DNA from: Cyanophora paradoxa CCMP329 | Lineage: Eukaryota; Plantae; Glaucophyta | Assembly: GCA_004431415.1 (NCBI GenBank) | Contig: QPMI01000492.1 | Coordinates: forward strand, 1 to 55,474 | Direction of reading: 5' to 3' | Length of the DNA stretch: 55,474 nt | In this document: positions 1-55,474 of the stretch, one piece after another | Layout: the number at the start of each line of letters is the position of its first letter | How positions within the stretch are numbered: position 1 is the first letter of the stretch | Program-made: the position numbers and the translations under genes | The notes under the pieces: model-generated | What the model saw: the letters and a program-made list of their open reading frames with translations, nothing else | The model's database searches: none | Told to the model about the DNA's origin: nothing

Positions 1-75
1 GATCCTCCACTAGTACTGGCTCAATATTTATACAAGATAATCTACAAATCAATAATCCTAATATGAAGAATATTA

Positions 76-164
76 ATCAATTTTTTTTTTTTTGGTGAAT
101 TACCGGCCACAGCCTCTAGTCTACTCCAGCACTGTGGGGGCGTGTACAGGCAAGGCATCAATTT
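76..164 (-). mobile_element. Short 5'-truncated poly(A)-tailed retro-insertion with 8-bp target-site duplication
   Basis: T13 tract at 81-93 followed by about 63 bp of GC-richer sequence. ATCAATTT occurs at both 76-83 and 157-164. Confidence 0.5.
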
Positions 165-223
165 ATCGACAAACCTGGCGATATATCAATATATATTAAT
201 ATATCAAGTATCGACAGATTTAT

Positions 224-564
224 ATCGACTGATTTTGTCGACCGATTCTGTCGCAGAATCAGTCGATAAAATTCGACTGATTCGGTCGACCGATTCTGGC
301 GCAGAATCAGTCGATCGACTGATTCTGTCGATCGACTGATTTTGTCGACCGATTCTGGCGCAGAATCAGTCGATAAAATTCGACTGATTCGGTCGACCGA
401 TTCTGGCGCAGAATCAGTCGATCGACTGATTCTGTCGATCGACTGATTTTGTCGACCGATTCTGGCGCAGAATCAGTCGATAAAATTCGACTGATTCGGT
501 CGACCGATTCTGGCGCAAAATCAGTCGATCGACTGATTCTGTCGATCGACTGATTCTGTCGACC
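224..564. repeat. 107-bp tandem array (3 units plus a partial unit) built from an alternately oriented TCGAC(T/C)GATT(C/T)TG core, forming nested palindromes
   Basis: Units start at 224, 331, 438 and 545. Contains the perfect palindrome CAGAATCAGTCGATCGACTGATTCTG. Confidence 0.9.
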
Positions 565-614
565 AAGTATTGCAATACTCCAAAAGTGCAGATATATCCC
601 AGCTCACCGTTAAA

Positions 615-1859
615 ATGCAGGAGGGCTTCGGGTCGACTTCGCTCGCCCTGAGTCGACTTATGCGCGACCTGAAGCAGATGATAAAGGAGGAGACCAAGGG
701 GCGGAAGCGCGTCTTAATTGCCGTCTACCAGGAGGGCCTCAACAGGATCAATCACATCGAAGCCCTAAGGCGCGAATTCGGCTCGGCCATCCGTCACTCG
801 GGCGTCTCGTCGAACGGAGGGGCGCAGGTGGCCCGCCTGGCGGACGCCAACTCGCGCCTCGAGATTCCCGGTACCTTCCGCATGCAGGATTGGTGGGAGG
901 CCGAGGCCTTCAGGAATTACGGGGCCTTCATAGACAACGGGATCAATTCCCAGAGCCCCAAGGCAAACTGGCTGGTACCCAAGGCCTACGTCGATAAATT
1001 GGTTGACAGGCCTGCAGCCCCTTACACCAAAAAGATCACCAAAGGCATCGAGTACTGGGCGCCCGAGCCAGGCCAGCCCGTCTTTGCATCGCAGAACTAC
1101 GAGTGGCACATGGCGCCGGGGGCGAGCCAGGCCGTCAGCACCGTGGGCGTTGCCGTACCGCAGCTGGCGGCCGTGGCGCATACAGGAGAGTACCAAGATC
1201 TAAAAGGGAGGCCGACGATACCGACAATTCCAGCAACTTGGGCGTGGGATAACATCACGGGGAAGCCGAGCACGTACCCCCATGCAGATCACCAGCACAC
1301 CATCTCTCAAATCAGCGACTGGACGGCCCCCGACTTGTCGAACATCACCGTGGACTGGGAAACTCAAGTTACGGGGAGGCCAACCACCTTCCCCCCCTCG
1401 ACTCACAGTCACAACGTGGACTGGGAAACTCAAGTTACGGGGAAGCCTCTCACCTTCCCCCCCTCTACGCACAGTCACACAGAGTACTCGCTCACCGGCC
1501 ACGGGCACAGAAACGTGAACATGGATGCTTACATTCAACACGGCACTTTCTTTCATACGTACTCTGCGTCCACAACTTTCGATCTCAACACAACATACAT
1601 TGTCACGTTCAATATGAGTTTCTCGGAGGAATACGACGCTGGTGGCGGGTTGGGGGTACCCGCAAACACGCTACCAAACGTAACAGTTACCCCATCCATA
1701 AAACTTGGAGTGGATGTCGACATGACAGTGAATGTCTACGACGTCACCTTCACCGGATTTGTCGTCAGAGTGAGGTTCAGGCCCACGATGACAGAAACGA
1801 TCATCGAATCTAAAAGGCTCACGATCTACTGGATGGCAGCGGGCAAGCTGCGGATGTAA
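615..1859 (+). CDS. Virus/phage tail-fibre-like protein with phage tail repeats and a C-terminal H-type-lectin/gp53-like head
   Basis: Motifs PKAYVD, LAAVAHTGEYQDLKGRPTIP, WDNITGKPSTYPHADHQH and 2x VDWETQVTG(R/K)PxTFPPSTHSH. C-terminus IQHG..VTFNMSF..PNVTVT..VTFTGFVVR..IYWMAAG. ATG at 615 in an AAAATG context. Confidence 0.75.
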   Translation: MQEGFGSTSLALSRLMRDLKQMIKEETKGRKRVLIAVYQEGLNRINHIEALRREFGSAIRHSGVSSNGGAQVARLADANSRLEIPGTFRMQDWWEAEAFRNYGAFIDNGINSQSPKANWLVPKAYVDKLVDRPAAPYTKKITKGIEYWAPEPGQPVFASQNYEWHMAPGASQAVSTVGVAVPQLAAVAHTGEYQDLKGRPTIPTIPATWAWDNITGKPSTYPHADHQHTISQISDWTAPDLSNITVDWETQVTGRPTTFPPSTHSHNVDWETQVTGKPLTFPPSTHSHTEYSLTGHGHRNVNMDAYIQHGTFFHTYSASTTFDLNTTYIVTFNMSFSEEYDAGGGLGVPANTLPNVTVTPSIKLGVDVDMTVNVYDVTFTGFVVRVRFRPTMTETIIESKRLTIYWMAAGKLRM

Positions 1860-1883
1860 TCGATTTTCTGATGCAATCCAAAA

Positions 1884-2711
1884 ATGTCAGTTGCTGTTCC
1901 TTTGTTCACCTACGCTGCCAGCGTGAATCACAAGGGCGATCACACGATTAAGGAGACCACCCTCGGAAACCAGGCCACCGAGACCCCCTACAACGCCACC
2001 GCCGTCCCCTTCACCGAGGCCGACCTTATCTGCGTCGGCGAGCTGCGCTGCGATAAGATGCGCACACGGGAGGGCGGGTCGGCCGTGCCGGGGCGCGTGA
2101 AGACGCAGAGGCTCACCGTCACGAACGGCTCCTGGGACGGGAGTGGTCACACCACAAACGCCCTGACCTTTAACGGTACTGCCGACGGGGAGGGGAATGC
2201 GGCGCTCTACGTGCAGGGGGGAGGGGCGGACGTGGTGGGCGGGCTGCGGGTCAACGGGGCCGCAACAATTACGGGCTACCTGAAGCACCCAAAGCCGGCT
2301 TTCTGCGTGGGCCTGAAAACAACGTTTGTAACACCAGCGGAAAAGGGGGTCATCAAACCATGGGGGTGGGCGTGGATCAACACGGGAGGCTTCAATACGA
2401 CGGAGGGCACATTCACGGCACCCGTGAGCGGGGTGTACAAATTTACGCTGTCGGCAACCAGTGCTGTCGCAGGGGCCCTTTCCGTCACGCTGCGGAGAAA
2501 CGGATCGGAAGGCGTGGATGGTGCGAAACCCTGGGCGTACACAAGCGAATCCGGCGATAACCGCAACCTTGCATTTACGTTCATGTGCACTCTGGCACAA
2601 GATCAGTACATCGATCTTTACTCCTGGAGTGGTCAGTACCTGGGCGAGGGATTGAGTGTCACACCCAGTGGCTTCACCATATTCACTGGCGAGCTTGTTT
2701 ACATGACGTGA
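1884..2711 (+). CDS. Fibre-like protein with C-terminal C1q/TNF-like domain
   Basis: PAFCVG...NTGGFNTTEGTFTAPVSGVYKFT...VTLRRNG...FTIFTGELV is the C1q signature. It is preceded by the fibre shaft motif ALYVQGGGADVVGGLRVNG. Confidence 0.8.
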   Translation: MSVAVPLFTYAASVNHKGDHTIKETTLGNQATETPYNATAVPFTEADLICVGELRCDKMRTREGGSAVPGRVKTQRLTVTNGSWDGSGHTTNALTFNGTADGEGNAALYVQGGGADVVGGLRVNGAATITGYLKHPKPAFCVGLKTTFVTPAEKGVIKPWGWAWINTGGFNTTEGTFTAPVSGVYKFTLSATSAVAGALSVTLRRNGSEGVDGAKPWAYTSESGDNRNLAFTFMCTLAQDQYIDLYSWSGQYLGEGLSVTPSGFTIFTGELVYMT

Positions 2712-2729
2712 GTCTTGGTGTAGAACGAC

Positions 2730-4763
2730 TCAGAGGCCGTACTTGGCCTTAAGGTGCGTCATCAGGCTGCTGATGTCGCCCGCGGAGCCGGAGCGCCCGA
2801 CAATGATGATCTCAGCGACAAAGGCGTTGAGGTACCCGCCCCAGACACCAATGTTCCTCCCAATGAAGCCGGATGTGCGGGCCTGTGCAAGGGGCAGCCG
2901 GTAGAGGGTCCCGTACCTCCACGCGCCCGGGATCGCGGTAGCGCCCCCGCCCTGCAGCGAAGACCAGAACGTACGCGACGTGTCCGTGAACTGGCATATG
3001 AAGACGCTGTAGGAGGATGTCGATGTCGTCTGGGGCGTGGTCGTGTACGCACTGTACGTCGTGGAATTCGGGCTGACGCCTGTGACGATCCGACCCGGGT
3101 CGTTCAGGTCGTGCATCGCGTAAATGATGCCGGATACGTCCGATACCACGCCAATGTTCCAGTAGTTCGTGTGATCTACGCTGCTTATGGCCTTCACTAC
3201 CAACGCGACCAGGAACCCATTCGGGTAAGCAACGTTGTTGAACCGCGACAGGTGCGCCGAAAAGTCTAGCCACTGGCTGGAAGCCGACGTGAAGCGCAGC
3301 GCCGGCTTGCCGTTGCTGGCGTTCGCGACGAAGGTAGGGCGGTTTGCCGGCGTCGACTGCGTTGCGGACTCTGCGGTGTTCGCGAGGTTCTGCCAGCTGC
3401 TGACCGCTGCGCCGTCTGCAAGCGAGAGGGACGAGGCGTCGAAGTGCTGCACCAGATCTGTACCGAACTGAGCGGCAACGGAGAAGAGGGTGACGCTGCT
3501 GCTTCCCGAGGAGGGGCCCTCCTCGCCCACCTGGTTGACGCCCTTGACGGTGTAAGTGTACGTGGCCCCGTAGACGGCCGTCGCGTCCGAGTAGGGGCTG
3601 GCGCTGGCGTTCGCGAGGAAGGCGCCGCCCCTGTAGATGTTGTAGGAGACGGTGACGCCCGTCGCCGGCGCGGACCACGCGAGCACCACGGGCAGCAGCT
3701 GGGGCGCCCCTTCCGTCGGGGTCGCGGTGAGCCCCGCGGGCGCCGCCGGGTCCGTGGTGACGTAGACGGCCACGCTTGTGAGCCCCTCCCCGCCCAAGTT
3801 CGTCGCGGAGATCTGGTACTCGTACCCCGTACCCCAGACCGTGGTCGCGTCGCTGTAGGAGTTGGTTGCGGAGTCTGTAAGGTAGGCCCCATCCCTGTAG
3901 ATCTTGTACCCCGTCGCCCCCGTGGGCGCCGTCCACGCTAAGCTGACGGGCTGCTGCTGATCGTCGGGTGCAGTCGCCGTCACGTTCGTGGGTGCCGCCG
4001 GCTTCGTCCAAACAATGAGGGGATCGGACTTTTCGTATTCGACCCCGCCCACGATGCCAGCCACCTGGTAGGAGTACTCCGTGCCCCATGCAAGGGCAGT
4101 GCTATCATCGATGTACGAGGTAGACAGGGCACTGCTTGCAAATCCGATTGGCGTGCCGTTCCTGTAAATTCGAATCGAGTCCACACCCTCCATCGCGACC
4201 CAGTCGATTGTGATGACGATGGTGGGTTTCGGGAAGCCCGCAGACGCGGGGCCGCCCCCTGCGATAAAATCGCCGTAGGTCTGGGCCGTGGCAGTCGTGA
4301 GGGTGGTGTAGGCTTCGATCTGCGGGCTGAAGCCGCCTATGCCTTGGAAGAGAATGTAATTGCTCATGGCACCCTCGTGGGTGTAGAGAAGCGACTGTGC
4401 GTAGGTTGTGGGCGGGGCTTTGCCATCGGAGCCCGTGCTGCTGCTGCCTTGTTCGCGAACTGCCGCCACTCGATAAAGTCGCTGGGCCCCCAAACTAAAG
4501 GGCGAGTCCGTGTAGGTGACAGTTGGTGCGTTCACCGTGGCCACGAGATCCCAGGGGCCGTTGATGCTGGTAGCCCTGTACACCTTGTACTTGACGGCAT
4601 TGGTGACGGCGACCCAGTTCAGTTGAAATCCGTAGGTGCCGCCCCCGTTATTGAGCACGGAGCCCGATCGCACCTGGGGCCTGCCCACAGTCAGCGAAAT
4701 TGGCTCCACGCCGTACTGCGGGGCCTGCACCACCTGCTTCTTCACGAATACGAAGCGGGGCAT
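2730..4763 (-). CDS. Multi-fibronectin type III protein with C-terminal LamG/concanavalin-like domain (virion surface/adhesin-like)
   Basis: Repeated FN3 patterns such as LAWTAPTGATGYKIYRDG..SYSD..YEYQISATN. C-terminal domain starts LVQHFDASSLSLADGAAVSSWQNL. 677-aa uninterrupted ORF. Confidence 0.8.
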   Translation of the reverse strand: MPRFVFVKKQVVQAPQYGVEPISLTVGRPQVRSGSVLNNGGGTYGFQLNWVAVTNAVKYKVYRATSINGPWDLVATVNAPTVTYTDSPFSLGAQRLYRVAAVREQGSSSTGSDGKAPPTTYAQSLLYTHEGAMSNYILFQGIGGFSPQIEAYTTLTTATAQTYGDFIAGGGPASAGFPKPTIVITIDWVAMEGVDSIRIYRNGTPIGFASSALSTSYIDDSTALAWGTEYSYQVAGIVGGVEYEKSDPLIVWTKPAAPTNVTATAPDDQQQPVSLAWTAPTGATGYKIYRDGAYLTDSATNSYSDATTVWGTGYEYQISATNLGGEGLTSVAVYVTTDPAAPAGLTATPTEGAPQLLPVVLAWSAPATGVTVSYNIYRGGAFLANASASPYSDATAVYGATYTYTVKGVNQVGEEGPSSGSSSVTLFSVAAQFGTDLVQHFDASSLSLADGAAVSSWQNLANTAESATQSTPANRPTFVANASNGKPALRFTSASSQWLDFSAHLSRFNNVAYPNGFLVALVVKAISSVDHTNYWNIGVVSDVSGIIYAMHDLNDPGRIVTGVSPNSTTYSAYTTTPQTTSTSSYSVFICQFTDTSRTFWSSLQGGGATAIPGAWRYGTLYRLPLAQARTSGFIGRNIGVWGGYLNAFVAEIIIVGRSGSAGDISSLMTHLKAKYGL

Positions 4764-4802
4764 TTTCCTCTACGATCCGAAAAAATATCTGCCCCGGGGT
4801 AA

Positions 4803-5483
4803 ATGACTTCCAACTGGTACCAGACCCTCAGCGGCTCACTTGACGTTGGCAACAACACCAAGGATTTCGCGCGCATCTCCTCTGGCAGCTACGTCGACGT
4901 CTTCCTGCAGAATCCCGTCGTGATTCAGGCCGTTCAGAACGCCTACGCCACGCCCAAGATTTACTCCTACCAGCTCTTCTTCGACCCTCTGAGCCTCAGC
5001 GCAGAGGTAATCGAGCTGCTGCACGAATCAGGACTCGTGAAAAAGGTGGCGCCTGCCACGGCCACAGCCAACGTCCTGCGCTGTCTCGAGGTAAAGTTCA
5101 GGGAGACGGGGTACGGCCCCACCGTAAACCAGTACACCAGTACCGATCTGCCGGGTACGGGTGCATACACGGCGCGGGGTACGCTCAAGGGCGACGTGCT
5201 CTTCACAAAATTCAACCCGAGTCCCGTGACCCTGGGGGCCCTCTACACTGGCGGCAATCCGCGCGCTTCCGGGTTACCCCGCTTCCCCTTCACCTTCTTC
5301 AGGTTTCAGGTCTTCCCCCTCTCCTACGCCGCCGACCAGCCCCACTTCAGCACGGGCGCGAGCCTCTGCGCTGAGCTGCGCGAGTGCTCGATTTCCTACA
5401 GGCACACCACCGGCTCCGACGCCGTGCAGCCCGCGGCCCGCATCTCGGGCATCGGCAACGACATCGCCCTCTTCTACGGATAA
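4803..5483 (+). CDS. Unknown protein, paralogue of 5507-6289 (possible structural protein)
   Basis: 226-aa intronless ORF sharing the blocks QNPV, SGL(V/L)KK, LE(V/L)KF, NPR..PR..FT and AEL.E..Y with the next ORF. Confidence 0.7.
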   Translation: MTSNWYQTLSGSLDVGNNTKDFARISSGSYVDVFLQNPVVIQAVQNAYATPKIYSYQLFFDPLSLSAEVIELLHESGLVKKVAPATATANVLRCLEVKFRETGYGPTVNQYTSTDLPGTGAYTARGTLKGDVLFTKFNPSPVTLGALYTGGNPRASGLPRFPFTFFRFQVFPLSYAADQPHFSTGASLCAELRECSISYRHTTGSDAVQPAARISGIGNDIALFYG

Positions 5484-5506
5484 TCTTTCTCATTCGAGAT
5501 CGCAAA

Positions 5507-6289
5507 ATGCCGACCACCTCGGCCACCATCGTGAAGACTGTGCTGCCTACCCCCGATTTCTACGGCGACACCGCAGCGGCCAACGCTGGGACGGATTCCG
5601 TGGTCTGGGACGGCAATTACGCCTCCATGCTGACCGTGAAAATCCAGAATCCCGTCATGCTGCGCGTCACATCCAACGATTTCGAGAATCCCGCCTCCTG
5701 CTCCGTGTACGTGTACTTTGACACCGACTCGGGCGTGAGCGCGGACGAGGCGGAGGCCCTCTGGCTCTCGGGCCTGTTAAAAAAGATAGAGCCCTCCGTG
5801 CCAGATCGGGCCGCGATTCGCGTGCTCGAGCTCAAGTTCACTGCCAACACCGCCCTCACCCGCACCTTCAACGGCGGCACCAAGACCCACATAGACGGCG
5901 CCCCCATCAGCAGCGCACACAAGACGACCCAGGCCGTCCCCTTTGAGATGTACAACCTCTGGAAGATGACCGCAAAGGAGATGATGACGAATGCCACCAC
6001 GGGCGGAGTCTCGGGTACCTCGTTTTCCTACGATTCCTCGAATCCCCGTACCCAGGTCTGGCCCCGGCTCCTCTTCACGAAATTCACTTTCAAATTGTAC
6101 AACAACATTGCGGGTATGCCTACCTCTGGAATGGTCGTGGGTTCTACCCTCATGGCCGAGCTGATCGAGGCGGAGGCTGACTACACGACTGCCACCACCA
6201 ACCCTGCCAACGGCACCGCTACGAACTACGTGGCCTGGAGCACGATTGACCGCGAGTACGACACTAAGATTCACACCACTAGCGTCTAG
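5507..6289 (+). CDS. Unknown protein, paralogue of 4803-5483
   Basis: Starts MPTTSATIVK at AAAATG 5507, 23 nt after the stop of the previous ORF. Homology blocks as above. Confidence 0.7.
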   Translation: MPTTSATIVKTVLPTPDFYGDTAAANAGTDSVVWDGNYASMLTVKIQNPVMLRVTSNDFENPASCSVYVYFDTDSGVSADEAEALWLSGLLKKIEPSVPDRAAIRVLELKFTANTALTRTFNGGTKTHIDGAPISSAHKTTQAVPFEMYNLWKMTAKEMMTNATTGGVSGTSFSYDSSNPRTQVWPRLLFTKFTFKLYNNIAGMPTSGMVVGSTLMAELIEAEADYTTATTNPANGTATNYVAWSTIDREYDTKIHTTSV

Positions 6290-6644
6290 ACTGGCTAAGC
6301 TGCACTAGCACCTGTGCCGCCTCCATCATCTCCCGAATCTCCTCGCTCTTCTCCTGTAAATTGGCGTACCCCCTCCTCTTCTTGCGAATCTCCGACATTG
6401 ATGCCCAGCGCAGGTTCTCCCTCCTGTAGTCCAGCGGGTTGCCGTTGATGTGTTCCACGTAGCGTCCACGTGGCGACTTCCCGAGGATCAGTTGGGAGAG
6501 GTAGTGCTTGCGCCCTCCGAACGTCTTGCTCACCCTGTCCCTGTCCACTCTCCAGGGAAACTCCAAGGCACTCGGGGGTACGTCCGAGTTGACCAGGACG
6601 TTGTAGGCGACGTCTTGCGAGTCGGTGCACTGGAGCAGGGCCAT
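6279..6644 (-). CDS. HNH_3-type homing-endonuclease-like protein with atypical residues
   Basis: YLSQLILG...YVEHINGNPLDYRRENLRW versus the family pattern VDHING(N/D)xLDNRxxNLR. Confidence 0.75.
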   Translation of the reverse strand: MALLQCTDSQDVAYNVLVNSDVPPSALEFPWRVDRDRVSKTFGGRKHYLSQLILGKSPRGRYVEHINGNPLDYRRENLRWASMSEIRKKRRGYANLQEKSEEIREMMEAAQVLVQLSQSRR

Positions 6645-6668
6645 TTTGCCCTAGGTTCAGAAAAACCT

Positions 6669-6741
6669 GGGACTTGGGACTTGGGACTTGGGACTTGGGA
6701 CTTGGGACTTGGGACTTGGGACTTGGGACTTGGGACTTGGG
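6669..6741 (+). repeat. (GGGACTT)10 heptamer array, G-quadruplex-competent
   Basis: 10 perfect copies followed by GGGAAGAGTT. Confidence 0.95.
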
Positions 6742-7072
6742 AAGAGTTGAAACCCAGGTCCCGGCCCAGACTTTCTCCAGGATCAGAAATTTGTCAGACA
6801 AGTCAGGTGAGTTTTTCTATCGACTTTTTTACTCCTACCACCCCTCATACTCTTTTTTACTCGTAGTCTTTTTTACTCGTATCCCATCTCATACCCTCCT
6901 TCTCTCGACATCTCGCACGAAAACTCCTACCCCCCTTCGTCTGGAATGTCACCAGAAACGTCGTATGCAGATTTCCGTACCCCTGTCTAAGTCTGCCCGG
7001 TGGTTAGGGACTTGGTGCAGCAAACTCTCAGATCCAGAGAAATTCTGGGCCCAGACCCTGAGTCTAACTCTT

Positions 7073-7110
7073 CCCAAGTCCCAAGTCCCAAGTCCCAAGT
7101 CCCAAGTCCC
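7073..7110 (+). repeat. (CCCAAGT)5 heptamer array, inverted relative to 6669-6741
   Basis: 5 perfect copies preceded by AACTCTT. Confidence 0.95.
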
Positions 7111-7184
7111 AGGATCGCGCCAAGTCATAACTGAATAGTCGGCCAATTTTTACAAGTATGTACAATGGAATGACGCAATACTAT

Positions 7185-8255
7185 TTACATCATCTCGAGA
7201 TCAGAGTCATCGTCATCGGAAACCAACTCAATGAGGCCCTCGGGCGCCGACTTAAGGGGAATGCGGGGAAGGGCCTGCGCTGCCTGCACCAAGTCCTGCC
7301 GCTCCTGCTCGCGCTGCGCCGCCAAGGCCGCTGCCGCCTCTGCCTCGCGCTGCCGCTGAGCCTCGATGCGCGCCTTGAGCTCGGCTGCCTCCTTCTGCTT
7401 GCGCTCGGCGACGCGGGCCTTGTGCATCTCGCGCTGCTTGATCCGCTCGTGGCGCCGCTTGCGCTCCAACTCCTTGCGAAGCTCGTTGCAGAGGACGCGC
7501 TTCTCAATGGTCTTGACGTGCTGAGTCAGGCGCTCGCTGTAGTGTGACGTCACGCGAGAACGGGCAATGCCAGCGCCGAGCTTCAAGTCCTTCTCGTGTG
7601 CCTTGGCGGGGTCCTTGACGCGCTCGGAGTTGTCGGTGAATGACGTGGTCTCCATGAACTTCTTCTTGACGATTGACTTGGTCTTGATAATGCGGCGCTT
7701 GCGAGTCGGGTTGTCGTTGTCGCCTTCAGAGTCAGAAGACGACTCAGAGTCGTATGGAATCGGCACGTCAAAGTCGATGAAGTCGTTGATGTCAGACTCG
7801 GCGTCAGAGGCCTCGGACTTGGCGTCGTCGACGGGCTCGGGGGCGGGCTCGGCGACGGGCTGAGGGGCAGATGACGACGATGACGGAGGGGGGTAATTCG
7901 TGAAGACTTGAGGGGGATAGGCCCAGGCGAGCGTCTCGGCGGCAGACTCGGCGAAAAGCTTGGGGTCGCCCCAGCCAGTGGGAGTCTTGACCCAGCCGGG
8001 GACGGGGGGCACGTCGACGGGGGGCTCGGGCTTGGGTTGCTTGGCCTTGGATTTCTTGGCCTTGGACGTGAAGGCGGACTTGGGGAGAAGTTGCACTTCG
8101 GGGCCAGTGGCGCGTAAGATGGCATAATTGTAGATGTACCCCAGAGCGTCGGCGCGCTGCTCCATCTCAGGGGTAGCCCCTTGAGTGCCACCGGAGTTAG
8201 CCCACGTTGCTTGGACAAAGGCGAAGTCCTCAACAAGCTCAGAAGGAATCGACAT
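7185..8255 (-). CDS. Orphan nuclear protein: Pro-rich/acidic region, basic NLS-like patch, coiled coil, C-terminal SIM-like motif
   Basis: ATG at 8255 (MSIPSELVEDF) directly after a GCGCAG acceptor-like site. Contains PTRKRRIIK, an E/R/K/A coiled coil and LIELVSDDDDSD at the C-terminus. Confidence 0.65.
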   Translation of the reverse strand: MSIPSELVEDFAFVQATWANSGGTQGATPEMEQRADALGYIYNYAILRATGPEVQLLPKSAFTSKAKKSKAKQPKPEPPVDVPPVPGWVKTPTGWGDPKLFAESAAETLAWAYPPQVFTNYPPPSSSSSAPQPVAEPAPEPVDDAKSEASDAESDINDFIDFDVPIPYDSESSSDSEGDNDNPTRKRRIIKTKSIVKKKFMETTSFTDNSERVKDPAKAHEKDLKLGAGIARSRVTSHYSERLTQHVKTIEKRVLCNELRKELERKRRHERIKQREMHKARVAERKQKEAAELKARIEAQRQREAEAAAALAAQREQERQDLVQAAQALPRIPLKSAPEGLIELVSDDDDSDLEMM

Positions 8256-8600
8256 CTGCGCAAAGGGAAAAGAGATCAGCAAAGGCAAAACGTGAGGTGA
8301 CTGTGAGGGCGGACTTGCACGGATTCGGAGAGGCGGAGTTTGCTTGGGCTGAGAGAGGCGGCGAACCCGTTTCAAGAGTGAGCCAAAATGGCGGCGGACC
8401 GCGGTTTTGTTGCCGATTTTTTTTGCGGTCTAGTTGGCAACAGAAACGTTGCGAACTGGCCCGGAAAAAAGTTGGGCCGAAGGTAAAAAAGTTGGGCCGA
8501 AGCCCCCCTACCCCGCTGAGCCGGCCTGACGGAAATCGCCCGAGTGCGTCCGCCGAAGGTCGAGTCTCGGATGGGGGGTACACCCTCAGGGGGCCCCCTC

Positions 8601-9092
8601 TCATTCTGGCAGTACCCTCTGAAATGGATTTTCGAAGCCGTGTAATTGCTGGTATTCATCGTACCCCTCAAGCGAGGGGCTGTACCCCACTGTTACCTGT
8701 GGGAGCCCCATTGCGCGCCTCCGTCTGTCCTCTCTCAATTGGCTGCGGAAAAATCTGCGTCTGTCTTGGCTGTCGCGTGTCGCGCCATCTGTGTTGGATC
8801 GATCATTGTTAGGGTTGTGAGTGTCACGTACTAGCTGTACGAAATATTCGCGTAGGTCAGCTGGTAGGTTCTGGAAGTTGTCTGCTGCGTAGAGCTGTAT
8901 CCATTCCCTCAACCTGAATGGGAACTGACTGGCAAGCCCCAGCGCGTGATTGAAATCGGGCTCCGGCGACACGCCAGGGGGGACTGAGATGTGCCAGCGC
9001 CAGAAATCGGTCAATCGTGTGAACAATTGATTGATTTCAAATGGGAAATCGTAGAACAAGGGCGGGGGCGGCCCCGGAGGTTGGTTAGCCAT
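8601..9092 (-). CDS. Orphan protein of about 163 aa (MANQPPGPPPPLFYDFPF...)
   Basis: AAAAATG start with the TTTTCGGA motif 11 nt upstream, like the other island genes. Confidence 0.6.
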   Translation of the reverse strand: MANQPPGPPPPLFYDFPFEINQLFTRLTDFWRWHISVPPGVSPEPDFNHALGLASQFPFRLREWIQLYAADNFQNLPADLREYFVQLVRDTHNPNNDRSNTDGATRDSQDRRRFFRSQLREDRRRRAMGLPQVTVGYSPSLEGYDEYQQLHGFENPFQRVLPE

Positions 9093-9123
9093 TTTTCTCC
9101 CCTTCCGAAAATTTCCCCGCTTT

Positions 9124-9770
9124 TGAGTCCAGACTCTGATTTTAACTCTTCCCAAGTCCCAAGTCCCAAGTCCCAAGTCCCAAGTCCCAAGTCCCAAGTC
9201 CCAAGTTTTCCCTCAATTTCACGCGTAGAAAACGCACTTTTCGGCCTTTTCCGATTTTTCTTTTCTCGCGATCGCAGAAATGCCCCCGATCTCGAAATCG
9301 CGATCGAAAAGGGTCGCGATCGGGAGAAAGTCGCGATCACCACCGAGGGCCGCAAGAGTGGCCTTAGGGGGTAGGGCTCGCAGTAGGGAGATTCCCTCGG
9401 GGTTAGTCTAGCTGGAGACCCAATAGGGGGGAGGTAAGCTAGACTTGTCGTGTGTTTGTAGGCCTAGGCCTAGGGTAGGCAGATAGCATTAGCTGTTTGT
9501 CAACTTGGGGCACCAGTCCCCTAATACACTAGGGATTACTGAAAAAAAAAATGAGTCCAGACTCTGATTTTAACTCTTCCCAAGTCCCAAGTCCCAAGTC
9601 CCAAGTCCCAAGTCCCAAGTCCCAAGTCCCAAGTTTTCCCTCAATTTCACGCGTAGAAAACGCACTTTTCGGCCTTTTCCGATTTTTCTTTTCTCGCGAT
9701 CGCAGAAATGCCCCCGATCTCGAAATCGCGATCGAAAAGGGTCGCGATCGGGAGAAAGTCGCGATCACCA
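9124..9770 (+). repeat. Two identical 219-bp direct repeats (9124-9342, 9552-9770), each with (CCCAAGT)8, flanking a 209-bp poly(A)-ended insert
   Basis: Copies read TGAGTCCAGAC...GCGATCACCA. The insert at 9343-9551 ends in an A10 run. Confidence 0.9.
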
Positions 9771-10050
9771 GGGTCGCGATCGGGTCGCGATCGCCGCGAT
9801 CGCCAGCCTCGGAAGGGGTACCCCCACGGCCGTTACGGCGGTTATAAGAACCTCCGCAATCCAAGCGTCACGTCCGAGTCTCGAGCTCTCGAGGTTGCCT
9901 TTTCGGGTTTGGCCCATTGATGGCCCTCATATATATTTAGTTTAACATCGATACAATCATATATACAAATGCATATATCCTAGGCCTTCCATATCTGTAG
10001 CGATATATATATATATATATGGATATCGATCTCATTTCCTCGATTTGCAG

Positions 10051-10611
10051 ATTATATAGATGGGATTGCGATAATATGATTGTATGTGATTGTCCGCCGG
10101 CGACCCTCGCTGGAGAGGTTGGCGGAGAGGATATCGATGACGACTTCTGCATCCCCGTCCCATGTTCGCATGGACAAACGATCTCCCCTGGGGGTGTCAA
10201 AGCCTGCCAATGTTATCTTCCAGGGCGCAACGTTGGTGGGGTGCGCCACCCCTCTCCCCCCCCCCCCCCCCCCCCTCCACCCCCCCCGCCCTTCCTTGCA
10301 ATTGGCCCGCGGCCCCCTCTGTATATTTTTCTGGATATGCCATGATGCATGCATGTGAAGGCTAACGCGAACCCGCGCCTGTTGGCCGGCATTCCAGGTC
10401 TGCACAATCGAACTTGAGCCATGCGCGAACGGAACGACGATCGACCGGTATCCCGGACGAAGGATGCAATTTTATTCAAACTCCTCCTCTCTCAAGATCA
10501 TGAACTGCACCTGCGACGCCCCCGCCTCAAACGCCTCCGGGATCTGCGTGTACCCCGCAACGCCGACGCCCGTCCCTACCCCGTCACCCTCCCCTTCTCC
10601 AAGCCCGAGCT

Positions 10612-10660
<49 letters not shown>

Positions 10661-12301
10661 TTCCCCCTTGAGCTTGAGCCAAACCCCTACAGCTGACCCC
10701 AACATATTCATAAGCCCCTCACCCTCCCCAACGTCGAAGCCGACAGTATACGTACCCCCGACCGGACCCGGAGGCCTAGGCAGCCCGACGCCAAGCCCGA
10801 CAACACTGCCCTCGCCGGCGCGACTCGTGCGCGGAGCCAGCGCTAGCCGCATGCGCAAGAGCTCGCAATATATATATATATATATATATATATGTTGATT
10901 TATGTCGCAAATGATATCGATGCTCAAGCATGTGATTGACATCCTTCCCTCGCTTCCGCCTCAGAACATCACGCGGATCTCTGTGTCGGGCTTAGCGGGC
11001 TCCTCCGGATCTGGTGTCGGCGCTGCAGCGAATGCTATCGCGATTGCATTCGACGCGAACAACCGAGCCGTCTTCAGCGCCCCCGTCCTCGAGACTCCCC
11101 AGGTGTGTGCAAGGCGACGTTACGAAGTTAACGTTAACGTTGTAATCAATAACAACCATAACATCTATGCCCTGCCGAGCTCATAGTTAATTAGATATTA
11201 TAGTTACGCATTTTGTCCTGGACAATTGCAATGTTGAACATGACGGCGACCGTCGGACCCGCTCGCAGACGGGGGGCGAGGTCAGCATCTTCGGTTCGGA
11301 GTTCACCGTCGGGCAGAGCATTGCCGTGCGCACCGCACGCTCGCTCCGCGGTCGGCTACGCGTCGAGCCACTCGACTCGAGCGTCATTGGGCGCAGATCG
11401 ATATCGTTGACGTCACGGGGTCAGCGAGCTGCCCCGCCCTCAACCCGCGTTTCGCAAGCAGCACAGAAATTCGGTTCAGTGCGCACCGCGCCCCGGCCCA
11501 TGGCCCGGCCATTCCCGCCACCGGCTGCAGCCCGGCCCGCTCGTTTCCTCCGCTATATATAGCTATCTCCTGCTTGCCACTGCCAAACTTACTGCCAGCT
11601 GTACATGTGTTAATTCCGGTCCGGCCGCGGGTTCGCAGCGGTCCCCGACATTACATCCTGCTCGGCTCGAAGACGCGAGCGCTCCCTCCTGGTGCGTGCG
11701 CATATGCATGCTCATGTGTGATAATTATATATGGAGGTGTTCTGCTCACGATAGAATTTGAGATTTAAAATTCAACGTAAACCTTGAATATTCATATATA
11801 ACCCCTTCCGGTCAACTGCATGTATGCCCGCGCGTTCCTGATTTTGAGCCCGGTTTTCCGAAGGGGGCCGCCTACGCACTAGGCCAGGCGTACAGCCTCG
11901 TGATCCGCAGCCCAAGCGGCGGCTTCGACGCGTTCACTCTCGTGGGGGCCTTTGCTTGGCGCCCCGCCAGCAACGCCGCCTTTGCAATGTGCGTGCAACC
12001 GCCCCCCCCCCCCCCCCCCCCCCCCCTCCCCCGCCCCTCCCCCCCTCTCCCTCCCCCCCTTCCTCCCCTCCCCCCTCCCCCCCCTCTCTGCAGCCGCGAT
12101 GCGGCCATGAATTCGCGATCGAATTCGAAGTGCTTATAAATCGATCATAAATTGGAATTATGACCGGCGGACGCCCTCAGGCCGTACCTCAGTGGAGCAG
12201 CGGAGCTCGCGCCGTCCCTGGCCACCGGGAGCTTCCCGATTCTTGCCGCCGCCTTCACCGCGGCTCTTGCCTTCCGGCTGCCCCGAGCGCTCTATGGCTA
12301 G
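10051..12301 (+). CDS. Multi-exon Cys-rich, (SP)n-repeat surface protein with hydrophobic C-terminus; 5' end not found
   Basis: Exon pieces CDCPPA..FCIPVPC..CQC and [18 protein letters not shown]. Terminal [15 protein letters not shown] resembles a GPI/TM anchor. The first visible exon begins at an acceptor (TTGCAG). Confidence 0.45.
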
Positions 12302-12949
12302 CTATGTAGAGGCTGAACTGTAGCTATAGCTAGCTAATTCAAGCTAGCTAGGATCGAAATTAACACTGATCATGAGCACGAATTTTCAGAAGAATCAATT
12401 GCAACCGTTCAACGGTTAATGTTGAACTTTAGCGTCGGAACGAGACCTCTGCGCTGGCCATGACGCGCGCCCCGCTCCCGCCGACTCAAGTGCGGCACAG
12501 TGCAACGTCGACGCCCGGCCTCTCAAAGAGAGTCTACGGCGGTGCCACCGGAACATCTAGATGGCTCTGCGCGCTGGCGCGCGCCCCGCGCCGGCCCGGC
12601 GGTGCCGACTCACGTGCCGCGCAGAGCAACGCCGACGCCTCTAGATCTAGATCTGCGGCAGTGCCACCAGTGGCTGAAGATCCGATCACACCGTCGGATC
12701 GTGAAGCCGAGCTCGACTAGTACTCGACGAGCTCGAGGCCTAGCGCTAGCTATATACTATGATATATAGATAGCTATTTATAGCCATAGCTATATATATA
12801 TAGGCCGATGAGAGCGTGTGCATGCCACGGTACCGGTGACCATGTACCATGGAATTAAATTCACATGCCACGGAAGCAGCGGCCATGGCTCGCACGATGT
12901 ACAGCTGCATGTACCCCTCGTCCCCTTTCCAGCGAGTTTGCGAATTGCG

Positions 12950-15900
12950 AACAGACGGTGCACAGAAGAGGGGTACATGGATGGCCAACGTGGAACAGAC
13001 CCGGTCACCTCGCCGGCCAACCCGTCCCCTGCCCTTGGCCCTGCCCCTGCCCCTGCCCCTGCTGCGCCGCCGCGGGGGGCCTCGCCCCCGGCCACCCCGC
13101 CCCGACCCCCGCCGCCCCCGCCGCGCTGCCGCCGCCGCCGCCGCCGGCGCTGCTGCTGTCGTCTCCGTACTGTGATGCTAGGTACGCTTCCTCCTGATCC
13201 GCGTCGAACTGGAAGCAATAAAATCAGTTAGTAGCCGCCTCTGGAAGCAATAAAATCAGTTAGTAGGATATTTATTTGAACCTGGGACTGCTGCTGGGGG
13301 TGCGCGTGCGACGTGTGCGAGGGCCCCGCCACGCGCTGCACGCCGCCCCCGCTCGTGAAGGCCACCGTCTGCTGCCCCTCCTGCAGGCCCGGCTCAGAAA
13401 GAGAATGAAGGGGGGGGGATGAAAGAGGGGGTACGCGAGCCTGCGCGAACTGGAGGGGGGCTACCGCCTGGGCCGCGGCGCCCGTCGCCGCGAGCGAGTA
13501 CTGCTGCAGCGACATCGCCTGCAGGAGGAAAGAAGGAAATGAGAGAAGGCGTTCTCGAATTAAATTGGACAGGCGAGCGATCACCTGCCCCGCGGCGGCG
13601 GCGGCGGCGAAGGTCGCCGGGTCGACCCCGAACGGGACCCCGCCGGCGCCCGCCTGCGCCTGCGCTTGCGCCTGGGCGGCCGCCGCCGCCTGCTGCTGCT
13701 GGGCCGCTGCCGCGGCTGCGTAGGCTCCGAACTGGTCCAGGCCGCCCGCCCCAGCCTGAGCCAACATCTGCGGGATTATGTCAGGACACGCGTGGTTCTG
13801 TTCTATTCGGCACTGTGTTTAGCTTAGCACTGTATTTAGCTTAGGTACTTATGGGGCTTTGCTAGTTAAGGCTAAGATCATTTTCCTTCCTCCAAACGCA
13901 CGTGCTATGGCGTTGTTGTATGTTTAGGCTAGTTAGGCGTCGGTTCGTTTATTCTAAGCCGCTGGATCGGATCCGGCGCACGTGCTGCCACTGGGCGGCG
14001 AACTGCAGCTAAAGGAAGCTATGTGTTTGGCTTATTAGGCTAGTTAGGTGATTAGGAAGCTAAAGGTGAGGTTAGGAAGCTTATTTCTGACTGGCGCGCG
14101 CGTCAGTTCGTTTAGGTAGCTTATGGAGCTTTGCTAGTTAAGATTAAAATCAGTTTCCTTCCTCCAAACGCACGTGCTGCCACTGGGCGGCGAACTGGAG
14201 CTTCAGGAAGTCGCGCAGCTGGACGACGACCGCCTCCACCATCGACGTCCGCCCGTCCAGCTCCGAGACCGCCTTCGAAAAGGAAACGTTTGATAAGAGG
14301 AAGAAAGAAGGGTGCGTGCGAAGACAGAGGGGGGGAAGCGGGGGGCGCCCGCCTGCTCCGTGGTGGTCGAGCGCCGGAGGAGCGAGAGGCGAAGGCGGCT
14401 CATGTCCTGCCGCCGCCCCGGATCGAATTCATCCGGGCGGGGCGGGGGGGGCCGGGGGTACCTGTTTCAGGGCGACGATCGCCTGCCGAATCTCGCGCGC
14501 CTCGTCCGCCGTGCGCCCCTCCAACGCAGCCTGCGCCGAAAATAAAAAACAGATGCGACGCGATGCGAGATCCGAAAACGGGCCCCGCGGGGAGTCGAAC
14601 CTGGTCCCTTGCGAGCTTCTCGATCTCCTGCGCGAGATCGTCCGCCTTCGCGTCCATGTCCGCCGCCAGCGCCCGGCTCTGGGGTACAGCGTTTCATATC
14701 TTTGTCTAGGAGGAAGGGGGGGGGGGCGAGGAGGGGGTACCTTGGCCATCGAGACGCGCTGCAGACCCTCGTAGTACGTCCGCTCGAGCTCCTCGAGACC
14801 CTCCACGGAGAGGTACGCCTGCGCCGAAAGTGTAAGGGGGGTACGGATTCTTTAGGGGGTACGGGTACGAGGGCGGACCGTGTCGGCGCCCTCGAGGCGC
14901 GAGATTTCCATCTGGAGCCGCTCACAGTCCTCCGTCCGCTGCCCGAGCTGCGAGAAGGGGTGGTGAGGGGGAGGAAGAAGTCCGGGGGGGGTACGTGCAC
15001 CTCCATCCTCGCCCGGTTCAGCTGCCTCCGAAGGCTCGCGATCTCCTCCTCCATCATCCGCGCCTGTTAGATGAGGCGGAGGGGGGGTTTCAGGGGTACA
15101 GCTGCGCTTCGGCGGGGAGGAGGGGTACGGGCCTTCTCCGGGTTGCTGAGGTCACCCGCCCCCAAAACAGCGTCGTTCGCGTGGCCCTGCGTACCCGGGG
15201 CCCGCGTCGGGCGCGGCGGGGGGTACGCGGTCGTCCAGCAGGGGTACCGTACCTTCAGAAGGAGCCCGGCGCCCTTCCCGCCCTTGGTCCTGCGCGGCGG
15301 TCGGACCGGCGCCCGTTTGCCGCCCGGCGCGCTCGCGTCGCTCAGGCGTACCCGGCGGCGGCCTGCGCGGCCTGGGGGTACGACATCGCGGCCTTCTTGG
15401 GGTCCTCGTCTGGTATCTCCTTCGGGACCTGAGAGCGGTTTGCATGAGCCTCTACCCCTGCCCCTGTGCGCCACTTGAGAAACCGCCCCGCCCGAAATCG
15501 AACCTCGGCCACAACAGCGACAGTGTGGAACGATCCGCACTCGACGGCGATCACCTGCAGCCGCGCGGCCTCAGAGGGGGGTACGAGCGGGGCGGGGCGG
15601 GGCGGGGGGAGGCCCGCCTTCTGTCCCTTAAGCGACTCCACGAGTACGGGTTGCGCTACCCCCTGCTCCCCCTGGTCCCCTGCGCGGGTGTGAGGGGGCG
15701 AAGGGGTACATGGAGATGCAGGGGGCCGCACCGATACCCAGCCTGCCGAACTCGCCGGACCCCCACACGAACAACTCGCCCGCCTGGGGCGGTACCCCGT
15801 CGGGCTCGAAAAGGGGGTACAGGTTAGGGGCGGGCACCTCCGTGGCGGCAGCTGTGTGGTGCGTGCCGCAGGCGAGGGCCCGTATCCGCGCCCTCGCCAA

Positions 15901-17321
15901 CGCTTCGACTGGCCGCGGCATCCACTTGTCCTGAGGGAAAAGGGTAAGGCGGAAAAGGGGGGAGAAGCGGGAGAGGGGTACGCGCCTTTCTGTCCCCGTG
16001 CCCTAGCTGCCCCTTGTCGCCGCAGCCCCACGTGAGGAGGGCGCCCTCCTCTGCAGCGCGCGCTCAGGGGCGCGCGGGACGTCGGTGTACCCCCCCAGGC
16101 GTCGGGGGCCGTACCCGTGATGCATGCGGTGTGGAAGCCGCCGGCGGTGACGAAGCGTATCCTCCTCCCCCTAAGCGATTCCACTACCCCCGGGGCGGGC
16201 CGGCTGCGGGACGGGGCTTCCTTCGAGCGCGCTCTGGGGGGGGGGTACGCGGGCGAACCTCTTGTCGTCGCCGTGGCCCAGCTTTCCAAATTCACCCGAT
16301 CCCCACGTCCAAAGCTCGCCTGGGCAAGGATTCAGACGGGGTACGAGCGCGCCAGCGAAGATGGGGTACACCGCGCCTTTGTCCGTGATGACGCAGGTGT
16401 GGTGGGTACCGCAGGCTATCTGGGTGACGACGGTACCCTTGAGGGCCTGCAGGGAGATCTCATCGTCAAGCAGGGCGGGGCGAGCGGGGCGGGGGTGGGG
16501 TCGCCTTGACGAGGCGGGGGGTACGTCGTTCCCTGTCGTCGCCGTGCCCCAGCTGGCCAAAGTACCCCCCGCCCCAGCTGTACACAGCTCCCGTTCCTGC
16601 AGCGCCCGCCGGGTCGGCGGGGATGCGCGAATCGAGCGGCGGGGGGTACGCACGCGTGAGGGCCACGGAGTGGAAGCCTCCGCAGGAGACGGATACCACG
16701 TCCTTCCCTTGGAGCGCCTTCAGGAGGACCGGCTCCGCCTGGGGTACGCCTCAGGTAAGGGGGGAAAGAGCCGGGCGGGGTACGCGTTGTACGTGCCTGG
16801 TTGGTTTCGTCCCCGAGGCCGAGGCGGCCGTACTCGCCGGCGCCGCACATCCAGAGCTCGCCGGTGTCGGTGAGGAGCGCGGTGTGGTACCAGCCGCAGC
16901 CGAGCGCCGTGCAGCGCTTCCCCTGCATCGCTACGATCTGCCGCGGCGTCGGCTGGCTCCCCGCCATAATCGTCGTCCCGAGGCCTACGCGGGCCGCCGC
17001 CGCTCAGCGCGCGCGAGCGAGCGAGCGGCTGTCGAGCCGGCGATGCAACCGCACCGAGCTGGCCGAAGTTGCCGCGCCCGAAGGTGAAGACCTGCCCGTC
17101 CGCTGCCGGGGGCCCGGGTTAGCTGCGGCGGCTGGCCCGAGGGCAAGGTCCGCCGCACAGGTCAGGAGGCACGTGTGCTGGTTTCCGCATGCGATCATGC
17201 CGATCTGGCGCCCCAGCATCGCCAGGAGCAGCCGCGGCTCGGCGAGGTCTGCATCGTCGCCGTGCCCCAGCTGCCCCAGCGTGCCCTGGCCCCACGTGTA
17301 CGTGGCCAGCCCATACTGCAT
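12950..17321 (-). CDS. RCC1-repeat protein with coiled coil and low-complexity A/Q/G tail (multi-exon)
   Basis: Repeats such as YTWGQGTLGQLGHGD..IACGNQHT, LWMCGAGEYGRLGLGD, VYSWGGGYFGQLGHGD and LWTWGSGEFGKLGHGD. The 3' exons include MLAQAGAGG..QQQQ at 13767. 3' end approximate. Confidence 0.8.
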
Positions 17322-17761
17322 GGCGGCCTGCGAGCGCACAAGCGGTCCCGCGCCCTCGGTGAGCGCTGTGAAGGTCGAGCGGGGCGGCAAGGGTAACGGC
17401 GGCTTCCTGCTCTCTCCCGCGCACCTGCTTCGGCCCCGCCGCCATCCCACCACTGCAGCGCAGATCAAGCTGTACCCCTCATTCAACCGAGGCTCAGCCG
17501 TTTGCAAGGCTGGCTTTCTTTGAACGCGTCGGCTGTCTTTGCTGCGCAACCAAGCCGAAGGAGCGGGATCCGTTCGACGAGTCGGACGCCGCACCGCCCC
17601 TCCCGGCCCCTAGCAAGCCTTCCGAGATCCCCTGCGCGCTCCCCGCCGAAAAGCAGGAGCTCTTTTTCGATCTTCCGCCGTATCCCGAGGAGTCGGAGAT
17701 CGTCCGCGACCTCAAGTTTGAATCAGCTCTCCGCGACAGAGCCCACAAGGAATATATCGAC

Positions 17762-20441
17762 ATGTTTGGACACCAGGGCCCTCAGCAGGCGTATCCGCAG
17801 GCGCCTCTCGTCGCCGCTGGCCAGCCTACTCTCCCCGGCGCTCCCGGCAAGGGTGCCCACGGCACCGAACAGAAAATTGTGCTCGTCTCCACCGCTGATC
17901 CGAAGCTCAACGTGCGTCGCTTCAGCTTTCGGGCGGTTTGGTGGTTGCCCTATCTGACGGTGATGATGGTGTCCGTTGGCAGAACTGGCGCACGGATGCG
18001 GTGGACAAGGGTGCTCCCTTCAGTCCCGCCGACTTTCGTTTCCGCTGATTTGTTTTGCAGTCACCCGCGAGCAGCTGAAGCACCTCCAGGAGCGCCTCGC
18101 TAAGGTGCGCTAATCGAGTCAGCCATTTCGAATCGGACACCGACCGTCTCTTCAGGTCTCGGAGGAGCACAAGGTCCTCTATGACAAGGTCCAGGCCAGC
18201 ACCAATCCCGAGGGTCGGTAGAACCGTTCGCGGACAGCGCTGCCGTCGCGCCACTGACCGTTTTGTGTGCTCCAGGCGTGATCAAGGTCCAGGTCATTCG
18301 CGCCACCAAGTGCGCTTTCGCTCACTATCTCTTCTTTTCTCTGAGCTCACCGATGTCACGCACAGCCTCAAGGCGGCCGATCCGAACGGTCTCAGCGATC
18401 CCTACGTGCGCAAGAACCAATCGGCTGAGCGGCTGGGCGCTGCCGTTGACCGGAGGGCGCGCTGCAGGTCGTCATGCGCTTCGAGCCCGTCAACAAGGCC
18501 GGCCGTCTGGCCTCCATGATCGGCGCCCCGGAGATCCTGGCTGGCCAGCTCGTCCAGGAGAAGAAGACTGAAGTTGTGGAGAAGAACCTGAACCCCTCGT
18601 TCAAGGATGTCGTCTACGAGTTCGGCGTTGAGATCAAGCAGTGCGCCGCGCCGCTGGCCGCGCGTCGCGCCGCGCCGCTACTGTTGCTTACGCCGGCGCG
18701 CCCGCAGCTTTATGGACGCCGATGGGCGCCCATTGATCACGAACCAGGGGCCGAACTCCCCGATCCCAGGACCCGAACTCACGCTCCGCGTCATGGACGA
18801 GGACAAGTTTGCCTTCAAGGATGATTTCCTTGGCATGGCCAGAATCAAGTGGGACCGCCTCACCACTGGTGCGCCTGCCCGCTGGCAGTGTGCGGAACGG
18901 CGCGGTGCCGACGTCGACGCGCCCCGCCTGCAGAGTTCTCCCAGCCCGGCAGCCGAGTCATCCTGGACATCACCAAGGAGAAGTGGGAGGGCAACGATCC
19001 CGTCGGCGGGGGCGGCCTGCTCGAGGTTCACATCAACTACGAGCGCAAGGTGGGTGGGCTGAGCGGCGGCGCGGCGGGGCTCGGGGCTCTCGGCCGATGA
19101 CGGCGCGGCGGGTCGGCAGGTCCCGGTGACGGCAGAGTCGTTCCAGGATAGCCAGCGTCTGCAGCGCGTGGCGACGGAGATGCGCCACCTGACGAATGCG
19201 GTCAACAAGAAGACCGCGAAAATGATCGAGCTCTGCACGGCGCGCTTCGAACTCGCTCGTGCCGACCTGACTTTCTACTCGGCGAAGCGCACGGAGCTCT
19301 TCAAGAGGCAGCAGCAGCTCGCGATGGCCTCGAACTCGGCGACGGCCGTGCACGGCACCCTCTCCGTCACGCCCATCCGCTGCGAGGGCCTCCGCTCCGG
19401 TAACCCCATCTTCGGCACCGCCGACGTCTACCTCTGCTTCCGCCTCAACAACGGTCCGCCCGCCCGGCGCCTTCGGCTTCTCCTTTTCGCTCTCTTCTTT
19501 GACGTGTCTCCTCCTTCCCGGCAGGGAATCGCATGACGGTGCCGTCGTATGAGGAGTACCAGGACGAGAAATGCCTCTGCTTCGGCGAGACGCCCGTGTT
19601 CTCCATGCCGGCCACCAAGGTGGTCATTTTCGACGACCGCGTCTTGAACGACCCCAAGGTCATGAAGGGCGACGCCAGACCCTGGCCCTACCGCATGTGC
19701 GTCTGCATTTAGACCTTCTCGGGCGGCTGAGGGCCAGGCCCTGACACCCGGCGGGCCGCCCGCCCCCTCGCGCGCAGCAAGGTGACGCATCCCGCCGCGT
19801 ACATCGTCGTGGACATCTTCCACTCGATCTCGGCGACGCCGCGGACCGTGGTGCCGCTGGTGAACAAGTGCCTGGGGCGCGTGCACATCCCGGTGCTGGA
19901 CATCCTCCACCTGCCGCCCGGCGAGCGCACCTTCCAGCTCGAGGCCGACACGGTCGACAACCTTTTCGGCTCGGCCGCCACGGGCACTGTCGCCCTCAAG
20001 GTTCGCGGCGCGGCGCGGCGCGGGGGGCGGGGCGGCCTTCGCGGCCTTGGCGGCCTTTGGGGGAGTCGGGGGTCCGACCCGCTGGGTCCCGCAGTTCGAG
20101 TTCCACCCGGAGCCGTCGAGCGAGGCTATGAAGGACCCGATCCAGAAGGAGCTGGATGAGGAGGACGCGCGCATCGATCTCGATGTCATGAAGAGCGAGA
20201 TCGAGTACGTCACCAACCAGATGACCCACATGGAGAAGGATATGAAGCTCTTCGGTGCGCGCGCGTACCCCCCGCGATGCTTCGCCTCTAGTTTCCCGTA
20301 CCCCCTCCTGACCTTCTCGCACTTCCGCCCCCGCCCGCAGACCAGCTGCGCCTGTACTTCGACGCCACGACGAAGAACAACCTGCTGGCCTCGACCGGAT
20401 CGGCCAACCCCGCCGCGCGCGCCCCGACCACGACCTCGTAG
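17762..20441 (+). CDS. Double C2-domain protein (multi-exon)
   Basis: IKVQVIRAT..LKAADPNGLSDPY..KTEVVEKNLNPSF..LTLRVMDEDKFAFKDDFLGMA. Second C2 domain GTLSVTPIRCEGL..ADVYLCF. Confidence 0.8.
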
Positions 20442-20589
20442 ACGAGGGACGGTCCCAGCCCCGGCCTCGGCCTCTGCTCCGCCGCGTTGTAATGCAGTAC
20501 CCCCCGCCCCCAACCCACACACCGTTTTGTGCAACCGAACCAACCCTTTTCTCATCTCTTCATGTCCTCTCTGCAGCTAGTGGGCTATA

Positions 20590-23190
20590 GCTAGGCGGTG
20601 AAGAAGAAGCCGGCTATGACGGGGTCGGCGGCGCCTTCGGGCACGGTCGAGCAGTTGACAGCGAGGGGCCAGCGCCGCCCGAAGATGCGCACTGCGACGT
20701 AGATCTGGAGGAACACTGTGAGGCGGGGGGTACAGGCTGATGATCGAGGAGGGGGGTACCAGGTGGTGCTGGAGACAGGAGACACCCGCCTCGAGCCGGG
20801 CGAGGAGGGCCGCTTCTTCCGCCTGGGGGGCGCCGGGGTCCGCGGAGAGGCGTACCCCTCGCTGGAGTTGGACCTGGAGGAGGGGGTACGGGGCCTCCTC
20901 GTCGGCGGCGCGCACGGTCGCGACGGAGAGGGCGCAGCCGGGGCGGCCCCCCGGGCAGGCGAGGCGGAGGGGGCGGGAGGCAGGGGGCCGCCCGGGCCCG
21001 TTCGGGTGCTCGAAAATCGTCGCCTCCTGCGGTACCCGTGAGCGGTGCCCGGAGCAGGGTAGAGACGAGGGGAAAGAAGGGCGTACCCTCACGGACGGGA
21101 AGTGCGCCAGGAGGGCGCTGGACGCTAAGTAGGCCTGCGGGCCGCCTCGAGAGGCTTCCGGGGGGTACGATGCCCAAGGCGGGGGGTACGGCACCGTGGG
21201 GAGGCAGAGGTCGGCCATACCCCAGGGCTCGCTGAGGGGGTGGTGCCGGCAGGGGAAGCGGGGCAGCACGAGGGACCTGGGGGGCGCGGCGCGAGCGCTG
21301 TCGAGACGCGCGGGGAGGGTACAAGGGAGGGAGGGTACAAGGGAAAGGAAGGGGGTACCTGTTTAGAGCTTCGGCGAGGCGCAGCATACCCCGCAGGGCG
21401 TCCACGTGGTCGTCCCACGTGAGCTCCTCTTCAGGTCCGTCCAACGCGTACCTGGCGGATCACGTTAGGGGTACGCCTTTCGAACTCTGGGAGGGGGTAC
21501 GGCGCACGAGAGGAAGCGTCCCTCGTAGTAGGAGGGGGAGTCCACGAACCAGAGCCCCTCGTTCCTGAGCACGAACCTAAGGGGGTACGGTATCAGGAAG
21601 GGGTAGAGGGGCGGAGGGGTACGCGCGCGCTTCTTGCCGCCGTGCTTCAGGGGCTGCCCGTTCGCGTGGGCCACGTACGGCCGTACCCCCGCCCGCTGCG
21701 ACCGCCGGGCCACGAAGAAGAACTCCGACTCGGCGAACTGCATACCCCCGTGAGCGCGCTGAAAAAGGCGTACCCCCGCAGGGACCACGCCTCCATGAGG
21801 GGTAGCTCGTTTGCGGGGATCTGCAGCCCCCAGGCCAGCCCGGAGACTCCGAAGGCTCTGCCCCGCAGAACGTCGGCCATAATGGCCTGGCGGGGTACGG
21901 TGAGAAAGGTATGGTGGAAAGGACGGGTAAGGGGGTACGCGATATCGGGACGCGCCTGCCCTGAGCGGAAGCCGGGGCCATCCGCGGGCCGTTCGCCCTG
22001 GGGTACCTCCAGGACAAGAGTCTCCGCTGGCGGGACGCTACCCTGGTCAGGTGAGCACCGCCTCTAGCTCCGGGATCCCGCAAACGAACCGACGTCCAGC
22101 AGAAGACCGACGACCGCAGGCTCGGAGCGGGCGTACATGAATCCTACCTGACGGGGGTACGCGCTCGAAAAGGGTCGGGGCTTCACCGTAGTTGCAAGCA
22201 GCGCACATTCAGCTCGTTCCTGATCGAAGGGAAGTGAGCGGGGCCCGAAGGCTTAGGGCGCCGGGGGTACACGGCTCGCACGTAGAGGGTTCCCCCATAA
22301 ACTCGACGGCGTGCGTTCGGGCCCGGAAGAAGGGGGTAGGGTCCCGCAGGAAAGCCACCTGGGAGGGGTACATCGTTAGGTCGGCGGGGGCCACGGCGAG
22401 GGGGTACGGGAGCGCGCGCACGTCAATGTCGACGATGACGGCGTCGTACCCGCGCACGAGGACGGCCGCCGCGTGGCTGGAGCCGGGAGGAGAGTGAGGG
22501 CGCGGCTGCGGGGCGCGAGAAAGAAGGCGGCACCGGAATTTGAAGACGTCCTGGTGGTCGAAAGGCTGCGGGCCCGCGGCGGCGAGCAAGTCGTCGAAGT
22601 ACGCCACGGCGCCGCGCTCCCTCGCGATCGGCTGCGCGGGCCGCTCGCGCCGCAGCCGAGACAAAGAGAAAGAGAGAGCGCGCGCTGCCACGCACGATCA
22701 CGTCCGGGCTCGAAGTGAAGACGAGCACGTTCCGCACAGATGCCCGCCTGCGCGCTCGGGGCGTCGCCGCGGACGCGAATGGGCCGCACTGCGCACGCAC
22801 GCACCTGGCAGACTCCAGACAGTTGGCGAGCATGTCGAGCGCCTCGCCCCAGTTCAGCTCCATTTCCGACCCTGTGAACGGCTGCGCCGTACGTGAGCGG
22901 TTGCGTACGCGGCCTCTTGAAGGAAGACGCAGGCTCCCACTTACGTGCATCGTCACCACGTAGACCAGAGAGGTCCCCGGCGCCCGCGATGCCGCGGCGT
23001 GCACCGCCCCATCCAAGGCGGGGTCTGCAGCGAACACGAGGGGCGGAACGAAGGGCAGTTCCGACGCCAGCGCTCGCACGTCTATCGGCACGGGTGTAAA
23101 GCTGCTCCTGCTCGCCGCGATGCACAGAGCGAGCAGCTGCAGGAGCGCCCAGACCGCGGCCGGCCGCGCGCGCCATCGCCCGGGGCTCAT
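20590..23190 (-). CDS. Nucleotide-diphospho-sugar transferase (GT77/Nucleotid_trans-like), multi-exon
   Basis: Signal-anchor N-terminus; VLVRGYDAVIVDIDV (DxD motif), GFMYARS, YVAHANG, LRNEGLW and LRGMLRLAEALNR..LPRFPC. Confidence 0.7.
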
Positions 23191-23346
23191 CCTTCGGCCA
23201 TCGTCGCTGCTGCAATCGTTCTGCTCTCTGATCGAATCCGCGCCGCCGATTCCGCGACACAGAGGCCTAGCGATGCCCAGTTAAGCCGACTGCTCGACCA
23301 GGGTAGATCAAATTGGCCAGCTGCTCGAATTGCGCGAAGCTGAACG

Positions 23347-24938
23347 ATGAGCGGGCCACACGCGGGTCGGAAGGTGAAGGTGGCGGTCGTGCAAGCCGCG
23401 TCGGTCGCCTTCGACCTCCCCGCTTCTTTGGCCAAGCTTTCAACACTGACGGACAGCGCCGCCAAGAGTGGCGCTTCGCTGGTCTTGTTCCCGGAAGCAT
23501 TTCTCTCCGGTAAGCTCGATCTTGCGCGTACGCATCACCGGGACGCGTGCGATCGGCTTGCGCAGGTTACCCGCGAGGATGCGACTTTGGCTGCGTCATA
23601 GGTGAGCGCTGGAGACCGTCGGTTTATGTACAGCTAAGCGTCTTTTCCGCAGGGAGCCGCACGCCTGAGGGGCGGGAGCTCTTCCGGCGCTACGCGGAGG
23701 TCGGCCGCCCGCCACATTGCACGATTCCCGCGCGCCCAACGTAGGCCCGGCGCAGTCCTCCATCGAGGTCCCGAGTGCGCACACGGAAGCGATCGGCCTC
23801 GTGGCGTCGCGCAACCGCGTCTACATCGTCGTGGGCGTCATCGAGAAAGTGTTGCGCCCTGTCCCTCGCCCTCGCCGCTGCTTACGCATCTGCCGCGCGG
23901 CTGAGCCGGTGCCGGCCTGACCGGCACCCGCAGCGTTCCCTGCACGCTCTACTGCTCTGTTTTGTTCTTCGGGCCGGACGGCGCACTCCTCGGCAAGCAC
24001 AGGAAGCTCATGCCGACGGCACAGGAGCGGTTCGCATATGCATTCAAACTTCCGCCCGCGTCGAGCTCCTTCCTAAGGTCCCGCAGTGTCGTCTGGGGCT
24101 TCGGCGACGGGAGCACGCTGCCCGTGCTGGATACATCGATCGGCAAGTTGGCGGCGGCGATTTGCTGGGAGAGTGCGTGCCCTAATCTTCGAATTCGACG
24201 TTTCGGGCCAGGCGTTGATCGGACCCCTTGAAAGATTACATGCCCATGCTTCGAATGGCGTACTATGCAAAGGGGGTAGAGATCTACCTGGCACCGACCG
24301 CCGACGCCAGGCGCGCTGGCCCCGTACCCCCGACCTCCCTCCCCCTCTCAGACTTGCGCGGCGCGGCAGGGATACGTGGGTTGCGACAATGCGCCACATA
24401 GCGATGGAAGGCCGCTGCTTCGTCCTCTCGTCGAACCAGTTCTGCAAGAGGAAGGACTACCCCAACGACTACCCCAGTGCGCCTTCTTCCCCCCCCCCTG
24501 CCCCCGGAGCGCCCGTCGAGACCCTGTACCCTCCAGTCGAGTCGGATGGCCCGGAGGAGGTTCTCTGCAAGGGCGGCTCGCTAATCGTGAACCCCTCGGG
24601 CCAAGTCATTGCGGTGCGCGCGACCCCGAACCCGCCCCCTACCCATGTTGTGAAGCCGTACCCCCCAGGGCCCCGACTATGACGGGGAAGGGGTACTGAT
24701 CGCCGAGCTGGACCTGGACGACTGCACGCGGGGGAAGCTCGACTTCGATGTCGCCGGTTCGGCTCCCGGCGCTTCCAGCTCTCGCATTTTGCATGTCTGA
24801 TCGAAGGCGGCGCGCGCGTGTGCGTCCGCAGGGCACTATGCCCGGCCGGACGTGTTCCAACTACAGGTCAACGAGCGGCCGTGTATGCCCGTGACGCGCT
24901 TCGGAGCGACTTCCGGCCCGGCCCCGCCGCCGCGATGA
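23347..24938 (+). CDS. Nitrilase (NIT4-like carbon-nitrogen hydrolase)
   Basis: Catalytic E-K-C motifs [17 protein letters not shown] and AAICWENYMP. C-terminal GHYARPDVF. Confidence 0.92.
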
Positions 24939-25326
24939 CCCCAGGCCTAGGGGCGGCCGGTCGGCATCGGAATTAGATCTGTAGCCTCTGCCCGCCATGC
25001 CCTCCTAAAGGCGCCCGTGCGGCAGACGAAAGAACGCAGACTAAGAGTAAGGACAGAAACTAGATACAGGGCGAGGGCGAATCTGGCTCGGCAGGGTAAG
25101 CGGGCGGGCGTAAGCGGGCGGGCGGGCAGGAAGTACGGTGCACGGGGAGGCGGGGGGAGGAAAGGATAAAGAGAAGCGCTCAGATGAGAACGGGATGGCT
25201 CAGGCGAGCGGCGGGAGGGTGGGGAACGAGGCCGGAGCCCGCCGGGGCGGCGGGGAGGGGCTGGAAGGAGCATCCGGGGCCGGGGCCGGGGCCGGGTGGG
25301 GCGGGGAGGCGGCGCGAGGGGACGCC

Positions 25327-26516
25327 CTAGGGGCGGGGGGAGGGACCCCGGGACCCTGTCCCGGCGGTGCCGCTACTTTTGGGGCGCAGGCTATCCTTAT
25401 CTTCGTCGCCGTAGTCGCCGGCCTCGCCCGAGGCTTTGTTCCCCAGCGTCGACTGCGGGGGACTCTCAGCAAGGGCGGACCCGAACGGAAGAACGGACAG
25501 GGGAAGCAAGCAACGCACGTCCGAGAGCAGGCTGAGGACCTCCTGATAGAAGTCCTGCGGCGGCATCTCCTTGTATTTGATGCCTAACCTAACCGCCTCC
25601 TTGAAGATCTGATTCGATCTGCGTTAGCAGGGGCGAACGTCTACGATCAGAGCGCGCGGCTTGCCTTCACGACGTTCGTCCCGTCCGACGCGGACACAAA
25701 GTACAGCGGCAGGTTGCGCTTTGTCGCGAAGTTGAATGTCTTCTGCGTGACCTTCGTGTCCACTGCGCGGAAGAAGGAAAAGGAGTGAGAGGAGGAGAAA
25801 CGAAGTGCAGGACGAGAGGGAGGTCGGCGGAGTGCGGCGAGGAGAAGGGAAGGCTGGCGGGATCCGCGCACGGTCGATCTTGTTCGCCACGACTAGCGTC
25901 GGAATGCCTTTGCAGAAGTCCTGCAGCTCCTTGTACCACGTCTCCAGGTTCTTATATGTGACCTTCCTGGTCACGTCGAACACCTGCGGCGAGGAGCGGC
26001 TGTCGGCGAGAGCCGCGGACAGAGCGGCGTCGTTTTCGCTGAGTGCTGAGCACCATGATGCAGGCGTTCGCTCTGTAGTAGTAGCTAGGGTGCATACTGT
26101 TGAAGCGCTCCTGTCCCGCCGTATCCCAGAAGTCTGCGCGGGCGCGCGATGGTAAGGCGGGCGGAGTTGCGGCGCGAGCTCGGGAAAGGCACCTACGGGG
26201 ACCTGCTTGCCATCCACATCGTCCACATATCTGTACAGGGTGAGCGCATATGTAGAGAGCTGCTGCGGCTTGTATCCGTCCATCAGAAACCGCTCCACAA
26301 GCCTGCGAGCCACGAAGGTTCTCTTGAGTATGGGCGGCGACGGGCGGAGGGCACGCGGGCGGTGCAGCCGGTCGCGGGCACGGCGCGACGCTGGGAATCG
26401 ACGCACTTCGATTTCCCGACGGCGGAGTCGCCGAGCAGGATGACCTTCACCACGTCATTGTTGGAGAGGTCTGGCGGTGACGCCGGGCTCTGGTGGACCG
26501 GCTCTGCCTCGCTCAT
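25327..26516 (-). CDS. RABL2: Rab-like protein 2 (IFT-associated small GTPase)
   Basis: VKVILLGDSAVGKSK, LVERFLMDGYKPQQLSTYALTL, DFWDTAGQERF..HPSYY, ANKID and FVSASDGTNVVK. Confidence 0.92.
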
Positions 26517-26592
26517 GCGTGTGTGCTGCAAGTTCCGACGCGGCAGAGTTCAACGCGCCTGTACCCGCCGTACTTTCGCAGCTGTACCCAAG

Positions 26593-27216
26593 ATGCCGCC
26601 CCGCAGCAGCCCGACGGGCGGCGACCCGCGGAAGCCGTCGGCCGAGAAGCGCTACGTCGAACGTAAGCTGAACGATGACGAGGTCCGCCGGGCGGGGCGA
26701 TGGCGCTCTCTCTCCGCTCACGCTTCCGCAGCTCCCCGCCGACTACCTCTCCCTCCTCTCCCTCCTGAACGGCATGGTCGGCCTCTGGATGCGCCAGCGG
26801 ATCTTCGCTTGGTGCGCGCTGCTCGCGGGAAGCCGGCGGCCGCCGCGCGGGCCTCCGCTCGCCGCCGACGATCGCAAGCAAGCGTAGCGGCACGCGAATG
26901 ACGCTTCCCGCGCTCCGCAGGCTCGCCCTCTTCTGCACGCTGTCGAGCCTGGCCAACATTCGGTGGTCGACTGTGGACCCCAAGCAGCTGCTCTGCTCCG
27001 TGACCTTCGCCATCACTGGCCTCATCCTCGTGCGCCCGCTCGCCGCGCAGCCCGCGCCGAATTCCGCCCGCACACTGCTCCTGACCTCGCTTGCTCGCTC
27101 TCCCGCGCAGAACTACTTGTGCGGCCCACCCCTCCCTTCGCCCTCGCCGCGGTCGGTATCGTTTATCGCTGACGCCCCCGCGCAGCGGCCCCGCGGCGCA
27201 GCAGTTCGAACGATAG
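26593..27216 (+). CDS. WDR83OS: Asterix / PAT complex subunit (UPF0139)
   Basis: DPRKP..RY..LPADYLSLLSLL.GMVGL.MR..FAW..SSLAN..KQLLCSVTFAI.GL..NYF. Confidence 0.82.
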
Positions 27217-27350
27217 CCGCCGGCCCGGCCGCGTCCCGGCCCGGGGCGCTCAAGTTTAGCGTAGGCATTCAGTCTGTGCTCGAATGTAGGGAACCCATCT
27301 CGTTTCACACCGCGGGCCTCGGAGGGCGCGCCAAGGGCGGCCCCGGGACG

Positions 27351-30300
27351 CTACGGGAGGCCAAAGAGGGCCTTCTCGACGTGGTCGGGCCGGCGCTTCG
27401 TGGGGCGGATGTACCCCAGGAAGTCCAGCTCCTTGACCGAACGGTAGAAGCGCGCCCTGCCGCCCGGTCACTCATCTGCGGGAGGGGACACGGGACGGCA
27501 TTTCTGGAGTGGCGCGGCGCACTGGAGCTCCTTCAGGTCGAGGTTGGCCGCCTGCTTCGCCTCCGAGAAGGATACGAACCTGCGGGGGGTATGGGATTGC
27601 GGAGGCGACGAGCTCGGGGGGTACAGCACGCACCAGTCCGCGAGGGAAACCAGGCGGCCGGACTTGCTGAAGATGTCGTACCTGCCCGCGGGTCGAATCC
27701 GGCCGGGGTACACAATCATCGATCCATTTTCGGCGCACGCGAGTGTGAGGTCGTCCCAGCAGTGGGCCTTGGCGCTCGTTTTCGGCGCAGGCGCCTTCCC
27801 CTTGTCCTTGTCCTTGTCGCTGGGGCCCGCCCCATCCCCCGTCCCCTCCTCCACGCAGCACTCGCACTGCGGGCGGGCGTGAGGCGCGAGGGGTACAAGC
27901 GGGGCTTGACGGGCGTGCGGGCGGGGTACAGGCGGGCCTGCAGGATGGGCTGGGGGTCGGACAGGGCCCGCTGGATTTGCTTCCGGATGGGCGGCGAGAG
28001 CATCTGAGGAAAGCAAAGCTCAGAAGGTGAATCCAAGCGGGCTACGACCCCGCACCTGGGCGAGCGTTCCAGAGCCCCCGAACAGGAACGTTTCGTGGAG
28101 GGGTAGGCGCGAGGGCGGCTTCAGATTCTCCCTGCAGCCCGGGGGGTCGGCAGGAGGAGGAGGGTACTTGCATAACGGGGCCTGGAGGGGTACAGGGCCA
28201 GCGCACTCGCAGAAGACGCGGAAGAAATCGTTCAGCGCCGACTCGAGGGCCGCGTGCTTCGCCATGCTCGCCTTCTGCTCGTACCCCCTTAGGATCGATC
28301 CGGGGGTACAGGAGACTCGCGGGGGGTACGAGGCGCACCGTGGCGGACGGGGAGGCAGAGCCGCCGGTCGCTGTCGCGAGCATGACCCTGCGCCGCCCGA
28401 GGCTCGGCGGGGTACCGAAATAATACTGAGAAAACGCCGGGGGTACCGCCTCCTCTTGGCGGCGCTCCACGTCGTCGCGTCCTGCGCGGCGTCCTTGGCC
28501 GCCCCCGCCTCCTAGGAGGCGCTCGGTGTGAGGCGGGGCGCGGGGAGGAAGGGGGGGGGGGGGGGAAGAGGGGGGGAGGGAGGAGGGGGGGGGGAGGGGG
28601 AGGCGGGAGGCCCGTTCACCTTGCTCGGCCCGTCCGCCTGTTCGTCCTGTCGCGGGGGGTACCGTGATAAGACGCGGGACGGGAGACGGGTAAACAGGCG
28701 GCGGTGGCCGAGGGCCGTACCCCCCCGGCGGCCTTGGGCTCGGGCTGGAGGATCCCGCGGAGCCTCGCGGCGTCGTCGCGGAACAGTTGGTCCTCCTGGG
28801 AGGCAGGCGTGAGGGGTACGGTGATGATTTGGGACAGGGGGGGGCGGGTGGGGGGTACGCGTACCGACTCGAGCTGCTCGACCCACTTCTCGCCTAGGGA
28901 CTTCAGCGCGTCCGTCCGCAGCAGTCTGCGAGAAGGTTCCTCGCCCTCGCCCTCGAGAGAAATGTGGGGGTACACAGAAGGGGACGGGTACCGGAGCGCG
29001 GAGAGGAGACCGTTGTGCGAGGCCCCGCCCAGGAGGGTACCGGAAAGGTACTCCAGGTAGAGCTGCGAGGGTTGAGACGGGGCGCGTTGTACCCCCAAAG
29101 AATCTAAACTCCGGCGGACCTGCCGCCGGGAGCTGGCGCTGGATTCGGAGACAGAGGACGAGGAGGAGCCCGAGCGGCCTGCCGCGGGTTCGATTCCGGA
29201 GGAGGACGGAAGGCGAGCGGGCGGGGGGCGGGGCGGGGCGGGCACCGCCGGCGGCCGCGCGGCTCGTCTCGTGCCACAGGGCCATCGCTACTCGGGCGCT
29301 AAGACAGGGCGCGTCACGGGCGAAGAGATAGACACCGTAGTACGGAGAGCAAGTCGAGAGGGTACCGTATGCGGGCCTGGCAGGTGGAGAGGAAGACCCG
29401 GGGTAGAAGCGCGCGAAGCAGGCCGTCCGCCCCCTCCTCCAGGTCCGCCGCGGCGACCTGGGGCGGGCTCGGGGAGGGGTACGGGGGAGCCGGGGGGAGT
29501 ACGGGCGCACCTCGAGGCCCGGAACGGAGTAGAGGTGCGCCTGGGGCCCGGCGAGGCGCCGGAGGGAGGGGAGGGCCCGGATGCGGGGGAGGAACGAGGG
29601 GGGTACGACCTCCTCGGAAGCGGAGGGGCTGGCCGCGGTAGCCCCCAGGAGGCGATGGACGGCGGCCAGGTTAGCGGGCGCCTTGGGGGGGCACAGCCCC
29701 GCGACGGGGTTCCCGTAGTAGTGCTGCATCGCCGCCGCCTGGGGGGTACGCGTTCGGGGCGGGAGGGGTACCGATCAAGCGGAGCTTGGGGGGTACCTGA
29801 ATGGAGCGGGAGAGCCCGGAGACGGAGTGGCTGTGCTGGAGGAACTGGTCCGAGAGGAACGCCCAGACCTGCCGGCCCGAGGGGTACGTCAGTTCCGAGC
29901 GGGGACAACAGGCGCCGGGACGGGTACGGGCCTCGCCGCCCAGGACGATGCCGTGGTCCCCGTCCAGGAACACCTGTATCCCCGTGAGGAGCAGGAGGAG
30001 GAGGCGAGAAGCAGGGTACAGGTCGCCGCACGTGGGTCACGATCGCATCGAAGTACGCCTGCGCCAAAATATGAGGGAAGCGAGCGAAGAATTGGTGAGA
30101 GAGAAAGCAGCGGGGACCTGGGGTCTCGGCATGTGGAAGTGGCGTATGCGAAGCAGGACCGAGACGGAGCGCGGCAGGAGGCGCTGGATGGATCCCTGTA
30201 CCCCGCCTCAGCCGCTGCGGGGGGCTCCAAGGTGCGCGGGGGGGTACCGCGGCGCCGCCGAAGGCCGCGGAGCCGGAGACGCCGGCGACGAGGACGAAGG

Positions 30301-31681
30301 GTACGCGTATGAGGTTCTCGCTGCGCCGAAAGTTAGGGCCGAAGCGGGCCGGGGGTACAGGGACCGCGCCTCATCGCGAAGACGATGTCGTGAAGGACCT
30401 GAGGGGAAGGCGGGGTACGGGAGTCAAGTCGGCGGAAGGCGGGGGGGGTACTTGCCTTGGCGGGGAAGCTCGCGACGTCCTCGATCAGCACGCACATCCG
30501 CAGCGGCTCTGCCGCGGGCGCGGCTCGAGAGAAGAAGGGGGGGGCGGGGAGGCGGCGGCGGGGAGGAGGGGTACCGGCCGTGGGGTCGGACTCCGCGCGG
30601 CGCCGCGCGAGGGTCTCGTACCACGTGCAGAGCGAGTGCATGTCCTCCCTCTGCGGAAAGCGGCTCAGGAAGCGGGGCGTGGGGGGGCGGGACCCGGATC
30701 GAATCTGCCTGCTGCATGATTCGGCGCGCGGCGTCCTCCTCCTCGTCGCTCTCGATGCCGGCGGCCTCCGCCGCGGCCTCCTCGTCGTCCGCCGGGCCCG
30801 CCGCCGCCGCCGCCGCCGCCGCTGCCGCCGCCGCCGGCTCGCCCTCACCCTTCGCGGGCAGACAGACGCGTGGGCCGCGGCGGAAAGGCGCAGGCGGGAC
30901 GGGCGGCGGACCTGGAACCCTTCGACGAGGGCGCGCATCGCCGCGCGGACGGAGCGGCAGGCGGCGCTGCGGAGGTAGGAGCAGCGCGCCCGGTCCTTCA
31001 GGCGGCTCCGCAGGTGCCGGTGCAACCCTTCCATGACCCCGCCCTGCGCGCGTGCGGCTCGAGATCTAGAGATGCGCGGCGGCTCTTCGCGTGTTGTCGC
31101 GGCGCGCCTGCTCGGTGCCGCTGATGCCGGCGTGGATGAGCGCCGTCGGCAGCTCGTGGAAGCGAGCCTCGGGCAGGCGCAGCGAGCTCGCGTCGCTGGG
31201 GCCCTCCGCGGGCTCAGCGCCGTCCTCCGGCGGCTTCACGCCAGCCACGAAGAGCCCCACGTCGCCGAAGGTCCGCTCGTTGAGCTCGCCGACCACGGTC
31301 TGCGGCCCGGGCGAGCTCGGCGACGGCCGGGCGAGCGGAGGCGGGCGGGCGCACGTCGATGTCGCGCTTGATCTTCCTCCATGACGCCTGGTACGCCTGG
31401 AAGCGCTTCTCGATGGCGGGAGCGTCCTGCGGCGAGAAGAGCCCGCCGAAGCCCTCGAACTCGACGGCGCCGGCATCTTGCTTCTTGAGCGCTGCGGGCG
31501 GCGATCGATTCGCGCCGCGGATGCTCGCCGCAGCGCCGGGCCGCACCCTGGATGCTCTTGCCGGATTTCCGCAGGATGTACGTGCCCTGCGCGCCGCTCG
31601 AGCCTCGCGCCCCACGCGCTCGGGCGTGCGCACCTTCGTGAGGTCCAGCTGGGGCGCCCCGCTCGAGCCGCTTGCCGCCAT
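27351..31681 (-). CDS. ORC3: Origin recognition complex subunit 3 (multi-exon)
   Basis: ELPTALIHAG, VLIEDVASF, FLSDQFLQHSHSVS..AAMQHYYGNP and LPLHETF. C-terminal WH domain SGRLVSLADW..ARFYRSVKELDFLGYIRPTKRRPDHVEK. Confidence 0.88.
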
Positions 31682-31837
31682 CGCACGCTCGGATAACCCC
31701 GGTTCGACTCCGGAGAGAGCAGGCTTCAGCCAAGTGAACGTGGCGGCCGGCCGCAGCTCTCGCGGACGATCGCGAGGCCGGCGGTTGAAGCAAGCGAAGC
31801 GATGGCGGCGACGGAAGAGCAAGAATCCGCGTCGATC

Positions 31838-33256
31838 ATGAGCCTGCCGGGTGCGCGTTCGCTCTCCGGTCCTGACCATTCGGCGCGCCTGTTCGCGCGC
31901 GCCCGCCACTCCAGCAAGCGCGCTGATGCACTGCCGCTGGATCGCAGATGAAATCTTGCTGCTGGTGATGGAGAAAACGGCGGCGGGCAGCGGCACAATG
32001 GCCGTGTTGCGGGGCTTTGCCTCGGCCCGACGCCGCTTCCAAAAGATCGCGCACGCTTCCCCGAAGCTTTTTGAGGAGCCCATCTTCGTTGCCCATCGTC
32101 CAGAAGACTGCTCGGTGAGTCGATGTCCACCGCAACTGCGCGCCGTCGCTCGCGCCAACGTTCGGTGCAGCGCAGTTTCGGATCGATATCCGAGTGCTCA
32201 GAAGAAGATTCAGATCTCGGCGATTGCGACGCGCGGCCGCAGCCGGCCGGCGACAGTATCTTGGACGTCGCGCGGTTGTCTGCGCGCTTCGGCGGCCGCA
32301 TCGAGCGCCTTCACCTTGACGCTGTCAGCTGCAGTTCCCGCATCGACTTCGACAGTACGACCGACTCTGACCATGGCGGCAAGGTCGACCGCGTCCTCTT
32401 GAACGTCCTTCAAGCCTGCCCCAACATTACGCATCTCTCCCTCTCGAGCTCAAGCAGCGACGCTCGCGAGCACGGTTCTTTATCGACCCTCGGCCGCAGA
32501 GCTTACAATCGCGCGGTCTACGGGCCCCTTGCCGGGTTGGAGGAGCTCCCCGAAGGATTCTCCCTTAAGCTTCCCCGCCTCCGCCACCTCGACCTCTCCA
32601 GCCGCACCGTACCTCTCCCGGCCCTCCGCTGCCTCATCAGCGCCTGCTCTGCCTCCCTCGAGTGCCTCTTTCTCCGGTGAGTGCTCTTCGGTGTCTTTCC
32701 GCTCTAAAACATTTTCTCAGAGCTTGCCTGACCACCAGCATGCGCATGTGCATGTGCATGCGCAGGGACACGCGTGTGATCGAGCCGGCGTCTCACGGCG
32801 GAGCTCGAGGTCTTCCGATTCATTATTGCAAGCCCCTTCAGGTCGCCGCTGCCCTCGAGCGGATCAATCGCGAGTGCGTGCGCGCGCGCGCCAGTCACTG
32901 ATCGGATCCTGGTCTGCAGCTGCCTCGAGCTCTCTGCCTTCTTTGGGCTGACTTGGCGCCTTGCGCGCGCGTGCAGCTTCCCCCACCTAAAAAGCCTCGA
33001 CCTTTCCTACTCGAACGCCTGCGCCGACATCCACGCGCTGCGCCGCCTCATCGCCCGGCTCCCTGCCCTCCGCGATCTGTACATCGTGCGCCAGCTGCGC
33101 ATGCATATGCAGTGCCCAGCCCGTGGGCCGTGGCTCAGCCCGTTACCGCAGGTGAAAGCTGGTGCGTACATGCAGGTCGATAATGCGGTGCAGCTGGCGG
33201 AGAATGTGAACCGCCCGGGCCGGCTCGTCATCTACAAAAGCCTCGTGCGTATGTAA
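31838..33256 (+). CDS. F-box/LRR(RNI)-like protein (multi-exon)
   Basis: IADEILLLVM..ASARRRF (F-box-like), CPNITHLSL, LPRLRHLDLS, SLECLFL and LPALRDLYI. Confidence 0.55.
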
Positions 33257-33917
33257 AATCGCTCATTGCAATTGCGAATGTATATGGTGGACTCGCTGCT
33301 CCGCAGCCCGACGTCGACATAGAGCCCGGCCCGCTATGCTGCGCCATCTCCGCGAGATTATCAATCCCAATCGCGACTCTGAAGATCTAGATCTTTTTAT
33401 CAACTATATCTAGATTCTTATTATCTTATAATTATTATCGACTTCAGCGCGACATGGGGCCCGCTGCGCTGCGCCACGTCCGCGAGCATTTCAACCGGGA
33501 CGGCCGGGTCGACGTGACACGCCTGGCGTTCCCCGCCTTCTTAAAAGGTGCCCTCTGAATCTAGATCTTATGATCATGATCAGGGTGGTGCCCTCTAGAT
33601 CTTCTGGATCTCTTACGAAGTGCCCTCGAGCTCTAGATCTTATGATCAGCTGCAGCGGACAGCTGATCGCGCAGCTGATCATGCGAATACTTGTACTTGT
33701 GGTTTCTGATCCCTCCCTCGCCTCCGGATCCTCGAATTCGCAGCACTCTTCTGCGGCCCCTACGGGCGCGACGTCGACGCCGCGAGGCGACTTGTGGACG
33801 AGCTGGGCGTCGCGCCTCGCGCACGCTTCCAGGAATCTTCAATCGGCCCCTGCAGCTGGGTGATCGTGATCATGAGCCCCTCCTTGGCCCGCCATTACAG
33901 CTAACTCTAGCCCTGCG

Positions 33918-36055
33918 ATGTTCCTCGCGCAGGTACCCCCCTTCTTTCGAGACTGCATCGAGCAGGAGAACGTCCCCGAGCCGCTGCGCGCGGAGGGATT
34001 GACCGCTCTCCACGCCCTCGTCGGGGGCTACTACTACGATTTCCATGTCGACGGTGCACGAAAGGCAGGCCTGGCCCCGGCCCACTACTACCTACACCAC
34101 CCCACCCCGCAGCCCCTGCCCCTTAATTAATTATATTATAAGCTTTCCCGCTGACTCTCGCGCATGCGCAGGTGATTCAGGAGTGGCAGCTTGCCTCCCT
34201 TGTCGACGCGCCGCTGCGCTCCGGAATTCGAACGGGCCGTACCCCCCTCCACCTTGCTGTAGAGACCCCGAACCCTCTCCTCGTGACCCTTCTGGAACTT
34301 GGCGCCGACCCGCTTCGCCAGGTTCGAATTCGCGATCGTCGCAGCCCGCGGTTGCCCGCCCGCTCGCTCGCGATCACGATCACGCAATCTTCTCACACGG
34401 CACGCGCGCGGGGGGCAGGACGCGGCCGGTTCCACCGCGCTGCACATCGCGTGCAAGCGCGCCAACATCGACGCCGTGCGATCTCTTCTGAAGTTCGGCG
34501 CTGTGCCGCTCTGCAAGGTGCGGCTCCAGCCTGGCAGCCCCGAGCTCGAGGCCATAGCTAGCTCGCTCTGGTCGCGCCCCGAAAGGACGCCGCGGGCGCC
34601 CGGAGAGATAGACGGTAGAGCTCGAGTACGTAGTTAAGACTAGGCTGCGCCCGGCACGCGTGCCTTGCTTGCACTGGGTGTCCTTTATCAACTCTACTTG
34701 ACTCTCAGAGTCTTAACTCTACCGCCACACCTTATTACATATACATACAAGCCACCTTACTATCTCTCCGCAGGTACAGGACGCGGCGGGCGCCACCGCG
34801 CTGCACATCGCCTGCGGGCGCGGGCACGTGGACGTGGCGCGGGCGCTGCTGGAGTGGGCGGCGGGCGCGGGCGCGGGGGCCGACGTCCTCTCCGCGAGGG
34901 ACGGCGGGGGCCGCACCCCGCTGCAGCGGCTCGTACACGGCGGCAGCGATGATGAGCCCAGCAGGCCTGCAGCGGACGTTAACGCGTCGCTCATCGCAAT
35001 CCATGCCGTCCGTGCGTTCTCTAGATCTAGATCGTAGATCTAGATCTTAGATCTAGATCCGACCCATCCGAGCTCGAGCTCGCCCGCCGCAGAGATCTTG
35101 GAGCTGGACGGCCCGCGCCTGGAGGCCCTGGGGCCCACCAATTATCCTATAAGGTAATGCATTATTAATTAGCACTTCTTCAAAGGCCCTTGTTTGAAAG
35201 CCTGCCCTTACCAATATTGCTACGTGGTTAGGTGCGTATTTACCAGCTAGAATTAATGATTCAATCTCAGTAACAACAAATCGTGCCTCCTCTTTATCAT
35301 TCCAACAAGATATTATTTTAATTTTTCCCCCGTCTATTCTATCAGTCCATAGGGTTTTCCATCCTGGAGGAGGCCGTCCGGGGCCGGGAGGGCGCCGAGC
35401 CGCTCCTCCACTTCGCGGCGCGGAGGGACATGCCCGGGGCGGTGCGGGCCCTCCCGGGAGCCGGCGCCGACCCGGCCCCCGCCTCGAGGTTCGAATCCGC
35501 ACCCTAGGCCTCCCTAAGCTTACGCCTGCTGAGAGTTGAACCCGCCCGGGCCCCGCCCCCTCCCGAGATATAAGTCTTACTATAAACCCCCGTTGCTAAT
35601 TATAAGCCTTGTTATAATCCGCCTCGAGGTTCGAATCCGATGATCCGCACCCTCCCTGATCATGATCCTCCCTGATCGTTGCCTACGCTTAAGCCTGCGC
35701 GCGTCCCCCGCACGTCGTTGCTAATTATAAGCCTTACTATATAAGCCCCCGTTGCTAAATACAAGCCTTGTTATAAGCAGGCCCCTGCCCGATCGTTGCC
35801 AAATTATTATATAGGCCCTTGTCGACGCCGACTTTAGCTTCAGGGCTTCCCCCGCAGGACAGGGGCGGCGCGATGGTTCTGCAGGCGGCCGCGCAGTCCC
35901 GGGTGCGGGCGGTGCAGCGGGCGATCCGCGCCTTCGCCGGCGAGCGGGGCGTGCCCCTCGACGCGATCGGGGACACGAGCTACCGGCTCGCGGCCGACGT
36001 CGACGCCGGGAGCTCCCGCCCAGAGAAGCGGGCCCGCACCAGTCGCCGATCCTGA
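33918..36055 (+). pseudogene. Ankyrin-repeat gene, probably disrupted
   Basis: GRTPLHLAV, GSTALHIAC, GATALHIACGRGHVDVARALL and PLLHFAA. One exon is frameshifted by a 221-bp insert. Confidence 0.7.
35141..35361 (-). other. uvrD: AT-rich bacterial uvrD/pcrA helicase fragment (Rickettsiales-like) inserted in a host exon
   Basis: [54 protein letters not shown] matches the UvrD C-terminal domain. Abrupt drop in GC content. Confidence 0.85.
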
Positions 36056-36240
36056 TCATGACAGCTAGCTGTATGTGTGCTCAAGAGCATTTGGGCTTTA
36101 CCGCTTTTTTGGAGCTCCCGATCGCTCGAACTCGTGATCGATCGCGAGTCAGATCTAAAAGCCGATTGCCAAGTTTCGAGCCTCGGAGTCGACCTTTTTT
36201 TGAGGGACCCTCGAATCTCATTAATATTTTGGCCCAGACA

Positions 36241-36845
36241 TCTCTCTCACCAATCCTTCGCTCGCTTCCCTCATTTCGAATTCGGCGCAGGCGTATACGT
36301 ACTTCGATGCGATCGTGACCCACGTGCGGCGACCTGTACCCTGCTCCTCGCCCCCCTTCCCCCCCCTGCTCCTCACGGGGGTACAGGTGTTCCTGGACGG
36401 GGACCACGGCATCGTCCTGGGCGGCGAGGCCCGTACCCGTCCCCGCGCCTGTGATCCCCGCTCGGGACTGATGTACCCCTCGGGCCGGCAGGTCTGGGCG
36501 TTCCTCTCGGACCAGTTCCTCCAGCACAGCCACGGTCTCCGGGCTCTCCCGCTCCATTCAGGTACCCCCCAAGCTCCGCTTGATCGGTACCCCTCCCGCC
36601 CCGAACGCGTACCCCTCCAGGCGGCGGCGATGCAGCACTACTACGGGAACCCCGTCGCGGGGCTGTGCCCTCCCAAGGCGCCCGCTAACCTGGCCGCCGT
36701 CCATCGCCTCCTGGGGGCTACCGCGGCCAGCCCCTCCGCCTCCGAGGAGGCCGTACCCCCCTCGTTCCTCCCCCGCATCCGGGCCCTCCCCTCCCTCCGG
36801 CGCCTCGCCGGGCCCCAGGCGCACCTCTACTCCGTTCCGGGTCTC
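36241..36845 (+). pseudogene. Inverted partial duplicate of ORC3 (source 29514-30104), introns retained
   Basis: Near-identical reverse complement of the source, with small indels (CACTCCGTCTCC to CACGGTCTCC; an extra 6 nt in GCGTATACGTACTTC). Confidence 0.9.
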
Positions 36846-36870
36846 TTGCGGTATGAGTTAATACAAGCGA

Positions 36871-37660
36871 GTCCCTGCGGAGCAGGAGTGGCCTTGGGTC
36901 TTGGGGCTTCAAGGCGTGAGGGTGGCAGCTCTTTGTTTTTTAACGGGGGCCCGCAACCGCGCGCGGTTACGGGGGAGGGGGGAGGAGAAATAGGGGGTCC
37001 ACTCGGCAAGGGTACACACTCAAGTGAGAGGGTACAGAATTGTGCTGCATGGGTACAGAGATATCGATGCGGGGCCCAATCGGCCGCAGTTGTACCGAGC
37101 ACAGGCCCCGAGGGGCCCATTGGTCGTTTCAGCTGAATGAAAACGACTTTAATTTCGGCGCTTTTTGGAGGTGGTTAATAATAAGCTATGAATCATTTGA
37201 ATGTAATTCGTAGTAATAAGGCTCTGTCTAAATTGTCTATTTTAATTATCTTTCAATCAACGCATCAAATCCTTTTAAATCCCACATCGTGGCACACTAC
37301 GACCCTGTCTCATACAAATTTGCTGGCCGGCAACGTGCCACGGTGGCGCTCCGTTAATTTGGAGACTATTTCCTAGCGAATGGGGTGCGGCCTTTTCAAA
37401 TTAAGAATTCTTAAAATTCGACTTGGAGGACCAATGTGATTTGCGCTTTCAGTTTTTTTCCGGGAAAATGCTTTTCGATGCTTTTCGAGGTGCTGTTACT
37501 GCCCATTAGAGGCCTCTCATAGGAAAACCGCCTCGGCCATCGTGCTCTCCAGGGTCGAAAACGGGTACCTAGGTCCAAAAATTTTGCCCTGAATCGCAGT
37601 TTGAATCCACGGACAGGACAGGCACAGACCTAAGGGCCTCTCCTTTCCCCAAGGCCGACT
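36871..37660. mobile_element. Possible degenerate non-autonomous TIR element
   Basis: AGGAGTGGCCTTGGGTCT near 36885 versus the reverse complement AGGAGAGGCCCTTAGGTCT near 37626-37644. AT-richer non-coding interior. Confidence 0.3.
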
Positions 37661-38299
37661 AAGTTGCGGCATGCGCAGCTGCGCGCGGGCGGCCCGCGGC
37701 CGCGGGCCTGCGCATGCAGCTGCCGCAGTGCCGACGGTGCACTGCAGCTGCGCATGCTGCGCGCGAACTGGCGCGCGCGCCGCCGGGCCGGCATGCGCAC
37801 CCATGCGCATGCATGCGCGCGCGCGTGCATGCGCGCGCATGCATATGCAACTTAGTATGCAGCTGCGCACGCCTGCATGCCGCAGCCTTGCAATTGCATG
37901 TGGTCCATGATCGCTATCATGCATGTGAGCGCTATAGCTAGCGCTAGCTATATATAGCCATCGCCGAGTCGCTGCGCATGCGCAGCGATAGCTGGTAGCA
38001 GCTGCGCAGCCTGCCTGTATGCATGCTGGTGGATCGATCGCGCGATACAGCTGCAGTCAGCATTCAACTTGGCAATTTGATCGCGCCAGATTCGGTGAAG
38101 TTTTCTTGTCTCCCCGTACCCGTACCCGTCTCGCGCCCGCTTCGCATCCCGCGGCAGCCGCTAAGCTTCCATCGCCCAAGAACGCCACGTATACGTACAT
38201 CGCAAGACGCAGCACGTAAGTAGCACACCGTCAGCCGATCCGCTGAGCTCCAGCGCCGCCGCAAGCTAGCCTCAAAGATAAGTGCACCGTCTCGGATCG

Positions 38300-40163
38300 G
38301 GTTGGGTCTGCAACTGCGTCAGGCTGCGGCAGCGCTCGGCCTGCGTCCAACAAGTGGCTGTACTGCACGCCGACACCGGCGACTGCACGCCAAGCAGACC
38401 GCCCGTGGAGGTTTCGAACACTGGCCGGACGACGCTCGGCTGGCAGCCCTGACACAGCAGCCGCCCAGCTTTGAACAACACAGGCAAGACGAGGGGAATG
38501 CACGTACGGCGCCAGGGCTGAGGGCAGAGGCGAAACTTGAGCAACTCTTACGTCGATACGGGCAAGCGCCGTGCAGGCAGTCGCTCAGTGCAATTTGCGC
38601 GTCCCCAATGTTTTCGTCGATGTAAGCTTCTCCCTGGATCCGTCTAGAGCCGCCGAAGCGCAGGCTGACGGAGCGTCGCAGATTCGATCTGCAGGACGCG
38701 CCCCGGCCTGGGACCCAGAGCCGGCCAGCGCCATCCAAGGACGCCTTTGACTTCGGAGCCGCGAAGACGCCAGAGCCGGAGGCCTCTGAGCCCCGCGAGC
38801 CGTGCGCGTACGGCTGCGGGCGGTCCCTGCCGTCCCGCCTCCTTCCCTGCCACGTCTCCACCGAGTGCCCGCTGGCTCCGGTCCCGTGCTGTCGCGCGCA
38901 CCGCGGCTGCGGCTACGTGGTTCGTGTCCTAGATTTGATCCGCCTGCCAGCTCTCTCCCGTTCCGACCGCGCCGCGCCGCAGTGCGAGCGGGAGGTGCTA
39001 CCGGACCACATCCGCGCCTGCCCGTACCGGGTGCGCGTGACGCGCTTTCAGATAGCGCCGCTTCGAATTTGATCCGATCCGATCCGCGCGTTCGGCTCGG
39101 CGCGCAGAAGCGGAGAAGCCCAGCGGCCGGGGGGTCCCCAGCCTCCGCCGGCTCCGCCTCCCCGGGATCCGATTACAGCCCGCGGCCGCCCCAGCGCGGC
39201 GACTACTTTGGCTTCGCATCGTTTTCCCTACCCCCTCCCGCGCTGCCGCTCGAGGGTCGCGTGCCCACGTACTCCTCCGCGCCGGTGCGGGCGTACCCCC
39301 CTTCGCAGCCTACGCCGTTTCCCCCTGACATGTCGACCTTCAGGGCTTCCTGTCGCTTCGCATCACCGATCCAGTCGGCACTCTCGAGTTTCGAATGAAG
39401 GTGTGCAGCGTCGTACCCCCCTCCGAGCCTCGTACCCCCCTCCGAGCCTCGTACCCCGTCCTGACTCCGCTCCTCCTTCCGCAGCGGAACGCAGAATTCC
39501 ATAAGGTACACGTACCCCTTGTCGGGCTCCCCACCCACCCCTCGGCTGAACGCTGTACCCCGCAGATGATGGTGAAGTACGGCCGCCAGAGGGGCCTCTC
39601 CCCCTCCGATATGATGTTCAGGTACCCCTGCTTGCCCCCCCCTCCCTCCCCCCGCCCCGCTTCCCCCCGACTGCCTCGCGACCGGGTACCCCGCGCAGTA
39701 CCGCGCTCCGGGGTACGGGCACGCCGCTGCGGGAGTTCCACACGCCCGCGTCCCTCGGACTCTGCGACGGTGACGAGGTCCGATGTACCTCACCCCCCAT
39801 TCTCTCAGATAATTGCTCAGAACCTCGCTCAGATAATTGCGGTACCCATGGCGCTTGCAATGGCGGGGGAGGATGCGCTGCGCTCCCGTTCTCTCCTCGT
39901 GCGTGTACCCCCCCCCTCGTCACAGGTTTACGCTCCCGCTTCTTATCTTCTCCAGGCGCTCTCGGCCTCGCAGCGCGAGTGGGTCGATCGCACCCCCCCT
40001 CCCAGCGGGGGGTACCCGGGGCCTTCTGCGCCCTCTCCTGTACCCCGGCCCTCCGATCCCGTCCGGTTCGCGGCATAGCCGCCACTGCGGACAGGCCCGC
40101 TCATCTGAGCCCACCCTCCAGAGTCTGAGCGCTCGTCCCCCTCCAGAGTCCGAGGAGGGGTAA
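38300..40163 (+). CDS. Putative zinc-finger (TRAF-type-like) plus SUMO-like-domain protein; 5' end uncertain
   Basis: CEREVLPDHIRACPYR, and MMVKYGRQRGLSPSDMMF..GTPLREFHTPASLGLCDGDE.I resembling Rad60-SLD/SUMO. Confidence 0.45.
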
Positions 40164-40786
40164 CGGTACCGGTCCGAATCTTTCGGGCTTCAGCCCCGTC
40201 GCCGCCCGGCCCGCGGCCGTGAAGGGGGAATTCAATGACTCTGCGCATGCCACTGGCCATGGCCATATATATGCGTGGGCCGTTGGGCCAGGTTGAGTGA
40301 ATTCGAATTCTGCCAGGCTGAATTTGCAATTGGCTCAAGCCGCTGAGCTGGCCCAGTGGACCCGGTGAGGGAGGCTTTTGTTTAAGGCTTTATCGATATC
40401 GGCGCACCTTATCGAGGCCTATCGGCCTATCGGCCGGCGCCGGCGCTGAGCTCGCTGCGGCTTATCCTTTATAATTAATTATAATTAGTCTGGCAGCGAC
40501 TGGCGGCCAGTGCACATGCTCATGCACATGAACACGCAGCGAATTCGAAGAATGTTAATTGCGCTGGCTCCGGCGGGAGCGGAGGCGCCGCCGGCGCCGG
40601 CGGGATCGGCCCCGGCCGAAGCGGCCCCTTCGGAGGCGGCGCTCAGACTGCGCGCCGCGGGGCTTGCCAAGTTGATCATGACGATTCAAAGTTTGCATTG
40701 TGTGCACTAGATATAGCAGGTCGACTGCATTTTGCACACTGATCACTATATATCGTACTCGAATTTCGATCTGGCTAGTTCGTTGA

Positions 40787-42818
40787 TCATGTTCGGTGAT
40801 CAACGGTTCGTTCTAACGTCAACCCATCTGAAAGCGATTTAGAAAGCTCCATCTGTACTGCTACACACGAACGCCGGAAAGCCAGCAAGACATGTACAAC
40901 TACCGGCGCAAATAAGATGAACGCCGGGAAGCGTGACCTCGGAAAGAAGTGCGCGCGTCTCCGGCAGGGAGCGAGGCCTCCGCTCGCGGCGACGCTGCCC
41001 GGAGACCCGAGGTCGTGTGGGCCCCGGCAAAAGTTACGCTGGGTGCCGCTGTCCACGCCGGGCGGGGGAGGGACCGGGGCCGGCCACCAGTGAAGCAGTC
41101 GACGAATTTCTTGAGGTAGGTCGACGTCGGCCAAGGACGGGGTTCGCACTCCTCGCTCACGAACACGGGGTCCGGCAGGAGGGTAGCGGCGGCGGGGACG
41201 GCAGCGGCGAAGATCGCCTCGCACTCCTCCGGCCGTGCACGCGGCAGGCTCCGCACATGATCGTCGTACGCACGCTTGAGGCGCGCCCGCACCTGCCGCG
41301 CCCCAGTTGGCGGTTGCGGACGGGGGGAACGGGGGGCGGGGGCAGAAGGGGCAGGACCTCCTCGAGGCGGGCGCGGCCAGAGCTGAAGTTGCGGCTTCGA
41401 GTGACCTGCCAGCGCGGGGCTCGGTTCCAGGCGGCCGCGGTGGCAGGAGGGGCCGGGCGGGCGGGCAAGCGGGCGGGCGGGGGCGGCGCACCCTATAGAC
41501 GACATTCGTATCGTTCGTGGCGACGCGTTCGCGGACGGGGGGGCCCCAGGGGATCTCCGAAGCGTCCAGAAGCGCCTTCTCCCGCGCTGAGGCCGCCCTG
41601 AGCTCGTCTTCGCAGTGCTTCGCCCGCTCCCACGCCGCATCCACCGCCGCCGCTGCCGCCGCCTGCCGCTCTCGCGCCTGCGCCAGCTGCACCTGCGGCG
41701 GAAGCACCGGCGGCGGCGGCAGCTGCATCGGCGGCCCGCGCTGCGGGCGCTCCGGCTCCTCCTCGTCCGCCTCCGCCCGGCGCACCTCCGCGAGCCCTGC
41801 AACGCGGTTAGCGCCGCGGCGGGCAGGCGGGACGGGGTGGCGCACAGGGGCAGCGGGGCGAGGACGGGAAGCGCTCGAGGAGGGGGAGGAGAGGCGCGAG
41901 GCGGCTGCCGAGGCCAACGTGCTGAAGCAGCCGCACCGCGAACGACTGCGGCGTGCCGTCCGCCCCGCGCAGCATCCGCGGCGCCACCCGGAACGCGTTC
42001 GCGAAGGTCCGCACCTGTTTGCATGCGCTGCGTCGGCACCCGCCCAGGGAAAGAAGAGGAGCAGGCAGGGGCGAACCGCCTCGGGCGTGGCGGTGGAGGA
42101 GCCGACGTGGTGCCAATCAGCCGTCAGCTCAGCAGCCCCAGCTGGGCGCTCCTCGACGGTCGCCGCGCGGGTGGACACATACACCGTGCCCTGCAGTTGA
42201 AATTGTTCCCGTGAGGCGTGGCGCTGGTCCGGGGTGCGGGACGGGTAGGCGGAAACGGGCGGACCGCGATGCGGACGGCGAAGACGGGCGGACGGTCCAA
42301 TGCGCCGGGCCAGGCGGCCACGTACACCTGCGCCGCCCGCCCGCCCGCGACGGCCTCCGCGTGTGGCGCGTCGTCGCCTGGGCCCGCGGCCGGCGCCGCC
42401 GGCAGGCGGCTCCGCAACGGCGACGGCCGCCGCGCTGGCGCGGCGCTTGCGCGAGCGCCACCGGCGCCGGACGCATGTTCCGGGACGGGCCGCTTCGGTG
42501 GGGTCGGGTCCCGCGGATGTGAGCACGCAAGCGGCGAGTCCAGCTCCCTGCGGGCCGGAGACTCGGAGTGCTCGGTACACACGTGCGCGACAGCACGCAG
42601 CGCGCTGGCGGGAATCCGAGCGGGCGATGGAGGCCGCGCCGTGACACGAGCAGGCGAGGGCGGACGCCTAGTCCGCGTGGTTCGTCCATCTGCGACATTC
42701 GCTTCAGTCTCGAAGTTTCGCTGCCAAGAGGCGAAAACACACAACCTTCTTTGTCTTCTCGGAGCAGGGCTTCGGGCGCGAAAGAGACGCGGCGCGCGGG
42801 GGCGGCGCCGGCGGTCAT
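40787..42818 (-). CDS. Hypothetical multi-exon protein (C2-like N-terminal region, coiled coil)
   Basis: Start MTAGAAPARRVSFAP; exon fragments VYVST..WHHVGSS and AWERAKHCEDELRAA; host-type short introns. Confidence 0.45.
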
Positions 42819-42943
42819 GGCGAAGACCAGAATGTAATGGACGCGTACCCCCAGAAGTGGACCGTACGCGTGTCGACGTCCGACCGCCGCCCGACCGCGG
42901 CTCCGACAGCCACTCCACTCGCACCGCTTTTCAGTCGCGCAGA

Positions 42944-45601
42944 ATGCTTCCCTTCCGCCCCGTCGTAACAAGCGCGGACTCGCTGTCGTCTAGCTTGTCC
43001 ATTCCGACGATACCGCGGACGGTCGCGCGGTCATCGCTACAGCGGCACTTCAGCTTGCCGGCGGAGGCCATCCCCGTATGAGCTCGCTTCGCCTCAGTGC
43101 ATTCTCGCACGCAGGCAGCTAACTGCCGCCGCCTCAGGAAGATTCTGCGGTGATCCTGAAGCGAGGCTTACGCCCGGATGAAATGGTACGCCTCGGCACG
43201 GACGAGGGCGACCCGTACACGCTCGACCTGTGCTTCGTCTTCGACGGGACTGGCTCTATGGCCAGCTACATCGCCGCCGCGAAGAAGTCTATCTTCGAAA
43301 TCGTCTCCGTGTACCGCAAGAGCTTTCCGTGCGTGCCGCTGCGTTGCCCCGCGCGCGTCGCACATGCATCTGCACTTGCGCGCGCGCGTCTGCCTCGCGC
43401 CGGCCCGTGCCTGCATCTGCGCATGCCTCGCGTGGCCGCGCATTCCCTGCGCTTTCCCCGCTTCCAGCGAGCAAGACGTTCGCAGGAAGTACATGCTTCG
43501 GCTGGGCTATGTTGCCTACCGCGACTTCGGCGACAAGAAGTGCGGGCACCCCTTCTCTCCGCGTTCGCGCGAGCGGGGTCCCGGCGCTGACCGCGACTGG
43601 GCGGGCCAGGCCCGTGGAGACCTTTGACTTCACGGAGAGCGAGGAGGCGTTCGTGCAGAGCCTCGGCGCGGTGGCGGCTACCGGCGGCGCCGACGAGACT
43701 GAGGATGGTGCGCCCGGCCCGCCCCGCGCTCCTCGACGCCTTCGGCCAACGCGCGCGCGCGGCAGTGCTGGGCGGGCTGGAGGCTGCGCTAAAGCTCAAC
43801 TGGAGCGGGAGGAGGCGCGTGCTCGTGCACATCGCGGACGCCCCCTCGCACGGCACCTTCTACCACGACGGGGCGGGCGACAGCCACCCGGACTTCGACA
43901 AGGACGGCGCCAAGGGCCAGGTCCGGCCCGGGCCCTCCCCCGGCCCGTGCGCCCCGGCGCCCTCACCTCCGCGCAGTCGGTCATGCGGCGGCTCGCCGCC
44001 AAGTCTGTCGACTTCCACTTCTGCAAGGCGAGCGAAGCGCGCCCCGCCGAGCGGCGCGGCTAAGCGGGCGGCAGATCAACGAGTCGACGGACAAGATGGT
44101 GCGCAAGCTCGCCGAGGCGTACGACCCCGCCGCCCGCAAGGTCAGGGCCGCCACCACCACGGCCTGCGCCGCTGCCGGCCTCACGGTCTGCGGATCCGGA
44201 GCAGCCGCTGGCGTCACTCGAGCTGCGGTCGGCGGTGAACGAGTTGGGGGCCTTGATCCTCGACACCATCTGCTCCACCGTCACCGCGTCGAGCCTCTCT
44301 CTACGCACCGGCAAGGTGCACGGCGCCCGCCCGCGCCGCCCGCCCGTGCACGTGCCGCCCCTCACGGCCCGCAGGGATCGGCGCTGGAGTTCGACATGAC
44401 CGAGTACACTATCAACAAGACGCCTGTTCCGTGGGACGTTGCGGATCACCCGCGCTGGGGCCCCTGGCAGACGGTGCGCCGCTGCCTCGGACCGCGACCG
44501 AGCGGCGAGCGGGCGGCAGGTCTACCTGTACGATTTCCCGGAGCTGCGGTCGAGAAGGGAGCCGCTGGGCTACTTCGAGATCGAAGGAGAAGCGCTGGTG
44601 CATCTCAACGTGCGGGAAGGTGTGCGGCTCCGGCTCTCTCAGGAGCCGTGCGCCAAGGGCAGCACGCGGCGCGTCTACTTCGCCATGACCTCCAAGGGGG
44701 AGCGGCTCGTCGCCAAGGTGCTGCCTCCCGGCCCGGCCCGGCCCGGCCCGCCTCGCCCCGGCGCGACCCCGCTGCAGCTCTGGAACGTGCGGGCCTCGGC
44801 GGAGCTCACCCACGACCTGAACGTCGGAGCCGCCCGCTGCCTCGCCGTGGCCAGGTGCCGCCCTATTCCTCCGTTGAAGCGCGCAGGGATGCGCGCTTAG
44901 CGCCAGAGGCGGGGGGCAGGTTCTTCGCCAAGCGGTTCAACCCGGCGCTGAAGGACCTCGGCCGGAGCGAGCGAGTCGAGTGCGGCCCGCCCTGCGGCCG
45001 CGTGCTGCCGGGCACTGCAGCTGAGGGGGCCCGGGGGCGGCAGATTCGTGGATACGCTCGTGTGCAATGCGACGGTGGGCGCGGCCGCGGGGTCCGCGCG
45101 GACCTGGATGACGCTGGAGCCCTACATGGAGGGGCCGTTCAAGAAGTACAACAGCAACGACGGCTTCGTGCTGCACGGCAGCAGCGCCGAGTCGAGCGTG
45201 CTGCAGGCCTTCTCCCACTACACCGCCTACCACTCCCGCGGCCGCCTCCTCGTCGTCGACCTGCAGGGCACCGGCCTCGCCCGCCTGACCGACCCCGCCG
45301 TCCAGTACAACGCCGGTGCCGACGCCCCCACCGGCCGCTTCCCCTTGACGCGCACGACCGCATTCAACCACTTCCGCATTGGTGGTCTGCCCGCGGCCGC
45401 CGCCCGCCCCCCTTTCGGCCGCCCCGCACCGATCGCAACCGCCGCGCAGGCCTAGGGCCAGGGCAGGGTCAAGAGACTGTGCCGTACTTCTCGGCGACGG
45501 ACCTTGGCGCCACGGGCTTTGCCAAGTTCTTCGAGACGCACAAGTGTGGCCCCTTGTGCCGCGCCCTCGGCATCTCCCGCCTTTCCCCACTGAGCCGCTA
45601 A
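42944..45601 (+). CDS. vWA-domain alpha-protein kinase (vwkA-like)
   Basis: vWA: LDLCFVFDGTGSM, GYVAYRD, GGADETED, HIADAPSHG. Alpha-kinase: LEPYMEGPFKKYNSNDG, QAFSHYT, LLVVDLQG, LTDP, FFETHKCGPLC. Confidence 0.92.
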
Positions 45602-46054
45602 TTATTGTACTCGAGATATCGATACTCCTCGTGCTCGGACCTGAAGCTGCATAATTGTTTGGCAATCAGTACGTATACTCAGATGCCTATCAGGGACAGC
45701 TCACGGGCCAGTAGGGGCAGCATCACGGGGGCAGCCGAGGATAGAAACGATCGCGAAGGCATGTCTACGTAGCTATATAGCTAGCGCTAGCGGAGGAAAA
45801 ACTCGGATAGGAAGCCCTTCTTAGCTTCAGCTATTTCGCGCTCGCGATCGCGCGATCGCGATATCGAACAGATCTAGATATCGATCGCGATATCGATATC
45901 TCTATATCGAAATATCGATATCGATGTCCAATGACCCCGAAGACCTAGAGACCACTGGCGCCGGCCATTCATTACAAACCACTCATTCAGACAGCTCACA
46001 CGAGTCGTGACACGACAAATGCAACTGAGCTGCCAGGCTACAAAAGCGCATGCA

Positions 46055-49000
46055 CTAGCGCCAGAGCCAGGCCCTCCCGGCGCTCACGAGCCGGGCGAGC
46101 GGTCCCGCTTGCGCGGACAGGTGCTCGCGCGCCGCGCCGGGCCCCGCGCCTCCGCCGGCCTGCGAGAGCCCCTCGAAGAGGCCCTCCTCCTCCTCCACGT
46201 CGAGCTCCGCCTCGTCCCCGCTCCACTCCACGTCGCTCCCCAGCTCCTCCCCCTCCGCCGCGGCCTCGCCGCCGGCCCCCGCGCCTGGGGCCTCCCCCGC
46301 CTCGCCGCGGGTGCCGGCGTCCTGGCGTCACGCCGGCGGCGCGGCGGCGGCCGCCGGCGCGGCCAGGCCCAGGCCGGCGAGGCTCGCCAGGACCGCCGCG
46401 AGGTCCTCCCGCGTCAGCGCCGCCGCCGCCGGGGCCGCTGGGGCCGGCGCCGGCGCCGGCGCCGGGTTTGGGGCCGGGGCCGCATGCTGGCCGTACGGGC
46501 GCGTCACTGCGCGGGCACAGGGGACGTCGGGCGAAGCAGAGCGGCGATACGTGGCGGGAGGGGCCGGCGCGCACGGACGACGCTGGGAACGGTGCAGGCG
46601 TCCTCAAGGACGGCCAGCAGCGCGAGGTAGGCAGCCTGGCGGGGGCGGCGCGCTCAGACGCTGCAGCAGCCGCCGCCGCCGCCGCGCACCTTGTCCTTCT
46701 CGAAGTCCTTGTCGCGCTTGGCGATGTTGTTCGCCAGAACGTGGATCTGCGCCGACTCAGCGCAGCCGCCGCCGGCGCGGGGGAGGCGCGGGAGGCGCGC
46801 GCCGAGTTGCGGTCGACGGCGAGGGCGCGGACGAGCTTGTCGACGATCTTGGAGCGCTCCGCCGCGTCCGGGATGTCGTCCCCGTGCGTCACGATCACCG
46901 CCACGCGCCGCCCTGCGCGGCCTCAGACGCGGCGCGGCCTCAGAGCGAGAGGAGCGGCTCGCCTCCGCGGACGACGTCGGCGATCTGGGGCTGCAGGCGC
47001 GCCACGCCGCCGTCCGCCGACTCCGCCCCGCGCGCCTCCTCCGCGCTGCGCGGGGGGCGCTCGAGCTCGGCGCGGCGCGCGAGGGTCAGGGCGGGGTTCG
47101 CGCCTGAAGACGAAGACGACGACGGGGGCGGCGCGCTCCAGCTCGACCTCGGCGCTGTCGCGGCCTTTTAGCAGCTGCGCGCGGGATCAGCTGTGCGCGG
47201 GGTCGGCGCGGGTCGGCGGGTGGGGCGGCCTCGCCTTCTCGCGGAGAGTGAGGGGCGCCTCGCGGCCGGCCGGGATCTGGTCGCCGTCGGCAAGCAGGCC
47301 GCCGCACGCCATCGCAAGCTCCTCCCCCGCGTAGTTGTAGTCGTCCTTGCCCCTGAACCGCGAACTCGAACCGGGCGGGGCCGCGCCCGCGGGAGGGGCG
47401 CGCTCACGGCATCTCAGCGATGGCGAAGGGTAGGCCGGCGCCGATGGCGTACGGCGGGTCCATCGCGTAGCGGCGGTACGTCGTCGTGACGTGCGTGAGG
47501 GAGCCGCCGGTCGCCGCGTTGCGCACGGGGCGCGGGAAGAGGCACGAGTAGAGCGAGTTGGTCGTCGCGCTGCGCTACGCGTCGGCGGCGGCGGGGGCCT
47601 GGGGTCGGGACGGGGCGGGGCGGGCGGGCGGGCAGACCTCTTGCCGGAGCCCATGTTGCCGTGGAAGAGGATCGTGTGGCGCTTGCGGCCGTCGGCCGGG
47701 CGGAAGTGCTCGCTGTACACGTCGCCTGTGAAGGCCTCTGCGCGGCGTCAGCGGGCCCGGCAGCGGCGGGCCGCCCCGCGGACCGAGCGGGAAGACGACG
47801 GTGTTGCGGGAGAGGGGCACGCGGGCGGCCGGCTGGCCGGGCCGCAGCGCGAGCAGCTCGAAGGTGGCCGTTGGGGAGAGGGAGCGCACGCCTGCGTCCA
47901 GGTCCGCCGGGCCGAACTGCCGCCCCGGTCACGACGCGCGAGCCAGGGGCCGGCGCGGGGCGGGGCGCGTGCCTTGGGCGACATGCGGACGTCGGCCTTG
48001 AGCACTGTCTGGCCCGCCTCGACGGTAACGTCCGCGCTGCTCTCGCACCCGCCGCTGCGCCGGCCGTCAACGCAGGCCGAGCCGGGACCTCTCGAGCTCG
48101 CGGGCTCGCGCGCGCGCACCACGTGTAGCCGTTTTCGACCGCCTGGACGCGGTAGAGCCCGCCGGCCGCCTCCGGCAACTTGATCTGCGGGCGGAAGCGT
48201 GAGCGGGGCCGGTTCCGGGGCGGCGGCGGCGGGGGGGCGGGGCGGGCCTCGAGGAGGACGCTGAAGGGCTCGCCGATGTAGACGGGGTACAGGGGCATGC
48301 CGGCCGAGAGGATCGTGCCGGAGCCGGCGACCGCCCCGGCGCCTGCGGGAGCCTCGGCGCGGGCGCGCGGGGGGGCCGGCGCGGGGCGGGGTACGTGCTC
48401 GCCGGCGGGGCTCGCGGCGGAGGGGCGGGAGGCGGCGTCGTAGAGGGCCTTGACGGCTTCGGGGCCCACGAAGAGGCCGCCGGGGTCCGCGACGGCCGCC
48501 AGCGGCGCGTCGTCATCCAGCACGTCCCCCGACGAGCCGTCCACGTCCACCACGCGCACCATGTACCCCTGCGCGCGCCCCGTCAGCGTCGAGCGAACCG
48601 CGCCGCCGCGGCTGCGGCGGACCGCGTTGCGCGCAGCGTTGGCGGCTTCGGCGGCAGCGGAGAGGGCGTCGGCCGTGGCGGAGCCATCGACGAACAGGGT
48701 GATGATCTGCAGGAGCAGAAGTCACTGACACGCTGGCACGAGTGGGCAGGCAGGATCGAGCACCTTACACGACTCGGTGGCTGGACGCGGCGAACGCTCG
48801 CCGACGCGAATGGCCTCGAGGAGACCGCGCTTGATGTCGGCAGCTCCACCCTTCGGGGGCGCTTTCTCTGAGAGATTGGTTCCTCAGCGCGCGCAAGAGA
48901 GGGATGGCGGCGACGCAATGTTGAAGAGGGCGCACCGAGAGTAGTCAGAAGGTCGGCGGCCTCCCGGCGCCCGACCAGGGGCGTGCTCCAAGGTGACACA

Positions 49001-49255
49001 TCCTTCGGCCCATAAGCCACGAGCGACACTCCGCATTCGTCCGGCAGGCGCCCGATCATTCCGCGGCAGGCATTGATATTCTCAACCTTCGAGCTGCCGT
49101 GCACCGGGAGGACCTGCGGCGCACGAGTGAGAAGCGGCAGCGCACAGCGCGGCGCTGCGCCAAGGGCAGCGTACGGGAAAGTGCTCCACCACGCGCTCGT
49201 GGCTTTTAGCAACGCGCAGCGGCAAGAGCGGAGGAACGGGAGCGGCAGCCGTCAT
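46055..49255 (-). CDS. Multi-exon protein with IFI44-like P-loop GTPase domain
   Basis: ILFHGNMGSGKSS..NSLYS, HVTTYRRY, YAGEEL..GLLADG, VVVFV, VIVTHGD and IHVLAN. Confidence 0.6.
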
Positions 49256-49434
49256 TCTGCGCTCGAGCGGGAACAGCTGCGCACGCGGAGGCGCACGAAG
49301 ACCGAAAACAGCCGGTTGTACTATGAGGATGCTCAGTGTGTGCAATAGCTCGTACGCGTCCTAGTCGAACTGGTTTTCAGAATTGGTCCCTGAATGTGAA
49401 CGTGTACCCCAAAAACTGGTCTTCTCTTTGAGCG

Positions 49435-50725
49435 ATGGTCGACGTCGGCTCGAGATTGCTGTCGTCGAGCGACAGTAGAGTCGCCGGCGCCGCCCCCGAC
49501 CCTCAGCAGCACGGCGTCCGCGTACGTGCGAGGCTGCTGCCTTGTCGGCATGCTTCAGGCGGTCGGCTCTTTCTTGGGGTGGTCTCGTTCGCGAGACACC
49601 TCTCCCGGACAGCCTGTAGCGCTGGCGAGCCGAGCTACGTGGCCAGCCGAGCTGCGCTGGCGAGGGCAGTGCCCGCCCGAACAGCGAGTGACCTGCAGAG
49701 GATCGTGGGATGACTGGAAGCACGCCATTCCGCTGGAGCCGAACCAGCACAGCGTTTACGTTGCGTCGGTAGATCTCCCATTCGGCGTGCACTCGTACAA
49801 GATTGAAGGCGCGAAACTGTTCTCACTGTTCACGGCTTAGAACTGATAGTCAGCGCGCAGCTGGCAGGGAGCAATACGTCGTTTGCGAAGACCGCCCAAA
49901 CAAGCAGAGCCCGTGCGGTTCGACTTGCAATGCAGCCTGCGGCCCGTCACGCTCTCACTGTTGCTCTGCAGGCCGATACGTAAACAACGTGCTCAACGTG
50001 CGGCCGCCGATAGCCGTTGTCTATGAGAGCGAGAGCGGCAGCGATCGAGCATTCATCGTTCTCAGCGCGCTTCGTGCCCGAGGGTGCGCGTCAATCGCGC
50101 CCGTCGTTATTTCCAGCCGCTTGCTCACTGCTGCAGCAGCTTGTATGCTGTCGCAGCCTCGGGCTCGGCGGAGCTCAGCAGCGACGCGAAGCTGCAGCTC
50201 GCAACGGCGGCCGTTCTCGTCCACGTCGCCGGCGCTCGGGAAGTCGGCGAGCTCGCGCGCGCTTGGCAGCTGCTGGCTGCTCGCGGGGCCGGTGTCATTC
50301 TCGTCTCTGACGGCGAGCCGAGCGCCGCGCGGGACGCGCTGCTGCCGCGCGGCGGCTTCGGGCTTGCTCCCGAGCCGCAGCTTCTTCCGTGGCCGCGCAA
50401 CGCGAAAACGCTCGCCGTGGCCGTCGATGTCATAGTTGACGCAGTGCGCGCGCCCTCCCTTTCCCCGGGCCTCCCTTCCGCCCTTCTTGACATTCAAACA
50501 GGTGCTCCAGCTTCCGCCCTTGCCGCCGGGATGCGGATCGCCAGCGGCCGCGCCCTCGTTGCAGCCGCCGCCCGCGCCGGTCAAGACCGCGAACCCGCGG
50601 GCGCGTGCCCCGTCCCCGTTCCGCTCGCGCCCGGCGCCCGGCGTCGGCTCCTACGGCGGCGCCCGACCGCGCGCGCCCAGCCCCTGGGGTGATGCAGTCA
50701 CCGCGCGTCCGACGTCGGCGGCGGC

Positions 50726-50762
<37 letters not shown>

Positions 50763-51194
50763 ATTGCCGAGGCGAAGCCGTGCGTGCGGGTGGTGCCGGT
50801 GCTGGCGACGGAGTCGGCGCTGGCGGCCGAGGGCGGCGTGGCGCAGCAGGCCGTGCGCCTCATGGAGTCCGTGGCCGGCGGCCGCTTCTCCTTCGAGCTG
50901 CGCCCCTTCGACGCCGACGCGCCCGGCGGCGGGGCGGGCGCCGGGCACGGCGCCGCGGTCCTGCTGGGGACCGGCGAGGGCCCGCGCATCTCGGACGCCC
51001 TCCACCAGGCGCTCCGCGCGATCCGCGGGAGTGAGCTTCCCGCCCCGCCAAGAGCCCGAGGCCCCCTGGCGGCTCAGCGACCCGCGCAGGCTCAAGCCGT
51101 GAAGCCGTCCTCATCGTGCTGCGGAACTCGTACGACGCGGCGAAGGTCGACGACTACCCCTCCGCCGGCGAGCACTGCTCCGGCGTCCTCAACG

Positions 51195-51226
<32 letters not shown>

Positions 51227-51448
51227 CTGCGCGCGAGACGGGGCGGAGCGAACGTCGAGCTGAGCGCGCGCCGCGCAGGAAAGCCGCCGCGGCGAGCGGT
51301 GCTGCGGCTCGTGCACTACGAGGGCCGCCTCAGGGAGGACGACGCGCGCGGCGTCGAGAACCTGAAGACCCTCGCCGAGCTCCTCGCGATCGGTGCGCGC
51401 CCGTGCCCGCGCCAAGGCCCGCCCGGCCCCAACCCCGCCGAGTTCTGA
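49435..51448 (+). CDS. Protein with CBM48/AMPK-beta-type glycogen-binding domain (multi-exon)
   Basis: LRWRG..VTCRGSWDDWK..IPL..VDLPFGVHSYK..YVNNVLNV. Confidence 0.6.
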
Positions 51449-52326
51449 GCCTTGTCCCCGCACAGCGCTTCCTCCGGAGGCGGCCCCGGCGCCCGCTCGC
51501 AGCAACCCCGTTGCCGCTTCCGGCTCCTTTCGCTGACATCGGTACCGGTATGGATTGTCACGGCTGCTCCGCTGATTGCGTTCCCTGCTTCGTGCCGCTG
51601 TGGTGAGGGCGTCGATAATAAGGACACCGCGGCTCCATTGCAAGGGCGGAAGAAGGGGACCTCAAGGGGTCTTGGGGGGGGGGGGTAGGAGAGGGGGGGA
51701 AGGGGCCGGAGCGGGGGGGGGGGGGGGGGGCCTGTTAGGAGAGAAGGTGCACGGGCTTCGAATTTAAAATTTGGGGATCGTGAGGGCGCAGCCGGCCTCG
51801 GACTTTTGTTAGGCCTAGGGCCGGCGGCATGAGGGCTATAGCCGCAGCGGCACTCAGCGGCTGACTCTGATCCAGCTGCAACTTGCGGCCTAAACATTGT
51901 GGACTTCAAGGGGCCGCCGGGCGGGAGGCAAGACCAGCCTCCGTGAACTTGCAAAGTACTCCGGACTCCCGGGATGCAAGAGGAAAGTTTCGAGGGGGGA
52001 AATAGGGAGCGCATGCGCATGAGCTCGAGGGGGAAACTAAAATAGGAAGCTCGAGGGTTATAATAAAGATCGAGCAAGATCGAGCTCGAGGGGGAATTTA
52101 AACAGGGATCCGGAGCTCGAGGGTTATATATAATAAAAACCAAAAGTGGTTCAAGCTGTCTAGTTCTCGTGGCAGTTGCATGCTGCAGCTAGCTATAGCC
52201 GCTGAGCAGCTGCAAGTGTCGACGTCGCCGGCGCCGGTGCGCGAGCGCATGAGCATGCGCGGAATGTGGCGGTCGCAATCGCGGCTGATCGAGGCGCGCG
52301 TACGCGTGCGCATATGCGCAGGCAAG

Positions 52327-54835
52327 ATGGCATCCGAGATATCAATTGTCGCCACGGCGGTAAGCTCAGCTCAGCTGCTCAGCGCGCGCTCAGCTTGCAA
52401 ATTACATGCGCAAGGAGCGCTGTCAATTGCGAATTCGAATGCTGCGTCTGGAATCCCAAGACCCGAATTCGAATGCTGTGCCAGAAATCCCCAAGAATCC
52501 CCAGGAATGTACAGCGCGGAAGACGAAGCCCACGCCCTGAAAGAGCGCATCTTTTCATTCTAGTGCTCTCGCCGCGCGCGCGTGCACGTCTGGAATGCGA
52601 TCGCAGGATCGGCTGGCGGCGGTGGAGGCGGAAGCCGCTGCTCAACGGCGCCGTGCAGAGGAAGCGGAAGCCGCGGTTCGATTTTCTCACGCTTTGAGCA
52701 TGTGAGAGTCGACTCGAATGTGATGTACCCGACAGGCCTGCCGCTGCAGCAGACCGCGTGCGCGCGGCCAACGCCGAGCCTCGAATTCGTGCCCGGAGAA
52801 GCTGCTGCAGCTGCAAACCGCGCTCGAATTTGCGGAGGCAGAGCGTGGCGCCCTCGCCGTGAGCTTGTCTCCCAATTCCGTTTGAACGTCTAAAAAATAA
52901 CCGAATATTGCAGGAGAAGCTGGCGGCGGCGGAGGCAGAGGTTGCAAATATGCTGCAGCTGCAGACCGCGCTCGAACGTGCAGAGGCAGAGCGTGGCGCC
53001 CTCACCGTGAGCTTGTCTCCAGATTCCATGCGAACGTCTAAAAAATAACCGAATATTGCAGGAGAAGCTGGCGGCGGCGGAGGCAGAGGTTGCAAATATG
53101 CTGCAGCTGCAGACCGCGCTCGAACGTGCAGAGGCAGAGCGTGGCGCCCTCACCGTGAGCTTGTCTCCAGATTCCATGCGAACGTCTAAAAAATAAATGA
53201 ATATTAATATTGCAGGAGAAGCTGGCGGCGGCGGAGGCAGAGGTTGCAAATATGCTGCAGCTGCAGACCGCGCTCGAACGTGCACAGGCAGAGCGTGGCG
53301 CCCTCACCGTGAGCTTGTCTCCCAATTCCGTTCGAACTTATGAGAAAGTCATGGACACATTTAATTTTATCCAATTAATATTGCAGAAGAAGTTGGGGGC
53401 GGCAGAGGCGGCGGCGGAGCTTGAGAGGCAGCAGCATCAGGTCGCGGTTGCGGAATTCGAAACTGCGGTGCGAGCTTTGTATATTTTTCTAATTACGATT
53501 CATGCAATATTAATGCGAATTTCAAGGCTTCGGCTCGTGATCAGGCGGAGGCGTGCAATCGCAAGCTGAAGCAGCGGATAGCAGAACTCGAAGCGAACGA
53601 AAAGCTTCTCAAGGTACGTATATCGACATACACATTGACTGTAGCTATAGCGATATCGACGATCTGATAAGCTGCAATAGGCTGCCACCGATGGCGGGGA
53701 CATTCGCCTGAACGCCGGGTCGAATGTCATGGAAGCTGTTCGGCGCGCCGTTCCCGGACAGACCATCCGACTCGCCCCTGGCCGGTGCTTTAGCGCTGCC
53801 ATGCGCGCAATATTAATTGCAATCTAGATCTCCGCTGATCACGAGGTACTCGCGTACGCGTACGCGTACGCAGGTACTATGAGCAGGTGAGGCTGGACAA
53901 GAACGTGCGCATCGTCGGGCCGCGCGAAGCGGTGCTGGTGTGGGACAAGGGACCGACAATCCTCTGCAAAGGGCCCGTGTCGCCACGCGTGGAGGGTATC
54001 ACCGTTCGCAACAGCGAGAAACACGATACGCCCTCGGCCGATTTCTCAGCCGTGAGCATCACGGACGGCAGCCGCGCCATATTTGAGAGCTGCAACATAT
54101 CGAGCCTTTGCGGAAACGGCGTCGACGTCAAGGGCGCGAACACGGAGCCGGTGCTGCGCTGGAACGTCGTGCACTACTGCGGTTTGTATGGAGTCCGCTG
54201 CGTTCGTGCGGCTGGCATAATCGAGGTAATCATAACTTAAGTAAAGATTACATAATTAAGAATATAATATTAATCCTGCATTAATGATATTATCTCCACG
54301 CGCAGGGTAACGAGATTCGCGGCCACCATAAGGCTGGGATCGGAATCATGAATAAGGCGAACCCGCTGGTCCAGGGCAACAAGGTCCACGGCGGCGAGAG
54401 CCACGGGATCGAAGTGCGCGGCGAAGAGACTAAGCCAACGCTCCGGGAAAACGTTGTGCACAACTGCCAGAAGTTTGGCTTCTACCTGCATACATCATCG
54501 AAAGCCGTCGTTGAGGTGCTTCCATATGCATATTAATATCCCTGCATGATGATAGTTGATTCGCAATTTTTTTGCAGAACAACAACGTATTCGACACTCT
54601 TTTTCCGGCCATTTACATTGCAAAAGGGGCGGAACCTGTCGTAAGGGGGAACAAGCTGAAGGTCTGGACCGCTCAGAGCCGTGTACGAGATTCTTACTTC
54701 GCTGTTAACGCTCTGGCGCGTCAGATTGACGACCGGTCTGCAATGTCGGAAGCCATCTTCGTCGACAAGACCGGGAAGGGTGTCATCACAGAGAATAGGA
54801 TTGTGGATGCTCGCTCGAGAAACGTTGACAGTTAG
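52327..54835 (+). CDS. Coiled-coil plus right-handed beta-helix (CASH/NosD, FBXO11-like) protein
   Basis: AVPGQTIRLAPG..YYEQVRLDKNVRIVG, followed by repeats such as NPLVQGNKVHGGESHGIEV and PTLRENVVHNC. Confidence 0.75.
52790..53340 (+). repeat. Tandem exon+intron duplication of about 148-154 bp (3 full copies plus 1 diverged partial copy)
   Basis: Exon EKLAAAEAEVANMLQLQTALERA(E/Q)AERGALT plus intron GTGAGCTTGTCTCC...AATATTGCAG, repeated. Confidence 0.9.
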
Positions 54836-55474
54836 ACTGGCAACGAAATCGATACGTGTGAAACGTTGTTCCCGGAATGGTTTAGATTGTAGATGTCCAC
54901 TTAATTTTATAACTTAGTAATGTCATCATATGCATTCTGTAGAGCTGCGTTGTTGCGATGACCGAAGATGAAAAAGCTTGAGCTCATGCAGCTTCTCGGC
55001 AATGGTTATCTGAACACGAGCTTGCAAACGTTAAATTAATAATAAATTAAACTTCAAGCCTTGCAGCTTGAAACGCGCATGCATCATCATGCATTTGGCA
55101 TTCCTTTGCGCATTGCCGCCGGGCATCTATATAGCTATCGCCACTAAGAGTTTAGCAGCGCATGCACAGACTCAGATGACATCAATACATGCGCAGATGA
55201 CATCAGATTTCACTTTACAGTCACGCAGCCTTCGCAGCCCCCATGTCACGAAAGGCCGAAAGCGGAACGTCTCAGATTAGCTCGGCGCCTGATCATCGGA
55301 TTTTAGCTACAAATCACCCCAGCCGTAACAACGGTCTTTTACGCGGTCTTACTTCTGCAAGGCCCCGGAAAACTGCAGCTTTCGCGCCTGCGCCTGCAGC
55401 TTTCACCGCTGAGCCGAACAGCGGGGAGATATATATATATATAGGATTATGCTGCGCGGCGCGCGGAGGCGTCA

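Follow-up and report, generated by a model that had tools for sequence, protein, structure and literature searches.

An integrated virus-like island in Cyanophora paradoxa, probably a left-truncated polinton-like virus with a tandem pair of predicted OB-fold proteins

Within a 55,474-nucleotide stretch of the Cyanophora paradoxa genome (here called the window), a dense, intronless block of genes differs in its layout from the flanking DNA. Our analysis suggests that the island derives from a recently expanded, integrated polinton-like dsDNA virus (PLV) and is a copy truncated on the left; the lost arm would have carried the genes for capsid, packaging, replicase and integrase. We give this reading a probability of roughly 0.6. 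We consider it the likeliest because 366 double-jelly-roll capsid genes have been published for the host (PMC10120064 supplement) and glaucophytes have 156 polinton-like elements, among which an A32 ATPase was counted in 139, an rve integrase in 85, HNH_3 in 40 and a D5-type domain in 40 (PMC12220804 Table S6). The view taken in the first-pass annotation, that the region is the right-hand part of an integrated virus-like element that carries fibres and shows signs of recent activity, is supported. Its proposal of a new virus family or a capsid-less satellite does not stand as worded, since the loss of hallmark genes is one of truncation, in a species rich in double-jelly-roll capsid genes.

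Extent of the island and its truncated giant gene

The island runs from 597 to ~9925, with a coding density of 80%, and contains eight stop-free ORFs (Table 1), the first of which spans 615–1859 when read from its first ATG; no tRNA genes were found. As first described, these ORFs are uninterrupted and the first six are less than 40 bp apart or overlapping, with spacings of 24, 18, 39, 23 and −11 nt from ORF1 to ORF6. The left edge, initially placed at 570, lies at 596/597. No host-type (AT)n run or C/G homopolymer occurs in 597–9928; they resume at 9929 and 10256, and we therefore set the right edge at ~9925, an approximate position that is coarser than base resolution.

Table 1. Features of the island and its left flank, in window coordinates.
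Feature	Position	Strand	Basis or remark
High-copy repeat, host side	1–596		Adjoins cut end of element; outside virus-like block
ORF1, 3′ remnant of giant coiled-coil/fibre gene	597–1859	+	~Residues 1258–1682; tblastn, PHROGs
ORF2, 275 aa, likely trimeric fibre with C1q head	1884–2711	+	PF00386 E 1e-6, above cut-off; upstream motif
ORF3, 677 aa, FN3 repeats and C-terminal lectin-like domain	4763–2730	−	PF00041, PF18370; PHROG 1696, 10356
ORF4, 226 aa, predicted T7 gp2.5-type OB-fold, ORF5 paralogue	4803–5483	+	Model, Foldseek, VIA
ORF5, 260 aa, predicted T7 gp2.5-type OB-fold, ORF4 paralogue	5507–6289	+	Model, Foldseek, VIA
ORF6, 121 aa, HNH_3-type, altered motif residues	6644–6279	−	PF13392 E 2e-7
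Non-coding spacer between two inverted heptamer arrays, shared leader	6645–7184		Arms 6703–6777 and 7037–7111, 88%
ORF7, 356 aa	8255–7185	−	Homologue clusters, alignment, upstream sequence
ORF8, 163 aa	9092–8601	−	Carries upstream motif
Right-end region	9117–9925		219-bp exact direct repeat 9124–9342 and 9552–9770, each with leader and heptamer array

The high-copy repeat left of the island consists, at 210–564, of 107-bp tandem units with internal inverted symmetry. Some contigs of sequencing run X15 match the window up to 596 and then diverge, and in another contig of this run the match begins at 597, preceded by 18 unmatched letters. A 14-bp palindrome at 566–579 sits in the host repeat, left of this junction, and was therefore rejected as a viral origin.

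In tblastn, the match of P0062, a 1682-aa protein, starts at residue 1257 at nt 594 (88%). ORF1 corresponds to residues 1257–1682 of this protein from other copies, about its last quarter; its ATG, at 615, encodes a methionine internal to that protein, and ~1256 codons are missing. Three further proteins (P0130, P0133 and P0115) extend upstream of the residues where ORF1 begins. In the Cyanophora assembly, contigs tig00020941, tig00020734, tig00000525, tig00000217 and tig00021587 have giant gene models that are whole or nearly so. The giant gene is thus cut at 596/597 by the high-copy repeat and the left arm is absent from the window copy, which cannot be autonomous; the first reading of all ORFs as intact fails for this gene. 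Because the copy is cut inside its largest gene, hallmark genes are absent from it: Pfam, PHROGs and NCBIfam gave no MCP, A32 ATPase, rve or tyrosine integrase, pPolB or helicase-primase among the eight ORFs of the truncated copy. The whole block, from the start of the giant gene to the right end, measures ~13 kb, which leaves room for a core module within a PLV of 14–40 kb.

Three genes of the island resemble fibre genes. ORF1 carries phage-tail-like repeats, with a best E of 2e-9 against phage tail PHROGs (14, 9574 and 5231), and an exchangeable C-terminal tip; the 228 phage records that match it do so in the repeat region only. The N-terminus of the giant protein had no usable match in a language-model atlas. 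ORF3 matches FN3 with an E of 1e-4, and its C-terminal domain, which we take to be LamG-like, matches a virion-protein PHROG with an E of 2e-8; it is likely an adhesin or spike. Of the three fibres originally proposed, the phage-tail repeats of ORF1, the C1q head of ORF2 and the FN3 repeats of ORF3 are upheld, and LamG is not given by Pfam at the ORF3 C-terminal domain. Fibre domains of the island's kinds have been described for PLVs, one of them from Cyanophora paradoxa (PMC12220804); the C1q head is absent from the main text and table of that survey.

Copies in the host and comparison with polinton-like viruses

The homologues of ORF4, ORF5, ORF7 and the giant gene are Cyanophora paradoxa gene models, and they are spread over at least 61 distinct contigs, a count for which 21 doubtful labels were checked. 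All 33 contigs carrying two or more of these genes have them collinear within 10 gene numbers, and the same order recurs: the giant coiled-coil/fibre gene, a further two genes of fibre type, ORF4 with ORF5, and ORF7. Reads compared over window positions 1–6650 revealed one sister variant with a single-contig depth of 1965 in a 2019 run and 5368 in a 2024 run, against 30–45 and 84–108 for the rarest variants, giving sister-variant ratios of 52 and 56 if the rarest contigs are taken as single-copy. Among the 39 best-supported coding rows of 625 differences between variants, 29 are synonymous, as are 17 of the 21 sites listed for ORF3. Two runs guessed to be RNA yielded short contigs on the ORFs at a depth of 2–9, mostly of other variants. 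Scans for related loci returned nothing from IMG/VR, JGI metagenomes or GTDB genomes.

These copies bear on a reading of the block as host genes, or as contaminating DNA of bacteria or phages that became attached to the contig. The fibre repeats of ORF1 do resemble tailed-phage proteins (34–38%), as contamination would have it. However, dozens of copies lie on host contigs rather than a set of single-copy host genes, 14 DNA runs from one organism contain more than half of the window's words, the ORF4/ORF5 pair has no prokaryotic relative in 5.8 billion proteins, 1.84 billion representatives and 185,579 genomes, and the layout contrasts with that of the flanks. This explanation is already largely refuted, and we regard it as extremely unlikely.

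The preferred reading, a PLV, accounts for several shared traits. PLVs of Cyanophora paradoxa and other protists (PMC10120064; PMC12220804) likewise show multi-copy integration in the same species and dense intronless genes, and PLVs share with the island a long coiled-coil/fibre gene, phage-tail repeats, lectin-like adhesins and an HNH_3 gene. Dispersed multi-copy integration in a protist genome, a PLV trait, is seen in the collinear contigs above, and phage-like fibre genes, which are common in PLVs but not defining, are present. The window copy differs in that, with its left arm cut off, it is without capsid, penton, A32 ATPase, polymerase and integrase, and in that the island has a duplicated T7-type OB-fold pair, which goes unmentioned in the PLV surveys searched.

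Alternatively, the full element may be only ~13–15 kb long and devoid of capsid and replicase genes, a non-autonomous satellite with its own fibres and pair of single-stranded-DNA-binding proteins (SSBs), which would depend for its capsid, polymerase and integrase on other polinton-like or giant viruses endogenous to the host. Consistent with this, none of 22 matches is to a gene model that joins the giant gene with sequence on its left, helper genes are abundant in the Cyanophora genome, and none of the six contigs that the PMC10120064 supplement names as capsid-gene examples is among the at least 61, although this is a thin sample (6 of 366). On the other hand, gene models give little information on the sequence past a start codon, HNH_3 occurs in 40 of the 156 capsid-defined glaucophyte elements, near the copy number of the island family, and three fibre genes are usual in particle-forming PLVs. 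We therefore judge a satellite to be unlikely, while taking it seriously.

A tandem pair with predicted OB-folds

ORF4 and ORF5 are paralogues (29% identity, E 1e-18), and neither has a sequence or profile match in PDB, Pfam, PHROGs or NCBIfam; a Pfam hit of ORF5 to BLF1 was dropped at an E of 0.06, below the cut-off. Structural models (ORF4, pLDDT 69.8 and pTM 0.76; ORF5, pLDDT 54.7, a low confidence) nevertheless suggest a fold. In a Foldseek search of BFVD the ORF4 model reached a best E of 3e-4, and SSB-like entries of phages or giant viruses ranked high for both models; in PDB, the Enc34 SSB was in the top rows for ORF5, below significance. VIA placed T7 gp2.5 (1je5) best for ORF4 (Z 4.0, rmsd 4.3, 116 aligned), with the gp2.5/Enc34/DUF2815 set at ranks 1, 3 and 4 (Z 4.0, 3.7 and 3.7) and Cdc13 tied, and all but about three of the 50 rows are, judging by their titles, presumably OB-fold proteins. 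For ORF5, 1je5 (Z 6.0, rmsd 4.2, 116 aligned) was followed by DUF2815 (5.5) and Enc34 (4.5). A comparison of every ORF with capsid folds had been proposed; it was run on the ORF4 and ORF5 models only, and put OB-folds first, with no jelly-roll capsid or HK97 fold among the matches listed in five fold searches, though listings of this sort can miss a fold. Both proteins are thus predicted to fold like a T7-type SSB, on middling matches with an rmsd above 4, and the pair is no longer wholly unknown, as it had been called.

The best structural matches of the two models are the T7 gp2.5, Enc34 ORF6 and DUF2815 SSBs together with Nucleocytoviricota members. ORF4 and ORF5 differ from the gp2.5/Enc34/DUF2815 proteins in having no significant sequence similarity to them, large insertions, no acidic tail (2–4 acidic residues in the last 25, in nine of nine family members examined) and an arrangement as tandem paralogues amid fibre genes. 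An hhalign comparison with a seven-sequence Enc34-type alignment gave a probability of 0.8%, both profiles being shallow, and the two families can be aligned over a short strand motif, K-(I)-Y-S. A prediction of the ORF4+ORF5 complex scored 0.00, with alignments unused and the partner fold uncertain. Four metagenomic relatives were found, P0071 and P0072 of ORF4 (42 and 38%) and P0007 and P0008 of ORF5 (65 and 62%); with 25% identity between the two lineages and 38–65% within them, both lineages appear to be old. ORF4 lies back to back with ORF3 over a 39-nt spacer containing the upstream motif described below. A structural role would fit the pair's place in the fibre block and the missing acidic tail equally well.

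T7-like SSBs have been described as virus-specific and typical of RNA-primed replication, and the SSBs of protein-primed viruses as non-OB-fold (PMC4889955). Because of this, and because the text of three PLV surveys searched makes no mention of SSBs, the tandem SSB-like pair appears atypical for PLVs. Mriyaviruses (Gamadviridae; PMC11253617) are small eukaryotic dsDNA viruses that also have a T7-like OB-fold SSB (PEV_26), but they have one such protein, genomes of 35–45 kb, an HUH endonuclease and VLTF2/3, and integrases are described as absent; neither their NCLDV-like capsid nor an HUH endonuclease, VLTF2 or VLTF3 was found among the eight ORFs of the truncated copy.

The pair could also be the coat itself. 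In this reading there is no icosahedral capsid, and ORF4 and ORF5 are SSB-derived paralogues that polymerise along the genome as a nucleocapsid, either a filament or a pleomorphic core, with the fibres and the giant coiled-coil protein as its cap. The pair's position next to ORF3 inside the fibre block, in back-to-back orientation, the absence of acidic tails and the age of both lineages are compatible with it, as is an atlas result in which the language-model features of ORF5 lie nearest small-virus (Cressdnaviricota) coat proteins (0.83–0.86; scores below 0.9, with a recognition of 1411, are a lead only). Against it, T7-like SSBs serve replication in the viruses that have them (PMC11253617; PMC4889955), capsid-bearing elements are plentiful in the host, and the literature searched, with subscription papers and bioRxiv supplements outside its scope, held no precedent. 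We consider such a nucleocapsid quite unlikely, and are equally sceptical of its extension to a capsid-less eukaryotic DNA virus lineage with a T7-type SSB-derived nucleocapsid, swappable fibre tips, borrowed replication and integration, a recent expansion to ~50 near-identical copies in a glaucophyte and relatives in other samples.

The same atlas result raises the possibility that the pair consists of single jelly-roll proteins, capsid or penton, whose models are misfolded: all seven atlas rows shown are Cressdnaviricota coat-like clusters, and the ORF5 model is the low-confidence one. However, the atlas scores are a lead only, and two separate models, one with a pTM of 0.76, both put OB-folds first in an exhaustive structural search, making this very unlikely. 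The element also differs from Cressdnaviricota in its collinear block of at least 13 kb and its 1682-aa gene, and there is no Rep among the ORFs, so it does not have a small circular HUH-Rep genome.

Putative control elements and significance

The right part of the island holds candidate regulatory components. ORF6 scores 31 bits for HNH_3 (Pfam cut-off 24.8), so that the unexplained set is three ORFs plus the pair, not the four unrecognised ORFs counted at first. Its motif is not intact: relative to a phage HNH, EH..N..DY stands in place of DH..N..DN and SE-I in place of the downstream EN. A D has thus become E, an N has become Y and the downstream N is lost, at residues that are presumably catalytic. 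To judge from these substitutions, ORF6 is likely an inactive nuclease retained as a DNA-binding regulator. ORF7, which has no family in Pfam, PHROGs or NCBIfam, and whose 28 homologue clusters are Cyanophora gene models throughout, combines a variable N-terminus, an acidic Ser-rich linker, a basic patch and a coiled coil, and is likely an early regulator. Its ATG is preceded by a splice-acceptor-like pyrimidine tract and CAG, and lacks the upstream motif; from this acceptor-like start, our sole basis for it, we tentatively infer nuclear replication. No relatives of ORF8 were found in Pfam, PHROGs, NCBIfam or the locus scans. One locus (L008) was rejected as a relative of ORF8: its match covers 16 residues within the recombinase region of a tailed phage and is due to chance.

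The motif TTTTC[TG]GA precedes AAATG by 9–11 nt at four of seven true starts (ORF2, ORF3, ORF6 and ORF8), a number reached in none of 20,000 shuffles, which is an optimistic estimate as the motif was defined on the same regions. In the 45.5 kb right of the island the full pattern does not occur and its core occurs once, in agreement with its description as private. The repeats, four 7-bp tandem arrays and one 219-bp exact direct repeat, are private as well, the two-unit heptamer count in the remaining 46 kb being zero. The spacer at 6645–7184 is a candidate origin or control region, and the right-end region is likely part of a terminal repeat.

For the PLV that we favour, these elements suggest a possible life cycle. 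Whole copies would integrate and then excise or be copied out; replication would be by a helicase-primase type replicase, with the ORF4/ORF5 pair coating single strands. A factor from the virus or from a helper virus would co-activate the genes bearing the motif. This switch would be under the control of ORF7, which host machinery would read, and of the degenerate HNH protein, and fibres with exchangeable tips would attach to the host surface.

Viruses of glaucophytes are known chiefly as survey counts. We found no published account of the island family in the literature searched, and the sequence sets of PMC10120064 and PMC12220804 could already include it. The family, with dozens of copies on which purifying selection acts, resides in a freshwater, cultured, axenic model alga, so that it can be mapped from one end to the other and its induction can be examined. 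A tandem T7-type SSB-like pair in a PLV-sized element would connect such elements with the replication proteins that giant viruses and mriyaviruses use, and the pair provides a marker for relatives overlooked by capsid profiles. If the pair is a coat, it would represent a new route to a virion protein.

Copies of the island in the Cyanophora genome

The virus-like island is one of many copies in the Cyanophora genome. For ORF5, 755 candidates yielded 14 homologue clusters, which comprise, besides the window's own protein, 11 EukProt gene models, whose accessions are those of Cyanophora paradoxa, and two metagenomic proteins. ORF7 gave 28 clusters, all C. paradoxa EukProt models. The giant gene, a 1682-aa coiled-coil/fibre gene of other copies, gave 22 when its N-terminal part was used. 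Pooled, the homologue names cover at least 61 contigs, a lower bound since identical proteins appear under one name. The order giant gene, ORF2/3, ORF4, ORF5, ORF7 is kept, within 10 gene numbers, in all 33 contigs showing at least two of these genes. A second, divergent subfamily (P0006, P0040 and P0102, on contigs tig00000114 and tig00020944) is present in the same genome, at 64–68% to ORF5 and closer, at 72–75%, to the metagenomic proteins P0007 and P0008.

More than half of the island's words were found in each of at least 14 sequencing runs from one organism. Presupposing that the rarest variant contigs are single-copy, contigs of one sister variant reach 52 and 56 times their depth (two DNA runs); for the fibre variant found in the window the factor is about 3. 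The steady depth ratio fits chromosomal copies and a recent expansion, free forms not being distinguished by depth. Among the best-supported 40 of 625 variant differences, 39 are coding; 29 of these are synonymous, 27 of them at third positions.

Boundaries, truncation and gene content

The eight ORFs of the first-pass annotation are present, separated by 24, 18, 39, 23, −11, 540 and 345 nt at 80% coding density. All are stop-free, as had been claimed, but ORF1 is not a whole gene. The 1682-aa gene model aligns to the window only from residue 1257 onward, at nt 594–597, and three other gene models extend upstream of the same residues. Read contigs depart from the window at 596 into different sequence, and one enters at 597; together with the alignment start, this identifies 1–596 as a high-copy repeat in its own right and ORF1 as a remnant. 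The repeat, probably a non-autonomous transposon, is likely what cut the element.

The giant protein begins with an N-terminal part whose fibre-like repeats are His-rich. A coiled-coil-like stretch of 640 residues (55% E, K, R, Q, A) follows, then a Gly-rich part that contains a single hydrophobic segment near residue 1100, and finally the fibre tail; such a layout hints at a virion protein of membrane-piercing or tape-measure-like type. Fibre tips differ among copies: P0059 and P0062 terminate in different domains, and read contigs join across 1534–1842 with 322 other letters, and across 2245–3586.

GC content is 0.59 in the island versus 0.66 to its right, and host (AT)n runs and C/G homopolymers end at 189 and restart at 9929 and 10256. 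The repeats described earlier as private to the island are indeed confined there, as four heptamer arrays and a 219-bp exact repeat. Each array has a related 33-nt leader (pairwise 18–26/33 identical), and since P0035, a gene model from another contig, reads through the same array, this arrangement is common to more than one copy. TTTTC[TG]GA, a motif defined after inspection, lies upstream of four of the seven true starts, against an average of 0.006 in shuffles.

ORF6 scores above the HNH_3 cut-off; because three motif positions differ from a phage HNH, a role in binding is likely for it. The sequence EAAQVLVQL at the C-terminus of ORF6 resembles short repressor motifs. ORF7 starts after an acceptor-like tract, and in the homologue alignment a variable N-terminus precedes a conserved body of acidic, basic and coiled-coil parts. 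No relative of ORF8 was found.

Farther right, an inverted duplication encloses 6.2 kb, and the whole may be a mobile element of the foldback or long-TIR type. The 148-bp tandem repeat beyond it has the look of exon-plus-intron units repeated within a coiled-coil gene; after this repeat, a beta-helix-like gene split by AT-rich introns was read by eye.

Features of the window
Feature	Position	Strand	Details
High-copy repeat	1-596		107-bp tandem units, partly self-inverted (75-79%)
Final palindrome of this repeat	566-579		14 bp
ORF4	4803-5483	plus	226 aa
ORF5	5507-6289	plus	260 aa
Leader-plus-heptamer units	6645-7184 and 9117-9634		four copies, two directly upstream of motif-bearing ORF6 and ORF8
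Inverted duplication	29514-30065 and 36290-36845		~550 nt; 92-100% in three pieces; flanks 6.2 kb
UvrD helicase C-terminal fragment, bacterial-looking	35056-35595	minus	PF13361, E 1e-7; inside the 6.2 kb
Tandem repeat	52803-53337		148 bp, 3.6 copies, 94%

The ORF4/ORF5 pair

ORF4 and ORF5 share 29% identity (E 1e-18) and are paralogues. When 1.84 billion representatives were searched by profile, 11 proteins came up: besides that of the window itself, eight Cyanophora models and two Logan proteins. The family falls into two lineages 19–27% apart, both of them old and each including metagenomic members.

Protein-language-model neighbours in the atlas were small-virus coat proteins (0.83–0.86), which we treat only as a lead, and the predicted folds point away from it. 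The ORF5 model (pLDDT 54.7) ranked T7 gp2.5 first (Z 6.0), then DUF2815 (5.5) and Enc34 SSB (4.5), with rmsd 4.2–4.6 over 116–122 aligned residues; swine fever virus CP312R matched at Z 4.0. For the ORF4 model (pLDDT 69.8, pTM 0.76), gp2.5 again ranked first, at Z 4.0, level with Cdc13, and the named neighbours in BFVD (best E 3e-4) were phage ssDNA-binding proteins and giant-virus proteins. These fold scores are middling, and the two models are not independent, because their underlying alignments have most rows in common. Profile comparison of the pair with seven Enc34-type SSBs gave no significant match, and a sequence check found no acidic tail in either protein. On these models, an OB-fold is highly probable for both proteins and, given that fold, they would quite likely act as SSBs in replication. 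That the pair is instead an SSB-derived coat covering the element is improbable.

Nature of the element and published relatives

With a probability of roughly 0.6, the element works like a polinton-like virus (PLV), although the class-defining genes all lie outside the sequence read and membership is not established. The same sequence read as that of a helper-dependent satellite is an unlikely alternative. PMC10120064 describes 366 capsid genes in C. paradoxa, in two clusters with double-jelly-roll matches, and PMC12220804 reports 156 glaucophyte elements (139 with A32 ATPase, 85 rve, 49 pPolB, 40 D5-type and 40 HNH_3) and PLV fibres with phage-tail repeats and laminin G. For C. paradoxa, PMC8502044 notes adintovirus-like contigs, and PMC12344493 reports both giant-virus insertions and viral genes that are methylated and silent. 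Our literature search found no account of the Cyanophora island element, nor of any PLV with a twin T7-type SSB, and the accessible main text of two preprints (10.64898/2026.06.19.733378, 10.64898/2026.10.13.758929) mentions neither SSBs nor Cyanophora. Gamadviruses carry a single T7-like SSB, according to PMC11253617, whereas the Cyanophora island is predicted to encode twin T7-type SSBs. PMC4889955 describes T7-like SSBs as virus-specific and the SSBs of protein-primed viruses as non-OB-fold; the missing arm of the element is therefore predicted to carry a helicase-primase rather than pPolB.

Follow-up and report, generated by a model that had tools for sequence, protein, structure and literature searches.

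Four open reading frames (ORFs) in a compact gene island of the glaucophyte Cyanophora paradoxa CCMP329 are preceded, at almost constant distance, by the same short motif, and this raises the question of what the motif does and whose machinery reads it. The DNA examined is a window of 55,474 nt (assembly GCA_004431415.1, contig QPMI01000492.1), in which one copy of the island was read at the DNA level. The box is TTTTC(T/G)GA, or W-TTTTCKGA-W written as a 10-mer, and occurs five times in these 55 kb. Four copies sit 11–12 nt upstream of AAA-ATG starts of island ORFs, whereas no ATG is close to the fifth. On the plus strand, ATTTTCTGAT (1863..1872, core TTTTCTGA at 1864–1871) fills a 24 bp gap 3' of the fibre-gene stop and lies 12 nt before ATG 1884; it scores 16.5 bits (leave-one-out 14.4). 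The other three are on the minus strand: TTTTTCGGAT (4775..4784, core TTTTCGGA at 4776–4783) is 12 nt from ATG 4763 within a 39 bp head-to-head gap, TTTTTCTGAA (6656..6665, core TTTTCTGA at 6657–6664) is 12 nt from ATG 6644 and ATTTTCGGAA (9103..9112, core TTTTCGGA at 9104–9111) is 11 nt from ATG 9092. Full boxes score 14–16.5 bits. A preliminary description had listed these four sites, and their sequence, strand and spacing, the AAA before each ATG and the 39 bp between the divergent starts 4763 and 4803 are as it gave them. Of the weaker variants that it proposed, the one before 5507 stands (TCTTTCTCAT, 5484..5493, plus strand, 2 nt farther from its ATG; 8.3 bits), but those before 4803 (0.1 bit) and 615 (−2.9 bits) do not.

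The base before AAA-ATG is A, G, C and A in the four box genes. AAA precedes six of seven likely starts, none of 34 internal in-frame ATGs and none of 11 host starts picked by hand; ATG 615, likely internal but outside the 34, is likewise preceded by AAA. The orientation of the box is that of its gene in every case, including the head-to-head gene 4763, and the box is absent at both tail-to-tail junctions and before all 11 hand-picked host starts. Gaps between genes here are as short as 23–39 bp, with tandem genes just 23–24 bp apart. ORF 4803 and the terminal gene 8255 have no box. The fixed spacing, the gene-wise orientation and these absences support the earlier proposal of an element-specific 5'-end signal.

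The island forms the right arm of an intron-poor element of about 50 copies, most likely one of the polinton-like viruses (PLVs) published for this host. Two of its gene families have 48 and 55 members, and gene order is kept, as seen from neighbouring gene numbers on tig00021587, tig00020734, tig00021247 and tig00021070. Variant contigs matching the island number 403 and 353 in two DNA runs; contigs from four runs cover 580–6664, and those of the two runs guessed to be RNA may be DNA. GC content is 60%. The island combines phage-like fibre genes with an HNH accessory gene (fibre, Ig/C1q and HNH types), and the analogy to PLVs and virophages drawn in the preliminary description fits both this gene content and the published PLVs of the host. 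Likeness to other copies begins at about 597, a loose end. The window has only the arm to the right of this junction and holds no double jelly-roll major capsid protein; among the nine ORFs scanned in this arm we found no A32 packaging ATPase, penton, integrase/recombinase, polymerase or helicase. As capsid, ATPase and integrase genes are not seen in the window, PLV membership is indirect. The right end of the element is repeat-rich, with two 219 bp direct repeats carrying heptamer arrays (D11 and D12, 9124..9770) that are likely its right terminal region; the left end is outside the window.

The available portions of PMC12220804 and PMC10120064 describe PLVs from the same host, one with a tail-repeat fibre (PMC12220804), and by our own count from their published table columns HNH_3 occurs in 40 of 156 glaucophyte elements. 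The main texts of these two papers contain no promoter analysis, the word 'promoter' occurring 0 times in either, and the present copy is not linked to any one of the elements they list; PMC11296320 likewise says nothing about promoters. Giant-virus insertions have been reported in the C. paradoxa genome (PMC12344493), and capsid genes published for this species are on contigs without a link to this element. Searches of IMG/VR returned no loci related to ORFs 4803, 615, 4763 or the distant relative P0046, and JGI metagenomes contained none; a match to P0045 was dropped as spurious and repeat-driven.

The first gene is what remains, at the 3' side, of a long fibre gene with phage tail repeats and a variable head (597..1859, plus strand; PHROG tail matches, E 2e-9). 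P0061 and P0064 (1395 and 1682 aa) align from 594, and ATG 615, taken in the preliminary description as a gene start, probably encodes an internal Met of a fibre gene of 1,400–1,700 aa that has lost its 5' part. We could not confirm the H_lectin head known from the published fibre, and the structure predicted for the head here (pLDDT 51) gave no match. The first box gene (1884..2711, plus strand) encodes a 275 aa protein with a C1q head (PF00386, E 1e-6), likely a virion fibre. The second (2730..4763, minus strand) encodes a 677 aa Ig/fn3-repeat protein (PF00041, PF18370) with a C-terminus like that of structural proteins (phrog_1696, phrog_10356). ORF 4803 (4803..5483, plus strand; 226 aa) has a weakly predicted OB-fold of the ssDNA-binding type (pLDDT 61; weak match to T7 gp2.5 with Z 5.4, rmsd 4.0 and 115 aligned residues); its family has 48 members in 11 clusters, all from EukProt. 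Its 260 aa paralogue (5507..6289, plus strand; 29% identity, E 1e-18) has the weak box, its cluster members are named Cyanophora paradoxa, and the gap before it is read through unchanged in three gene models of other copies. A single jelly-roll capsid assignment for ORF 5507 (Atlas 0.86, low recognition) is unsupported by the predicted fold of paralogue 4803. The third box gene (6279..6644, minus strand) encodes an HNH_3 endonuclease (PF13392, E 1.9e-7); being a nuclease and not a virion protein, it leaves the 'late' label given earlier to the motif tentative. The fourth full box precedes a 163-codon ORF of uncertain gene status (8601..9092, minus strand) with a codon score of −0.04 against 0.20–0.44. 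No homologue of ORF 9092 was found, an ORF of this type arises in 30 of 2000 shuffles, and it may not be a gene. Candidate 3' hairpins of the mimivirus type were unconvincing (z of −2.0 and 0.3).

It is the placement of the box, rather than the raw count of the 8-mer, that is enriched. The count in the window is not enriched by itself (five seen, 2.1 expected; five of 100 shuffles reach five). In a null that includes post hoc discovery of the motif (best 8-mer with one two-letter position, ±1 nt, in eight upstream 40-mers), four shared sites were reached in none of 2000 trials under each of six nulls, and with 615 removed in none of 3000 in each of three. If ORF 9092 is not a gene then three sites are left, a number reached without 615 and 9092 in 0, 5 and 21 of 3000 trials. 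The preliminary description had allowed that the motif might be equally common before host ATGs. It is not: within the window the box is found at −18..−22 before four of 171 island ATGs and none of 860 host-side ATGs, most of the ATGs counted not being starts. Leave-one-out scores of 14 bits are above all 1019 control ATGs, and the score of the 5507 variant is reached at none of 159 other island ATGs and six of 860 host ATGs (own-shuffle value 0.015). The four sites are not duplicates of each other, since their spacers differ and their upstream flanks share only 3–8 of 19 nt. CpG decay is ruled out as the source of the T/G position, which is a transversion in an island with a CpG o/e of 1.0. 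In two variant copies likeness resumes at the box or 2 nt before it (joints to 4776 and 1862), the diverged copy with the joint 4285–4776 regaining it exactly at 4776; in a third copy it is back only at 1882, past the box.

The terminal gene (7185..8255, minus strand) encodes a 356 aa acidic/basic coiled-coil protein with 55 members in 28 clusters. ATG 8255 is directly 3' of a host-like 3' splice site, which closes a predicted 65 nt 5'-UTR intron (8256..8320, minus strand; GTGC...CTGAT...pyrimidines...GCAG). This intron resembles nine host introns of 50–71 nt, seven of which begin with GTGC. The combination of a missing box with a host-like splice site hints at two expression programmes. The protein has a basic RKRR stretch, present in 26 of 28 family members, and an acidic hydrophobic tail, which we take to resemble a SUMO-binding motif. 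Domain and PHROG profile searches found no DNA-binding domain. An in-frame splice from ORF 9092 to ORF 8255 is possible and model P0035 uses that donor; if real, RNA made from the box would be nuclear.

The established part comprises the sequence of the box, its spacing, its orientation and its confinement to the island, as well as the multicopy, intron-poor nature of the element and its virus-type fibre and HNH genes. On balance, W-TTTTC(T/G)GA-W followed 8–9 nt on by AAA-ATG probably serves an endogenous multicopy PLV as core promoter, with a predicted reader that is viral and not host machinery. A host-type promoter would not fit into gaps of 23–39 bp. A factor would bind the T-tract and the near-palindromic TCKGA core, and transcription would begin within AAA or immediately ahead of it, so that leaders would not exceed about 12 nt. 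Since no RNA polymerase gene is present in the arm, reading would fall to a co-infecting giant virus through its polymerase and its late or intermediate factors, the arrangement found in mavirus and CroV; alternatively, a factor of the element's own could be encoded in the unseen left arm. Gene 8255, which lacks the box, would be transcribed by host polymerase with a spliced leader and act in the integrated state. An extended form, in which the spliced, host-transcribed terminal regulator keeps or primes the provirus while the box genes await a giant virus with the same late box and with relics in the genome, is in our judgement unlikely. The G form of the box with AAAATG has at least 120 scattered matches in IMG/VR, each of the 80 listed being on a different contig. 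Ten large virus records, each chosen by one match, hold 1–7 copies, with 0–5 at other spacings in five of them and no genome-wide use.

In CroV and mavirus the distance from the late TCTA to the ATG is 11–20 nt. These promoters and the boxes of EMALEs, as far as described in the available portions of PMC8547959, PMC10945749 and PMC13196603, likewise place a short core with TC, in A/T surroundings, at a fixed small distance before the ATG. The flanks and distance here agree (W-TTTT before, W after, 11–12 nt), but the core is not TCTA: it is TCTGA or TCGGA and follows a T-tract, and the element has 60% GC and no known helper. EMALEs are, like the present element, endogenous small dsDNA viruses, and as a rule each of their types has its own upstream box, matched to a helper virus (PMC8547959, PMC10945749, available portions); the same applies to Gezel-14T. 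In Gezel-14T/PgVV, PLV genes including a homing endonuclease are headed by the PgV early motif AAAATTGA (bioRxiv 10.1101/2022.07.28.501842, available portion). Two of our four sites resemble it in a W-run followed by TGA, but the required TG is missing in the other two and a T-run replaces the A-run. Nor do the sites fit the mimivirus/PgV early WWWWWTGW with its invariant TG, as C precedes TG in two and TG is absent in two. The TCCGGA of Tetraselmis virus 1 (same preprint portion) is one base away from TTCGGA but does not itself occur at the boxes. Poxvirus late/intermediate and ASFV bipartite promoters, in the accessible text of PMC5294985, share the T-rich core, the spacer and an almost leaderless AAA initiator joined to the ATG; here, in contrast, the base before AAA is C, G or A, none of the four box genes has TAAAT(G) and the spacer is 8–9 nt instead of 5–7. 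Punuivirus likewise has intron-bearing host-like genes beside intronless viral-box genes (bioRxiv 10.64898/2026.10.09.758095, accessible text), but that giant virus has a polymerase of its own and the box AAANAACATAAG, whereas here the element is small and a single predicted intron is the basis of the split.

An autonomous nuclear virus, whose element-encoded activator (possibly the 8255 product) recruits host polymerase II and makes a giant virus unnecessary, is a fairly unlikely alternative. ORF 8255 adjoins the terminus and has the intron, basic stretch and tail described above, the possible splice out of ORF 9092 is compatible with autonomous nuclear expression and some PLVs replicate helper-free (available portions of PMC10945749 and PMC11502894). 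On the other hand, a signal at −20 from the ATG in 24 bp gaps is unlike host promoters (0/11 host starts), the candidate activator shows no DNA-binding domain and the box genes are intronless in a genome that averages 9.2 introns per gene (PMC6704402).

We regard it as quite unlikely that the box works at the RNA level and not as a DNA promoter, either belonging to a short leader that fixes the translation start or serving to process longer transcripts. The tight coupling to AAA-ATG and the narrow tandem gaps would suit such a role, but the box is also present without an upstream tandem gene (4763, 6644 and 9092) and no shared hairpin was found (z of −0.29 to −1.94). A splice acceptor fails, as there is no AG from the box to ATG 1884. 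Very unlikely, finally, is a functionless motif arising by chance or from shared ancestry of short AT-rich gaps. The motif was found post hoc in seven or eight sequences, one ORF is doubtful and the 8-mer is not enriched window-wide; against this, nulls that preserve composition and positional profile never reach four, flanks and spacers are unrelated and the leave-one-out scores exceed those of all control ATGs.

The probable core promoter is a signal of a known kind, new in its sequence and its host lineage. Such signals are already well known and the surprise is therefore modest; in the literature we found no promoter description for C. paradoxa PLVs or giant-virus insertions. Shared promoter boxes are used to deduce which giant virus wakes an endogenous PLV, and with a 10-mer as sharp and as regularly spaced as this one the helper question can be tested on the public assembly. 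The box also marks true gene starts in elements that are mis-modelled by intron-aware predictors. If the two-programme reading is true, the box would be the sequence key to the first virus–virophage pair of a glaucophyte.

The four sites of the box TTTTC(T/G)GA claimed in the preliminary description lie 12, 12, 12 and 11 nt upstream of ATG 1884(+), 4763(−), 6644(−) and 9092(−), respectively, and AAA directly precedes all four start codons, as had been stated. The box is flanked by A or T on both sides at each site and can thus be written W-TTTTC(T/G)GA-W. The sites did not arise as duplicates of one another, since their spacers and upstream flanks are unrelated. A fifth copy of the 8-mer is found at 14578(−), where there is no ATG at the box spacing. 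Five copies in the window, with 2.1 expected, are unremarkable; it is the placement of the box, unlike its count, that is remarkable.

The box is real. Null models that repeat the motif search itself were built from mononucleotide, dinucleotide, block and column shuffles and from random host or island ATGs, and four shared sites were reached in none of 2000 trials of each type. With ATG 615 dropped, the observed sharing was reached in 0 of 3000 trials in three nulls; with ATG 9092 dropped as well, three of six starts keep the box, which was matched by 0, 5 and 21 of 3000 trials. Leave-one-out scores of the box sites (14.0–14.4 bits) exceed those of all 159 other island ATGs and of all 860 host-side ATGs.

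Of the weaker variants reported before ATGs 615, 4803 and 5507, the last is credible (8.3 bits), while those at 4803 (0.1 bits) and 615 (−2.9 bits) are not. ATG 615 is likely to be an internal methionine and not a gene start. Two gene models from other copies (1395 and 1682 amino acids) align with the window from 594 and have more than 900 residues in front. One run contig departs from the window at 597, and its 18 letters, translated by hand from this single contig of depth 2, give six in-frame residues, five of them the same as in these models. Against this, another-copy model (P0063) begins at the same methionine, and AAA precedes none of the 34 other internal Met codons. The junction at ∼597 falls inside the long fibre gene, and positions 1–596, where the left arm of the element would stand, hold AT-rich DNA and three 107 bp palindromic tandem repeats. 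ORF 9092 (163 codons) has a codon-model score of −0.04 versus 0.20–0.44 for the other seven ORFs. A search for homologues found none, the ORF is absent from the protein collection, and one as long appears in 30 of 2000 shuffles.

The island encodes a tail-repeat fibre, a C1q protein, an Ig/fn3 protein, an HNH_3 nuclease and two tandem paralogues (4803–6289; ORFs 4803 and 5507) with a weak OB-fold prediction, which occur in this host alone apart from P0046, a 42% relative from a short Logan contig. Outside it, the window is intron-rich host DNA. EukProt contains the proteins of the window, and their cluster mates bear the name Cyanophora paradoxa. The family of ORF 4803 counts 48 members (11 clusters) and that of ORF 8255 counts 55 (28 clusters), every one of these members coming from EukProt. 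Gene numbers run in a conserved order on several contigs, g22695–g22700 on tig00021587 among them, and in two DNA runs 403 and 353 contigs, respectively, representing many variants, cover 580–6664. Fibre heads (1400–1860 and 2200–3700) are exchanged among copies, many joints swapping C-terminal domains while stalks are common. Polinton-like viruses (PLVs) of C. paradoxa are published, with 156 glaucophyte elements and one example with a tail-repeat fibre (PMC12220804), as are capsid genes (PMC10120064; its count of 366 is taken here as capsid hits). Capsid, ATPase and integrase genes are absent from the window, and PLV membership of the island is therefore indirect.

Other copies bear on the box only indirectly, via the joints of variant run contigs. 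In a variant with a diverged ORF 4763 start, likeness returns exactly at the box edge (4776) in both DNA runs; in one with a different fibre head it returns at 1862, two bases ahead of the box, and in a third only at 1882, past the box. The joints at 4776 and 1862 also fit plain conservation of the adjoining gene.

Intergenic gaps are 23–39 bp. The box is oriented towards its own gene, is present at one head-to-head gene and is absent from both tail-to-tail junctions; this pattern supports a 5′ role and speaks against a terminator. A splice acceptor is ruled out by the lack of AG between the box and ATG 1884, and no hairpin common to the box sites is formed. A comparable layout, in which a T-rich core is followed by a spacer and then by an A-run abutting the ATG, is found in the post-replicative promoters of poxviruses and ASFV and in the late TCTA box of the giant virus CroV (PMC5294985). 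Endogenous virophages have their own box per type, and CroV wakes just the type that shares its box (PMC8547959 and PMC10945749); Gezel-14T relies on the early box of PgV (bioRxiv 2022.07.28.501842). Such matching of box to helper has also been applied to Halocafeteria, Tetraselmis and Antarctic data. From this layout and these precedents we infer that the box is a core promoter recognized by viral machinery, which would most likely be that of a helper giant virus, an assignment that we hold somewhat above even. Late expression of two structural genes is plausible. Giant-virus insertions are reported in C. paradoxa (PMC12344493). Ten large IMG/VR records, chosen among the matches listed, showed no genome-wide use of the box.

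ORF 8255, adjoining the repeat-rich end, has neither box nor AAA. Upstream of its ATG come a branch-like CTGAT, then a run of pyrimidines and CAG, and a predicted 65 nt intron with a GTGC donor (8256–8320, minus strand) would end in a 3′ splice site of host type immediately ahead of the conserved start. This agrees with nine host introns of 50–71 nt, seven of which begin GTGC. With its basic stretch and an acidic tail similar to a SUMO-binding motif, the protein is reminiscent of a nuclear immediate-early regulator. An alternative donor at 8696(−), used in one predicted model, would bring ORF 9092 and ORF 8255 into a single reading frame. If real, this splice would mean that box-driven RNA is spliced, favouring a nuclear, helper-free element whose box is read without a giant virus, which we regard as rather unlikely. 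The division between ORF 8255 and the box genes, here based on a predicted splice, resembles the host-like versus virus-like gene split of punuivirus (bioRxiv 2026.10.09.758095).

Four arrays of one 7 bp unit (6665–6742, 7071–7111, 9150–9206 and 9578–9634) each lie within a related 60–75 bp block, and two boxes adjoin such arrays. The two leftmost are inverted relative to each other, on either side of ∼260 bp of non-coding DNA, and the last two sit inside 219 bp direct repeats; the arrays could be origin or terminal elements. In the non-coding cassette a strong donor lies ∼59 nt from an acceptor rich in pyrimidines (6803–6865, plus strand); this pair, picked out by eye, suggests a spliced non-coding or antisense RNA. 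In the host DNA, 29514–30065 and 36290–36845 are a long inverted duplication (92–100%) of intron-containing gene pieces ∼6.3–6.9 kb apart. GGGGTAC/GTACCCC words, possibly an intron-borne repeat or signal, crowd many introns at 14300–30600 and 39200–40150 and are missing from introns of adjoining genes. A coiled-coil gene has four 148 bp tandem exon–intron repeats at 52803–53400.

Literature searches turned up no promoter for Cyanophora elements. The box sequence is unlike TCTA, AAAATTGA, TCCGGA, TAAAT and AAANAACATAAG; the EMALE (endogenous virophage) figure supplement and the bioRxiv supplements may contain a similar one. The signal is of a known kind and the box itself is a new member, of use in identifying the helper virus.

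Follow-up and report, generated by a model that had tools for sequence, protein, structure and literature searches.

In the 55,474-nt window (the whole stretch of Cyanophora paradoxa DNA analysed here), two arrays of a G-rich heptamer, inverted with respect to one another, converge on a T-rich core and form with it an intergenic cassette (6666-7113) of a truncated virus-like element. Endogenous viruses of this alga are already known, and the cassette is a real, element-linked cis site. That it is intrinsic to the element we regard as very probable, and a cis-acting role is plausible because, as far as could be tested, the cassette acts like a stable component of the element and not like an independent MITE or satellite. 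By analogy with known origins, we tentatively suggest that it may be an internal site at which replication of the element starts; transcription control, a relic repeat and joined genome ends are weighed against this reading below.

Table 1. Positions of the virus-like element, its genes and the parts of the cassette within the window.
Feature	Position	Strand	Remarks
Truncated virus-like element, approximate extent	594-9830		truncated at the left; right end estimated by eye from the character of the sequence
Three fibre-like genes	615-4763		phage-tail matches, C1q, fn3
Paralogous genes P0004 and P0003, fold unsettled	4803-6289	+	two genes
P0002, HNH_3-family gene	6279-6644	-	upstream motif abuts array A
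Array A, CCTGGGA + (CTTGGGA)10	6666-6742	+	G-rich strand directed into core
Arm A inner flank	6743-6790	+	invariant over 6746-6811 in contigs of three runs
Core	6790-7027	+	four T5-6 runs; TTTTTTACTC[CG]TA three times; CTC[ACG]TA six times; 6810-6940 75.6% pyrimidine
Extra-sequence point	6938-6941		other copies probably ~96 nt longer; none of the listed contigs bridging
Arm B inner flank	7028-7071	-	matches arm A at 36/47 columns; other copies fall into three sequence types
Array B, five units + CCTGGGA	7072-7113	-	G-rich strand directed into core
P0046 gene, 356 aa, multi-copy, without family match	7185-8255	-	acidic tract, basic patch, coiled-coil-like end
219-nt repeat, copy 1	9124-9342	-	contains array C (8 units, 9150-9206) with its inner flank; precedes ORF 9092-8601
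219-nt repeat, copy 2, 100% identical	9552-9770	-	array D (8 units, 9578-9634); near likely right end of element

Inverted heptamer arrays surround a T-rich core

The inverted arrays described in the initial annotation, (GGGACTT)10 and (CCCAAGT)5, were recovered exactly (6669-6738 and 7073-7107). The variant unit CCTGGGA forms the outward end of both cassette arms (6666 and 7113), and the 14-mer CTTGGGACTTGGGA, with at most one mismatch, has 29 matches in the window compared with a mean of 0.01 in 100 shuffles. The arms, of 85 nt, align at 88% (6703-6787 with 7028-7111). An inverted similarity had been said to continue inwards for about 60 bp; it does exist, with the inner flanks 77% alike (Table 1), but it is clear over about 45 nt only and then fades, and the middle of the cassette is non-palindromic. 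Likewise, the G3N4 arrays A and B that converge on the core do fit the G4 consensus, as had been noted, but this consensus is common, with 55 matches in the window of which only four are heptamer arrays, and the heptamer unit scores 1.14 as against 1.5 for TTAGGG in a G4Hunter-type script.

Within the core, the motif previously reported in three copies, TTTTTTACTC[CG]TA, was found again at 6825, 6853 and 6869, and proved to be part of a wider pattern, since all six copies of CTC[ACG]TA lie on the + strand. The longest word present three times in the core measures 11 nt; in 1000 dinucleotide shuffles such words reached at most 8 nt (0/1000 reached 11). The T5-6 runs are confined to the + strand, runs of T5 or longer occur at 12 per kb in the core versus 0.55 per kb in the host flank, and the purine/pyrimidine skew of 6810-6940 is matched by only 0.35% of 131-nt windows. 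The inner flanks resemble the consensus of the Pol III B box; despite this resemblance a Pol III reading was dropped, as they are without the invariant C of that box.

The initial annotation had missed two additional copies of the module made up of an array and its inner flank, arrays C and D, which lie in a perfect 219-nt direct repeat. The first 26 flank letters of these arrays match arm B at 21 positions and arm A at 17. Neither array C nor array D is paired, their outer ends differ from those of the cassette, and they have no T-rich hexamer core; all four arrays (A-D) point at the core of the cassette. Between the identical repeats lies a unique spacer of 209 nt (9343-9551), which ends in ten A.

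The cassette lies in a truncated, multi-copy viral insertion

The window consists of GC-rich eukaryotic DNA, with RCC1 and alpha-kinase matches in the flank, and carries at its left a gene-dense island with a GC content of about 0.60 versus 0.66. The fibre genes of the island match PHROG tail families (E 2e-9 and 2.5e-19) and, above the cut-off, C1q. One of them, ORF 615-1859, contains a 66-nt tandem repeat with phage-tail matches, and a relative has a sub-threshold Gp53-like C-terminal match (E 0.0078). Because this ORF matches only the last 430-460 residues of gene models of 1395 and 1682 residues elsewhere, and the match starts at 594, the copy in the window is cut on the left. A 107-bp tandem repeat with palindromic units (210-564; 3.2 copies, 98%) ends about 30 nt before this cut.

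A compact insertion of lower GC, present in many copies and carrying phage-like fibre genes, fits Polinton-like viruses (PLVs), and the element is likely an endogenous PLV of the algal nuclear genome; the window contains no capsid, integrase or replication genes of the element and no terminal pair. For C. paradoxa, the supplement of PMC10120064 lists 366 viral capsid genes, and PMC12344493 describes repeats and viral genes as methylated and mostly silent and reports giant-virus insertions as well. In one PLV of this alga, the fibre combines two phage-tail repeats with a lectin domain at the C-terminus (PMC12220804), and ORF 615-1859 is similar in layout. With the endogenous PLVs of C. paradoxa the element shares the host label, many dispersed copies, a GC content below that of the host, phage-like fibre genes and an HNH gene; unlike them, the copy in the window is without capsid, ATPase, integrase and terminal-repeat pair. 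Neither a capsid gene nor a packaging ATPase was present among the seven scanned ORFs of the left-truncated island, and as regards terminal repeats its left and right ends did not match one another, the true left end being missing from this copy. The named contigs of six listed capsid representatives are absent from the 54 contigs named for the P0046 family, and, because the 54 named genes of that family sit on 54 different contigs, the P0046 gene does not lie inside a terminal repeat.

Besides the genes in Table 1, the island codes for a 163-residue ORF. All named relatives of its proteins are labelled Cyanophora paradoxa. The P0046 family comprises 28 clusters with 55 member sequences, and at least 59 loci besides the window could be counted from the listed accessions (members of all nine multi-member clusters); the HNH gene has 18 listed loci, and P0004 has 11 clusters with 48 sequences. 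The gene neighbourhood recurs with the genes, as judged by gene and accession numbers and hence as gene order, not DNA: 17/18 HNH loci adjoin a P0046-family gene, and in 37/43 contigs with a P0003/P0004-family gene a P0046-family gene lies within three gene numbers. Conversely, a P0003/P0004 gene is nearby for 37 of the 54 named P0046-family genes and absent for the other 17 in what are incomplete lists. A relative of P0004 with 44% identity, P0079, was found on a 2.5-kb contig.

Part of the cassette itself could be recognised at another locus, where a gene model (P0109) has a P0003-type exon spliced into array B, evidently mis-spliced. This model contains seven units and the variant unit, reads on into the same outer flank as array B (20/21 residues), and has a P0046-family gene as its neighbour. 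Outside the host, searches with P0003 and with the P0004 and P0046 alignments yielded no relatives in viral contigs, and the P0004 alignment yielded none in metagenomes. The motif of array plus flank had no match in metagenome contigs and a single chance match in viral contigs, to an AT-rich phage gene. The bare array alone is not diagnostic, because two viral contigs of phage-like context carry it with no shared flank. In one of these (L001, 7917-8062) two copies of the heptamer array face each other between two genes, but with the C-rich one first, the reverse of the order in the cassette, and with no shared flank; this pair is likely convergent.

P0046 itself is likely a nuclear regulator, to judge from its composition (Table 1). 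Members of its family combine several differing N-terminal versions of 60-80 residues with a nearly invariant C-terminal part that is acidic, basic and coiled-coil-like, and this part ends in a motif that resembles a SUMO-interaction site. The P0046 gene likely has a 60-nt intron that ends right at the start codon. As for P0004, a structure model from the single sequence was useless (pLDDT 31), and a six-sequence model (pLDDT 59) gave no Foldseek match at E <= 0.001. A wide structure search returned mostly, and consistently, OB-fold single-stranded-DNA-binding proteins, among them T7 gp2.5, SSB and ASFV CP312R, at Z scores of only 3.2-4.6, whereas a language-model search instead pointed to phage structural proteins. 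Binding of the G-rich strand by P0003/P0004 is a lead only.

A fixed part of the element or an independent repeat

Dispersal of the cassette through the genome independently of the island had been named in the initial annotation as the observation that would make it a MITE or satellite. The cassette is indeed dispersed through the genome; it is so together with the multi-copy island and, as far as this was testable, not independently of it. Moreover, no target-site duplication of 2-12 nt was found at the cassette ends and none of 4-12 nt within 6 nt of them, so that an independent MITE is unlikely, although solo copies may exist.

Foldback transposons have inverted arms with tandem outer units and a unique inner part, around a non-palindromic middle. 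The cassette shows this layout and shares with foldback transposons and MITEs inverted arms of tandem units and a non-coding middle. It might then be a relic of a foldback transposon, a MITE or a variable tandem repeat that entered an ancestral element once and was amplified with it, without function. Terminal inverted repeats, a hallmark of MITEs and foldback elements, are present as the 85-nt arms, which finish in the same variant unit; array lengths vary (10, 5, 8 and 8 units in the window, and 7 for array B at one other locus), and one type of cassette has a decayed array B. Set against this are the missing target-site duplication, the divergence of the arms, which differ by 23% while the flank of arm A shows no variant among copies, and the occurrence of the module unpaired and with other outer ends in arrays C and D. 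No heptamer array occurs in 45.6 kb of host flank, and the gene neighbourhood of the cassette, unlike that of such transposons, is fixed. On balance we consider a functionless relic unlikely.

Cassette copies in public contigs probably vary in length and share an invariant left core

The initial annotation had proposed that conservation be compared across copies of the element, and public contigs permit this in part. Twenty listed runs, all of one species label and hence not independent lineages, hold part of 4800-9800, and 14 of them hold 0.46-0.51 of its words. The contig data span 6746-7068 only, with the arrays outside, and the contigs listed are part of all pieces; because they stop short of the arrays, only the window and P0109 inform on how array length differs between copies.

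In one run (X1), the left core appears in one contig with a depth of 4975, covering 6746-6811, and the right core in three types whose depths of 2875, 1540.6 and 554.4 add up to 4970; these differ from the window at 8/128, 3/75 and 15/122 letters, respectively. Summed contig depth is not copy number, by the tool's own caution; the equal depth of the two halves in X1 suggests that they travel together. The halves agree less well in run X3 (1845 vs 1580), in which the minor type was not among the contigs listed. The left part of the core is the least variable: the 66 nt beside the left arm (6746-6811) have no variant letter in the contigs of three runs.

Most copies in the public contigs are probably longer than the cassette in the window. 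None of the listed contigs spans 6938 to 6941, and contigs extend 120 and 128 letters beyond these positions, so that, given overlaps of 30 letters, the common type would be about 96 nt longer than the copy in the window, with a gap of about 425 nt between its arrays. The copy in the window is thus likely a deletion variant, with part of the core missing. In the minor type, which accounts for a depth of 554 out of 4970 in X1, array B is degenerate and the left junction differs. Because array B is decayed in this type and part of the core is missing from the window, neither array B nor the full core is strictly kept. One 16-nt unit of the core has an additional copy in some contigs. In X1, G replaces the A of position 6847 in 1667 of 4293 depth units, and 6891 differs from the window in all contigs listed; since both changes turn CTCATA into CTCGTA, the hexamer is more regular in other copies. 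The comparison bears out a core common to many copies, with an invariant stretch beside the left arm, but not a constant array B or core length. As all copies come from one species, their likeness may stem from recent amplification and not from selection.

The adjacent HNH protein is probably nuclease-dead

The adjacent HNH-like protein, P0002, had been put forward as a candidate partner of the cassette. A comparison with viral HNH proteins, in which 80 of 157 loci were kept, 36 of these 80 fitted the motif pattern and gave 27 distinct motifs, and 44 were dropped, weakens the idea that it cuts or resolves DNA there. In P0002, E64 directly precedes the catalytic H, Y73 occupies the following conserved position and I86 the final one of the motif. 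At these positions the distinct viral motifs have D (27/27), N (26/27) and N (27/27), whereas E, Y and I are found in all six element copies aligned (6/6). We take the D and N of the HNH motif to bind metal, by comparison with I-HmuI. Because the conserved viral D, N and N are E, Y and I in P0002, the protein likely does not cut; it is likely nuclease-dead, with cutting improbable and DNA binding possible. At none of the 80 viral HNH loci were two heptamer repeats found in a row.

Replication start, transcription control and genome ends

Viral origins such as EBV oriP, the baculovirus hr and the SV40 ori have inverted arrays of binding sites around an easily melted core. The cassette likewise has iterated short sites, inverted, around a T-rich stretch, and it adjoins the gene of a candidate nuclear regulator. 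It differs from these origins in that the likeness is one of layout and not of compared sequence, and in that its initiator is only a candidate. If the cassette were a replication start, a protein, viral or host, or the folding of G4 structures would hold the arrays free of nucleosomes, while melting of the T-rich core would allow the replication machinery to be loaded there. Close to the end of the element, arrays C and D would then be further sites for the same factor, and the HNH protein would at most bind DNA, with no cutting.

In animal cells, G-rich elements known as OGREs are found 250-300 bp upstream of the sites where replication initiates, whose direction they determine (PMC6646384). 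Two arrays that point into a gap of 329 nt, or about 425 nt in the common type, fit the direction and roughly the distance of OGREs, and we counted this in favour of a replication start. In both cases a G-rich repeated element is directed at a site a few hundred bases away; the cassette differs from the OGRE/G4 origins of animals in that two arrays converge on one core, in an algal viral element, with a modest G4 score, and in that it is known from sequence alone. Many PLVs are without a protein-primed polymerase and use primase-helicases (PMC12220804), and for this reason an internal start is possible. What speaks against a replication start is that the OGRE analogy comes from animal cells, that the score of the unit is modest (1.14) and the G4 consensus common in the window, and that arrays C and D are unpaired and without the T-rich hexamer core.

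A more elaborate version would make the element a nucleus-replicating glaucophyte PLV with a herpesvirus-style internal origin, in which convergent G4-forming arrays and a melting core would be read by P0046 or by the nuclease-dead HNH protein, and which would replicate as an episome with the machinery of the host, needing neither protein priming at its termini nor the help of a giant virus. We consider this version a long shot.

Transcription control ranks close behind a replication start, a slightly more doubtful reading in its own right, and both can hold. The arrays would then be enhancer or insulator sites together with G-rich pause or termination elements between the block of structural genes and the regulator gene, and the core may belong to a non-coding transcript. 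A T-rich motif of the type TTT(T)C[TG][GC]A (at 1864, 4784, 5486, 6665 and 9111) precedes the start codons of five island genes by 19-21 nt and probably represents a compact viral promoter. Two of these genes (6644 and 9092) have array A or array C immediately upstream, and the two arrays are in opposite orientations. Going by the sequence, read-through from the converging genes P0003 (+) and P0046 (-) would in each case meet a G-rich array. In the core, a donor-like CAG/GTGAGT (6804-6812) and an acceptor-like TAG (6864-6866) would make a putative 60-nt intron (6807-6866), the mean intron length of C. paradoxa being 86 bp (PMC6704402). However, the putative branch-point A of this intron is position 6847, and, because the G found there in 1667/4293 depth units restores CTCGTA, a repeated motif is favoured over a splice signal. 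No ORF follows the putative intron, and an Rfam scan of the stretch gave no family at the gathering threshold and two weak matches only (E 0.27 and 0.85). Transcription control alone would also leave unexplained why the inner flanks are symmetrically inverted. A tRNA scan found none, and scans for sigma-70 promoters and intrinsic terminators, two models ill-suited to a eukaryote, found nothing. One RNA run that was examined contained no sequence from the core, a result that does not bear on expression.

The cassette might also be a site of joined genome ends, or of packaging or resolution, in which linear virion DNA would have joined head to head, with the arms as its subterminal repeats and a nuclease or recombinase cutting the junction. 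The G-rich strands run to the core as telomeric strands run to an end, with four arrays pointing at it. An HNH gene lies beside the packaging ATPase in one PLV (PMC12220804), and the terminal repeats of PLVs can consist of repeated units (10.1101/2022.07.28.501842). The adjacent HNH protein, however, does not have the D and N that are conserved in its homologues; near-identity is the norm for terminal repeats, whereas the flanks of the cassette are 77% alike and its middle is non-palindromic; and a separate right end of the element seems to lie near 9830. The heptamer also differs from TTAGGG, the telomere repeat of the glaucophyte Glaucocystis (PMC3622300, in whose available text Cyanophora is not named). 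Joined ends are accordingly an improbable account. For the same difference in unit, and because the arrays are internal, a telomere reading fails as well.

Significance and further repeats in the window

How PLVs without a protein-primed polymerase start replication is an open question (10.64898/2026.07.28.741278; PMC12220804). The cassette is a cis element with sharp boundaries that recurs in a family of dozens of copies in an alga that can be cultured. It could therefore be taken directly into assays of origin, promoter or binding activity, in which natural variants with a shorter core or a decayed array B would serve as built-in controls. Were the cassette a terminator or a relic repeat only, it would be nothing unusual for an intergenic region of an endogenous virus whose class is likely known already. 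No description of the cassette was found in the literature searched, including the available text of 10.1101/2022.07.28.501842, 10.1101/2025.10.09.676808, PMC8547959 and PMC6704402, a scope that extends neither to preprint supplements nor to subscription papers; the available PLV accounts in PMC10120064 and PMC12220804 likewise describe no internal heptamer cassette.

Elsewhere in the window, a pair of 550-bp inverted repeats (29514-30065 and 36290-36845), 92-100% alike in three pieces, lies about 6.2 kb apart and encloses an ORF on the - strand (35053-35502) with a UvrD_C match above the cut-off. In the host flank, a 148-bp unit is repeated in tandem in 3.6-4 copies (52803-53400).

Follow-up and report, generated by a model that had tools for sequence, protein, structure and literature searches.

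We describe an RNA-supported, clean case in which a coding exon of a probably haploid alga, Cyanophora paradoxa, has been broken by bacterial DNA. Judged by its matches and its place in a tree, the inserted piece is a fragment of the helicase gene uvrD and of Rickettsiaceae origin. The insertion is genuine and nuclear, both junctions being spanned in independent contigs (contigs, not raw reads), and it is fixed in the material sequenced. The fragment was likely caught as filler at a double-strand break repaired by end joining, at which about 10-14 host bases were likely lost; we put the probability of this reading at roughly 0.7. The host lineage, and not the mechanism, is what is new; the kind of insertion is already known, with a precedent in Volvox carteri. 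Coordinates are collected in Table 1.

Table 1. Features of the host gene and the insert. Positions refer to the window, the whole stretch of 55,474 nucleotides that was analysed.
Feature	Position	Strand	Remarks
Host gene, Cyanophora family	31802..36055	plus	F-box-like start, LRRs, ankyrin repeats, basic C-terminal motif
Host exon containing the insert	35093..35488	plus	whole in spliced contigs of runs X15, X16, X17
Left junction	35131..35140	plus	35133 closes the host Gly codon and is the only base that can be shared; 35134-35140 gives the donor I-G-G codons
Rickettsiaceae uvrD fragment	35134..35362	minus, antisense to host gene	229 nt, GC 0.37, GC3 0.25, equals E. coli UvrD about 305-379
Premature stop in host frame	35155..35157	plus	TAA from insert, 331 nt ahead of last exon junction
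Right junction	35359..35363	plus	35359-35362 matches donor H-G codons, one base missing beside T run; host resumes by 35363
Second, independent frameshift	35475..35479 (place approximate)	plus	about 5 extra bases behind insert
Last exon, now untranslated	35858..36055	plus	last ankyrin-like repeat and basic K-R-x-R motif

Identity, donor and age of the insert

The GC content of 0.37 at 35134-35362 stands against 0.73 and 0.83 in the exon parts on either side, and the minus strand of 35134-35358 holds 75 stop-free codons (K..GG). Two measures were used for recognition of a helicase fragment, the curated cut-off of 25.6 bits for the Pfam family UvrD_C and a match to a solved UvrD/PcrA. The insert frame matched UvrD_C with 34.5 bits (E 2e-08, profile 31-102), and its translation matched residues 306-379 of E. 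coli UvrD with E 2.5e-10. On both measures the stretch is classed as a fragment of a UvrD/PcrA/Rep helicase gene. The real boundaries lie at about 35134-35362, rather than at 35141-35361; a nucleotide BLAST against two Tisiphia-type genomes aligned 35135-35362, with 228 query against 229 subject bases and one gap of 1 nt. The insert has no bacterial function, as it is without a start, covers 75 of about 650-700 codons and lies antisense. An organelle origin was ruled out, the best matches all being bacterial; uvrD is not known as an organelle gene.

Among the GTDB matches listed, the insert is closest, at 79-80% amino acid identity, to Ca. Tisiphia and two Torix-type Rickettsia MAGs, the 26 best loci are 63-80% identical and mostly labelled Rickettsiaceae or Rickettsiales, and Ca. 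Megaera venefica reaches 73% at the amino acid and 68% at the nucleotide level. Metagenome relatives reach at most 77% among the matches listed. Column counts and trees were based on the best 50 of 160 loci (top ungapped matches), of which 43 are distinct. In the tree of 225 columns and 50 rows, the insert falls inside a 45-row ingroup (100/99), among Rickettsiaceae rows, where its partner is a metagenome contig (99/82). The pair belongs to a group that includes Tisiphia and Rickettsia (85/81) and not to the Megaira side. The AU test rejected neither the Megaira grouping (p 0.145) nor the Tisiphia grouping (p 0.344).

An earlier reading, made from the sequence only, had described the insert as AT-rich and stop-free in the uvrD frame, matching the C-terminal region of UvrD/PcrA and resembling Rickettsiaceae. 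All of this was borne out, with best matches (among those listed) that are neither non-Rickettsiales nor organellar. The Megaira-like donor it suggested is not favoured, given the 73% against 80% amino acid identity and the side of the tree on which the insert lies, although Megaira stays unrejected.

The closest nucleotide identity of any donor found is 76% (75-76% for the Tisiphia type). The donor was probably a separate, unsampled Rickettsiaceae lineage, since this value equals the identity between Tisiphia and Rickettsia (74-76%) and is far below the 95-98% shared by the three Tisiphia-type rows. As a separate observation, some genome records with a uvrD (L005, L012, L013, L058) bear the titles Janthinobacterium lividum, Bacteroidetes bacterium or Rickettsia typhi. 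Three of them, L005, L012 and L013, fall in the tree beside Rickettsiaceae rows to which they are unrelated, and the four records are probably mislabelled or mixed MAGs.

The insert keeps every one of 27 invariant residues; of 71 invariant bases it keeps 70, which gives a 95% limit of decay of 7.6%, and its GC3 of 0.25 compares with 0.70-1.0 in host exons. Five of its residues occur in none of the 43 homologs (leave-one-out range 0-7), which leaves room for a few later changes. Neither an excess of amino acid change (residual +0.016, within the homolog range) nor a clear loss of CpG (4 vs 2-13) was found in the insert. By these measures it is young in evolutionary terms and at most a few per cent decayed. 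The capture had been called fresh. The insert is almost undecayed, but these counts only set a bound on its age, and further along the exon there is a second frameshift.

The host gene in independent sequencing runs

Among 24 listed sequencing runs, 14 contain 0.99 of the locus words (12 of those being marked as possible sources of the DNA) and six contain 0.69-0.71. Contigs were compared with the locus for four of the 24 (X1, X15, X16 and X17), the 2019 and 2024 DNA runs and X24 lying outside this comparison. Run X1 yielded a single unspliced contig of 1661 nt over 34667-36327, with both junctions inside and 0 differences. In runs X15, X16 and X17, which come from three studies, the exon (35093-35489) is carried whole by one spliced contig, the insert being kept with 0 differences. 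RNA is not on record for these three runs, and they were taken as RNA on the grounds that GT-AG introns are missing from their contigs. A joint skipping the insert was not present among the contigs of the four runs. The insert is found in runs dated 2012 to 2024.

Over 35155-35271, the summed depths of the four runs (7.53, 74.8, 60.7 and 52) are in each case equal to the depth of the one host contig, so a further contig with 90% likeness to the insert stretch, be it a donor or an empty allele, was assembled in none of them. This result is weak for low-level carriage, as contigs drop rare sequence. The empty allele and symbiont contigs brought up by the sequence-only reading did not appear in these four runs, and the depth lends no support to the current symbiont it proposed. 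The strain is described as probably haploid in the genome paper (PMC6704402), and therefore an empty allele is not expected within it.

The public gene model covers the 5' half of the host gene only, ending at residue 371. Spliced contigs connect its exon ending at 33245 to 33448, which makes one gene of what the annotation divides. One upstream exon matches a EukProt protein of the Cyanophora paradoxa series with 100% identity; the F-box-like start was seen by eye and is without a Pfam match. Alternative joints were observed (33448-33547 skipped, acceptors 35843 and 35857, last intron retained), as well as a GC-AG intron at 34065-34171. An inverted duplicate of a spliced gene piece (29514-30104 vs 36241-36845, 94% over about 600 nt) flanks the gene.

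With the insert, the host protein ends at about 640 amino acids. It has lost its last ankyrin-like repeats and the basic K-R-x-R tail that is present in nine of ten paralogs and for which a role in nuclear localisation is our guess. A new intron created by the insert was rejected, as the insert is retained in spliced contigs; pairing the GT at 35154 with seven nearby AG restored the frame in no case. With ten or more paralogs present, the alga likely tolerates the loss. The second frameshift is deduced from the exon ending in phase 2, the ankyrin frame resuming in phase 0 at 35858 (GC3 0.94 from there) and the paralogs having three residues at this place. Behind the stop, the exon carries W to R and L to P changes. 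The frameshift aside, relaxed selection was not apparent there, with 2 of 18 invariant residues changed compared with 3 of 31 in front (8 of the 10 paralogs used) and no clear difference. Searching the right-flank peptide against 1.84 billion representatives returned no ortholog in another glaucophyte; generic repeat proteins and two known paralogs were matched.

Other features of the window were recorded. A dense intronless gene block at 570-6644, unlike the host, resembles an endogenous virus or a Polinton-like element; it encodes a C1q-domain protein (1884-2711), an fn3/beta-sheet repeat protein (2730-4763, minus strand) and an HNH endonuclease (6279-6644), together with several ORFs without a Pfam match. 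Heptamer tandem repeats in both orientations (6662-7111 and 9124-9770) and an exact 219-nt direct duplicate (9124-9342 and 9552-9770) are possibly element ends. The contig start (210-565) holds an array of short, partly self-complementary repeats, and 52803-53337 contains tandem exon-intron duplications of about 148 nt, 90-94% identical, with a coiled-coil-like repeat.

Junctions and repair

At the insertion site, G-V-R-x-A-[F/L]-L-E-E is found in 10 of 10 paralogs. The sequence-only reading had noticed a CCA at 35138-40 and again at 35359-61, and an excision of 35141-35361 that is in frame, both of which are correct. The excision gives LEALGPTILEEAV, with P-T-I where all ten paralogs have the five residues V-R-x-A-F/L. 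The product, G-P-T-I-L-E-E, is two residues shorter than every paralog, and the ancestral allele is most likely not recreated.

Both CCAs are most likely donor DNA, because bacterial homology runs through both; the loss of V-R, the change of A to T and that of F to I would then be explained at once. On the left, 35134-35140 (CCCACCA) reads on the opposite strand as the conserved I-G-G codons, and the 7-nt microhomology claimed here most likely arose from donor bases misread as host. The Leu codon after Gly starts with C in 27 of 43 homologs, from which the one shared base follows. On the right, we infer a microhomology of 1 nt or an imperfect one of 4 nt (3 of 4) against the expected host Ala-Phe codons. 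About 14 host bases, or 10 if the Ile was already in the host, would have been replaced by 229 donor bases, the host deletion and the ancestral site being deduced from paralog proteins of about 50-75% identity and not from ancestral nucleotides, which were not seen. Against the donor-base reading, Pro is present in 2 of 10 paralogs at the position matching the P of P-T-I, the left end needs GGG as the last Gly codon, which is rare (4 of 43 homologs), and the right end needs a lost base. L084, the nearest tree neighbour, has the same GGG, followed by CTA.

Random pastes were simulated (n=5000, 0-20 nt host loss). A repeat of at least 3 nt within 7 nt of both joints together with a restored frame occurred in 63% of them, and with a repeat of 4 nt in 26%; therefore the CCA repeat and the restored frame are within chance. 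When the filled allele is the only source, apparent microhomology or target-site duplication is often illusory, as the paralogs revealed here.

In the proposed course of events, a double-strand break would have fallen directly behind the Gly codon of the host, at 35133. Joining would have been blunt or on 1 nt at the left end and on 1 nt or the imperfect 4-nt match at the right end, with the host bases removed in end joining and the donor piece sealed in as filler. The donor would have been living in, or entering, cells of the strain's ancestor, and would no longer be evident in the sequenced cultures. Repair by MMEJ or polymerase theta was judged by clear microhomology of at least 2 nt at the joints against the ancestral site. 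With at most 1 nt on the left, 1 nt or an imperfect 4 nt on the right and an ancestral site known from paralog proteins alone, polymerase theta may have been the route. Numt junctions are reported with no, 1-nt or imperfect microhomology and frequent small deletions (PMC2567098). Significant microhomology is given for 35% of 152 numt junctions, single-base matches being no more than expected by chance (PMC2567098). The joints proposed for the insert and the small deletion fall within this spectrum of classical end joining. An earlier Cyanophora assembly, with 178 and 374 organelle-DNA matches, was described as enriched for recent numts (PMC5570036). Recent numts and nupts are described as many in this genome (PMC5570036), so capture of cytoplasmic DNA is common in Cyanophora.

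Alternative accounts, source of the DNA and known systems

An assembly chimera or contamination might be suspected, as 36 contigs with bacterial fragments had been removed from the published long-read assembly (PMC6704402). Both junctions, for which the sequence-only reading had proposed confirmation, lie in the unspliced X1 contig and in the spliced X15-X17 contigs, independently assembled with 0 differences and, in three runs, spliced at the flanking GT-AG introns. This refutes an artefact at the contig level, and its probability is negligible. Capture by MMEJ or NHEJ had also been proposed; end joining stands as the likely route, whereas a clean insertion by microhomology is contradicted by the paralogs and by donor homology through both CCAs. 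The full model of a clean insertion at the CCA site, with MMEJ on the 7-nt left match and a current or very recent Megaira-like symbiont, is helped by the CCA at both ends, the restored frame, P-T-I codons that all end in C like host codons, the lack of decay and the AU test. It needs three departures from the family pattern, each seen in 0 of 10 paralogs, and the pattern it explains is what most random pastes give; neither a donor nor an empty-allele contig was found in the four runs, and the identity to Ca. Megaera venefica is low. We consider it improbable.

The same repair event could have used DNA from outside, either free, or from the bacterium of a co-occurring protist, or carried by a virus or mobile element, the alga never having been a host. 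The single short patch in the window, the relatives common in environmental metagenomes and the virus-like intronless block fit this account. It also fits that no rickettsial symbiont of glaucophytes was found in the literature searched (subscription papers outside scope). This insert was not reported there either, and 'Rickettsia' is absent from the main text of the Cyanophora genome paper (PMC6704402). However, the lack of reports is weak evidence, since the 2023 SRA screen did not include glaucophytes according to its methods, and 'Cyanophora' is absent from three supplements (PMC10132079). Furthermore, Rickettsiaceae are described as obligate intracellular and as infecting non-phagotrophic algae (PMC3283676, PMC6092422), and intracellular DNA should reach nuclear breaks far more easily. 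An outside source is thus unlikely, and the insert is likely the trace of a past infection.

A more specific form of the infection reading is tentative, at somewhat below even odds: C. paradoxa may recently have hosted an undescribed Rickettsiaceae genus near Tisiphia/Rickettsia, leaving more scars in the nucleus, enough to name a 'ghost' symbiont. Cultures of C. paradoxa are said to be axenic (PMC12344493). Calling the donor a symbiont of this alga would follow from the lifestyle of the family, because no donor closer than 76% at the nucleotide level was found. When 1-20000, the rest of 20001-40000 and 40001-55474 were compared with five Rickettsiaceae genomes, no further patch was found in the 55 kb window, the insert itself being recovered with four of the five. 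If this form of the infection reading is true, glaucophytes host Rickettsiales, as green algae and eustigmatophytes do. The host range of Rickettsiaceae would be extended to a group used to reason on intracellular bacteria shaping the first algae. The insert points to an unsampled lineage and brings no new function.

Nuclear Wolbachia transfers in insects and nematodes are Rickettsiales fragments fixed in host chromosomes and mostly non-functional; unlike the Cyanophora insert, they are usually larger, with a donor that is known and living. One of them is cited in PMC4324946. Rickettsiaceae are known in green algae and eustigmatophytes (PMC3283676; PMC6092422), and rickettsial relics are described in nuclear DNA of symbiont-free Volvox carteri strains (PMC4324946). 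As in Volvox, the Cyanophora DNA is a fragmentary, probably non-functional Rickettsiaceae piece in an algal nucleus whose donor is apparently lost. In Volvox the relic extends over about 9 kb, contains several genes and comes from a Megaira-group donor, whereas the insert is 229 nt, lies in a coding exon of a glaucophyte, is transcribed and belongs on the Tisiphia/Rickettsia side. Such transfer is not universal, as a report on symbiont-bearing diplonemids found none (10.64898/2026.01.29.702485). Eustigmatophyte plastid genomes carry the operon of Ca. Phycorickettsia ebo (PMC6092422), again Rickettsiaceae DNA common to an algal host genome and a basis for inferring a partnership; that operon is old, intact, of six genes and in the plastid, in contrast to a young, functionless nuclear scrap. 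In its joints the insert resembles numts and nupts made by non-homologous end joining (PMC2567098; PMC5570036), being short cytoplasmic filler with none to few microhomology bases and a small host deletion, and it differs from them in that its source is a Rickettsiaceae bacterium and not an organelle genome.
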